Part shown: one piece after another, positions 1-64,000 of the stretch
Numbering within the stretch: the stretch's first letter is position 1
Layout of the letters: every line of letters starts with the position of its first letter
Assembly (NCBI GenBank): GCA_046563655.1
Contig: CM102283.1
Span: 7,068,001 to 7,132,000, forward strand
DNA length: 64,000 nt
Direction of reading: 5' to 3'
DNA from: Yuukianura sp. NJ FZ-2021
Lineage: Eukaryota
Translations under genes and position numbers: made by a program
The notes under the pieces: model-generated
Told to the model about the DNA's origin: nothing
The model's database searches: none
What the model saw: only the letters and a program-made list of their open reading frames with translations

Positions 1-3000
1 TGATTCATAATTGTTTGACTAAGGTGTTCACATAGTTTTGGGTTAAATGAGTAAATATGTTATGTACATAAACGAAAAAGCGTAGTCAAAGAAGTTTTTG
101 TTGTATTTTTGAAATGTGAATTGAAAAGTCTATGGTTATTCTGTGCGTAGGTTGCGGAGGTTAGGCTAGGATGGAGATTTTTTTTGAGATCTTGGATTAA
201 GATGGAGTAGGGATGAATGACTGAAATTGGAATTTGGATGCACTTCTTGATTTGGAAGTGGATGAGGAGTGAGGGCGTGACCCCTGTTGTTAGTGTTTGA
301 CATGTTAGGGAGCTTGGAAGAACAAGAAGGTGGTTTCTATTGTTTGGTTGATTACTGAATACTGAATGCTGAACTCCTGCAAGTTTTATGATCTGGACAC
401 TAAAAGTGTGTTTTGTGTCCCCTCTGGAATTTTTTGTTCGATCTTTGGTCCAGGGGAGATGAAGGGAGGAGAGAAAGTGGATGTATTGACAATGGGGAAA
501 GGTACATGGAAGCACAAATTGTTGTTGGGCGAGGTTATGACTCATCCTGGTTTTGGAGAAAAAATATTGAAGTTCTAGGAATGATCAAGTTTCGTTTTTC
601 TTTTCAAAAGAGGTTAAGAAGTGGTATTAAATGAAAAGATTAAAAGTAATTTGCACTTTGGACTTTGCGTTTTACGTGGGTTTAGTTTTGTGCGTTGAGG
701 AATTTGGATGTTGCGGTAGCTGAATGCTGTGCTGAGAGTAGAAAAATTTGAGTAGGGGTCAGTTTTTGGGCAATTCGTCATTGAATTTTTATGAATTTTT
801 GAGAGGATGAACCTTAAAAAGTAAAATCTGTAGGATGAATCTTCGTTTTGCAGAATGATGAATGACTGTACTTGGTGAGGGAGGGAGTTGAGGTCAGTGA
901 CAACAAAAAGAAAGCGGCTTTTTAAATTTTGAATTTTAAATTGAAAAATACGCACTCACTAAATTTTAAATTGAAAAATCTGTCAGCTTGAGCTAGGTTT
1001 AGATTTAATGGCGTTGAGACACTGTGTCTCTTTGTTCCTTGATTGTGTTGAACGTTAAGCGAAGATGCTTGTTGTTTAGAAAAATTGCTGAGTCATCTTT
1101 GATGTTCTGATGGCGATGTCCGATGCTTGGACATTGAGCTGACTCCGTCTTTTAGCATTTTTGGCAAGGTTCGTCTCGTATCGCCTTGAAGTTTCACTTT
1201 ATCACTTTGGTCGGAACAAGTTAGGAATCTGCTGTAGGATAATATTTGCAGAGTCATCAATCCTTAGTCGGTTGGCTCCAAATTTGGATTTGGCAATTTG
1301 TTGCCAAGGGTGTGACGTACAGACGAAGATTTTTTTGTAAGAGTGAGCACGGAATATGTTCTTTGACGCCAATAAGCTTACAAGAGACGAAGTAATCTGT
1401 TGAAGATGTTTTAAGTTTTCTGGAAAAGCAAGTATTAGGCAGAAGAAGCTGGTTTTTAAGAAAAGTTGATCTTGATTCATAAACAATCCGGTGATGGATG
1501 ATACTTTTTGCCTTTTACGTAATGTGTATGTGTACCAACGTACTTGACGGTTTTCAGTTTGAAGTGTGGTGGTGATTGGGACATGGTAACTAATGTTCGT
1601 CTTCTGTTCAATGTCAAGGTCAAAGTGAAACCCTGCAGTTCCTCAGTTGCATGTTTTCAGATTTATTTTCACTGGCGAAAATATCTCAAGAGCTAAGCGC
1701 AGTGCGAACAAGCACATGTTTCAATGGTTGTTTTGTAAAGTGGAGTTTTTTGTTTGTTTCGAATGATTTCTTCCCCTTCGAATGATTTTTAGTTTATTTT
1801 AGTTGTTTCAAGGTAAACTTAATTTAAAGAGGCTAACCTTGGTTTTTAACTATGATCTGGTTATTTCTGGAAATGGTCCAGAGAAACATTATATTTGTCA
1901 TTTGTCTGTACGTCGTAATGATGAATTGACAAATTTTAGAAGTTTGAAGTCTATTATTAGTGACGCTTAGGCCGAGTGATTACTTTTGACAATTGATTGT
2001 CAAAAAATAAGGTGTGAAAGTTTGTGTGCGAAGTTCGACTTTTTTGCCATTTTGAGCAAACTGGTTACAGGTCATGGCGGCGACTTGCGCAAAGTTTTTT
2101 GGCGTTTTTCTTCGTTTCCTGTAATGTTTTGTTTTATGAAATTCCGACGTAGGGCTGTTCATGTCACTCAAAAAATTAAAATTAAATACCTAACATGGTT
2201 TTGGCTGGCGAATTTTTGCAAATTTTTGATGTTTTTTTTTGTTTAGGGTTGTGGGTTTAGATTTTGCAAAAGTTGACAAGTTTTTGTGCTTGTAAAAAAA
2301 ATGCTTCGAGTATTTTCAAATACAGTTATATTTTTATATAAAGTTAAACGTTTACAGAAATGGAACGAGTTGTTTCCTTTTTAAAATGGAAATGGCGTTC
2401 GAACTTGGAAACTTGGAACAAAGGGTAATGAAATTCATGCAAACTTTCATTGTAAAAGTATGACCTGCAATTGGAATTACAATGCTTTGCACGGAATTGG
2501 ATTCATCTAAGTAGTTAGTTAGGAAGCGACTCATACAATTACAATTGTAAGATGAGTTAGTAGTTGTCACTAAACTTGTGACTGCTGACTACTTTCGAAT
2601 AGGCGACAAGGAATTTAGTTTAATTGATTAATGATATCTGTGAAAAGAATTAAAGGTGGGGATTTGAATGTCATGCCCTTGACAATGGGTTGGGTATAAA
2701 ATTATTGAAAACGTGATTCTCATGTCAAGTTTAACAGAGGGAACTTTGCAGTTTTAGGGAGAAGTTTGTGTGAACCTGGCTTAGCATGTTTCTATCCCGT
2801 AAAAGCTTAACCCACTTTTTAACAGTTTGGAATTGCAATTAATGTTCGTTGTGGGAGGTGGCTTTGCACAATGAAACAGGACATCACAGGTTCTTAATTG
2901 TTTCTGACGATGATCATCATCAAGAGTTGAACATGCGTAACGATTAACCGATTTTTTGAAATTTTTGTAACGAATTTTTGGGAGTTGTGGTTTTAGGCTT

Positions 3001-3805
3001 GTTGGATTTTTCGCAAGGTTGACTTTTTGTTGCCTGATTTTTGAATTTTGAGCAGAAAGTTTTAACTGTTTCGTTTTTCCGAAATTTGATGTGCGGTTTA
3101 GTGACACGAAATTTTGGTGGCACAGGTACACGGTTGCCAATGTTAGAGTTCAAGGTAAAAAATTTCCGATGACCTTAACGTTGCATAAGAAGCAAAACAA
3201 TGTACATGTTATTTCGTTTTGTTTGGCGGTCATGCTTTCTCACGTGTTTTACACAATTCGGCATCATCATCACAATCCATTCTCAGTACAAAGTTAAGTT
3301 TGCCAGTAGTCTTTTGAAGTTGTTCACTGCACCGGTCATTCGAGTTTTTCAGTTTTCCAATGATGATGATGACTAACTGTACTTTTTCCAATTTTTGCTA
3401 TGAACGAATTTTGAGATGGTGTCCAACCACTTTATGAAAGTTCCTGATGTTGCTTGGATTTGTACAATCTGGTTCTTGTTCACAAGCCTTTTGTCATTGT
3501 AAGTTCTGCTTCGCTTCCATTTCGGAAGTTTGGGAAATTAGCAGGACAGAGATTTCGGTGTTTTGGAATCTTTTGTAACTTTGGCGAAAAAAAGAATTGA
3601 AAGATTTAAGAATAGAGAAAAGTGTAAAATTAGTTCCGGTCCCCTGATTTCATGCGTAATTTCATTTCCTTGTAGTGTCAAATGCCGTTAAAAACGTAAA
3701 ACATAATTGACAGAACAGCACCAACGACGAGAAAGGGGAAGAGGATTTTGAAGTTATGATTTTCCTTGTTTCAGTTCTGAATTTTTTGAATAGTAGTACT
3801 GTATA

Positions 3806-3905
3806 CAGTGTTGTTCACGAAAAACTAGACACCAACTAACTCAAAAGTTTGTTGATTTTGAATATTATGGGGGGTGATGAGTACCAAATTCAAAGAACAG
3901 CCCTG
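3806..3905. mobile_element. Small Tc1/mariner-like MITE remnant (100 bp)
   Basis: Left end CAGTGTTGTTC vs reverse complement of right end CAGGGCTGTTC (9/11); TA on both flanks (3804-3805, 3906-3907). Confidence 0.5.
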
Positions 3906-6126
3906 TAGAAGTTGAGAGTTTAATTAAATGCACGGCACGGCGGGAATCAGGAATGCATGTAATGGCTCCTGGGTAGAAGTTTCCGTATTTTATTTTAATT
4001 TGTATGTTGTTAATAGCAAGGTTGCGAAAATTTGCAACTTAAGCTTCTTTCGGATATTTTTTGTTGGGATAAAATTCCTGAGGATTTGACCTATTTTTGT
4101 TTTTGAGAATTGTTGAGTTTTTGGCCTTGGTTTTGAGTGAAAAAGGAAAAAAAACTGGTGAAATGTGGAGCAAAGAAGATGTTTGAGGAGGCGGAAGATG
4201 ATAATGAATAATTATTAAATTCAGAATTAAAATATGGGCTAATATTCTTTCCATGCATGGAGATGCGGTAATGGTTTTTTTACAGGTAGGAAAAAATGAA
4301 TTATTGAACAAGATGGAGATTTGCGGTGAATTTAAATTGATTTTGAGTAAAGTTTGTGTGAATGGATTGGTGCTGCAGGGACTTTGATCGTGATTGATAG
4401 ACAGTAATTTCAGCCTACAGACAATTTTTTGCACCGTGAAATTTGAAGGATCCTCTTCATCTCTTTTGATTACCTATTTCGTATTTTGATTTGATGCAAT
4501 TTGACTTTGAATTTTTGAATGCGCCAAAAGTTTTGCTCTGTACAAGCACCAATGACCATGACCAAATGGGATTTTTGCGGATGTTGTGTCAAATTTTTTA
4601 TTTGAAACAATCAACTTCTCGGGAAATACGATTGGTCGAGCGGAATTAAAATGTTAACTCGAATAACTTTTTTTTTTCTCATTTAGTTTTTCGGAAAATG
4701 CTTCTCGGTTGTGTTAGTTTAAGTTTGGATTTGGCTTTTTTTAACAAAGGAGATGCCAAGACGGAAGAAAAGTTTGAATTTGAAAAGAGACATGTAGACG
4801 ATGTGAAAGAAAGAAAAGATAAAAGGGCGTTAAACTTTTACTTTTTGTTTTTGGAGGCAAAGTTTTGTAGTTTGTGGGTATTTTTTTCTTGACTTGTTAC
4901 TTCAGAGAATGAAAAATCTTCCGGCTTGAGGCTTTTTGTTCCAGCCAAGTCAAATGAGTCAGAAAAATATCTTAACTTTTGTTTTCGGGGAAATGAAATC
5001 AAAAGTAAGTTTTCCAGAAGTACCGAAAGTTTTTACGAGGAAAATAGATACAAGTTTTGAGAAAACAATTATGGGGAGAAAAATGTTGCAATGTGTGTAT
5101 GGCTAATTTCACTTAATACTTGGTAAGAAGTCGTTTGCTCCTGGTTGAAAATTGAAGTGTTGTAAGAGTAAAGAACGTCATTTGAATTTTAAATTTTCAA
5201 AATGTTAACTTTGAATTTGAAAGTGGTAGAATTTCTGGTGAAGAAGTCGTGGTGCGCGTGGCATGTGTTATGGTCTCTTGAAGATTTACGTTCTATTTCT
5301 ATGCATTTCAATGCAATCTTGCAAATCTCCTTCCGCTTAGGTTTGAATGCTAAACTACAAGAATAAGGTTAAGATTTAGTGGCTAGACTAAAGTTACAAG
5401 CATAAAATCACGTGCTTGTGGGAAGTGTTTTATGTTACGCACTTCTGGGTATTTTTCATTTTTACTCTATAGATGATTTTTGTTTGTGAACTTAATGTTT
5501 GACACCCTAATGTTATGTATTTGGAGCAGAGCGAGTGTTGCGTTTTGCCATTTTTGGTTCCTTATGTTCTACATAGTCTATGTTTATGTGCCTTTTGTTT
5601 TGTGTAAGTTGAGACGTTTGTTACATTTAACCAAAATTGACAATTTGAGTGTCGCGTTTTGAACAGCCTGGGAGTCACAGGAGTCAGCAAAGTGACGAAA
5701 TTAAGATTAATGTGGGCGTATGGCTTTGATTTTTGTTTTCTTTGTTCTGGTTCTGGTGTCATAAACTTTTGTTATGAAATTACAATTGTAACATAATTCT
5801 ATTTACGAAGGCTGTTTTTGGCAAGATATGTAAATTTAGTTTTTTGAAGATGCTGTGCTGATGCATGAGTTATATGAGTTCGTTGTACGTGTTTTCTGTG
5901 AAAACTCGGAGGTCATTACCAAAGTGAGTCATGGCTCACTGCGTTTGCTCAATGCTCAGTCATGGGATACCAAAATGATGAGAGTTCGACTTGTTAAGCG
6001 TTGAGTCGTCAATTTTAGGCTAACTGAAACAAGTGATTTTGATTGTTGACAAATGCTAACGTGATGAAATTTGTAATTTTTGAAGTCTAAGTTCTAAAAT
6101 TGGCTCTTTTGTTTTTGTTTTTGCAG

Positions 6127-9100
6127 GACCAGTATGAGAATGTGTCTCAACATACACAGAAGGGGATTGAGTTCCTGGAAAGATATGGACATTTCCTGAG
6201 AGACAGAGCGGCCATTGAAACGGAGTATGCAGGGAAACTGAGGTACTAAAAAGATGACAAAATTTTAAAATTTTGTGATTTTAAAAAGTGATTTAAATGG
6301 ATGTTGATGTTTTTTGAGTTTTTGTGAGATGAAGAATTGCTTGCGGCGGCGGCATGGCATAAACGACAGGTTGGAATGGACTTGAAGGACGAGTAAAGTA
6401 GAGTACTTGCAGCAGGAAATGGAAGATGAATGAGAGTATTGAAAGTGGATCTTCAGTGAAACAAAACAAGTGGAAGAGGGAACATTTGAATGCATCTTCA
6501 TCACTTTGTTCCTCTATGTACAGTGTGTAGAAATGTAACATGGAGATACATTTGTGAGGAAGATGACAAGAATTGGACAGGGATGATGGTAGTGGTGACA
6601 AGAGGAAGAGCCTCTTCCTGTTCCCCTTCAAAAACGAAGTGGTTTCACACGTGTAATGCAGATACTCCACTTAAAATGGTTCAAAAAGTGCTTAAAGTAT
6701 TGAATTTTCACTTGTACTGCATCTCTGCGTCCTGCCGAGTACTCTACTGCTACTTGTTCTTCTGTCTCGTCCATTCTGACTATGAGCAACATGCAACCAC
6801 CGTAGTTTCATTCAGAAAAATCAAAAAACATGACTAGATTATGTTTAAACGATGGCGGATTGTTGTTGAGTTTTTGAAAACTGAAGTTTTGTTTTGTGTT
6901 TTAGGAAATTGGTGAAGACGTATCTGCCGAAGAAGAAGGAAGAAGAAGATTTTCAGTATGTTTTTGCAAATGTCGAAAGTTTTTGTGTAAATCGCTTCGC
7001 TTGTTGCTTCTTGGCTGGAACCTCAAACTGAAACATGATGATGCTGGCTAATTTGTAGAACGTTTATCTAAAACTTTTTTTAGCAGTCACAGTTCACTTG
7101 CTAAACGGATCTTCACAACGAAGCATCTCAGTTGTTTTGAATTGTCGGCAAGATTGGAATATTCTTGTATCTTGTTCCTTGTTGCTCATAATGTTGGTCA
7201 CGTCACGTAACATGTGAATATGGAAAGATCTTATGCGAAATTGTTTTAGTATTCAAAAGAGTTGAGGCTATGGGTGTGTTCTGAAGCAATGATTATTGGC
7301 TGGCATGATCTTGTATGAGACTTCAAGACACTCTCGTGAACAGTAACGGACTTTGAGCTTGAAGATTGTGAAGCTTATGGTGCTTATGCTTAGTAATTGA
7401 TCGTCGATGGGCTACAGAATGAAGGATGAAACAAACACCCACTTTAAGTTGCTGTTCTATTATGGTGTCCAAATCTTTTGTTGTGGATGTTGACATTTTG
7501 GGCGGTGTAATCACTGGGCGGAGACGTTTGAAGACTAACGGCGGTAGATGTGCTAATGCTCAACGTTTCAATTAAATTGTTTAAAAGTTGCAAGAATTAT
7601 AAACAAAAGGGAAATATTGCATATGCTTTTTATGCTTTTAGCTGAATGAGTTGAAATTTTGAAGTTATGAATGCAATTTTTGACAACGGTGTTTGCCTTT
7701 GCCGCCTAACTATAAACAAAATGTCTTTTTCGAAGATTGGATTATTTATGTAATCCCGTTGTGTTTATTGCGTTTGTTTTACAGATTTACTACATGCAAG
7801 GCTTTCAAGGAAATGCTCAATGAATTGAACGACTTGGCGGGTAAGAAAAAAAGATGAAATACGTTTTCTGTTGTTTCCGCCTTGTTTTATCACTTTTTAC
7901 GATTAATGGATGTGGTTTGCCGTAAACTTGTGGCGAAAATTTTTTGTTTGAAATTATATTTTTAAAGTTGACATTTCTTGTTTTGCAGGTCAGCACGAAG
8001 TTGTAGCAGAGTCCCTCGTATCCAATGTAATTAAAGACATCAATATTAAAGTTCGTGAATTCAAAGATGAGAAAAAGAAGCATTTGGCAGACGGAGCTCG
8101 TCACCAAGCTAATTTGACAAATCAGTTGGCAAATCTTGATCGTTCCAAAAAGAATTACGAAAAGGCGTTTCGGGAGTCTGAAAAAGCTTATGAAGCGTTT
8201 CAAAGAGCCGACGCTGATTTTAATCTCTCCAGAGCAGAAGTTGAGAAAACAAGGCTTCAGTCGTTGTACAAATCTCAACAGTGCGATGATAGCAAAAAGG
8301 AATATGCCAATCAGGTAACAGACACTGTAAAATTTGGCGTGAAAATACAAATGCTAATGAAGTTTGGTTTTGCAGTTGGACAAAGCGAACGAGTTACAAA
8401 ATGGTTACTACAAGACTCTCATGCCTTCCGTATTTCAAGGCCTACAAGACATGGATGAAAAACGAACGAAATACTTTAGAAACTACCTTATTCAGGCGAC
8501 GGAAGCCGAGAAAAACGTTTACCCCATTTTGACTACTTGTTTAGATGGGATTTTGAGAGCTGCTTCAGAAATCAATGAACCCCTTGTAAGTTTTTGATTG
8601 ATTTTTGCAAGAATTTGCAGTTTTTAGTAATGATGCTTTTGGTTCTGTTTTGAAATCACTTTTTTTTTTGGTTTTTAGGACTGTCAACAGGTGATTGAAA
8701 GATTCAAATCTGGATTTCAACCGCCAGAGGATATCCCATTTGAAGATCTAACTGCCATCAAGTCTGGAGAAGCTCCACCGCCTCAAACGAACGGGCATGC
8801 GAACATGATAGTGAGGGCAGACACGCATGTCCTCACTTACAAAGGAACAATTTCTTCTGGAAAGTTGAAAAAACGAGCCGGGATTTTTGGAATTTTCGGA
8901 ACCAACAAGGTATCAAGTGCATTCTAACTTCCAGGGCCCCGCCCTTGTCCTGGCGCCTGCAAGTAATAAAATGTTTGGTTTGTTTTTGTAGCCGAGTGGA
9001 ACAGAAGGGCGTGACGACTACAGCGAACTTCCTCCGAATCAGCGACGAAAGAAATTGCAACAGAAGATAGACGAGTACTCTTCAAAAATTCAAACTGAAA

Positions 9101-10254
9101 ATGCGGCAAAGTGAGTTTAAATGGCTGACCTCATGAAATATAATCTTGTAATGTTTATATTTTTGTTGGTTTTTAGAGACGGGTTAGTGAAAATGCAGTC
9201 CGTTTACCAACAAAGTCCACAGTTGGGTGATCCAGCGGCCATTGAAGGACAACTGCGAGAGAGTCTAGGGAAACTGCAGAAGTTCCAACAAGAGTTACAA
9301 AAGTATCAAACTTATTTAGCGGAAATGGATCTTCCGCCTCAGCAACAGTCCAACTACCTCGCACACAATAATCACAACGGCATACGAAATTCTACTCATC
9401 GGAGTAGCGGATCTGACGAGTCTCTGAGTCGATCAGCCTCTGACCTTAGCCAGAACAACCAAAAAGCTTCAGCACCATCGACACCTCTTCCTTCACATGG
9501 GTATGTGTGACTTGCGAAAAAAAAGTTTGTGGTTTTGCTAACCTAATGAAATTGTAGTTCATTTAATCAGTGTTAACTTTTACTCTAGGTCATCGAATAG
9601 CCCAGAGTCAGGCATTAGCACTTCTCACACCAGCCTCCCAGACTCAGACTTTGAGCACATTGATGCTGACCATGCAGACTTTTATGATCAGGTAACATGA
9701 TTACTTACAAATTGTAACTTACAATGCTAACTCGTTACTCGTAAACATGTAGGTCAACTTTCATGTTCTAGTTCTGGAATTAGATGTAAATCTTTCACTA
9801 CTAAAGATAAATGTTTATTGGGTCTTAGCTGATTTGCAGTAAATTGGAAAGAGTATTAACCTAGATTGGACTAAACAATTACCGAGCTGTTAGCAAATTG
9901 GCGATTGACCTTGTAGTCATGTTTGTGCTGATGGTGACGTGATTTGTTTTTGCGCAGGATCCACTTCCAGTACTGGGTACCTGTGAAGCCTTGTATCCGT
10001 TTGATGGTAAGCTTTGTCTCATAATTTTTTTTTTGAAGACGGAAATGTCGAACGACTGTTGTATGTTCTAACGGTTACTTTGAATTATTCTAGCGACATC
10101 GGAAGGAAGCATCCCAATGGCAGACGGAGAACAGTTGTATGTGGTAGAACTGGACCAAGGCGACGGTTGGACTCGTGTACGACGCCAGAATTCGTTGGAG
10201 GAAGGTTTCGTTCCAACATCGTACATTCGTATTAACCTCTACTCCAACTGCTGA
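6127..10254 (+). CDS. Cip4: Formin-binding protein 1-like / Cip4 / Toca-1 (F-BAR, HR1, SH3), 5' partial; first coding exon not found in the window
   Basis: GT-AG exons ~6127-6242 ([39 protein letters not shown]), 6905-6955, 7785-7840, 7989-8313, 8376-8585, 8679-8908 ([16 protein letters not shown]), 8991-9110 ([21 protein letters not shown]1), 9178-9500, 9589-9690, 9958-10005, 10093-10254 (SH3: [13 protein letters not shown]...[13 protein letters not shown] 10252-10254). Confidence 0.93.
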
Positions 10255-13200
10255 AATACCGTCTTACTACCATATTTTAGAAGTTAGTTACAGATACGCA
10301 GTAGAGCAGAAAACGTTTAGAATTTTGGCTTCTTTGTCTTGGGCTTGTTACAAGCAGCCAGCCTTGGAAGAATGCTTTTAAAGTTACAAGCATCTCTTCC
10401 TTTTGCTCAAACGATTCCCGACGGAACAATACACGGATCCTTACCCAATGCTGTGTCTTGGGACTACACTTTTAGACTAAAACTTTTTACTCTAGAATGC
10501 TGTTTTAGACGGAGAAAGTTACGAACGTAGTTTAGAAGATGAAGGGCCCTCTTTTTCAAGTACTCAAATCTCAGAACACTTCACTGCACCTTAAACAATC
10601 AGTGTAATAATAATACCGATGGTTTGCCTTTGTGATGTTCACTCCCGTCTTTGTGCGAATGTGCAAAAAGTTCCAGTATTGTAAAAAACGCAAACCGTAA
10701 CAATACTCGTGAAAACCGAAACCATTTATATCAAAGAGTTCCTCTACTTAATTCGTCTGTACTAAGCTAAATATGCGCATGTTACGCCGAGTTTTTTTAA
10801 ATTTACTGTCGAAAAGTAATTAGCGTCAAAGGTTAAGAGAACCTGCAGTGCTTCAGTAAGTAATTTTTTGTTTTTGCAAACTAGACTTTTTAAGTATTAG
10901 AATGTAAAATTTTAGAAGAGTGAGACTGGAACTGGAACAAGGAAAACAGAAGGAAGAAGAAGTTTTGTAATTTCTGACTGAATTTTTAGTTTTTAGGAAA
11001 CACGTTTTTAATGAAATGAAAAAGTGGAGTTGGTCGCTTCAAAATTTGGAAATTGAAGGACCAAAAACGTCTCGTGTCTTAGGTTAGTTTTTAAGTTAAG
11101 AAACTGGAATTTATTTTACAATTAATTTAAATCCTCTGGATTTTACCTTTTACCGTAACTTGTAATGCTGTAATGTATACGTTAGGTGGTTAAGTGCTTA
11201 ACTCTCCAATTGTAAGGCCTATACAAAGTTAATGATAAAAATTTTAAGCTTAGAAAATTTAGAATTCACGAGTTTACTACAATAATTGGCAAGATTTTGT
11301 TCTTTTCAAACGCCCGCCATTTTGAAATGTCCGTCATTTTTTTTAGAGTTTGTAAATGGGCGAATGAAAGGGAAGCAATCTTGTTGATTGTACAGTTTAC
11401 ACTTTTGGATGCAATGTTTTTTTTTTAGCTGGAGGGAATTTTGTAGTGTAAATTTTAGGAGAGAAAGCATCTTCTTCTTCTTCTTCATTGAGTACTCTGT
11501 ACGTGTGTTTACGTAAAAGGAAGGTTTATTAGTAAAAGGAGAAGGGAAGGAAACGGAATTTTGAAATTAAACTTTCTATATCTACTGAGAAACTCATCTG
11601 AAGCGATGCTCAAAGTCAAAGAGAAACGGATGTTGCTGGAGACTGGAGATTTCGGTTTATTTTTAGCTGCATGACGATGGACGCTAGAAGGAAAGTGAAT
11701 TTAGTTTCTAAGAAACCGCGCAAAGAGGAACAAGGATGATGGATTGATTTTTGAAGTTATGACGGAAACTGTAGAAGTTACTAAACTTAAATTGGAGTGT
11801 GTACTAACATAGTGTATTAAATTGTATAGTAAGGTCCTTACTATAGTAAGGAAGTTGTAGTAAGTTATAGGTAAGACGAACGCTTGGAGTATACTGCCGA
11901 GTAGGAAAAAGGAATTGGAGGATAAGGGCGGAAATACTGCGGATATTTGATTTTGAGATTTTGTTGTTTCCGGTTGAGTTATCGGAGACAGATGCTTTCT
12001 CTCTCTTTGTTCGCTTTTCACCAGCATAACAGCATATGTTGTTGGAAGTAGTGTGGGAATGTTGTGAGGAAAACGGAATACGGTGGTTGTGGGAAAGTGA
12101 GTTGTAGGGTTTTGTGATGGTTCTTTAAAAGGAAATATGGCTGAGCTAAGCCACATTTTCATATTTCCATGCCAAGGTATTCACTATTTTGAAGATGTAT
12201 TCCACGTTTTGAAGTGGATTCCGGAGGTTTTGGAGAAGTGGATGATCACTTACTACCGAAGTACTGTGTGACTAGTAGAAGTTTTAGTCGTTTTCTGTCA
12301 TATTTTTGGCATGTCGTGATTTGATTCTTGGTGGAGCAGAAATGGAGATGTTGGGGGAGGACATGCCGTGGTTTGTGGCAAACACTTTGGAAATTATTTA
12401 CTGAGGTGAAAGAATTTCTGGATGAAGACTTTCTCTTGTTTTCCGAGGCGGAAAAGGGGGTGTGTATTACATGCTACAGTGTTATGGTGGTTGCACGCTT
12501 TAATGGAGGCAACTTTTCCGTGGACAGTGCAAAAAAAAAGGCAAAATTTTGAGGAAAAACGGAGTGAAATAAATAATTAAGCGTTTTACTAAAAAAGAAA
12601 GTAAAATAAGTTTCGCAATGGAAGAGAAAATTTATGTAATTGAAAATGAAGTTTCGAATTTGGTTGAAAACTGAACAGAAATTTTGGAATTAGCTTTGTA
12701 GCTGTAACGTTTTTTTTTTCAATTGAATTAGAAATAATTCAATTTGAAATTCGGCTCCAATTTCTATACGAAATAAAGTGTGGTCATGACAGAGAAAACT
12801 TTTACCTCATGTAAGATGCTCTCGCACTTGTGTCAGTTTTCTTTTAGTGGAAAATTTTGACAAAAAAATGCTTTTGAGAATTTTTTTTTATAACTTTGTG
12901 ACATTTTAAACCAACATTTTGCACAGACATGGTTTCCATGTTTCAAAAATTGTGTGAAGTGTTTTATTTCAAATATAGACTTGGACACTGGTGAAAGTGG
13001 ATCCACTTTTGAGTTGGTGGACTCGTAAAGTAACCACTTTAACATTTCCGTCCGTTCTGACGCCATTATTTTTTGAAACCGTGATATTACCGTGTTTCAG
13101 AACTTTGGATTTTGAACTTTCCCTTGTGTTTTTTATTTTTCAAAATAAATTTTACAAAGTTTGGACTTGTAAATGTAAGCTCAAAAAGCTAGTAACGACC

Positions 13201-14757
13201 TCATTACCAACTTTTCTAAACCGAATAATCCGGTTTGCTCGCATGACTTACGTTTGTGCTAGTACTCTCAATTGCAGAGATCTTTGCTCGCTAATACTAA
13301 TAGCACACTGATCCTACACCCACGTGATTATTATGTAAAATATGAATCAATACATCAAAAGGACAAATGGACCAAATTTCAATTCCGTCAAAAATATGAT
13401 CAAAACGACTCCTTTTTATTACAAAAAAGTCAAAAACAACTTTTGTGTGACTCTTTCAGCCGAAATTTGCAGCAGATTTGCCAAATGTCACCAAATAAAA
13501 AAAAGGAGAATGAATGAAAGAAAAGAGAGCTGCGGGGGGTACAAAGGGGTTGCAAAATGTTAAAAACCGGGAAAACAAATTTGAGAATTCCAGAATTTGC
13601 AAATTTTGGAGCTCTTAGTTTACCTGTTTGGTAGTTTCTTTTTCTCAGAAACTTTCTGAAAGTGTCAAAAATAATAAACTTTTAGTAAATTATGACACCT
13701 TGGAGGGCTTTGTAGTCTACACTAAGGCTCTTCCGGAAGAGTGATCGTGTCATTCATGAAGAGAATGTCTTTTTTCTATGACTCTCTTAGGAACAATCAA
13801 CTGGAAGACTTTTGACGCTCTAAGTACCAGACAGACAAGGAAGAAAAAAGCGCGCCGTTTTTTAAATTTGAGTCTTTTTTAAACGTTCTAATGAGTCCAA
13901 TTAATTCAAAGTCACAACTTCCCTCCTGAGGAATTCATTAAAAAGTGAGACTTTCTCCGCCCTGATATAACAAACGAACTTTGCATGTTAGAGAAAATTT
14001 GAAAATAAGCGACATAAGGGATGCTTAGGCGTTTCTAATGGCCTAACCTTTCTCCACCGCCCACTTCAAAATAAGTGTCATTAGTTTAAGTTAGTCGGGC
14101 CTAGAAAACTTCAAGTTGGTTCTAAAGCAAGGAAGTTTAGTCGTTCCTATTTTTTGACAACTTTTTCAGACAATTTGTTCCAATTTGATCTTTTGCATCT
14201 TGACCTCATTTTTGAAATGAAGCGTTTCCTGGATAAAGTGGGATTTGGATACAAAAAAAAAGTTAACCTGTGCCACCGAAGATTGGTAAGTTTTTGTGGT
14301 GGTCGTAGAGAGCCCGTTTGTGGATTTGGTTGAAGAAGTTAAGTTTTAGTAGTGGGTGGGGCGGTGGGTTTGGTGGTGGGTTTCAGTGGTGGCTGTGTCT
14401 GTGGGTGCTACATAATTGATGAAGAGGTCTCTTCGTTTCTTTCTAGGTCATCCGATTCTACCTGCTTTCTCCATGGAGACTCCAGCAGCAGCTTTGGGCA
14501 GGTGAGATCGATGGAGAGCGAGGGCTGGAGAGCGCAGCCACGAAGAGAATCGTGCTCTGTGCTTCGGCTGAAGCGCTGGCTGGAGAGTCGGAGTCAGTTC
14601 CTGGAGGGCTGGAAGGAGCCTGGAAGAAGGCTGGAGCTACAAAGGGAGAGCGGATGAAAAATGTTGGAGGAAATGGGAACTTTCTCCAAATAGCCACCAC
14701 ACCAACAGGTTGAATCCACAGGTTGCAGAACAGCACAACTTTAGTTTCTGTCACACC

Positions 14758-17700
14758 ATGTCCAAAGTAGGGCCCACCTTTTCCACGGTCCTTGACACGA
14801 ACCCACTTGGAGCCACGTATGAACTGGGCAAGTTCATTGGTTGTGCTGGACCAGAAAACGCTTGGAAGATTTACGATGCTCTGAGGAGGCAGGATGGCAA
14901 GGTAAGGCTATTGTTCCTACTATCACAGAATTAGAAGGAGAAAGTTCCATTATCATTTGCCACTTTCTCTTCGTAATTTATGTTAATTTTATTTATGTTT
15001 ACTCTTTTATTGCTACCAATGAAATGTAATTTTTCAAGTTTTTCAGTTTTTCAAAATTTTGGGCTAAAGGTTTCAAAGTTTTCCATTTTCGCCTATGTAA
15101 TACTACGAAAAATCCGAAATCGATGTTACAATTTTGTAGACTTAGAACAATTTGACTTTCAAAATGAGCCGAAGAAAGTTTCCGACATAATTTGTGAAAT
15201 GCTAAATTTTAGAAGGATTTTTCGTTTTCGTGTTGGATTTTAAGTTTTTAGAAGCTTTGGAAACGTGATTTTCGAAATTGAGTTTTTAGGCTGGATTTTT
15301 TGTGAACTTTGCAAACCTGCTAGGATTTTGTCAATATTCAATTTCAAAATTCGATTTTGGCTAAGAAATGTTGTTGTTTCCTTTTTTTATCTTCTTTTTT
15401 CTTTTTCAAAAAAAGTGTGTCCGCTGAACGTGTTTTTGATTTCAATTTTGATGGTTTTGTCACAGGAAGTATCAATATTTGTGTTTGAGAAGAGATGTGC
15501 AGAAAAATTGCACAAACCAAGGAGAAAGGAAACCATTACGGAGATTTTGAGATCCAGTGTTCGTCAACTTGAGAGATTTCGCCATCCCAGGATTTTACAG
15601 GTCAAATGTCATTACACACTTTCTATAATTTTTTAAGACTTTTCAAAAAAAAAAAAAACAGTAAAGTAAACAAAAACTAGTTCCAACTCAAACTTAATAA
15701 TTCACTATGTTTACTCTCCGCGTTTTTTGTTACTTTCCTACCAGATAATTGCTCCACCAGAAGAATGTCCCGAGACGTTGGCATTTGTGTCAGAGCCTGT
15801 TCGAGGTAGCCTAAACAACGTGATAAACTCTAACTTTTTGGATATTGAGCTTAAATATGGATTTCTTCAGGTAATCAAACTAAAAACTTTTTAAAAAACT
15901 CAAACAGAAAAAATTTAGGTTTTCTTTTTGAAAACTTTTGCAATAAACTCCTTTCCTTCGGTCCACGCCCATGAGAAAGTCTTATGGTGAAAGTCATGAC
16001 CATTTCGACTTTTGCCACTTTTCGATTCTTCGTTTCTTTTCTTGAAATTTTGATTTTGAAGATTCTCGATAACCCAAACTTATACTCACTTTTTGTCGTT
16101 GTGTCCTCCTTTCTTTTCCAGATCACAGAAGCAATCCAATATTTGCACTACAACGCTCGTGTGATACATAGAAATATCTGTCCTTCCAGCATCTTGATCA
16201 ATAAGAGAGGAGTTTGGAAGTTGGCGGGCCTGGAATTTGTAGAGCGTTGTAATGACGATGAAACTCCAATACTCTCCATTGCATGGACAAGTCGACTTCC
16301 CAAAATGGGACAACCTGCCCTTGATTTTATTGGTAAGTTTAAGAAATAGTATGAAAAAGAGCTAAGGAAAAAAGATGAAAATCGATTTTATGCCATAACA
16401 AAGACACTTTGCGACTCAATTTACTTACAAACTTTCCAGATTTTGCATGACATAATTTTCAATTTAGAAAAAGTAATATTCAATTTTCACCTTGTGATGA
16501 TGAAAAAATTTTCATCAAGTTACTACTACACCGCCAAACCTAAAATGAGGTTTTCACCTCAGTTGATTCTTTGATTTTTCTTGAGAAATATCAAAGTTAA
16601 TGTTTTCTGTTTTTATTTTTTTTTCGTAGTAATGTCCGTAATGTGCTCATTTTTCGAAATTTTGATTTGTATCTATTGCGTCATATCTTCTGTGTTTCAT
16701 GTCAACTTTGATTTGTTAAAGTATGTGTTTTCTCCGAAATGAACTTTCGAGTAAATAAGTTATCTCTGAAGTCGAAACTTTTCCCAAGGATTCCAGGAAA
16801 TGAAACAGAGAAAGTAAAAAAAAAAGTCACTTTTCAAAAATGTATTTTCAAAATGTCAGTCACATGTCATTCTGGAGACAAGAAAAACTGGAGAAGCTTT
16901 TGTAGAAGAGAAAAGCTTCTCCAGTTTTTGTGTTTCTTTTCTGCAACCTGGGTCTAATTTTGTTTCAATAATTTGTTGTTGTTTTTCTTTTGTTTCGAAT
17001 TTTTTTGTTTTGACAAAACTTTTGTTTTGTTTTGCAGCTCCTGAGATTCAAAAGACCTCAACTTGCTCAACAGCTTCAGATTGTTTTAGTCTCGGCCTTG
17101 TCGTTGCTGCCGTATTCAACGGAGAGTCACTGATCCAAGCCAATCACTCCTCCAGTAACTACCTAAAGCAAGTGGATCAATTGGAAAGTCTACTTCCAGC
17201 TCTCCTGCCCAAAGTACCCGTGCAACTCCAAGAAGCCCTTATTCGACTCCTCAATAAGGATCCAAGGGCCCGGCCCAGTTCACAACTTCTCGCACTCATC
17301 AAGTACTTTTCAGATCCAACAGTTCAGGCTCTCCAGTTCCTGGATGTTATTTCAATGAAGGACCCGTCTCAGAAGGCCTCGTTCTATCGGACACAACTTA
17401 TGGACGTCATTGGAATGATCCCAAGGGTAATTCACTCTAACAAACTTTCTCTACTCAGGAAAGTAGTTTACTCACATTTTCACACAAAGATAGGCTAGGG
17501 AAAACTTCCAGGCAAAGTGAAAACTTACAGTTTTGATTTCAAATCCAACTTCGTTTTTGGAAATTTCCTTTTCCCAAATGTAGAAATTCTAGACTCCAGA
17601 AATTCTCTTCTAAAGCTCAGGATTTTCCTTACACACCTCAGAATTTGTGTTTCGGAGCTCAGAATTTCATTTGTGGAGCTTAGAATTTCTATCCTGAAAG

Positions 17701-20700
17701 TTCAAATTTCCATTTTGGAATCTAGTACCTCTGTTTTAGACTAACAAAATTTAGTTTTTTGAACAAAAACAGTCAGCTGCAATTATTTCTAATGAGAATC
17801 TTCCTTTGTTATTCTTTCTCTTTTCTGCGCACAATAGAAACTTTGGTTCTCCAACATTTGGCCAGCACTTCAAAATGAAATGAGAACCCAAGAAGTATTG
17901 GCTGCCGTACTTCAGCCAATTCTTTTTCTAATTCGTGAAGCTACCCGAGAAGAGCTTGATTTCATCCTCATGCCTAGTTTTCGATTTGTATTTGCACAAC
18001 CCAAGTCCATTCAAGCGACAGTGACGCTGCTGGAGAACTTGAATGTGATTCTGGACAAGAGTCTTGACGATTCTCTCAAGGACGAAGTGCTGCCAATGCT
18101 TTTTGCAGCCTTCGGCAGTTCTACGGTCCAAGTTCAACAGGCAGCTCTCATCTGTACAAGTCTAATTAGTGCTCACTTGGACGAAGGGAGCATAAGGAGA
18201 ATCATTATGCCCAAGACTAAGTTGATTTACCAAGGATGTAACCAAGAGAACAAACTGACTCTGTCTGTACTCAAGTGTATTGAGGCTATTCTGGACAAAC
18301 TGGATCGTTCTCTCATAGTGGACGAAGTGCTTCCAATTCTCTACGATGTCAAGCTATCTGATCCTGACGTCGTCATTGAAGTTGTTCGTAAGTTTAAATA
18401 ATTTAGCATTCCAATTTCTTTTGTGGTTTTACCGAAAAAAAAAACAGAAGAAATTTTGGAAACAAAACTGTTATCGCGCGGCTTGGTTCAAAAAAGAGCG
18501 GTAAAAAAAAGTTTTCGATGCGGGTAGTGCAAAATGGCGGCGTGTAGTTTCTGTTTTGGCACTTTTTCTTTGTAGTTTGACTTGCTTTGAAAAAAAAACC
18601 TTTGATGTGGAACCGTGTAAGCTCCAGTTGGTAAAATATTGATGAAAATTTGCCGCAAGTTTTAGTTTACGGCTTGAGCAGGAGAATAATGGACAAGGAA
18701 AAAGATACATCAATATTGGACGGGGAAATTGTCGATGATTGATGTATCTTTGCTACACCTAACTATGTTTTGCCAGAAATGTGGTTACTTAAAATGATAT
18801 GTGTGTTTTTGACTTGAACTTCGACGTATTCAAGTTACAGTTGATTGATTTCCCTTTTTCATAAATTTACACGCCCTCATTTTAGTAAATTTTCCATTTC
18901 CAGAAATCCGAACCTCGTTTTGCAAAGTAGCTCGGTTATGAAAAAGAAAACTGACAAGTAGCTCTGTTATCAAAATTGAAAAGTTCGGTAAACAATTTTG
19001 AGGAATATCAAAACGACTGTCGGTTTTAGTTTTCGTAGAAAATTGACTTTTATAGATGTACAAATTGGATCAAGGTATGACATTATGACAAAGCAGCCAT
19101 AGAAATTATTGAATTTGAACCAATTTGTTATAATACTCTGGAATTGGAAAAATGAAATTTAGTGAAATTGAAGAGTATGAGGATTCAATTTGGTGAATTT
19201 TTTAAATCAAATCAATTATTTCGTTTTTGGAATTACTTGACCAATTTTGTTAACAAAAGAAAGGACGTTCGTGTGAAAACATGCTTTGAATCGATTCTGG
19301 CACTTAACACGCGACGGACATTTGGACTTATTCTTTTATGTATAATCAAAATCAAGCAAATTTTGAACCGCCAGAATTTCAAAAAGGCGAGGGAAGTTTA
19401 GTAGCAAATGGTGGAAAAATAAGCGTTTTGAACTTTGAACTAATTTGGACGCTTTTGAAAGGTCAATGCTACAAAATGAATGAGAGCACTTATTTTGGAA
19501 AAGTGGACGTTTTGAGGTTTTTGAGTGGCTAAATAATGGAAGTGCGGTGAGAGAAAGCACGGGGCGCGGAGCTTTCAAAATGAAAATGTTGCGGTGAGTG
19601 TCCTTTTGTATTTCTGTGTCTTCTACTATTACTATTAAATGCCTTGTAGAAATCTACCGTCGAATGCTGCTGGAGAAACGGCAAGGTCTTTCGATTAACT
19701 TAATGGCGACTCGCGTCCTTCCTTCGCTACTTCCGCAGACGGTCAACCCCAGTTTATCCCTCGAGCAATTCAGTATTCTCGTATCCACGCTCCAGGAAAT
19801 GCTGGACTCCATCGATCGAAATCAGCGTAATAAGCTCAAGCTGGACCATCTCACTGTAATACCCGTCGTCAAAACAAATCTCAGACACCAACGGTCCAGT
19901 GAACTCATTAGCTCAAGTACCGTCAAGATTGACGCTCGGAAGACGTCAAGTGCTGAAGATATGGTCAAAAGGAACGAACCTCCACAACAGGACAATCTCA
20001 ACTTTCTTCGAGTGGCCCCTCCACAACAACCGTATCGAAGACTTTCGGACAACACAATGATTTCAAATACACTTCGAGTACCTACCCCTTCAACAATCAA
20101 CTGCGATGATACGAATCTCCCCGCCAGAAGACATTCCAGCATTGGGCCAGAAGGACGTAAAAACTCTGTGGCTCAAGTCGTCGAAAAGGCACGGGTAACA
20201 CATTGTTCCATACACGACATGCGGCGCCAAAAGCTTCCACGCATTTTCTGCTTTCACTTCATCTTTTTTGAAAAAAGGGAGGAATTTTTTTTGCTTTGAT
20301 TGTCCGATAAAGAAAAAGCGAATTTTTTACTTCATGATTCTGGTTTTGATGGGAAAACAAACTTTTGCTTTCTCTTTTGCTATTTTCCAAGAAAAGAAGT
20401 TTATTCTTTGCTTTCTATTTTTGAAAAAGTCGTAAAATTCATGGCGTGAGTTTAAAAAAAAATACAGAAACGCATTTTTAGCTTTCCGCGCTTCTCAAAA
20501 ATTTTTTTCAACGACAGAATTTTCCACAGACTTCCCAAATTTTAATATTATACTAAAACTAAACAGATTTTTTTGTGTTTTCGCTCAAATTTTTCAAAAT
20601 TTTGGGTCGTCCTTTGTTTTTGAGATAAGCTTCTTGGAACTTGGTTTCTGTTTTGTAATGAGCGTCTTCTAAAATTAGAATGTTAATCTAAATTCCTTAT

Positions 20701-21419
20701 GCGCCGAACTCTCTAATTTTGAAAAGACAAAGCTCTGCGTTTTGCGCTTCAGCTGCATTTTTTATTAATTTCTGAAATTACTTTTTAAATAATGAAATCA
20801 TTTCCAATTCGCTTTCTCTCTGCGTTTTTGGCTGGTTTCACAAAAATTCAATTTAAGAATTATGAATTTCCAAGTTCTCGGTTTCAAAAAATGTCATCTC
20901 AAAATAAAACGTTATGGTTTCAGCCTAGATTTTTTTAATTTTTAGCACTTAAAGCCTCCACACTTATACACTTTTTAGACTGACTTTTTCAATTTTCAGC
21001 AACAGCCAACTTCTGCCTCCGCCTCTGCCGTGAACTCTCGTCGTTCCTCCGTTTTTCAACCCGGGTTGCTCCAGCAAATTGGAACTGGAGTGGTAAGAAC
21101 AAAAGAAACAAAAGCAATTAATGCGATTCCCAAAAAGTTCAAGTCTCGTCCCAAATCCAGCCTCCTTGTGCCAACAAGTAGAAAAAAAGTTAGGTTAGCC
21201 TAACCTAAAAAAAAGTTAGTAACTATATGATGAGAGGCACCAGATTTTAGCTAGAAATCCAGAAACAGAGCTAGGAGTATCATATCATCCCTTGCTGTTC
21301 CTAGGCTTAGACCTAACCTCTGGGATCTTCTGGAATATGACGAAAGTGAAAGTGAACTTTCTCCTTGTTTGTCTTTCTAGTATCAACTTTTCACCCAGAG
21401 CGGCCCAAGTCCTAAATGA
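14758..21419 (+). CDS. SCYL2: SCY1-like pseudokinase (SCYL2-like; kinase-like domain plus HEAT repeats)
   Basis: Exons ~14758-14901 (AGPENAWKIYDA), 15466-15600 (EVSIFVFEKR...LERFRHPRILQ), 15744-15870 (LAFVSEPV...ELKYGFLQ), 16122-16332 (LHYNARVIHRNICPSSILINKRGVWKLAGLEF), 17038-17426, 17838-18387, 19650-20194, 21000-21092, 21381-21419. The exact paralog within the SCY1 family is uncertain. Confidence 0.85.
17575..17742. repeat. Degenerate ~21-bp-period intronic minisatellite (core CTCAGAATTT)
   Basis: ctcaggattt, ctcagaattt, ctcagaattt, cttagaattt, ttcaaattt recur every 21 bp. Confidence 0.7.
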
Positions 21420-24070
21420 GTTACAGTCTAAGGGCTTTGGATCGTGCTGCCACTGAAATCAAAAGTTGAGGAGAGCTGGAGCTGCTGGTGCTGTCTGAAT
21501 CTCCAGATTTTCCTTGAACATGCTCCAGCGGAGGACAAGATGACGTTATGTGACATTAACAAAGTTATGCTACCATAAGGGGAAACAAATCTCGGATTAT
21601 CCCATACCATATCTTCAAACTGCGTTCACACATCATCATCATCGCATCATCATCCCAGAAAACGATGGTATATATCGACCTCTCTTGAAAAAAAAAAGTC
21701 TACTCACATAAGTTTCTTCTTGGATTCTTATTCATTCAGAGTTATATAAAAGCAGATTAAATATAAAAAATAAACAAGAGATAAAAATAGAAAATAATCC
21801 GCTTTCAGATCTTTGTTCTCTTTAGTGATGTAACCTATGGAGTGTGCAACAAAAATATTTTTCTTCTTCATTCTTTCTCGATGCGATGAGATCACCCTCG
21901 TCTTGGTTTCCAAAGGGCTACTTACGTATCCATAGTTCCAGATCCGCTATTTGAGGATATCCTCAATTTCCTAGTCCTCAAAAACATTTTCAGCTTTTGA
22001 GTAGCAATATTATGAAAAGTGAAGAATAGTGAGGACTTCAATCCACCAAAATCACAAACTTCATGAAATCCATCTCATACAAATCTGCACGTTTTCTAAT
22101 TTTGTTTAGAATGGATTAATATGAAGTTTTGAAAGAAGCGTGACAAACAGTTTTGGAAGAAAAAAAAATCATGTTTCGTAAACTTTTTTTTAAACCTTAC
22201 TTTCTCTTTTCGTCGGTTTCTATTTTCTTCGAAGCATGACATTCACGGCGCCTTTGAAAGTTACGCCGCCCCTACTTTTTCTTGTGATTCCAAAAATAAT
22301 TTCATTTTTGTATGAATTGTTGCTCAAATTAGCAGTGCCAGTCGCCACCTCTGTTCTATTTCCAATTCGGACTCAATTGAGCGGCCAAAATTACGTTTGA
22401 TCCTTCAATAGACACTGTGAAAGGCTCCTTAATTGGAAGAATAGGGGGAGCATTGGTGCTAGAAACGACTTCAATTCACTTTGCTTTCTTTTTCCCGCTG
22501 CCGTTCATAGTCAAAAGCGGATTTCCCTCGGGACCAATTTTTTAGCAGCTCCGCCTCCCCCTTGTCTACTTGTCTTTCTGAAGCCTCTTTAATAATCATA
22601 GTCAACCAGGCCACAACAAGTGTGTATTATGTCGCTTTCATTATTTTTTGTATTCAAAAGCAGTTGGTTTTTTAGTACAGTCGTAGCAAACCGCAGAATA
22701 TGCATTGGTAAGTAATGATTAAGTCCTATCAATCCATGTATGGAACAGACACATAGGGAATGGATCAGAAAAAAGTGCTTGTGAAAAAAGTGTGTTGAGT
22801 GCGGTGAATGTCTATGTCACTTCCTTTCAGAATCAACATGTCAATGTTAGTGTTGACGTTTCGCATAGCCTAGTCTAATATGAAAGTCTTTTGTATCCAT
22901 CTAAGTCTGACATGTCATTGCTCTAAAGGCTTCATCCCATCTCCAGAAGCTTCCAAGGCTCCAAGCCCTTTGCATGTATCCTCAAAGGATACAATTTCCA
23001 GAATCCTGCTTTTTGTTGTGTTGCTAAAAGCTGCTGGCGGAAATCGCGTTCGTCAGCTTTACGTAGAATAGAAGATGAGCTTGGAGCTAAAAAAAAGTTA
23101 CAAAAATATTCTGAACTGAATAAAAAAAAGTTTGTGTTTAGATGCTGACCTTGCGCTGTTTTCCTCAACAGTTGGCAAAGGAGTGAAAGTTTTTGGCGTC
23201 TTTTTGTGAATGGAAAATTTTTGGAACGAAAAAGCCGAAGCGAAGACGCTTGCGCTGAACGCTAAGCTCTAAGCGCTACATTTTTGAAAGCGCTGGAAAC
23301 CTCGGTCGCTGTATCCAATTCTCAAGCTGTCAGGGATTCATTCGGTGGTTTTTGGGTGAAAAAGTTAGAACTAAGCGAAAAGTGATATAGAAACCGAAAA
23401 AGTCCGAAGATGGTAGAAGCCGGGTGACAAGTCCAGGAGCGGAGGTTTGCGTATGACGTCAATCGGATTGATCGAAAAGTTTTCGCAAACTCCGTAACGT
23501 TCTTACTCCAGTCCCCGAGTGATATCGATTCAAAAACAGCCTCTCTTATAGTAACCACTGGAGGCTAACCTTACTTTTCCAGCTCCAGTATACCCCTCTA
23601 AGTAAATAGTACAGCACTATTCTCCAACTGGTAGACTTTTATTCCAGCCCACTTCCAGTAGAAAACCATAAGGTACACAATTGGAGTCTCCACTAAACTT
23701 CCTCTGCCAGTGCCATATTCTGGTGGGCTATTCAGCATTCATATCAGATCAGGCAGAGTTAATTGGAATTTTAGGAATTTTAGAGTGACTTAAGCTAGAG
23801 CTCGGTTTTCAGGGTCACTCGTGTTTTCTTGGTTCTGGGCCAACGAGAGACCAGGTCAAAGTCAGCCAAAAGTGAAAGTGAAATCGACTGTTTTCTCAAG
23901 CTTTCCATTCAAGAAAAAAATTCCACTTTTTTGAAAAAAAAACGGAATGAATGGGAAAATTATTAAGATGTTCTTATTTGACTGCTAACTGGAAGAGCCT
24001 GGAGATCTAGAACCTCACCAATTCCTACGACCATCACGACATTCCGATCATTCCAGGCACGACCAATATC

Positions 24071-26846
24071 ATGTTCTTCCCGTTTCTTGGATTCGGAGTG
24101 TTTCTCATCATCCTAACGGCAGCTTCTACTGAATCCGCTCCACGACAATTCTATCCGGGTAATTCACATTGTTTTTTATTTCAAAATGTCCTGTTTTGAT
24201 TTTGGAAGAAAAGATTTGAAATTTGACACGTTTTGTGAGATAAATCTTGCTTTTGAAACAAGAAAGAAAATGAAAACCAACATTCAGAAGCATTGCTTTG
24301 AGTTAGCAAATCAATTTTTCGTTTTCACTGGAACATGTATGAACAAAAATTTTGGAAAAAAAAATAGTTACGGACAGGAGAGTACGTAAACTGTGTAACA
24401 TGAAATGTTTTATGTTTTCAAAATTGCTAAAAATTTCAGCGGTTGCGAGAGAGAGCAGTGTAGTTGTTTTTGTATTGAAATCGAAACATTTTTGAAAAGG
24501 AAATTTTAACGTTTTGCTAAATCGTTGATGTGATTTGCCGGTGAAAGTTTAGAATTCCACTTTTTTATTCTCTTTTTTGAAAATATTTGAATTCTGAAAG
24601 GAGAAAGTCGTAGGCGGAGGACGTGCAAGTACGTGGAGCTTTGAGGAATTTGGGAATGCTTAACCACTGCCAAAATAAAGTCGATCATAAAACCCATGTC
24701 TTTGGCTTTCACCGCTTTCCAACATTTCAAACAAGCTGCTTAAATATTTAGGAACCGTCAAACTTTTTTTTTGTGATGTCAAAAAATTTTATAGCACTTT
24801 TTTTCTCTGAGATTTCGTACTCAATAGATGCTGTTCAGGCGGTAACAAAATTATGAAAATTTGTGCTTTGGGAAGCAACAGTAACATAGTTTTTCGAACC
24901 AGCTTGAAAATTATTCTCAAAAATGGTTTGCACATGCGCAAAGTCAAAACGGAGTTGAATTTTTAATGAGATTCTCATAATGTTAGGTTACAGCATTTGG
25001 TTTTGTAATTAAACTGCTCAAACAGCAATATTGGAAAATTTGACCTTGAAAGAGGTCAATCAATTCTAAACCACTTTTGATTCTTTTTTCAAAAAGGAAT
25101 CGAAGAAGACGATGAAATTGACAGACTTGCACAACTAGAGCTCGCCGGAGTCCATATTAACCCTGATGACCTTGCAGTTGACCTTGAGCTTCCAGAATAT
25201 TTTGGCGGGGGAAGAGTAGGGGACGGCGGGGGACGTTTTCTTGATGAATATCCACATGAGAAAGACTTTGTCAACAATTTGACCCCGAAGCAGCCAGGGG
25301 TCAAAGGTCATCGTCCTTTTGGGTACACCGCTGACAAACCAGAGTTTCACTTGCCACGAGAGGCTTTGGTGGCTTCGACAAATCGAGAACGAAATGAAAT
25401 CCAGGAGCCATTGGAAGAGCTTGGAAGGCATGAAGCTCCACCGCCACCGTATATGAAGAAAAGTAGCAAAAATTCGGAACTGAATGCTGTTCGTGGTGGT
25501 GGGGCTCGCTACAGCCCCACCAATGATCAAGACCTTGATAGCGGCGGTGGAGCCTCTACGGTGGCGGAGCACGTTGCTCCACCAAATCATGTCATGACTT
25601 CGTCACATCATTCGGACCATTCTGCAAATCCATATTACACCGCCACGACCGTCAAAGATTCGTCGTACTCGACGCTTTATATGGGTTAGTCAAAGTACCA
25701 AAAATTTTCCAATTTTTGTGGAATTCAAATTTTGCATTTTTTCCACCAAAAGTTCGGAATTTATTAACCTAACAATTTTCTGAGCTTTTTGTGACGATTT
25801 ATTAGACAATCTTAACACATCGTTAATAACATACCGGGGAGATTCTTATCAAAATTTGTGTTTTTCGTCGTTCTCGTACCACGTGACACCAAATGACATT
25901 ATGTCGTGTCAACCCTAACCTAATCAGAGTGCCGTTCACGTTAACATGACCTTTGCATGTTATGTTATGGTTTTTCAGTTATGGTTGCCGCCGGAAGTGC
26001 AATGGGAGTTGTTATACTCGTTGGAGCTGGAATATGTTGGTATCGCATCAATGAGCGGATCAAGGCCACTGCTGATGTTGACTACCCAGCTTACGGAGTG
26101 ACCGGGCCAAGCAAAGACGTGAGTCCAACTGGTGGTGACCGGAAGTTGGCCCAGTCAGCGCATATGTATCACTACCAACATCAGAAACAACAAATGGCTG
26201 CCCTTCAAAAGTCACCACTAGCAGCCGATGGACAGGGTTCGGCTGGATCGGATCTGGAGAGTGACGACGAAAATGAAGAAGGGGACTACACGGTTTACGA
26301 GTGTCCTGGATTGGCTCCCGTAAGTCAAAGTCATCGTGAATTGTGAAATCACACTTCACCGTGTCACTTCCAGGGTCAAGTAAGACGCCAAAGGCCCACT
26401 TTGTTTCGGTTGCTCTAACGTAACTCAGGCTTAACTTAACCTAGTTGGCCTAACTTAGGCTTAACTGGAAGTGACAAGTGAAGGATTGGAGTGTAATTTT
26501 GTCGGATTAAAAGCTACGATCTCTCGGTCTCTTCTGGAAGACCTTCGCCAAGGAAGTTTAAGCTTTACAAAGTTCTCGGTTGACTTTTTTTTTACCGAGA
26601 TTTACGAAAAAGCGGGAGACTGTGAAATTTATAAAGCAGAGGAGCTTGTTTTTGTTGATTTGACCTCCATTTTGGTCGTTTCTCGTTGTTTAGGCCGGTG
26701 ACATGGAAGTAAAGAACCCACTTTATCAGGATGAACCCACCCCAGCTACTCCACAAACAGTCAAGTGTGAAGATGGAGGAAGTGCTACGACTACGACTGA
26801 AGGCGGGAGTGGAAGCAGTGGTGGGGGCGGGGGAGGGGCCAAGTAA
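24071..26846 (+). CDS. NPDC1: Neural proliferation differentiation and control protein 1 (NPDC1/cab-1) homolog
   Basis: Signal-peptide exon 24071-24158 (MFFPFLGFGVFLIILTAAST), then 25097-25684, 25979-26319 (TM; DYPAYGVTGP...GDRKLAQSAHMYHYQHQKQQM...EEGDYTVYECPGLAP) and 26694-26846 (GDMEVKNPLY). These are hallmark NPDC1 cytoplasmic motifs. Confidence 0.92.
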
Positions 26847-29669
26847 GCCAAACATAACCTAAAGTAGTCGTGGTGGCGGAAATTTCAAGATGCGACAGAA
26901 GCTTTTCGATGTTTCAAACCGAGAACCTCATCATTCCAGTTCATGTCTCCAGTGTCTCTAGCAACCAAAATGGGAAAAAGAACCTAGTCCTTACTCCATA
27001 ATTATCCAGAAGTCTAGGCTAACCTAGTCTAAAAGCGATGACTTCTATTTCCGCTCTTCGACGCTGCTGGAACCCCACCCTCTCTGTTTCCCTGCTACTC
27101 TTGAAACCCCGCCCCCATAAAACTACTTCCATGACTACAGGACTGGAGAAGATGCTGATGCTGGAGATATTCCATTGGATGCTTGATCTAATATTCTCTA
27201 GTCAATCAATATTTTCTCCACAACAGCATCATCGCCGTAGCGTTACTCCTAAAACTATGATTTCCCTTATCTTTAAGCGCAGAGAATGTTAACCTAATCT
27301 ACTTTTTCTAATTTCTAATCTTCAGCGAAATATCAACCACACGGATACTCACTAATCCTCTGAATTCACAGATCCGAAAAAAACGAATTTTCAGAGCCGG
27401 CTATCCGCCGATAAAACTTTTTATCCTGTGAGCCTAATCATTAGATTCCGCATAGACAAAACCACATCGAAAATGATAATCTTCCGAAACATATTTTCAA
27501 AAAAGACCGCCATGTCACATGATCTTGAATAAGTTATGATCTTTGTTGTAAAAGGGCGAACAATACTAAACTATCCTCGTTTTCAGACACTAAATGTCAA
27601 CTTTTACGCCGTGTCAACCGAAATAACCAAAACCGCGACATCCATCTTCCCATTCACGTCATTCTTTTTTTCTAGCGCTGTTTTTGTCTCTTTCTCTTGT
27701 TCAAACAGTAGCACTTTATACCGTATGCCGGAAATTTGTCTTGTCCCGAAGGACATGTTATGGTCACATCACTTCCAGACCTTTTTCGTACCTGTCAATT
27801 TCAATGTCAATTTGTACTTTAGACTTATATACATTGGGAAACTTTAAAAACCGCGTTGATATCTCTTGTGTTTAAAAAAACGGTGTTGTGTCACATACTG
27901 TCCCATTAGTGGTTACACTGGTGCTAAGGTGAATGATACCGAATGCCCTTTTGACCTTTCCTACCTCGCCTTTCTCTTTTTAGTATCCAGCGGACACTGC
28001 AACTTCGTGAAAGCTGGTGCTAAAAAATGTTGTTCTAAACTGGAGACCGTTAAAGTATTAATAGATTTCGCGCGAAATTTTCACGCCGTGCTTTTAAATT
28101 ATTTTCACGCCGTATATCCATTTCCCTTAAAAAATATTTCCAAGCCCAAACAATCTACAATCGTAATTTTGAATCTAAAACTTTCTTTTTGTTTTAAAAC
28201 CTTTGATGTTTAAATATCATACTCATAACTTCTAGTTAACTTGTAGTTGTTTAGATTAACTTTTATGGTAACTAACGCTTAATTTTGAGTGACAAAAGAT
28301 GCTCGTGGGAAAAATTAGATTAACTGTGAAAGAGATTTAGCGAAGTTTTAGTTTCGTAAAATTTAGTTAGCAGGAGAGAAAATGAGCTAGGGAGGGCTTT
28401 GAGGTAAAAGAAAGTGATAGATGTTCCGAGAAAAATTAATTGAGCGGGAAACTACACTGGGGAAAAGTTAATTGATTTTCCAAAGGTGCTAACTATAACT
28501 TTCTCAACTTAAGGAAAACTTTTAGAAGTGAAAGATTGTTTAGTTAACTTTCAAAGTTTTCTGGAAAAAGAGAAAGTCACCACGGAATTAAGGACACTTT
28601 TGACAAGGGAACAAACAACGAGCCTTGGAAAACATTTCGTCGGTGTAGCAAAAGCGCTTTGTTCATGTCATACCTGAAGGGTGTGGTGGGTACTTGAGAA
28701 AGTGTCCCTGCAGGGCTGCAGTGTTTTCTGGGCTTTGATATTTTCGTAAGAAAGGAGCGAAAGTGGATTAACTTTTCCTGATTGCTCTTGGTTTGGGCTC
28801 GTAAACTTTCTCTTTTGATTTCTCTTAGATTTTCTAGATTTTAGAAAAGCTGAAATTAAATATGGATTTTTTGAGTGAGTGGGTGGGTGGCGTTTGATGT
28901 CGGAAATAGGCTTTTAGTGTTGTATTTTAGACTAAAAATTTTAGACTTCGGCTTTTAGACTTTTAGAATACTGGAGAGTACTGTAATATCTTTACACTAG
29001 TACTATAGGAATTGCGATGTGAATAGGAGGTTTAGTTGTGAATTTTGGAAAGAATCAATCAATTTTCTCCCCTGAGACTGAAAGGTGCTTTTTAAGTCGA
29101 AAAATGTTAATGTGTAAATTTTAAAATTTTAAAAATTTAAAACAAAATTATGAATAATATTATATGTTAAGGAAAAATATGTTGTAGGACTTAACCTAAT
29201 AGAGCTGAGCTGATGCATGTGATTTTGAATTTGATGTAAAACTGCCTAGAGAACTTTGGAAATTAGATTTTCAGAAAACGCTTATTGATTATTTAGAAAA
29301 GTTTTAAGTTTTGTTCAATATGTTACGTTTGCCTGTTAAAGATCTAATTGTTAATTGAGAGAATGATTCCTTCAATAGGAACGTCTTTTAAATGTAAAAG
29401 GGACGAGAGAATTCCAAAGTCTGTGACTGTGATTATTTTCAAAACCCGTTTGTTCACTTTTAGTAAACAAAATTTAATTTATTTTCGCTTTAGTTTTGGA
29501 ATAAGTTAAAATGAAAGTAAGAAAAATAAAAACAATTCGGAGAGTTTTACGTTGTTAAATGGTGTCGATATGGCTTTTGTCTGTGCAGAAACCATTTGCC
29601 TGTTTAAAAAACTAATGATTTTCCGCTTTGCAAAGATTTCTGACTTAGGCATAGGGAAGTAGGTTTTAC

Positions 29670-29683
29670 GTTGCTATGGAAAC
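29670..29683. promoter_or_regulatory. RFX X-box, probable IFT122 promoter element
   Basis: GTTGCTATGGAAAC matches the X-box consensus. Forkhead-like GCAAACA at ~29699, Inr-like TCAGTT at 29857-29862 and donor AAG|GTAAGC at 29964/29965 lie downstream. Confidence 0.7.
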
Positions 29684-30232
29684 ATCTACACCGAAAATGC
29701 AAACAAACTGCTATTTTTGAGTCAGACGGTACAACAAATTTGACAAAGCAGAAAATTCCGACTTTTTGTCTGACTTTGTATCTGTTCTGCTTTGAATTTT
29801 TATCTTTGAAGAGTGTCTATAATTTCAGCAAATTTTAAACAAGTCAAACAAATTTTTCAGTTCGCAGAAAATCCAGTTTTTGAAGAAAATCTTTAATACA
29901 TCATCACACGGTTCAAGCAAAGTTCGAATCTTCACAATTCTTCAACAACTTAACAGACAAGAAGGTAAGCATAAAATATTTCGCTAACAAAAGATTCTCA
30001 AACTATTTTTGAAAAAAAAATCGAATTTAGTCTTAAATTACGTCTCTTATTTCCGTTGCTCATTTCAATATGTGCCTTTTTAAAAAATTCACAAGGACTA
30101 GAAGTGTGAACCAGAGGTCAGTCAACTGACAGCTCCATGTTAAATTAACTTCAAGTTAATTAATTAACCTTGAACTTAAAGTAGTTAAAGTTAATGTTAG
30201 TTTGAACAATTTCAACATTTTTGCGTTTTGTT

Positions 30233-32321
30233 TCAAAATTCGGCACTGTTTTGCCTTAGTTTCTTTTCTAAAGATTCTATTCTGAGATCCTGTGCCTTCT
30301 CTTTCATTTCATCTGAGCATGTTTTCATTCCCCATTGTAGAATATGTGTCTGAAGTGCTGCTAAACGGAGGTGGGTCTCGGCTAGTCGCTTTTCAGTGTT
30401 CTGGAATTGCAACTTCCATTTTCTAGATGCTCTCCATTGCATAGTCTGCGATTAATAGGCAATATGATTACAATTTACATTTAACTTAAATTTTGAATTT
30501 TTAACATTGGATATGTGCAGTACCTGCTGCTCCTTGACTTCGTCCTGCGTGGTAGACAGGACGCTGGTCACTGCGTCGACGTGACTAAGTTTTTCTTGAA
30601 ACTCAGTCATGTGAGAATCATATTTGGTTTCTAAAGCTTCCAGAACTTTGAACAGCGTCTGCGTTGAATCTTTCAGTTCAGCGAATCCGCCCACTTCCGC
30701 CTTTAATTCACGCAGATGATTCTGCGTCTCGCTCACTGACGTTTCAAGTGTCATTAGCCTCGTGTAGTCCGTGTCGTCTAAGGCATTCTGCTTCTGCGCC
30801 ATAAATTCCGTAGGCACTTGCGTCGTTTTTTCTTTTTCAAGATCATCAACCTTCTTTTCTAATTCGGCTGTCCAGAACAGCAATCCGTCCATCGTTGTGC
30901 CCAGAACTGTCAACTCTGACCTCAGCTTCTTCTTGTCATGTCGTCTTCCACGCGGAATTGATCTGAATCTTTTCAATTTCGAGTGTAATTCAGCCAGCGA
31001 CGTTTGGCTTCTCGATTTGGTCAAGGTCACTCCAAGGTCAGCTTCTCTCTTCCCTAAGTCTGCCATATCTCCGCGAATCTCTACTATGTCTTGAGTAGTT
31101 TTTGCTTGAATGACCTCCATCTTCTCTAAATCCTTTTGGAAAGTATCCATGTTCCTCCGAGTAGCTTTGGCATCATTTTGAGCTTCTTCAGTCAACTGGA
31201 ACAAAGTCGTAACGTTGAAGGTCGAAGATACTTCTCGCAGCTCATGTCGAATTTCTTCTAATCCAGTAGTCAGCCATTCCATCTTTTTCTAAAAAAAAAA
31301 TGAAATAATAGTGACTGATATTTTCAAAATCCTGGAGAATCTACTTTTCGTTTGAAAATTTGACCTCTCGGTGACAACTTTTCACAAAATTTTAGGCCGC
31401 AGCGTCACCCCGGGTCAAAGTACGCAAGAGTTTAAGCTTTCAGGTCAAAAACCGAAGCTAATAAATCTTTAGCTTAGGGATTTGCACAAGGAAAAGCGGG
31501 TGATTCATGAGACAGAAGTTGAAAAGAGAACAAGGAAAGTGAATTAAGGTGAAAGCAGAAGCTATGCAGCTTCTGCATTGTCTGTTTCTTACCTCTTGAT
31601 TTTCCAACTTTGTTTGAACTTTAGAGTTGAGTTGAAATGTCTCCGACTTGATTTGATTTTGTTTCAAAACTTGAACTTCTTCCCTTTTAAACAATAAGAG
31701 AACAACAAGTTTTAATTTGTTTCATAACTATTCAAAAACTTTTCAGAAGTTTCAAAATGAATGGCAGTTATTAATAACTTTGTGGTTGAAAAGTATTATT
31801 CGGTCCAAACAGTGACACCTTGAACTCAGACATTGATTTGTCCAGGTTTACTACATTCAGAATATGTTTTAAAATTTCGAAATTTTGAAACTAGAATTTT
31901 TGTAAACTCACCGGAGGTAGTTGATTTCTTCTCGAAGTTCGCCCACTTCCGCCTGAAGAGAAAGTTCTTTCCGCTGAGATTCAATAGTCTGCTTGAGCAT
32001 ATTTTTCAAATCGGCCAAAACGCCGACTAACCATTCCATCCTCCCGGAAGTTTCGACCAAGTCGTTTAAAATTTCCGCACTTTCTGCATTTTTGCCCAGG
32101 GCGCTTGACCTCTTGACCTCGTGACCGTGGACCTCATTTTTAGTGACCATGTTTTCCAAAATGTTTTTCTCCGCCATTTCACTGTCTAGAATCAAATTCA
32201 ACTTTGTTTCTAGATCTTCAACTTTTTTAAAGTCCACCACTTTCCCTTCTACTTTCACTTGTAAAATTAGGACTAGAAAACTTATGAATTTTACAACCAA
32301 AATGTATCCAAATTTGGCCAT
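30233..32321 (-). CDS. Secreted or signal-anchored long coiled-coil protein, uncharacterised
   Basis: Four phase-compatible GT-AG exons: 32321-31912, 31683-31593, 31288-30524, 30445-30233. Hydrophobic N-terminus MAKFGYILVVKFISFLVLILQV, then heptad-rich L/E/K sequence throughout. Confidence 0.8.
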
Positions 32322-33660
32322 TTCGAACTTTCGAATTCTAGTTTCTCTAAACTGCAATATTTTCTTGAAATTTCAAAACTAAATTTTATCTAAAAGACCA
32401 GTTTTCTTAGAGTTTTCTCAGAGTTTTCTTAGACGGTTTTTCTTAGTAAGTGTTTGTACTTGAGAGACTGATCGAGTACTGAAGAAGTTTAAAGTTTTTG
32501 GAAGGCTAAGGGCCCCCTAAAAGCTCCCTTGGGTAGGTACTTCCTTCTTGCTAGCATGACGAAGTACCCACCTGGACCAACACTTCTTCCCTTCGCTTGT
32601 CCAATACACACAAAAAATGACAGGTGATGTTCGCTCTAGCTTTTTTTTTGTTTGGAGCTGGTTCAGAAGCTTTTAACAATTGATCCTCCTGCTCCCTGAA
32701 TTTTAAAACACAAAGTCATAATTTTGAATTCGAGTTTTCAAAAAGTCCTGAATAAACCGGTTTTGAATGAAACCAAAAGCCATTTCTATACAAAGTCGCA
32801 AAAAGCCACAAGGCTGGAAAGTGCTAAAAACTTGTTAGAGGTCAAGGGTCAAATTATACCTGGACAAAGGAAGCTTCCCATGGCTCGTGCCTTTGTTTCT
32901 TTGTTTTGAACATGTTTTAGAAACCAAACATTATACTGCTAAGGTTTTTCTTTCATCCCAAGTCAATTAAAAGAAACATGAGGCTTGCTTCAGATTAACT
33001 CCCACTCGATTTATGAATCGTTGCTCCTGGAAATCCACGGAGGCGGGAGGTGATTTGAACTGAGGAACTGCAAAAATAGAAAAGTGGCAATATGAAAAAA
33101 TTTTCAAAAAAATAATCTGTTTCTAAAGATCCAATTTTTTGAGTTTTTTGTCTTTTCTTGAGTCGTAGGACGTATGACGCCGTTGCTGCTGTTACGGTGT
33201 TTAATAGCCGTACAGTTTCTATGAGGTTGGGTAATTTCAAAAGGAAATTGGAGAAAACCTAAAGTCTGGCGCGTGCTTATTTTTCTGTTCCTTAAGACTT
33301 AAGTCTTGCAGGGAGCCCTTGAGAATTGTACGTCTTAAAGCTAAGGGCTCATGGACAGACATACGGAAGATGCAAGATTTTCAAAAAAAAAAGAACTTTT
33401 TTTTTTGAAAAAGCATCTGCCACGCGAGGGAAGGGCTCCCGCATGTACCCTTTAATGGAGCCCTTAAATCCATTGTTTCCTTATTCTTGACATGGGGACC
33501 CTTAGAGCAGATGGTGGCAATCTTTACAAGAATAAGTTTTACCTTGTAGGTCATCTTCTATTTCCAGAGTTTCCTACGCATACGCTGCTGCTGCCAGTTG
33601 GAAAATGTCATTTTAAACAAAATTTTGAAAATTTTGATGTTTTTTTAGAAGTGACTGAAA

Positions 33661-36600
33661 ATGAAAACGGTGACACTCTGGTCAGAGACTGTCACCCTAC
33701 CGGACAACGGAGACAACTGTGTCTATGACCTATGCTTTTCTCCTGATGGAACTCAGATGGTAGTGGCCCTTGGGTTGCGAATTCTAATTTATGATGTGGA
33801 CCAAGGAACGACCCTTAAAGTGATCAAGGAAGGACACAAAGGGCTCGTCTATGCTCTAGCTTATGCTGCTGAAGGGAAAATTTTTGCTTCGGGAAGTCAA
33901 GACAAGTCGGTCATTGTTTGGACTTCTGAAGGAAGCGGCATTGTTCGCTACACGTAACTCTAAAATTTGCCAAAATTTTCTAGAAAAATTCAAAATTCAA
34001 ATTTTGAAACTTGGTTTTTTAGGCACAGCGACCCTATACAATGTTTGGCATTTAACCCATCTCGTGAGCTCCTTGTGAGTTGCGCCGTGAATGACTTTGG
34101 CCTCTGGACGCAAGACAAGAAAAATGTCAACAAAATCAAAGTTTCCGCCAAAATTAACGTCTGTGCGTGGGGCAAGGAAGGGGAGGTTCTTGCTCTCGGA
34201 CTTTCAAATGGAATTGTTTCCATCAGAAATCCAGTAAAGCCTACTACACAATTAACTTCAAAATTTTGAAGCTTGATTCAACTTTTCTTTTCACTTTTAG
34301 AACGGCGAGGAACACGGCAAAATTGAACGTCCAAACGGAGTTGCAATTTGGGGTTTGAGTTTTGCCGCTGTTCGAGACGACGGAGATGAAAAAGAACTTT
34401 TGTGTGTAGTAGACTGGGGTCAAACTTTGTCCATGTACAATCTACAAGGAAGGCAGTTAGTAAAGGAGAGGTCAGTGGGATTCGATCCCATGCGACTCGT
34501 TTATGTCAACGCAAGTCGTGAATCCCGCTATTTGGTCGTCGTAGGATCAAATCGTGCCTTGTCTGTCTACACCCTCGATGGAATTAAAGTGGCCACTTTG
34601 GCGGAACAGGGAAGTTGGATATGGAGTCTCGGAGTGAGACCAAAGGCACCAGGTTCTTCATGTCACTTGGTGCGTAATTTGTGACGAATAAGGACGTGAC
34701 CATGGGTGATGCATATAAAATTGTGTTAATTGAATGATTTCAGGCTGTAGGAACAGGCGGTGGAGTTGTGAGTCTGTACGACGTTCAAATTTTGGTGGTT
34801 CATGCCCTGTTCAAGTCCCTCTATGCTTTTAGGTAAGTGGACTTAACTTGAGGTACTTAAGGGTACCATATGTCGACATGTTATAAACTATGGACCCTTG
34901 GCGTGAGGTAGCCAGCGTACAGCATGTTGTGGTACCTTAACATAGGGCACCAAATGTTGTGATCTATGATCCCTTAACTTCCGGTTTGACACACGAATAG
35001 CGGAAAGGGTGAAGATGAATGGGAATTTAAAATTACGTCACACTTTTCACCAAAAAAATTTTAGGAAAGTTATGAGTTTGAAAAAGTAATTTTCAGAAAT
35101 AGTAAAAACTTCAAAAATAATTAATGTTTTTTCTTTGTTTTCACTTTAGAGTGAACATGACTGATGTCAAAGTTCAGAATTTGGATGAAGGTGTGCAAGT
35201 CGTCATGAAGTGTCGAGACTTGATCAAAAAAGTTGCAATTTCCAAAAACACTTTGGCAGTTCAACTGCCCGAGAAAGTTTTGATTTACCAAAGGGAAGCC
35301 AGATCAACCGAATTCAAATTTCGTTTGGCGGAATTGATGCCCCAAAAATTGGAATGTACGTTACTGGTCATGTGCAGTGAGCATCTCGTTTCATGTCAGG
35401 ACAAGAAGCTTCAGTGTTTCACATTCAATGGAACACAAATTCGTGAATGGATTTTGAGCAGCAGCATTCGCTACATTCGGTCTGTCGGGGGAGCTGAAGG
35501 AAACGAAGTGATTTTAGCGGGATTGAAAGATGGACAAGTCGTCAAAATTTTCATCGACAATTTATTTCCGGTACGCTCAAAAACGAAGCCCAACAACAAA
35601 ATTTGTAACAAATTCTAACTTTTAAACAATTCCTTTCACTTTTACAAATTTTCCGAAATTTTTGTTGTCAAGGTCAACCTGGTTCGTGTACCCCAAGGGG
35701 TAAGATGCCTCGACCTGAACAATTCTCACACAAAAGTGGCTGTGATTGACGATTCTACTACACTCTACGTCTACTCAACTACTTCCGAAGAGCTTTTATT
35801 TCAAGAACCAAACGCAATTACAGTATTTTGGAACACAGTGTACGATGACCTTCTGAGTTTTTCGTCCCCAGGAGGTCAACTCAGTATCAAAGCCAATGGA
35901 TACAAAACTTATCATCAGAAAATGCCCGGATTCGTTGTCGGATTCACCGGAACCCGCGTCTTTTGCATGAGTAACGGCTGTCTCCAAACCGTCGAAGTTT
36001 CAATGTCGACTCCTTTGAAACAGTACGCAGACTCTGGAAACTTTCCCAGTGCATTTCAAATCGCTTGTCTTGGCGCCACTGAACGAGATTGGCTGTACCT
36101 TGGAAACGCTGCCTTGAAAGCACTGGATTTTGAAACTGCGAAGAAAGCTTTTGCGAAGATGAACAAAATTGAAATTGTGCGGCTCATTAAACAGAATGAG
36201 AAGAAAGTCAAAGCGGATGCGGTGAAACCAGGAATTTTGATGGCCGAAGTACTGGCGTACCAAGGAGCATATGCTGATGCTGCCAAATTATTCAAGGAGA
36301 ACAAAGAAGAACATCGAGCAGTGGCCATGTACGCAGATCTGAGAATGTTTGATCATGCCCAGGAATTCCTGAGTTCTGCAAATACTAAGGAGAAGATGCA
36401 ACTGATGAAGAAGAAAGCTGATTGGGCCGTGAAAATTAGTGAGTACCGAGTAGCTGCTGAAATGTACTTGGTAGCTGGAGAGAAGCTGAAAGCCATTGAG
36501 CTCATGGAACAAAATGGATGGACTGACATGTAAAAAAACTCAAAAACAACAAAACGAATTTCCAAATTGTGAAATTTTGTTTTGGTGATTCATTTCTAGG

Positions 36601-38427
36601 CTGCTGGAACTCGGACCAAAGCTAAATTCGACAGAAACTGCTGAACTTTCGGCGTGTGCAGAAGCGTTGGTAAAGCTTGGTCAAGTTTCGGCTGCCGCTG
36701 AGCTGTTTCGACGCTTCGGTGCAATGGACAAAGTGCTTAGAATGTACGTAGCTTCGAAAGATTGGGACGAAGTGTTTCTAATGGCAACGAAGTATCCAGA
36801 GTACAAGGAATTGGCGTACATTCCATATGCACAGTGGTTGGCCGAACAAGATCGGTTTGCGGATGCGCAGAAAGCGTACCATGAAGCTGGCCGTCCAGAA
36901 GAAGCGTTCAAAGTTTTATTTACACTGCGTGACAACGCTTTGACGGAACTCCGATATCAAGATGTGAGCTATTATCACTGGATTCTGGCGTCGCAGTATT
37001 TGGACATCGCTGCTACTGCTGGAACAACGTGAATAGAATAACATAAACAAACCATACTATTCTAAAATTTCAAAAAATTAACTTTTTCAAAATTTTGAAA
37101 CAGAGCTGAGCAGTCAGTGCTGCTGAGTGAACATGAGCAACACTACACCAAGGCAATGATGTTCTTCTGCTACCAATCAATTTATACCTACATCGAGACG
37201 CCATTTACTTCATACAGTACTGAATCGCTGTTCAATATTTCCCGCTACTTGATGCTGGAACTCATCACACAGTTTGATCTCCCTGTGCCGAAATTGTAAA
37301 ATTTTGAAAAATTCATAAAAAATATTTTAATTTCAAAATTGAATTTCATTTTTGTGTTTCTGTTCCAGTCACTTGCTCTACTGTTTGGCAAAACATGCTA
37401 GAAGACTGGAAGCATTCAAATTTAGCCGATACACAATTGAAAGAATTCATGCCGTAAGGGTTCCGCCAACACTTGAAGCAAGTTTGGACGTTTTGATTGC
37501 CCAAGCAAAAGCGGATCCAATCAGCGACAATCCCGAACTACTTCCGCTGTGCTATCGCTGTTCAACGACCAATCCATTGCTCAATCCACGCGGAAATCGC
37601 TGCCTCAACTGCTTTCATCCGTTCGTTTACGCTTTTCCGACATTTGGTAACATTTGAAATTGAAAAAAATGTAAACAATTACGTGTAATTACTTGTGTAG
37701 TTCAAAGTAATTACTTGAATTTTTTTCAGAGGTGCTGCCGTTGATTGAGTTTTCCCTAGAAGAAGGATTGTCAGATGAAGAAGCAGTGAGTTTGATTGGT
37801 ACGCGTCTATCGTCTGCAAAAGCGCGAAAAAGTGCTGCTTACGGCTCCAGTTCAGCGACGAGATCTCGACGAATCCAGTCGGGAGATGGAGATCGTTGGC
37901 GGGAAAAACGGCATGAAGGAGTGGATATTTTGGAATTCGGTGATGACGATGATGAAGACGGACCAATGTCTCTTGGAGGAGGCGAAATTGACATGCGCAT
38001 GCGGAATGGAGACGAGGACAATGACCCATTTACGATGAAAGCAACTGACGTTTATGATGAAGCCGTAGGATATGTTCCACCCAAGGTTGGACGGGATACA
38101 CTGCGGAGTCTGGAACCACGTGAGGTGGTCATTTGCAAATGGCGAAAACCGCGCGGATTCAAATTCTACAAAAATTGCATTCCGGAGACTCCCGTTGTTA
38201 GTTGCAGTAACTGCTGGATGGTAAAGAAAGAACACTTAAAACTTTTGTTTGCTTCAACAGTAGTATTTTGATTCAATGTCAGCAACTGTTTCGACAAATC
38301 TCTAAGAAACTATTTTTTGAAAATCTTATAGCTTTTTCATGCGGACGACCTAATTTTGCAAATGCTGTGGAGTGGGGCGTGCCCCTTTTGTCGAGCGGGA
38401 CCAAACAGTACTAACGACACTTTCTAA
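33661..38427 (+). CDS. IFT122: Intraflagellar transport protein 122 (IFT-A; WD40, TPR-like region, C-terminal Cys motifs)
   Basis: Exons ~33661-33953 (YDLCFSPDGTQ...FASGSQDKSVIVWT), 34023-34233 (HSDPIQCLAFNP), 34301-34669, 34744-34832, 35150-35570 (NMTDV...KCRDLIKKVAI...LAVQLPEK), 35673-36529 (MYADLRMFDHAQEFL), 36600-37028 (PYAQWLAEQDRFADAQKAY), 37104-37295, 37369-37646 (LLPLCYRCSTTNPLLN), 37730-38220, 38332-38427 (CPFCR). Confidence 0.95.
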
Positions 38428-38990
38428 AAAAAAAAAGAAGAAAAAAGAAAAGTGGTTTTCTAAAAGTTCAAAAAAAGGAAGACTATTTGTCCTAAAACAG
38501 CAGAACTGAAAAAAATATTTAAAACTTTTGCAAATCCAAAATAAACAAAAGCATCGTTGGCTTTGCATGTACATGGATCATTTGACCTTGACCTCAGTTA
38601 GATTCTCGGTGTATCTCATAAGCAAGATAAGACTACAGCACTTGAATGAATATTACTTTTTCGAGGTTGTTTCCGTTAATCGTGTTAATGAAAATAAAAA
38701 AAAATGCATTCTAAACTATCAGACACAAAAAAAAAATACAATTGACAATGCAGTGTCGTCCCGAACCATATTTAGTTAGTCAGTTTATTCCAGAAATGTC
38801 TTATTATTATATGCTCAAATACAAGAGCCTTTCAAACTAGTCAAAGTTGAAAGTCTACTTTTCAAGATATGAATTTCATTATTTTCAATTTCAATGCACA
38901 ATCCTAACTCGTCCTCATTCCATATACTTTGAAGTGGCAATTTATTAAATTAATTTATAATTTCTAATTGAAATAATTTTGTTTTTTAAG

Positions 38991-39169
38991 CAGGGATGTC
39001 AAACATATTTTGTCTTCATGCTCACAATGTGAACAAAAAATATTTGCGGGGGTTTTGTTGTTAAACATTTATTTATTTAGCAATACCCTTAATGTTAAAA
39101 AGTAAATATTTCGACAATTTTTTAACAAAATCTTTTTTGTCAATATTTTACATATTTTTGACAACCCTG
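38991..39169. mobile_element. hAT-like MITE (179 bp)
   Basis: TIR CAGGGATGTCAAACATATTT vs reverse complement of right end CAGGGTTGTCAAAAATATGT (17/20). 8-bp flanks TTTTTAAG (38983-38990) and TTTATAAG (39170-39177) match at 7/8, consistent with a hAT TSD. Confidence 0.75.
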
Positions 39170-39385
39170 TTTATAAGGCATCAAATACTTTATTTAATTT
39201 TATTCCCGTGTTCAAATATTGTGTCTTATGGACCATCTAAAAAGTATTTAACCTCTAAATTTTGATTTTTTAATTTTAAAAATTGTCGAATAGGATAAAA
39301 GAAAGTTACACGCATACGCCTTTAAAAGCCGTGGGGTTCCACTAGTGTCACAGTTTCCAGAAGAGCAGTCATCATTGGCATCACA

Positions 39386-39811
39386 TCAATATCCTACTTT
39401 ACTGTCAGGATCTGCATTGTTGTTGCATTTGGACCTTTTCTTACACCAAGCACTCGTTCCTGGAGACTCCAGAATACACTCGTAACCACTGCAACAACGA
39501 GCAGTATCTGTACACTCCTTTCCTTCACAGCCCTTCTCAATTAAAAAAAATTAAACATTGAAAATTAAAATTGATCTTTTTATTTTTGAAACTTAAAAGG
39601 AACTTTACCTTTTTTCTACGCAAAGCGCCATCTCCGGCATCAGCCAAGCCATCTCCAGCCAATGCAACGCTTTCCACGTATGCGCAGAAAAAGAGCAACA
39701 GTGCCACGGCCACAACAACTCCTCTACAATCCAAAAAATGAAACAGAAATAGTTATGTAGTAGTAAGTTATTTAGAAGTAACGTTTACTTCTGAGTATTT
39801 TAGTACCTCAT
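39386..39811 (-). CDS. Secreted cysteine-rich knottin (ICK)-like prepropeptide
   Basis: Exons 39811-39807 (ATG AG), 39723-39609 and 39535 (or 39532)-39386 give MRGVVVAVALLLFFCAYVESVALAGDGLADAGDGALRRKK(K)GCEGKECTDTARCCSGYECILESPGTSAWCKKRSKCNNNADPDSKVGY*. This is a signal peptide, acidic propeptide, polybasic site and C-C-CC-C-C framework. Confidence 0.72.
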
Positions 39812-39893
39812 GATGATAATGAAGATTAATCAGAAAGTGTCGCAAGGGGAAATCAGAACGTTGACGGCTACGGTGATGGTGAGTAAAATCCTA

Positions 39894-41018
39894 TGCCCGT
39901 ATACATAATGACGGTTCACCCGTAACCTACGGATCAGGATTTGGTGAGACCGATCCGGGGGTCAGGATCACACTAATCCGTGAACGGTATACATAATATA
40001 ATCTTGAGCGGTGGATTTGTAAATCCGGTTCACCTGAACGTGATCATCGGATTACTCATTTTTACATGCCACATTTAAATACTTCAACAACAATGTATTA
40101 TGTTGATTAAAAATGTGACAAGTTTAATGCTCCTTTTATTTTCAGGTGGCAAAGTTTTCAAACTTTCTATAACACAACACCATTTTTGTTGTGTTTTATT
40201 AAAGTAATTAACGAAATAGTTAATGATTCAATTAATTTCTGAACAAAATAGGAAACTAATGGGACAAAATGCGGCCATGCTGTGCATATACTGCGCAAGC
40301 ACTGCGCAAGTACTGCGCAAGCACTAGGCACTGCGCAAGCACTGCGCACTGCGCAAGTACTGCGCAAGCACTGCGCACTGCGCAAGTACTGCGCACTGCG
40401 CAAGTACTGCGCAAGCACTGCGCACTGCGCACTGCGCAAGTACTGCGCAAGCACTGCGCACTGCGCAAGTACTGCGCAAGTACTGCGCACTGCGCAAGTA
40501 CTGCGCACTGCGCAAGTACTGCGCAAGCACTGCGCAAGTACTGCGCAAGCACTGCGCAAGCACTGCGCACTGCGCAAGTACTGCTGCGCACTGCGCAAGT
40601 ACTGCGCAAGCACCGCGCACTGCGCAAGAAGTTGAAATTTATATAAAAACTTTAGTTCTATAAATTCTAAAAGTTTTTTCTGACATTTATAACGCAAACT
40701 CCTTAATAAAACTGAACGCTTAACTCGTGGGAAAAGAATATACTAAACAAAAATTAAAATAATTCCAGTTGAATCAAGTGGTGAACCTACCCCTATACCA
40801 GGGTCACGAATTTTGATCCCGATCATAGTGATCCGGTTTACTTTTTTGTATTATGTATACGAATATAACCCTGAGCGAGGGATCAAACAAATTTTTGATC
40901 CGAGGTTTACGTGAGCGGGTCACCGATGACCTCGAGACTCATTATGTATAGGGATCAGGGTGATCGGTTCAACTTTTCATGATCGGATCACCGTGATCCG
41001 GCATTATGTATACGAGCA
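39894..41018. mobile_element. Non-autonomous DNA transposon with 3-bp TSD (PIF/Harbinger-like), 1125 bp, with an internal satellite
   Basis: 26-bp TIR TGCCCGTATACATAATGACGGTTCAC vs reverse complement of right end TGCTCGTATACATAATGCCGGATCAC (23/26). CTA on both flanks (39891-39893, 41019-41021). Extra subterminal (G)TATACATAAT copies at ~39987 (+) and ~40850, ~40940 (-). No transposase ORF. The superfamily call rests on TSD length only. Confidence 0.8.
40290..40628. repeat. Irregular tandem array of ACTGCGCAAGC / ACTGCGCAAGT / ACTGCGC units (35 units)
   Basis: Parsed directly from the sequence; every intact unit contains, or creates with the next unit, the palindrome TGCGCA. Confidence 0.97.
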
Positions 41019-41250
41019 CTAAAGTGGGACTGACCTAAGTTTTTATGGTTGACGGTTTTATTGCCGACAGAAGCAACCTCTTCGGCCAATCAGATTCCAC
41101 CAAGTCTCATTCCAGAATCCAGAACAGGTTGAGGTCATGACAGCTTGAACTCAAAATAGTAGTCTACTGTGAACAAAGCACTTTTGTTCCTAAATCTAAC
41201 CTAGTTTATTAGAAATTTAGCCCAAAAATTCCTTTCGTCCTAGAGTTCTT

Positions 41251-41475
41251 TTTCTACAGGAGGCATTTGGAAAAAGTGACGATTAGGCTGAGAAATCCAC
41301 TAAAGTGTAACTTCCTCATTTATGACAAATTGAAATTTTCCAAAATATTGTTTTTTTCAAACACCATCACACCATCTAACTTTCTACAGGAGGCATTACG
41401 ATTGACGATTAGGCTGAGAAGTACACTAAATATAACTTCCTTCTCTTTTCCTTCTCAGAAATTGAAAATTATACT
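41251..41475. repeat. Diverged tandem duplication, ~130-bp period
   Basis: TTTCTACAGGAGGCATT...TGACGATTAGGCTGAGAA...CACTAAA...TAACTTCCT...AAATTGAAA starts at both 41251 and 41381. Confidence 0.85.
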
Positions 41476-41866
41476 CATGTGCAAACAGCTTTTTTTTAAT
41501 AGAAAATGACACCGATTAATTTAAAACTTTTTTCTTCTAAATGCCGTATCGGAGTTACTAATCAAACCAAAAAGATTACAAATATACACAAACACAAGCA
41601 AATGAGAGGAACTGATGTTTATGTTGAAACAGTTGGGTATGTTCGGAAGAGAGAGAGCTGGACAAGACACAATGCGCCGTTATGTATTACATGAAGCATT
41701 AGTACATTTTCGCCATTTACAAATGGTGAAAACCGCGTGGATTCAAGTTCGTCAAAAATAGCAGAACTCCTAACTACTAGAAAAAGGAATGATGAAAAAT
41801 TACACGGATTAATTTGAAACTTTGTTTGAATTTCTGAACGAGTATTACAACCGTTCTGAAAATAGG

Positions 41867-41893
41867 ACAGACAGACAGATAGACAGACAGACA
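41867..41893. repeat. (GACA)n microsatellite
   Basis: gacagacagacagatagacagacagac. Confidence 0.85.
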
Positions 41894-43504
41894 AAGTTAC
41901 ACGAACAGTCTTCATCATCTCTACAACATGGATCTCCAGGAACAAGGCGGTGGCGCTTGGCACGATTCACTACTTTCAGCTTTGATACCCCTTGGTTCTA
42001 TTTTTAGCTTTTTTCTTTTGCAAACATAACCGCGAAGCGGGGAGTTTTGAAAATGACAAATAAATTTGAACTTAATGGGACACTGGGGCGGGACCCATTG
42101 GCCAGCGTAGTATAATATTTTCAATGTCGCCGTGGGAGGCAGTAGCAGCATACCATGGTCATCCAGCAACTTTTTGTGTCCTACTGCGCCTATCTTCTAC
42201 AAATACTAGTTCCTATGTAAATGTTAGATCCGTTTTAGAACAAAACGCGCCATTCCATTCACAAAAGGACTTACATTGTGTGACCTACTTTGATTGCCCT
42301 AGAAAAGTTCTAGTTCAATGCTAAAGTCTCTCCTTGAGCTCTTCAAAAACTTTACTTTCTCTGCTTTCTCTACTGTAAGTATCATTTTCTCCGCAAAAGC
42401 TTTCATTTGCTTCTCTTCTGTTAGAAAAGAGGCGTTGAGGTTTTGCGCATGTTGGATTGCTTCCTCTCCAACATTATTCGATCCAAGGAACTTTTTATTC
42501 AGAATCGGACTTGCCCCTGGAGGCTTCCTTTCATAAGGTTCCAGAGTTCCTGGAAGATCTTCCATTTTAGTTCCCTTGGCAAGGCCCTGTGCAGTCCCCT
42601 CCTACTTTCCTTTCAAATCTCAACTTCTGAGTCGTCACCTCCACCACATCGTAGTACTTGTTCTGAATAACAAATGGATACTCCAAAGTACCCTCTAGCA
42701 CTTGGCTCATCGTCCAGAAATTGGTTAAAGTGAGCCAAGTTTTGTTTAAGTTTCGCCAGTCCAGTGTTTGCTTACTTGTGAGAAAGTTGAAGTTTGGCAG
42801 TTTGTAAACATAATTTTGTCAAGAGAAATTGAGTTCGTGAGTTCAATTGTAGGTTGGTGCAGCAGCAGAAGGTTACTTGCAGTGAAAGTGCTCAGGTGAA
42901 AGTTCCAAGGAAGGAAGTGACACTTAGGAGATGCGAGAAAGTGGCCCATGACATGCAACATGACGGATTGGATTCGGATTTCGTGTGAGTTTGAGCTTAA
43001 TGTAGAAAAAGTAACATAGTTTTTGGTTAGACTAAATGAGAATATTAGGATACACGGATGGTTTTAGACTATCAGATTATGAAATCGATCGTGACCTTAG
43101 TTTTTTTGGCAATTTATTTTGGAAAATTGGAAAAAGTGAGGATATTGCCCTTGAACTATCCCGCGGTTTTTTCCTTTTTCCAAAATTGGTTTTCTTTGCC
43201 AAATAATTTTACGCTGTACGCTATGTAACGCTGTGTAAGGTGAAAGTAAATAGATTATTCATCATTCATAATTTTTTTTTTGTCTTGAAAGACGAGCGAA
43301 GAATAATTAAGTTTTTGTCGTATTTTGAGCCTTCTCGGTGAATACGAAAGCAGATCGATTAACTTTCATCGCCTCGAAGCTTGAATTATGTAAAAATGAA
43401 AACTTTTAAGAATCAAAAATTTTGTAAATAACTTAAAAACTTTTGGTGTTACTTTTTTGTGTATTTTTTTTAGCAGAAAAAATGAGTGACGAAGCCACGG
43501 AGGC

Positions 43505-45081
43505 ATGATATACCGTGAGGGTCCGCTCCTGTTGTAAGAAACACTTTCAATTGCACCCATTATTAAGTTATTATATTTATATATTATATTTTTGGAACAT
43601 TATATTAATATTTTTCTTTTCTTATTATAGTGCACAGGATCGTTTAGGGACATGGATTCCAATAACGTTAGACTCCATGGTAGAAGCCGTGATTATCGTT
43701 ACAATTTGTATCCTCATCATCATCACAAATGTCATCATCATCGCTGCATTCATCACTTTCCCTGGTAAGTTCAAAATTTTTTAAAAATTAAATTAAACAT
43801 AAGACTTTGTTCAAAAACCGAAAAATTAGGCTTTTTGAACATTTTGAAAATGAGTATTATTAGATAATTTGTGCTAAACGCGGCAAGACAGGATGATTGA
43901 TTCAAATTACAGGTGAAAGCAGTGGTGAAGGGGAGTGGATAGAAATGTTAGCGTGAAAGATAAGCGTGTCACGCGATGTAAAAATTGAATTTCCCGCTGC
44001 TAATGTTTTTCATTTTTTTAAATGTAGGTCAGCGGGAAGTGTTTACGTACTACTGCCTAACCCTCGCCGTAGCTGATTTGCTTGCTGGCGTTGTAGTTGT
44101 TCCCTTGTCGGTTGTTCCGACGCTCGTACGCGAATGGGTTTACTACGAATGGGTTTGTAAGGCCTCGGCGTATCTCAGCAACGTCCTCTGGATTGCTTCC
44201 ATGATGACTCTCATGTGGATGAGCGTCGACAGGTACAAAAAAAACTCAAAATTTTAAATTTTCAAAGAAGTTCCCGTCGAAATCCTAAAATTTTAAACTT
44301 GATTAGGTACATTGCCATTCGGAAACCAGTGAAGTATGAAACGATTCAAACCAGGACGCGAGTGCAGTGCTGGGTGGCATGTTCCTGGATTGCAGCGCTG
44401 ACGCTCTGCTGTCCACCACTTCTGGGCTTTCAGGGAGCCGTCTATGACAAAGACGCCTCCATTTGTCTCTTAGGCTGGAACGTCATGCCAGCCTATGCCG
44501 CTACACTGTCGTCACTCCTTCTCGGTAAGGTCGAAGGTCAAGGTCAAAGGTCAAATGAAACTGAAATTAGTCGAAAAATCTTAAACTCAGGTCCGACTAT
44601 TACGACAATGATTTACAACTACGTTGTGATCTTCAGCGCCATGAAGCGCTTGAAAACGGACTTACCGGGACTGGACAAAGAGTATGCGTCGGCGCTGACT
44701 GAAACGCTGGACAATCCTGCCCATGTCACGATCTTCATCCTCCTCGTCTTCTTCTGGATCTCATGGCTTCCATTCCTCATCATCAACTTTTTTGAGTACA
44801 TTGTCGAATGGAAAATTCCGGTGAGAACCCTACAAAAACCAATTTCAAATCAGCAAGTTTTCAAAATTTCAACTTTTTCAAAAATTTTAAAATTCCTGAC
44901 TTGTTCCTAGGTACCACATCTCCATTTCTCCGTATTCTGGTTGGGTCTAAGCAACTCCTTCTGGAAACTTGTGATCTACGTCCTTGTCAATCGGAACTTC
45001 CGCTTCCAATTGCGCATCTTCTGTCTCTCCATTTGTTGTCGAACAAAGAGTCGACGTCTCATTCGTCGTTCCAGCGATTGA
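43505..45081 (+). CDS. Orphan class A GPCR, GPR21/GPR52-like
   Basis: Exons 43505-43533, 43631-43764 (TM1), 44028-44232 (LAVADLLAG...MSVDR), 44308-44524 (YIAIRKPVKY), 44592-44820 (FWISWLPF), 44911-45081 (TM7 WLGLSNSFWKLVIY). DRY is present; NPxxY is non-canonical. Confidence 0.9.
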
Positions 45082-46369
45082 GTCTAAGCGTAATCGCTTT
45101 TCTATCATCAGCATCAACTTAACATATTGAGGCCGAACCTGCTCTAACTGCGCCTGCGCATAGTCACTACTCAAACGTACCTCAAAAGCAATGTGCTCAA
45201 CAACATTTCATCATCGTATCACCAAAAAAGAATGTTACAAACAGTATTAAATCATGTAGCAGAGTTCCTCGAATTCAAGCAACTATGCTAAAACATTACA
45301 TATGTTCTGGAGCGCTCAGAAAATCGCTGAACGCTGAATTCTAATTTCAGCGTTGTTGTTAACGTGAGAAGGTCCGTCGAAAACCTTTCCAAAAATATCC
45401 TCAATTGAATCCGGCCCAAAAACGTTAAGAATTACAAGTTTCAAAAACAAATTTAAAACAGAAGTCCATTACATCAAAAAAAAGTTTTCAAACAATTCAA
45501 ACTTTTTTGGTTCGTTTCGTTCCCCGAAAAAAACGAAACAAATTCAAAATCAAAATTGAAAAAATATCTCCTTCCTTTGTAATAAAATGGAAAGAGCTTA
45601 AAAAAGGAAAATAAGAGTTTATTAGTTGATTTTTCAGAAGAAAAAATAACTACGGTAATATCAGTTTTGCGTTCCCAAGTTCAAATCAGTGTAACAAATG
45701 TAAACTGTAGAAATTATTGTTTATAAAAAACTGTGTACGTAATAATATGTTGAGGAAAATGTAGTGTAGCAAAAAATATTCTTAGTATTGAATGTTAAAT
45801 TGCGTAGAGCTCAATGAAAAAAAAATAAGTGAACAGGTCAATATTAAAAATCAACTATGCAACGAAGTACAGTCAAGAAAAATATCAACCTGGATATCAC
45901 GGTATTCAAAATGCCAAGAAAGTTAATAAATTAATGTTTAGAATGTTAGATTTAGGCAGATAATGAAGTGGAAAACTAAAATAAACTAATTGTGATGAGC
46001 GTTTTCGTAAAAAATTTCCAGTGTTTATTTTCAAAAAATTCCAACGGATTCCACAAAGAATGCTGAATTACCTTAATTTTCTTCGTTTTGTTCAACTTTT
46101 TTTTTTTTCGAGAAACAGTTTTTCAAAATTTTTCAAACTGTTTCAGAATAAGGTTTGGTAAAAGCTAGCTTCTTTTCTTGCTGTGTTTTCTTTGCAAACG
46201 TTTCAATTTTTACCCATTCCGCTTCATATTCGGGCGTCGTCATATTAAAAATTCGTTCATATTCTTCAGCATAATCAGCGGAGTCATATCTAAAAACAAG
46301 AATTCATCAGTTTTTTTCAAAAATCATTGCACCGTTTTTCAAAACTTTTCAAAAGTCTTTGTTAAAAAC

Positions 46370-47389
46370 TTACAGATACATCGAAACAACGAGTCCAATG
46401 ATTTTGTCGAAGGCAGCTTTGTAAGGTCCGATTTCGGCTTGTGTCCATTGACACAATACTGGAATGAGTTCGTAGATGAGCCAGAATATTGTTACACCGA
46501 TATTTTCGAATCGTTTATCGTCAATATCCGCCACAACAATGTTTGTCACCTTTGCCTTCTGTTGTGTTCCATGACTCAAAGCATAAGTGTAACGCCCCTT
46601 CTTGTTGCCCGATTGGCCAGTCGACTTTTGGCCAACGTCCTCTGGAGGGATCAGAGTCTGTGGAGTCGACGCAATTCCGGAGTCTACCAAACTGTTTCCA
46701 TTAGGTTCAGTCAAATTCTGGCTCCTTTTCCCGCGATGTTTGGTTTGCGTGTTTTTGCGGACTTTACGGGCTTTGAAGAACGCTCGACGCTTCTTCCTTC
46801 GCTTCATCATTGGAAATACTTCTGTGGTGAAGTTTTGATCTGGAAGGACTTTCTTGTAACAAGCCATGAGTGGAGGAACGGCTGCTTTGATTATGACCTT
46901 GTCTTGCCCAGTACCGCGAATGCCACCGCGACGTCCAACGACTGGAAAGCTTTTGAGCAGAATATAGTGGATGATGACTTCGACTCCCCTGAGGAAACGT
47001 TGAGAAAACTTGGCATTGGTAGTTACGTTGAAAACGGAGAACATGCTTCGAACCATTGCTCCATAAGGGTACCAAATCTCGTTGTTGACCCAGTAGTACT
47101 CCAAAGCTTGTTCCATTTGAGTTTCACTCAAGTGGGTTATCCAGTTCCCAATTTCCAGCATGTCAGTGTCGTCAATGTAAGCTTTACCTCGCCATCCGTC
47201 GTACTCTGAAACTGGTGCTGCTGGAGGAGCAGGATAAACGACACGCCAAACATCTGAACCAAAAAAATGGACAAAAACGCAAATCAAGTGAGTTTCGGGT
47301 TTGTTTTTATTAGAAACAAAAGTAAAATGACAAAACTACTCACGAAAAATTAAGGCGACGAGGGCTATTTGACGTGATGATGAGAACAT
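46370..47389 (-). CDS. Uncharacterised secreted protein (~309 aa) with a central polybasic linker
   Basis: Exon 1 47389-47344 (MFSSSRQIALVALIF, donor C|GTGAGT) splices in phase to exon 2 47253-46370. Signal-peptide-like N-terminus; KRRKKRR and RGKR motifs. Confidence 0.75.
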
Positions 47390-47551
47390 TTCGGATCCAA
47401 TCGCAATCAAGTCTAGTATTGAAGATCGATGCGATCACTGGATGGCAAACCTTGTTGTATTGATAACAATGGTCAATCAAATAATAGTTGGTAATAAATA
47501 TTTCAATTCTCGTTAAACATCAAATCTGGGACATCCATTTCAATAAAAGGC

Positions 47552-48888
47552 TCATTCCTGCTTCTTAGCCGCAGCAGCGTCCAGATTGCCCATCACAGTC
47601 ATGCCAATCTTTCGAAATTCTCTGGCCTGATTACAAATGACGTAATTTTTAAAATTAAAATGTAAAAATTAAACTAATCGTAAGATGGTCGCTTACATGA
47701 ACACTGGTTGGATTTGAAATAACGATTGGTTTCCCGTCATCACAAGTTTCACTGACTTCAGGAGCGAATGGTAGTTTTCCTAGAATTCCACTTCCGTCGG
47801 GATAAGCTGCTAATACTTCCTCTGCGTGTTTGGTTGCGACAAGTGGAGCAGAATTCCCACATGATGGACAAAGAAACGATGACATGTTTAGTACAAATCC
47901 AAGAAGTGGAACTGATGTCTTCTTGAACATTTCTGCACCCTTAAGAGCGTCTTGAAGGGCTACCTTCTGAGGCGTAGTGACTATCACTGCTCCTGGACAG
48001 AGAAAAAAAGATGACAGTGTTATTGATATGTAAGTAAGCATTTCACAAGGTAATGCCAATTGTTACCATTGACTTCGACGCTTTGAGCGATTGACAATTG
48101 TGTATCTCCTGTTCCTGGCGGCATGTCAATGACCAGAAGGTCAAGCGGATCCCAGCACACACCTCGCACTAAATTTTCGATTGCTTGCATTACCATCAGT
48201 CCTCGCCAGACTACTGGAGCTTTCTCATCCACCAAGAATCCCATGGACATACTAAAAAAATGGATCAAATAAATATCAGAATCCTCCGTTTCCTATTACT
48301 ATTTACGTTTAAAGTACAAGCCGAATTTCACCATTTAACGCCGTAGTTTTGTAACGGAATCATGAGATTTTCTGAAAAACAAACTTGATTGAGTCAAATA
48401 ACAAAATCAGCACAAGGTTAAATTAAATCCTTTGTTTACTTGAGTTAATTTCTGGTTTTCCGTTCAAATTCATCATAAGCGGAAGAGACGGTCCGAAAAC
48501 GTCTGCATCTAACAAACCAATCTTCTTGTCAGGATAAGCAAGGGCCAGTCGAACCGCAAGGTTAACTGCAAAATAAAACATTTCCTTAGCATGGTAAAGG
48601 TAAAACATGAAGTTAGTAATTGTGAAATAACTATTTTTGTAATTAACCTGCAACAGTGGACTTTCCAACACCTCCTTTTCCGGATGCAACCAGAACAACG
48701 TTTTTTACTCCATCAATCGGTTTACGTTTTGGAAGACCCCGAGCCATAATCGCCTTTCTCCTTTCGTCTTCACTTGCCGATGGCGTTGTTGACATCCAAA
48801 CATTTCCAGGCTTCTTTGATGCTGCAAAATTCCAAAAGCCACAGCGTTGTTGGTATATTCGGCGATATAAGGCATTACAAACAATCAT
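47552..48888 (-). CDS. NUBPL: Iron-sulfur protein NUBPL/Ind1 (Mrp/NBP35 ATPase, mitochondrial)
   Basis: Exons ~48888-48648 (transit peptide, [12 protein letters not shown]), 48566-48440 ([11 protein letters not shown]), 48371-48332, 48251-48068 (VVWRGLMV...DMPPGTGD), 47993-47697 (VTTPQ...[11 protein letters not shown]), 47626-47552. Confidence 0.96.
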
Positions 48889-49388
48889 GTTTAAGGCTTT
48901 ACTGTTTATGTTTAAATAACAAAACCACTAAAAAGTACTAAAAGGTCAAAATAACTTGTTAGTTGTCAATTTTTCCAGCAGGATAACAAAGAATCAGCTG
49001 TGGAGAAAAGAACCGCTAACACAAATACAAATTGAGATGGGGTGACTCAGTAGATGCCGCACCACATCAACAATGACCCAAAATCCTGCTTCAGTTCTTC
49101 GGACTCGGGAGTCGGGAGTAACTGACTTTTTACTAATCTTAAACCTTATACGCTGAATTTAATTTGAATTACGTTAATTTTGCATGCGAAAACGACGGCA
49201 ATAAGATTCTGCTTGAATTGAACATTGAGCACAAACAACTAAAAGAAAGTCCAAATACTAAGCCACGACATAATCCTAAACTTTAAAAAAATGAACCGAT
49301 TGCACAATGACTCCTGTAAAGTGATGAAAAACACAAGTGGATTTCTGTTTTATTTTAGAATGAAAATTGTAAACGATTTGCTTAGGGT

Positions 49389-49819
49389 CTATCTTAATCT
49401 CCTAGCTTCTCGCTCAGACTCCAGGAGGGTGAGGATGTCTCCTTCCCGAACTGGGCCCTTTACATTCCGGATGATCTGTCGATTCTGTTCTCCCAAGAAC
49501 TCCACCTTCACCTGGGTACACTGACCCTGCGACCCAGTCCTGCCAAGGAGCTTCGTCACCTGTAAATCAACAAAACAAATCGGTCAAATCGGTCCAGGTT
49601 GATGGTATGAAATCAGTACAGAGAGATCTTTGATCCTGATCGTGGAATACATGACAACAAATTTGCAGACGCTTAAACCGGCCTTACCAACAGCTGACGA
49701 TGACCGTGACAAGACGACTAAATTGAATTCTTGTATTCCCGTCTACTGTATAGTTTTATTAAATATTTAAGTTCTAAAGTGCTTTAACTTACGCGAGCAA
49801 GAACAACTGGCTTATCCAT
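49389..49819 (-). CDS. RPS28: 40S ribosomal protein S28 (eS28)
   Basis: Exons 49819-49793 (MDKPVVLAR) and 49559-49389 ([56 protein letters not shown]). Confidence 0.98.
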
Positions 49820-49920
49820 TTCTTGTAGATGTGGTTGACCTTATTTGAAACGATGAGAAAATCGTTGATGACCGACCAGAAGTTATGTAAAGTCGCCGAC
49901 TAAAATCAAAGATGACCCAC

Positions 49921-49958
49921 ACAATTCAGCAGCAAAGCAATCGATTGACAAAAGGCAT
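49921..49958 (-). promoter_or_regulatory. RPS28 polypyrimidine start (TCT/5'TOP-like) and non-coding first exon
   Basis: Minus strand CCTTTTGTC...TGAATTGT|GTGGGT, followed by a short GT-AG UTR intron (~49920-49840) before the ATG exon. Confidence 0.6.
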
Positions 49959-51679
49959 GCAGACTGCAGATAGGCCAGGCAAAAGTGTATTCAAGAAAAG
50001 CACGTGGTTGGGGCGAGCGAATTTTAAAATATTTTGTAATTTGCAATTGCATTGGCAAATGGCATAATTGATTAAACGAAACGTCGAAGCATATACCATA
50101 CTTTCCTCAAAAAATTGAACCAACTAAAACGCTGAACAACTAAACTGTAGTTTAAAGTCTGCTTAGAACCAGATTATAGTTAAAATACTAAATAACTTTG
50201 TAGTTAACTCTTTCAACACTGAAATTTTCAACTAAGAAACGATTTGTCACTTACAAAGTTTTGCCAAACTTGTTTCGCAAATGCCAGTGCAAAATACGGC
50301 AACAAGGGGAGGGGAGGAAGGCGGGTGCGTGCTTCATTTAGTAATGTAAAAGTTCCTTAACTTAAAATTAAAATAACTAAAGCCATTTAAGTGTAGCATG
50401 ACATTAAAAAGTATAACTAATCAGTAAAGTTATTAAATTAGATACTTCAACAATGCATATTCTCCATAACATATTTTTCAATAATATATTTTTCAAAATT
50501 AGGAAAATGAGTTGCCCAGCTCGGGAAATAGGAAAAGTAGCCCGCAGCAAGAAGTTTTTGTCAAACCTGTACTTTTTTTTTTGGTTTTGTAAACAAGATT
50601 TTTTTTGGCATGTCAGATGTCACTTTCACTTTCAAGTTTCAACTTCGTAGCTTCATTGCTCTTTTATCGTCTCTTTTTCTTGGTTGTCAAGTGTAATTAA
50701 ATCTAAGAGTAAAGGAGGTCAGGAGAGGTCAACAAACAGCTAGCAGCAGAGAACAAGAACAACACGGGTATCGTCAATTCAATCTGGAATCGGAAACTTG
50801 CTACTTAACTTGTCGCAACTAGCCGGAAAGAGATTCCCATCCATCGTCTTCTGGAACTGGCAGTGAACTTACAAACTTCAGGTTCAGTTTTTGATTACTA
50901 AACGTAAAAGTTAGGTACATTATTAACAGATTTATTATGTTTATGCTGGGCTGGAATAATTTTTGATTATGAGTTGTGTATCAAATTGTAGAGTAATTCA
51001 AAACATGTTTCCATTTTATGGTTTGGTACAACGTTTCCTTTGTACTCACTACTAAAATCTTCGTGACACACACTGGTACTGTAGTAATGTGTAATGTGTA
51101 AAGCGTCAGGCACGGATGTGAGGTTAGTTACGTTAAACATTGAACTGTAACGCTGCTGATACATTTATCAGCTTTTCCGTATATGCAGATTATGTTTTTG
51201 TGATACGATTTAATCGTACGTTTGTCTCAACTTTCACGGCATATAACGTAATATGAATGTACGAAAATCTGACAAGCAAAACATCACAGTTTTATTTATA
51301 ACAACATTGAATTGTAGTAACTGACTGACAAAGTGCTTTAAAATGTTTGAACTAATTTATAAACTAATTCAGTGCTTTGAAATTGAATACGGGTTGTTTG
51401 TGCTTAAATTCAAATATGTTGAGACGTTTTGGGCTAGATAATCTATGTGGTAGGAAACGAATTGATTCAGTATTGCTACTAACAATAATTTTTGGGTTCT
51501 CCAACTATCTCCTACAAGCAATCAACCATAATATTTTGGGAGCATAAGTACAGGCAGTATTTAAGTTGTAAATAATTCTATCGTCTTGAGAGATTCAATT
51601 GTTGCATTTTTGGAGATTCAGAGCGTGGTATTTGTGTTACTTTGCTTGTTGCAAACGATATTCATAATGGTATTACTTG

Positions 51680-54600
51680 TTATGGGTGATCGTGCGAAGC
51701 TGTTCTTGACAGACATTGCTTCAAGTTCATTTGATACTGCTCAATGAGGTCATTGACCTCTTGAGTAGAGAGCTCCGGACCTTTCCCGGTAAGGTAGTAG
51801 GTCATCAGTTGACCTTTACCTTTCACATTGACAAGTCCCCGTTGCTCAAATTGGTATCCAAAGATCCTCAGTATTCTGTACGTTTCTTCTGTAACCTATA
51901 ATTTATCATTCCAGTGTCATTTCTAGTCCATACTTCTTGATTTTTGATTACCTTGTGTTTAAATTGTGGGTTTTTACCTGTATACAACCTGCTTTGCCAG
52001 TACTTTCCATACGGGATGCCACATTGACCGAATTTCCCCAAATGTCATAGTGTGGTTTTCTTGCTCCGATTACTCCAGCAGTAATCGGTCCATGGTTGAT
52101 ACCTAAAACCAAAACCCGGGTAATACAGATTTCAATAAACTCCTATGGGGATTAGTCAAGCTTTAGGTTTCCGATATGTTGGAGTCTACTAAAAAGCTTA
52201 CCCATTTTCAGCACAAAGTGATTGAAACTTTGCTCATTAATTCCAGTCAAAGTAACTTTTAGCTCCAGTGCAAATTCAACTAGCAATGCCAGATGAGCCC
52301 AACGTGTCATAATCGGATCGTCTGGCTGTAAATCATAATTGTAAAGTTTAATTTGTAAAGTTGGACTTTTATGAGTATCGAATATCCATTATGGCGGGAG
52401 ATTTAAACATAAAGTGTTGTTCTCTTACGTGTGCTTGTTTACTCGGATTGAGTCCACTAGCAGCCATGTATGTTGACGCAATAGTTTTGATTTTTATGAT
52501 GTTGTCGTTAAATCGAGGGTGTTCTAATATCTGAATTGCAAAGCAACATTGAAATTTAAGGATTGTTTAAAATTTTGAAATTCTGAAATTTTAGCTTACA
52601 GCATCAAAATCTGAAATCACTTCGTTCAGGAATCGCAGGCATTCCAGTCCTTGGTTGTTGACAGTCTCTTCCGTATAAAAATCTAAGAGATTCAATTAAA
52701 TGCTATGTTATGGTTTTTCAATTTTGTATATTTTGGTTTCAGATTTCATGTTTTAGTATACCTGAGAAATTGGGCATTGAGGCAAATAGGATTCCAACTT
52801 CGGAGTAACTGTGACTGTACAGCTCTTCGTGTTTCCGTTTCCTCGATCCCAGGAAGTGAGTGGCTACGTGAGGTGGAAGGATGTTGTAAACCTAAATTCA
52901 ATATTTTGTTTAAATTTAAACGTGTTTTCAAAAAACATGTTTTCAAAATTTTCAAAATTCAACATTTTTGGATTAGGGTTGTAGTCGGAAAGGCTTACAA
53001 GAGATTCATTCTTGTGTCGCAGTTGAGTTGCATGTTCACGCTGCTCTTCTACTTCGTTTTTCCAGAGGTACAGGACACGCGACGATTTCTCTAACTGAAA
53101 AAATCGAAATTTCGGATTTCAAAATTTCGTTGCTCCAAAAATCGAAAATCTTCGGAAAAGTTTACTTACACGACGATTCAGCGTAAATAGGACAATGTAA
53201 ACGGCTACAATGTACAGGGTCAGTTGCCAGTTTTCGGGAATTAAGCTATATAAAACGTGAGAGTAGGTTAATGTTTTACCAAGGTTAGGTGTTAAAATTC
53301 TTGGAACGTTTTCCTAGAAGGTTAGTTTGAAGATTTATTAGTCAATTTTTCTTACTCTGTTCCATAAAACGAAAATTTCTCTGAGCAGTCAAAGGCGTTT
53401 CGCAGCGGTTGAAAGTTAATGAGGAGTCCGTGAGCCAGGACGACAAGGAAGATGATGAATGATTTGAACCATGATCCTGGTTGAGACAGCATTGTCACCG
53501 AAAACAGTAAGAATGCACAGAAGATGATGAGGTAGGCAGGGAATTTACAGCCAGCATTAGCAAAGGACCGGGTTCGGTCCATGTTCGGTAAAACCATGGG
53601 CTCCGTTTGGTGGTACTGGTATGTCATGTTGCCACATTTGGCACCAACGCCAAAGCAAGGAATCTGCGTAATCCAATATGCAAATTTTAATACCTAACAC
53701 TTTCACTTGGAATCTGAGCTTCCATTGTGTAAGGCTCAGGTTCCAAGGGCTTAAGGGCCCCTGACACTCAAATCATGAATTTTATATAAAGTTTTTACCG
53801 TAAAAACAGCGTTGACAATCGTCAGCAGCAGGATTGTCAAGACTCCAAGCAGTCTGCGAACCCACAATTTTGAGTCCAGTGAACAAAGGACGCTGAGGGA
53901 ATTGGAAGCTTTCTAAAAATTTTGAAAAGATTTAAAAAAATACGTATTTAGGTCCCTCATTTCGAGTTTTTGAATCGAGTGACAGAATGTGTAATTCGAA
54001 TCCTTTTACGGTATGGAAGTATTACCGTATTTTCTCGCGTATAAGATGCGTCTTATCTGAGAAATCTCGGAAAGATTTCGAAGGAAAAAATTGTTCGCTG
54101 AAAACTAACGATTCTTGTTAAAAAGTATGAATAGTTGGGAAACATGCTAAACTCTACTTGAAACGGTTTTAATCTAATGTTGATTTAAATCCAGCATTTT
54201 GGGCATGGTTCTGGTTTCTGGCAATTCAAAATGGGACGGATCTTCATGCATATTTAAACGACTTCAACTTTAATTAAGTTCGAAAAAAGTAGGTAACTTT
54301 TTAACTTTAAACTTTACATTTTCGCGCTATTCAGGCATTTTTGACAATTTAGGGGTGCGTCTTATTCGCGACAGCGTCTTATAGGCGAGAAAATACTGTA
54401 CTTTTTCAAAGTTGTGTTTGAAGTTTCGAAAATTTGACTCACCTTAAGACGTGTCTTTATTTTGGAAGTTTCGTATGCAGAGATTGTACTGATGGACAGG
54501 AGAATAACGAGAACGACCAAGGAAGCAATGAGTCCAAGGACGTCAAACGAAATTACCAGAAATGCTGACACTGTCACGGCAACCAGAGCTACTGGGCATG

Positions 54601-57600
54601 CCAATGAAGAGAGTCCAGCATACGGTTCCTTGTGCATGACGAATCCAGCTTCCTTGACCTTGTCAGTAAACGACAGTGTCAACCACTGTGACTGTTTTGA
54701 CAAGTCCCTGTGGGAGACAAAAGTGGCAGGATTTGAATTACGACGACCTAGATTTGAAAATTTCTGACAGATTTTGAAAATTGGAACTTCGACACGGTAT
54801 CTTACTTGTATCCATCTCGGGAGATGAGTTCTTCCTTGAGTCTCAGTCGGTATGACTCCATCTCTGAGTCTTTTCTACAGGCAGGGTCATCTACTGCACT
54901 CTACAAGGAAAAGGAATTACTATTTGTCAGGGGTTAAATTGATTGATCCAGTTTCGATAGGCTATTCTGCACACATTTTAGATTTGACCTCTTACGGTAG
55001 AATCTTCTGCAAAAGTAGAGTTGAGGTCAGACGGAGGATCCTTCATGATCATGTCATCTTGAGATTGCATTTCTCCATTCTCTGAGATCTTCTTGGACTC
55101 GGCAGTATCATGGAACTGTCACCAGTTGAAAAAAAAAAGTTGTTGGCATTACAGTTGGTAACATTTTGGCGCGTAAAACTTGAATTTTTCATAATTTTAA
55201 AAATTTTGAGAGTGGTTTTATTACGGGTTTGAGCACTCGGGTGATAAAGTAAGTTTTCATGCCAGCAATTCTCAGCATCTCTTCACGTCTTTCACCATAT
55301 GCTGGCTCAACTTCAAACTCCCCGTTCAAAAAGCTTAAAGTTTTTTCAGAAATGTGAACTTTTCTGAAAGTTTTAGAAATTTGGAATTGGTTTTTTAGAT
55401 TTCTTAGGAGAGTTTTTTTTTTGTGTTTAGCGAATCTGTATTTTTGTTTACCCAGGCATTCCACTGCTTTCCATTTTATTTGCAAGTTCCACATCTTTAG
55501 AGTAGACATCAAATTGCCATTGACGTTGGCCCAAAACGCCCGCCAAAATGGCTCCCGTGTGAATTCCTACCCGCATGTCCACTGGAGAATTTGTGGTTTC
55601 TCGAACATATTTAATGGCTTTGACCATGGACAGGCCCATATGGACACAGAGAACGGCGTGATCTGGTCGTTCTTCTGGAGCACCACAGATACAGTAGTAA
55701 CAGTCCCCAAGGATTTTTATGCGGATTTGATGATATTTCTACGACATCAAACAGAATCTGTTTTCGCTACTTGTGAATATACGTTTTTCCAATTTGGGGG
55801 AAAAAGTTATTCCATTTTCGTGAAATATTTTCATTATTTTTTGACTTTTTCGAAGAAAATTCTTCCAATTTTCTTTCTCTTCTGAGCCTAATTTAAGATT
55901 AAAATTTTCCCGGAATTTGGAATTCAGAAGATAATGAATGCTGGATTCTGGATTCTAGCCAAAGGCAAGATTTTTTTTGGACTTACGTCGGCCAATCGAT
56001 CGAATCTGGCAAAAAGCTCATTGAGGATTTTGACAAGTTCTGAGGCTGAGTATGTTGATGAAATGGCAGTGAAACCGACAATGTCAGCATACAGAATGCT
56101 CACGTTCTCATGTCGACTCATGTAGATCTTTTTGAATTGGCCGTCAACTGCCGCTCCCAAGTCTTGCCGCATTTTGAGAGCCAAATGCTCTGGTAGAACT
56201 GACAAGAGGAGTCGTTCCTGTAAAAAAACGAAAAACGCGGATTTCAGAGTGGATTTCACTTTAATTTGAATGGGGAAAAGTGAAAACCTACCCACTTCCT
56301 ACGCTTTATACGTTCAACTTTTCAAAAAACCGTTTTTTGAGAAACGAGAAACTTAAGTGTGTACTTAAGTCTATGGATTTTGAGCTTAGTAGCTCCAGGC
56401 ACGGTGGGCCAAGGTCGATTTTGAAGATGAATTTCTAATTTGCTCAGGGAAAAAATCTTATGAAAATTTTGAATGGGTGGAAAAGTGGAGAAAGGTGAAA
56501 GTTAAAAGAACTTGACTCCGAATTTTTTTTAGATTTTTTTTTTCTAGGAAAAAAGTTTTGACTCCTGTAGGAAAATATTGGTTTTTCTTCTTCTTTTTCT
56601 TCCATCTCCGCTCTGTGTCTCTTGACTTTGGTTCGGTCGTTGTGTATATTTGAGATATTTTAAGCGCGAGAAGAAGAATCGATTTTCCAATTTTACTTGG
56701 TTTTCTTCATCTTTTGTTGTTACCTTGGTTGAGGAATGATCGACGTTTTGAAGCTTCTTTAGAATTTGCACAAGAGCGAAGGCGGGAATTTTCAGGGAGA
56801 ATGAAAATTGAACGTGATTTTGAACGAATTTGAATTTGAAGCCGTTTCGCCCCAAGGGAATTTTGGAAGTGCTAAATTTCTTTGAATTTTTTGAAAATTG
56901 ATTTTTTCTTACCTGTTCTTTAGCTTGTTCTTCAATGACGAGTTTCATTTCAAGGGATTGGCGGGTATCCAGGAAAGCACGGCGCTGTTTCTTGTCACTC
57001 AAGTAAAAGAAAAGAATTCCAAGTCCATTGGTTGTTAGGAGAAGAATTAAGTTAGCGGCCAACTGAAATGAAAGTGAAAGAGAATCTGTTAGGGGCAAGA
57101 CTAATCAAATCACGAATCCAGATTCTGGATGTAGGAATTCTGGAAAATCTAATTACTGGACAAGGGTCCAGGACGCAACACACTTAGCGTCATTTCTGTA
57201 ACTTGATTTTGGAAATGAGACTGGAACGGGAGTCGTTATCCTTGCCTGGACTTTTTGTCCTGGACAAATTCAATTTGCAAAATTTTGGAGTTGGTGAAAG
57301 TTGCAGAAATTTTGCCACTTCAGGATTTTTTGCAAAAACTAATTGAAAGTTAGCTTGAATCCTGCTAGAATTCGCATGTCGAATGCCGGAGTAGCAGAAT
57401 CAGCACTTGGGCTAAAATGGAAATTTTTCCTTAAAATTACTTTTAGACGTTAACAATTTTCAAAATTTTGGTGGGTTAAAACTACGCTGTCCTAAAAAGC
57501 GTGTTACGTTTTACATGCACATTGAGATTTTCTAATTCTGACTTTTTGTTGTTGTTTTTTTCTTGAATTTTTTTGGCTAACCTGTGGGCCTAAGAACGGC

Positions 57601-59585
57601 TCTCCCTCGGCCCGATTTGCTCGCCAAACGACAAACGCCGTGTGAAACAGCGTTATGACGACGTTGTACGCCAGCGCTGCTTTGAAGCGTAACGGAACTG
57701 TGACCCAGATGAGGAATATTTCCAGCAGTACCCAGCCTAGTCCAAGTCTCAGGGGCAGTGCGGCCTCGTCACTCCGCACGCCAATGACCAGCAGAATGTC
57801 TATTGTCCAGATGACAATGGGAAGGTGTGGGTTTCCTTTTGAAAAGCCCGGCAGAACTAGGATGAGAAGTGTGGTGAGTAGCGTGAGTCCAAGGGCAACA
57901 AAGGATACAGCTATGTAGATCATATCGTACTCTTCTGTCCTCGTACTCTGGGGGTAAGGAGCGTAGTCTTCGTTGTAGAAGATTTCAGGGTCATTGTCAC
58001 TCTCTGATTCCCGCCTTTTTCTCTGATGCTGATGCCGATTCTGATGTTCCTGATGCTGATGCTGAGTTGACCGGAGGTAGGCAGGGTAGTCCTCGTAGAA
58101 AATTTCAGAGTCACGGTGACTCTCTGATTCCCGCCTTTTTCTCTGATGCTGATACTGATTCTGATGCTGCTGATGCCGATTCTGATGCTGCTGATGCTGA
58201 TTCGGCTGTTCCTGATGCGGAGTCTGAGTTTTCTGGGGGTAGTCTTCATGGTAGAAGATTGCAAGGTCATTGTCATTGTCTGATTTCCGCTTCTTCCTCT
58301 GATGCTGCTGATGCTGATGCTGCTGAGGTGGTTGTGGGTGGGGCGGATTGGTTTGGTATGGGGCAGTACGTGTTTTGTGGAAGAAGGGCTGGTTTGAGGG
58401 GTAGTCTTGACTGGACACTGTGGGGGTACTTGAGTCATTGAGGAAGGGATGTAATTGGTGTGACATGAAGCTGGGATTGACACGGACTGAGGGAAAGTGT
58501 TTGTGTTTACGAGAAGTGCTAAGATCAGGAGCTGAAATTGGAGACTTTTCTTTGGAAAATGTGCGAAAGTGGCGCGGCATATTTTGAAGTGAGTTGGGAT
58601 GATGCTGGTGATGCTGTTCGGGAGCACCGATGCTGTCAGTAGCCTTGGGGCTATCGAATTCATGTCGAACGTCGTGTGGATTCAGGAGGTTGTGTGGACT
58701 CATCATCCGAATAGCTCTGGAGTCATCTGAGTGACCTTGACCTAGAAAGAAATATTTTGGCGCGAAAAATTTAGTTGTTTTGTCAAGTGCCGTTTCTCGT
58801 TTTTGACTGAAATTCAAGTTTTCAGTTTTAAATTGAAATTTTTGGTTCCAAGTTGACGTTTTCTGTTTAAAATTGAACTTTTTCGGTTTCGTATTGAAGT
58901 TTATCGATTTCGTGTTGAAATTTTTGAAATGTTTGTAGAAAGTAATTTTATTTTTGCCGTTTTCAAAAAGTGGGTGTCATCGCCCACGCTTTCTTAAAGC
59001 AATTTGTAACTCATCACGGATTTTTGTTTACTTACTTTCACTTTGAAATGTAAACAAGTCATTTAGTAAAGACTTCTTTTTTGGTGGGAAAAATTATGTA
59101 AATAAACTAAATCCATGAAGTGTAACAGATTTTGAAAGAAAAGCACTTTGGGAATGAATTTTGAACGTAATGAATGAACTTTTGCTTCTAGTCATACTTA
59201 TTTTTGCTCTACTTTTTCGAACATGCTGGAAGACTTTTCAAATATTTGCTCTTTCATGAATTATTAAATTTGATTGTTTTTTGTTCTTACCAGTGTTAGG
59301 AAGCGGGTGTGGTGGATACGGTGAATTTCGATGAACAACCCAACAAGCATGTATTAAAATTTGTGTAATTGCGTAGACGAGTAGAGCGTAGAGGAAAATT
59401 CTAAAAAGTTCTAGTCGTTTTCTATTTGAAGAGTGAAGGTGATACAATGCTTCAATTTCAGGATCACTAAATTTGTGAGTTATAAATGGAAAGACGCCTC
59501 TTCGACTCCTAGTCGCTGGAGTTATTTTTACTACACTCAAACTTGACCCGCATCTCACTGGGAGTGGACTTCCTTCGGGATCCAT
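51680..59585 (-). CDS. ADCY3: Membrane adenylyl cyclase, type 3-like
   Basis: About 19 exons from 59585-59291, 58741-57582, 57062-56913, 56217-55987 ([11 protein letters not shown]...[31 protein letters not shown]), 55737-55452 ([10 protein letters not shown]...MRVGIHTG...WQFDVYS) through the C2 exons ([83 protein letters not shown]) to TAA at 51682-51680. Confidence 0.95.
54025..54398. mobile_element. Tc1/mariner (pogo/Tc2-like) MITE in an AC3 intron (374 bp)
   Basis: TIR CCGTATTTTCTCGCGTATAAGATGC vs reverse complement of right end CAGTATTTTCTCGCCTATAAGACGC (22/25). TA TSD at 54023-54024 and 54399-54400; GCGTCTTAT occurs three times near the ends. Confidence 0.85.
57950..58330 (-). repeat. 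Three-copy coding repeat plus CAG/CAT-rich tracts in AC3 exon 2
   Basis: [23 protein letters not shown] / [22 protein letters not shown] / [23 protein letters not shown]; at DNA level CACTCTCTGATTCCCGCCTTTTTCTCTGATGCTGAT recurs 120 bp apart with one mismatch. Confidence 0.9.
58805..58930. repeat. Degenerate ~21-bp-period T-rich intronic repeat
   Basis: ttcaagtttt, ttgaaatttt, ttgacgtttt, ttgaactttt, ttgaagttta, ttgaaatttt at ~21-bp spacing. Confidence 0.65.
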
Positions 59586-62500
59586 TTTTAGAAAAAATCA
59601 AAATCAAAATTTTGAAATTTTGAACTTTCTCTAAAATGTTGCTCAAGTTGAATTTGTTGTGATTTTGTTCAAGTTAATTCGTCCCAGTCGTCGAAAATTT
59701 TCTGCACGCAACGACCAACGTTTTAATTGTTATTACACTTCCGGTTTGTGTTTGAACAATTTCACTTTTTAGTGGTGGACATTGTAAATGTAGAAATTTT
59801 GAAATTTGTTTAAGTTTTTATGCAGTTTTGTGTTTGTTAGTTTGGAAGTCGAGTTGATTCAGCATATTGCTGATTTTGAATTGCGGTTTTACGATTGAAC
59901 TGTGGTAGTCACTGTCTAATTTGATGAGATTCGAGTTAATCACAACTGAGCTAAATTATGTTTAGGTTAATTAGCCTAACTTTAACTACGGTTAGGTTAG
60001 TAACCTAACGTGAAGCAGACAGAGGGTAAAGTTGTGAATAGGAATGTGAGACCGTGCTAGAGAGAAAGTGGACTTTCTCCTCCGTGCCAGAGAAGTGAAG
60101 TGAAAGGATAATTTAGGGGCCTTCGGGCTCTATCACAGCCTCCTCGGATTCTCCTTTGGTTGGTGGATTTGAGAAGCAGCGCAAGCGCAAGACGCTTCTA
60201 TAGAGTTCTAGCGCTGTTTTTTCGGAAAGCTTTTTTTGGTCGTACCGGGTAGCCAGTTACAGCAGCAGCGCTGGCTTCTATTCTGGCTACCGCTGGTGCA
60301 GCCGTAGAGACAGTAAAAGTTGGAGAGAGAGTTTATTTTGGATCAATAAAACGAGGCTCTCCCCGTATACTTTCCCTGTGTTAAGTTGTAGGAGTCCAGG
60401 ACTGTGTAGTCGTCATCAGTTTTCCAGTCTCCTGCGTTTCTGGTCATGGTCGTTCGCTTGAACTTAGATGGAGAGAAAGCAAGTCTTACGTTTGGTTCGG
60501 CGCGAAAATGAAATCCAAATCTCCCTTACTCTTTTCTTCTAACTAAAACTCCTCGTGTGCCCCCTTTGACCTTCTAGAATTCTCAAGTTTCAAGTGATTG
60601 GACGCTGGAGAGCGTCATTGGTCATCAGGGATTAGTAGATTGAATGCAATTTGGATACTTCTGGACAGTTGAGGACACTGACTGATGAGGATCATGCGAA
60701 GTTGTCACGGGGAAGTCTAAAGGTCACGGGGTCATGGAACTTTTTTCTCATTTCGTTTTTGGCGGGAGGATTTTTGGATTTGATGTGAAATGACGTCTTT
60801 TTGGAAAAGCTTGAGGGGCAAAGTGTTGAGGCAGGAGAGAAGAAAGTGGAGCTAATTTAATTGTAAATTGGATTCTGTGAAGCAGGGAATCGAGGATGCG
60901 AGACGGAGAAAGTTACTGCTAAAGACACAAACACAAGCGATGAGCTTGGTTTTACTAGGACTAAAGTTAAGTTTTATAAGAGTTATGGCTAAGGACACGC
61001 TTGGTTCAGTTGTGTTTGTTTGAAAGTTGCGGGAGAAAACAAAAGTTTTAAAAAGAAGTTCAGTCGAGGTTGTTTTGAAACAATTATTTGAAAAAAGATG
61101 GACGAAATAAGGCGAAAGCGGTTGAAAAAAGTTGAAGGCGACACTAGAAAAGAAAAGCATAAGATGGCTGAAAGTTGATTTTTGAACAGCTTTTTGAAAA
61201 TGTTGTTGAAATTTTCAAACAAGTTTAAAAAAGTTTTAATTAATTCTATTCTTGACAGGTTAACAGAACCAAGGCCATGCTGTACTTTATGTCAAAAAAG
61301 TGTTAAATGGGGCGTTGAATTTTTTGACATGTAAAAAGTGAGTTCTTTAAAAATTAGGTTAGGTTTTTGGGAAACTAAAAAATAATTGGTTTTCTCGTTG
61401 GAAATTACATGTGTGATGTAAATTTATGCCAAGATGGAGAAAGCCTGGAGAAAGTGAAAGAAAGTTGTAGTTTTTGAGTGGATTTATGTGGGTTGTAATC
61501 TATTGATTGCATGAGAAGAGAAAGCTAGTGCTCTTGTGAACCTGGATTGTGTGGAATTTTGGCTTAACGCCAAGATTTTGTGGTGCTTTCACTATTACTT
61601 TTCTGCACTTTTCGAATTTCCTCAAGCATATATACTGGTACTACGTCAAGCACATATACTGCTGATAGGAATTTTTTCAAAAATAGGAAAGCGTTCGTGT
61701 TCGAGACAATTTTTTGCTGTGAATAATTGAACGCGTGTTAGACGTTTAGAATTTGGGTTAACATCGATAGTAGCGCTTTTTGGTAGAAATTTTGGTTAGG
61801 TTTTCTGGTTTACCAAGAAGGCAGCATAACCAATGCTTAACCTCACCAAAAAAGAGGGAGAAAGTGGGAGAATTTTGTTGGATTTGGAATTGAAGGAGAA
61901 AGGTGATTCGACACATAACTTTAGTTTGGACTTGAGAGAAAACGAGGGAGCTCAAGTCTCAACTAAAGTTTTTTCAAAGTTCCCGGTTCTTTTTTTTCCG
62001 TTTCTTTGGAAGTTCCCGGGTTTAGTTTCGAGAACTTTCACTTTGAGCTGACCTTTGACTTTGGAGAGGTCTGGACAGGTAAAAGTGTTGCCATTATTTG
62101 TAGAGTAAGAATGGAATTGGACAGGGACTGATGTCGTCTGGTCATTGGTGAACGTGATTTGGGCTGGAGAAAAAGTACGAGTTGATCTCTGTCTCCAGTG
62201 GATTTTGGTTGGTCATGGTCTGTAGAAGGCTGAATAGGAAGATAGAAGTAAGCTGAGGAAGATTAGGTTGGATGTGTCTTGCAGAGAGAAGCTTTTCTGG
62301 AAGGATGTTACTTTGTTGGAGCAAGAGAAAGTGAATTTCTGAAAGCTAAAACTCGGTGTGCTTTCTATTTTGCTACAGGTTGGTTGGGTTTTGTGGGATT
62401 TTGGGAATGATTTGGATTAAATGTGGTTCGGTGAGCAGAGACGAATTTCTATTTTGGGTTTTGAATGTGCGAACTTTCGGGTTTCAAAATTGTGAAATTT

Positions 62501-62824
62501 CGGATGTGTCGGCGTTTCGCGTTTCATTTTCGTACTGACTAGACATGTTTTTAGTCAGTTTCAAAATTTTGCTCAGCATGTTGATCTTGATGAGGCAGAA
62601 ATAGAATTTTACTTTTCAAAGTTTTTGGTAAAAATAATTTGCTCGGATGACGCAAATGAATGTAGAAAATAAAAAAAAAAATTCATTTCGTGCATCAAAA
62701 GCAAACGCTTCAAATTTTGGGTAAAATCATACACTTTGGGAAAAAGGTTTTCAAAAAAGTTGCAGAGATTGATCGGTGTAGCGAAAAATTTTGAAATTTG
62801 ACATTTCGCGTTTTTTTTATAGAA

Positions 62825-63767
62825 ATGGCTGAACAGAAGTCAATGGCATCAGAATTTCCAGACTTTTTCAATTTCTCGACCGTTCTGGATGACAACTACG
62901 TTCAGTTTCAGCAGTTCGGCTTGTTCTTTAAATCTGTGAGTCTCTTAATTGAATTACTAATTACAATTTTGGATTATTTAATTTATGTGGTCTATTTGAT
63001 GAATAATTCATTTGAAAGGGACTTTGTCAAAGTTATGGAAGTGAAAGTTCTGTCTGTTCTCGTTTAGATCGAATGGGGAGAGCCGTTTATAATTGGATTG
63101 ATTTTCTTTCACATCATGGTGACGCTGATGACATTTCTGAGTCGACGAAGAGCCGCGGCACAAGGATTTCTCTTTTTCCTTATGCGTACGTTTTGTTTTC
63201 TAAAAGTTCTGCGCAAGTATTTTGTTGGTTTAACGGAGTATGAATAATGTAACGGAAATTGTTTTATTGATTGTGCAGTGACCTTGATATTCCTGTCTGA
63301 GAAATTAAACGAAATTGCAGCAGAGAATTGGCAGTGAGTTGTTTACGAAATTTAAAATTCAGTGAAATTATGATGCATGACCAACATTTCTAAATATTTT
63401 ACGGTTTTTACGATGAACTATGATTGATGCCTTGTTTTGTTGATTACAGATTGTTTTCTCGGCATCAGTACTTTGACGAAAATGGAATGTTCATTTCCAT
63501 TGTATTTTCGCTGCCACTCCTATTCAACTGCATGATTATGGTCGTAAGTGGCACTTTATAAAAATTTAGTTTCCAGTGAAGATTGGATATTTTGATTTTG
63601 TTTTGACTGTTTTGCAGGCAAACTGGCTCATGATTTCCAGCGAACTCATGACGACTGTCCGGAAGTTCCAAATGCAGCAGCAGAGTCAGAAACGGAGAGC
63701 CAGCGCTAGTAAAAGTACTAAAACTACTAGAAGTCCTTCTACCGAGAAAAGCGTTAAGCAAGACTAA
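62825..63767 (+). CDS. TMEM18: Transmembrane protein 18
   Basis: Exons 62825-62935, 63068-63185 ([15 protein letters not shown]), 63279-63333 ([12 protein letters not shown]), 63450-63543 ([27 protein letters not shown]), 63618-63767 (basic C-terminus). Confidence 0.93.
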
Positions 63768-64000
63768 AAAACCGGAAAAGCTAAGTAGAGGTCTCCCTGG
63801 ACACAAATTTTCGTTTGTGACTTGGGATTTCAGAAAATGTTCAAAAGAAATTGAGAAATAATGGAAACGGATTCCAAAAATCCATTCCTCTTGCTAATTA
63901 ATCCCAAAGAGTAACTTTATATTTGTTAATCATAAGCCTTCTTTTTGCTTTAAACTTTAAGTGAACTTAAAAACAAAAGTTTAAAATTCCGCCTCATTTT

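Follow-up and report, generated by a model that had tools for sequence, protein, structure and literature searches.

The role of the two six-helix membrane domains of the transmembrane adenylyl cyclases (tmACs) is an acknowledged open question, a 'blind spot' (PMC12414865), and a receptor role has been proposed for them (PMC11606603, PMC4821796). Conservation among the cyclases is lowest on their extracellular faces; AC5 has structured outer loops, and the passages of that article used here describe no loop like the one reported below (PMC12414865). Nor did our literature search find, among the matches listed, any published cyclase with a comparable loop. In this work, we have analysed a 64,000-nt stretch of DNA from Yuukianura sp. 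NJ FZ-2021 (the window), which carries an Ac3-type cyclase gene on its minus strand, where all the features described below lie. In insect Ac3 proteins, which are grouped as orthologues of mammalian AC3, the longest polar stretch of the first membrane cassette is at most 33 aa (n = 107, the analysable members of the 120 best Ac3 matches, 13 having been left out because the anchor motif or a hydrophobic segment was missing), whereas in the window enzyme 287 residues separate the first two membrane helices, TM1 and TM2, and the short TM1-TM2 loop typical of Ac3 members is absent. The receptor-type cyclases of trypanosomatids, built of an N-terminal folded ectodomain and a single membrane helix, also bear a sizeable extracellular portion, but in the window enzyme this portion would be a disordered internal loop and there are 12 helices. 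The explanation we favour, and consider probable, is that this is an Ac3-type cyclase whose first outer loop, normally a few residues long, has expanded to 287 disordered ones, and that a module within it is handled in the secretory pathway as a juxtamembrane stalk.

Judged by its sequence, the gene encodes a membrane adenylyl cyclase of the arthropod Ac3 type that is complete and catalytically intact, with 12 helices. Pfam PF00211 was detected in four exon ORFs (E 4.8e-06 to 1.4e-32), so both cyclase homology domains, C1 and C2, are present. The C1 exons, placed by Pfam and tblastn at 56220-55225 (about 56220-55987, 55738-55451 and 55455-55225), match PF00211 at E 6.9e-12 and 1.4e-32, and the same two methods place the C2 exons at approximately 53091-51767. 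ADIVGFT and ILGDCYY, both C1 metal-Asp motifs, were found, together with KIKTI and a 16-residue motif in C2; we take the catalytic residues to be two metal Asp in C1 and Lys, Asp, Asn and Arg in C2. Six hydrophobic segments precede C1 in hydropathy plots (exon 1 contributes TM1, exon 2 four segments and exon 3 a single one). The second membrane cassette (54625-53167), delimited by hydropathy on ORFs, provides six more by hydropathy only, a 54-aa double block plus four others, with the hydrophobic blocks lying at about 54625-54464 (two helices), 53870-53784, 53564-53472, 53477-53400 and 53223-53167. The Pfam AC_N family gave a match of only 27 residues, at 20.6 bits against a cut-off of 30.9; no Pfam family matched exons 1 and 2, and Rfam gave no match across the whole window.

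As judged from a search with one 96-aa C1 exon, the closest named relatives are the AC3/arthropod Ac3 group: 119 of the 120 matches listed are 86–94% identical and nearly all come from insects and are named as type 3 cyclases or Ac3; one of the 120 is labelled type 8 (91%), and the one match below this range is to a type 6-like protein of a fish, with 62% identity. The tblastn alignment of insect Ac3 with the window extends from TM3-5 to C2, covering 57824-57618 in exon 2, but TM1-5 of the window enzyme are too diverged from it for word-seeded searches to find. The mammalian AC8, AC5 and AC9 structures in the PDB match the C1 exon (180, 159 and about 120 bits, respectively) but not exon 2, and a sequence search of the PDB with exon 2, comprising the loop and TM2-5, returned no match at E up to 1.

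The 5' part of the gene has a simple layout. Exon 1 (59585-59291) opens with the start codon at 59585-59583 and encodes a short cytosolic N-terminus, the 24-residue helix TM1 (about 59402-59334, by hydropathy) and 14 further codons, giving 98 aa plus one base up to a phase-1 donor (GT, 59290-59289). Intron 1 (59290-58742; 549 nt, GT...AG) contains 20–21-nt tandem repeats at 58800-58935. Exon 2 (58741-57582; 1160 nt) lies between the acceptor tttctttctAG and a phase-0 donor (GT at 57581), and when joined to exon 1 in phase 1 it gives 1455 nt, or 485 codons. Its polar part (58741-57924) runs straight into TM2-TM5 (57923-57582), TM2 starting at the ATG at 57923-57921; exon 3 (57068-56907, bounds approximate) follows with TM6 and the linker DKKQRRAF...EEQAKEQ. 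The initial annotation of this locus, which had exon 1 ending just after TM1 and joined in phase to a 1160-nt exon with some 270 polar codons before the next helix, is borne out; the number of polar codons is 272, and the layout is conserved in L001, an orthologous metagenome contig that is the nearest relative and served as our reference for comparison.

Could the polar stretch be a gene-model artefact, wholly or partly spliced out through an acceptor near TM2 or through an in-frame internal intron over the repeat block? The strand is stop-poor, as had been cautioned, there are in-frame AG sites inside the exon, and L001 has nothing that corresponds to the repeat block, all of which would suit such a reading. 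A second frame is indeed open over the repeat block (57920-58681, 253 aa), but we set it aside: stops interrupt it 3 times across the polar exon as a whole and 5 times in the L001 counterpart, and it is not conserved. By contrast, the frame used has no stop in either sequence, the other frames of the polar exon having 3 and 16 in the window and 5 and 10 in L001. Used-frame residues are identical at 72 of 111 positions between window and L001, against 19–34% identity in the other eight frame pairings, so that the 113 aligned N-terminal codons are conserved as protein in this frame only. Of the acceptors close to the start of the exon, the one at 58741 is preceded by the best pyrimidine tract, and L001 keeps its position to within one codon, whereas the internal candidates are poor. 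The weak phase-compatible AG at 57936-57935 that the initial annotation had pointed out does exist, but pyrimidines make up only 9 of the 20 bases upstream of the 57934 site; these alternative in-frame acceptors were set aside, the sequence upstream of them being conserved as protein. Repeat spacings and indels, moreover, are all multiples of three. We therefore regard an artefact as improbable, and on this evidence the long loop is probably no annotation artefact; nor is it private to this genome.

The insert is coding and under protein-level constraint, as read from the comparison with L001, because L001 keeps exon 1, the intron phase, the acceptor position and an open, protein-conserved loop. 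Exon 1 of L001 has the same 295 nt and 88% aa identity, its GT donor falls at the corresponding codon position in the same intron phase, and pN is 0.075 and pS 0.830; the L001 intron (255 nt) gives no colinear blastn match with intron 1 of the window (549 nt). The polar exon is matched at the nucleotide level over 146 nt at 74% (E 5e-21). Over the whole loop, 151 aligned codons show 60% aa identity with pN 0.252 and pS 0.888; for its N-terminal part the values are 113 codons, 65%, 0.227 and 0.850, and for TM2-5 they are 77% aa identity, pN 0.145 and pS 0.723 (we give the proportions pN and pS, not proper dN/dS, since synonymous sites between the two sequences are saturated). Every gap in the codon-based alignment is a whole codon. 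These substitution patterns show selective maintenance of the reading frame and of the loop's N-terminal part (58741-58350), whose conserved blocks include one of 14 residues and NQPFFHK. This part also holds an N-D-S sequon common to the window and L001, at 58439-58431 as read from the sequence.

The 287 residues of the loop are made up of the exon-1 tail, the codon split by the intron and the 272 exon-2 codons. No 19-residue window of the polar part exceeds a Kyte-Doolittle value of 0.06, and the first 271 exon-2 residues comprise 36 Q, 31 H, 27 S, 27 P and 21 R, with no Cys. AlphaFold2 gave block means of pLDDT of 34–48 for loop residues 1–180, without secondary structure, and a search of the ESM Atlas with the loop gave no usable match. 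The loop is thus probably a translated, cysteine-free, intrinsically disordered segment. In the tmAC family the N-terminus is cytosolic, and with this N-in topology the loop, lying between the first and the second of six hydrophobic segments, is probably extracellular or luminal; the topology rests on hydropathy and family knowledge. TM1 is preceded by basic residues, and the 30 residues before TM2 include 10 acidic and 2 basic ones.

The C-terminal part of the loop contains the three repeats that the initial annotation had described, all of them present where it had placed them. They are tandem units (58341-57963), each running from poly-HQ through RK(K/R)R and an acidic Ser/Asp stretch to IFY(x)EDY. 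The basic motifs RKKR, RKRR and RKRR are at 58298-58287, 58142-58131 and 58022-58011 (exon-2 residues 148, 200 and 240), and the IFY(x)EDY motifs at 58259-58239, 58103-58086 and 57983-57963 (residues 161, 213 and 253). At the DNA level we found three 96-nt direct repeats (58246-58341, 58090-58185 and 57970-58065), spaced by 120 and 156 nt, both multiples of three, the copies at 58246 and 58090 being 86% and 71% identical, respectively, to that at 57970-58065; within the HQ runs there are tandem periods of 6, 15, 21 and 27 nt. Unit-versus-unit pN/pS is 1.06, 0.98 and 0.56, a comparison made within the protein and over only about 15 synonymous sites. L001 has a single basic plus acidic-aromatic unit, and poly-HQ is absent from it, although two short His-containing blocks are kept. 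The triple repeat and the His/Gln runs look like recent, nearly neutral additions in this species; that the triplication and the slippage are recent is suggested by the repeat structure and the lack of conservation. As for conservation of the RKRR...IFYxEDY units in relatives, which the initial annotation had left to be checked, one unit of a basic cluster and an acidic aromatic motif is conserved, and the array of three is missing from L001.

It had also been suggested that the loop might be a His-rich ectodomain that senses metal or pH and is coupled directly to cAMP output, and the 31 His among 271 residues, which cluster in runs, speak for this idea. The runs, however, are tandem DNA repeats of 6–27 nt that are missing in L001, which retains just its two short His-containing blocks, and the more distant loops are not His-rich. 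We consider a sensor of this kind very unlikely, the least probable of the readings discussed here.

To what extent does the loop occur outside this species? Word-seeded protein searches restricted to lengths of 677–2000 aa, with the whole of exon 2 or with residues 262–386, found nothing, and in a library of 1.84 billion proteins all 12 matches were ORF fragments of exon 2; where a fragment reaches far enough upstream, the sequence that precedes TM2 is polar. In the contigs L002 and L003 an exon with TM1 is followed by an ORF with a polar stretch and TM2-5, with phase-1 donor and acceptor candidates, and long polar stretches before TM2 were found in both and in eight ORF fragments. The relatives thus have a common exon layout, exon 1 coding for the N-terminus and TM1 and exon 2 for the loop and TM2-5. 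The loop is about 130–340 residues long among the metagenome relatives, the values for L002, L003 and the ORF fragments being upper estimates (their acceptors are not fixed). TM2-5 have invariant W/G/E/F/L/I/W columns in 12 sequences. The relatives' TM2-5 are only 30–49% identical to those of the window, and the loop is still present.

What these loops have in common is a module next to the membrane: a basic cluster, often R-x-K/R-R, followed 10–30 residues on by an acidic Phe/Tyr motif that lies 12–22 residues before TM2. The acidic aromatic motif aligns in all 10 sequences compared. The basic motif at the aligned position is strict in 5 of the 10 and is therefore semi-conserved; among loops of at least 100 aa, 6 of 8 carry a strict R-x-[KR]-R, the other two having KKKRRR or KRR/KR, and the per-loop shuffle frequencies for the six motif-carrying loops range from 0.002 to 0.107. 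As far as the alignment of these sequences goes, it shows that the membrane-proximal basic plus acidic-aromatic module is kept by selection in the clade. The same observations bear on another view, in which the loop in its entirety has no function and is a disordered spacer that is tolerated and that lengthens and shortens through slippage. Its low complexity, the lack of a predicted fold, the spread in length from about 130 to 340 aa and the apparent neutrality of the units are what such a spacer would display, but pN is well under pS in the conserved part, the acidic aromatic motif is present in 10 of 10 sequences with a recurrent basic cluster, and the loop persists in relatives whose TM2-5 have diverged to 30–49% identity. 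An inert spacer thus seems to us a poor candidate for the loop as a whole.

In some membrane proteins, segments of this kind are processed: Notch is cleaved by a convertase at S1, chemokine-receptor N-termini bear sulfotyrosines, and sulfation takes place at Tyr flanked by acidic residues on luminal segments. The window has three R-x-K/R-R motifs and L001 one, and the Tyr of EDY and IFY are in an acidic context, with 10 Asp/Glu in the last 30 residues before TM2. The resemblance to the Notch and chemokine-receptor type thus consists of a multibasic R-x-K/R-R on a presumably luminal segment and a Tyr in acidic context beside a membrane helix; the difference is that the window segment is internal to a polytopic enzyme, so that a cut there would part TM1 from TM2-12. 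On these motifs, the conserved unit may be cleaved by a convertase or sulfated on Tyr. The initial annotation had gone further, suggesting that the loop may be a prohormone-like ectodomain from which a furin-type enzyme, cutting at the three RK(K/R)R sites, would free repeated peptides that are acidic and possibly sulfated. Each of the three R-x-K/R-R motifs is indeed followed by an acidic stretch ending in IFY(x)EDY, most relatives have the basic cluster and the loop is probably luminal. Several points nevertheless weigh against repeated released peptides: L001, with its single unit, could not give rise to an internal peptide, the units in the window diverge at pN/pS of about 1 (0.56–1.06), short cores excepted, the sequence between sites is mostly slippage-type HQ repeat, and cleavage would detach TM1 from the rest of the enzyme. 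We find such a prohormone improbable, and a role as a source of released peptides less likely than a stalk role for the module.

The stalk reading that we prefer can be put as a series of steps. In-frame tandem duplication would have triplicated the module in this species, and slippage of the CAG/CAT type would have padded the units into poly-HQ. The loop, facing the lumen or the cell exterior as the N-in topology of the family implies, would present the conserved module to the secretory pathway, where it may be N-glycosylated at the shared N-D-S, and possibly also cut by a convertase and Tyr-sulfated. The module would then serve as a juxtamembrane stalk, with an influence on surface delivery or on contacts between the membrane domain and a partner or ligand. 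A more speculative extension, to which we assign a low probability, is that in this clade the cyclase is a processed surface receptor: a furin-type cut and Tyr sulfation at the conserved module would leave on TM2 a sulfated acidic stalk that binds an extracellular, perhaps basic, ligand or the tethered basic stub and so gates cAMP production directly by way of the membrane domain, with the triplicated module of this species also shedding two peptides of 40 and 52 residues.

What could this loop tell us about the membrane cyclases? Should it have no function, it would be no more than a disordered insertion that the enzyme tolerates. The loop illustrates a probable route by which such a segment can grow, through in-frame tandem duplication and slippage. 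A natural Ac3 lineage with a large, presumably outward-facing loop and a conserved module would offer a way into the question of signal reception or trafficking control by the outer side of the membrane domain.

Our results show that the minus strand of the window, whose DNA is eukaryotic, encodes a membrane adenylyl cyclase in several exons between 59585 and about 51767, and they confirm the observation of a polar insert in the second exon. Exon 1 (59585-59291, minus strand) encodes 98 residues plus one base and stops 14 codons past a hydrophobic helix, where a GT follows. After an intron of 549 nt with a pyrimidine-rich acceptor, exon 2 (58741-57582, minus strand; 1160 nt) continues in phase, the two exons together giving 1455 nt or 485 codons. 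In exon 2, codons 1-272 encode polar sequence whose 19-residue hydropathy reaches at most 0.06, directly adjoined by four hydrophobic segments; by hydropathy, the sixth segment of the first cassette lies in exon 3. The remainder of the gene, outside exons 1 and 2, is intact. Four of its exon ORFs contain Pfam cyclase domains, the catalytic motifs and the second set of hydrophobic segments were found, and the alignment of insect Ac3 proteins to the window starts at the TM3-5 region and reaches the C2 C-terminus.

The initial annotation, which spliced exon 1 in phase to the 1160-nt exon, cautioned that a second frame is open and that a downstream acceptor could bypass the insert; indeed, that frame is open over 57920-58681 and an in-frame AG occurs at 57936-57935. 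Comparison with relatives served as the coding test. When 1.84 billion proteins were searched exhaustively and without a profile for matches to the exon-2 translation, 12 were found, all of them metagenome ORF fragments, and a scan of metagenome contigs yielded three loci. One of these, L001, is a close orthologue: its first exon is also 295 nt long with a GT donor at the identical codon position, its intron 1 (255 nt) ends at an acceptor at most one codon from that of the window, and its exon 2 is open, with about 152 polar residues before TM2. The exon 1, donor and acceptor positions thus support the proposed gene model. Nei-Gojobori counts between the window and L001, for which only proportions are meaningful since synonymous sites are saturated, gave pN 0.252 and pS 0.888 in the loop (151 aligned codons, 60% amino acid identity), compared with 0.075 and 0.830 in exon 1 (98 codons, 88%) and 0.145 and 0.723 in TM2-5 (116 codons, 77%). 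Neither sequence is interrupted by a stop in the used frame, whereas the remaining frames contain 3 and 16 stops in the window and 5 and 10 in L001; residues are identical at 72 of 111 positions in the used frame, compared with 19-34% for the eight alternative pairings of frames. The polar exons match by blastn (146 nt, 74%, E 5e-21), no colinear blastn match was found between the two first introns, and all gaps and repeat spacings are multiples of three. This codon constraint, together with the frame, intron and gap controls, argues strongly that the polar stretch is translated.

The long loop extends to more distant relatives. The other two loci, L002 and L003, each have an exon carrying the same N-terminal motif and TM1, and a downstream ORF with 130-150 polar residues followed by TM2-5; candidate splice donors and acceptors in phase 1 are present in both. 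In four related ORF fragments (P0005, P0008, P0011 and P0012) up to 160-340 polar residues precede TM2, lengths that are upper estimates because the acceptor positions are not fixed. In three of them (P0008, P0011 and P0012) a common block, TMTLHTYA.MLE.SH.RL.KSVFHVD.TSD.LQY, opens the polar ORF, which suggests that the loop of this sub-clade has a second conserved element. Ordinary Ac3 proteins lack the long loop: among the best 120 matches to the C1 exon, 119 had 86-94% identity and nearly all were insect proteins named adenylate cyclase type 3, and in 107 of the 120 the longest polar stretch of the first cassette was at most 33 aa (median 23), the remaining 13 being left out as they had no anchor motif or no hydrophobic segment. 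Word-seeded searches found no long annotated protein with this TM2-5 region, so the long-loop clade seems to be unrepresented in annotated proteomes.

The sequence details of the initial annotation were all found in the window: three basic motifs (RKKR, RKRR and RKRR), with His/Gln runs ahead of them and, behind each, an acidic segment that terminates in IFY(x)EDY. At the DNA level these units are three direct 96-nt repeats with spacings of 120 and 156 nt; relative to the reference copy, the other two show 86% and 71% identity. The His/Gln runs are themselves built of short tandem repeats with periods of 6 to 27 nt. With only about 15 synonymous sites, pN/pS between the units was 1.06, 0.98 and 0.56; outside short cores, they give no sign of selection. 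The loop contains no cysteine. In L001, conservation of the repeat units, proposed as a check, held for one unit and failed for the triplication: a single unit (basic cluster, Ser/Asp stretch, acidic Phe/Tyr motif) lies near the membrane, and poly-HQ is missing. On sequence comparison, both the triplication and the His/Gln runs are confined to the window. The suggested release of repeated peptides fares poorly because the repeats are not conserved in this nearest relative, as does a His-rich metal or pH sensor, because L001 lacks the sequence on which that idea rests; the evidence supports neither mechanism.

The N-terminal half of the loop has blocks common to the window and L001, which also share one N-D-S sequon. 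In an alignment of the final 60 residues before TM2 from ten sequences, an acidic aromatic motif aligned in all ten and a strict R-x-K/R-R stood at the aligned position in five. Over whole loops of at least 100 aa, a strict motif occurred once or more in six of eight, and the remaining two had KKKRRR or KRR/KR; shuffled versions of the six motif-bearing loops reached the observed count at frequencies of 0.002-0.107. Of the 30 residues that immediately precede TM2 in the window, 10 are acidic and 2 basic. Both the sequence of this basic and acidic aromatic module and its partial conservation agree with putative convertase cleavage and tyrosine sulfation.

The N-terminus of membrane adenylyl cyclases is cytosolic. 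Since the N-terminal flank of TM1 is also basic and six hydrophobic segments precede C1, the loop probably lies on the luminal or extracellular side, as initially proposed. For loop residues 1-180, AlphaFold2 with a 12-sequence alignment predicted no secondary structure, the mean pLDDT over blocks of 10 residues being 34-48; within the loop it placed helices only at the His/Gln runs, and TM2-5 received pLDDT 70-80. The loop had no match in Pfam, PDB or Atlas. The best-supported reading is that the first outer loop is lineage-specific and disordered, selection acting on its N-terminal blocks and on one juxtamembrane basic-plus-acidic-aromatic module, which was probably triplicated recently in the window species and padded by slippage.

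Several other features were observed in the window. Intron 1 of the cyclase contains tandem repeats (58800-58935; periods 20, 21 and 40 nt) that the shorter L001 intron lacks. Positive plus-strand GC skew is strong (0.14-0.35 per 2-kb window) over 1-8000 and 56000-64000, and over 56000-60000 matches the location of the cyclase's C-rich coding strand. A dense tandem repeat at 40167-40742 is open in all six frames, with ORFs of 104-191 aa made of CAVLAQ/LRSAQ-type units. Neighbouring genes are a rhodopsin-family GPCR with introns (43980-45100, plus strand; ORF 44161-44910, Pfam 7tm_1, E 4.3e-13), a NUBPL-type iron-sulfur P-loop NTPase of several exons (47655-48927, minus strand; PF10609, E 3.7e-25) and a ribosomal protein S28e exon (49389-49583, minus strand; PF01200, E 9.9e-30). 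At 46169-47335 two long ORFs overlap on opposite strands, of 346 aa (plus) and 321 aa (minus), the latter with no Pfam match found.

What could such a loop mean for the family? None of the papers listed by literature searches was relevant to a cyclase with a comparable loop or furin processing. Reviews describe the function of cyclase membrane domains as unknown and their extracellular face as the least conserved part (PMC12414865; PMC9552081), and receptor roles have been proposed for these domains (PMC11606603; PMC4821796). The chief value of the long-loop Ac3 is as a natural system for studying the outer side of the membrane domain of cyclases.
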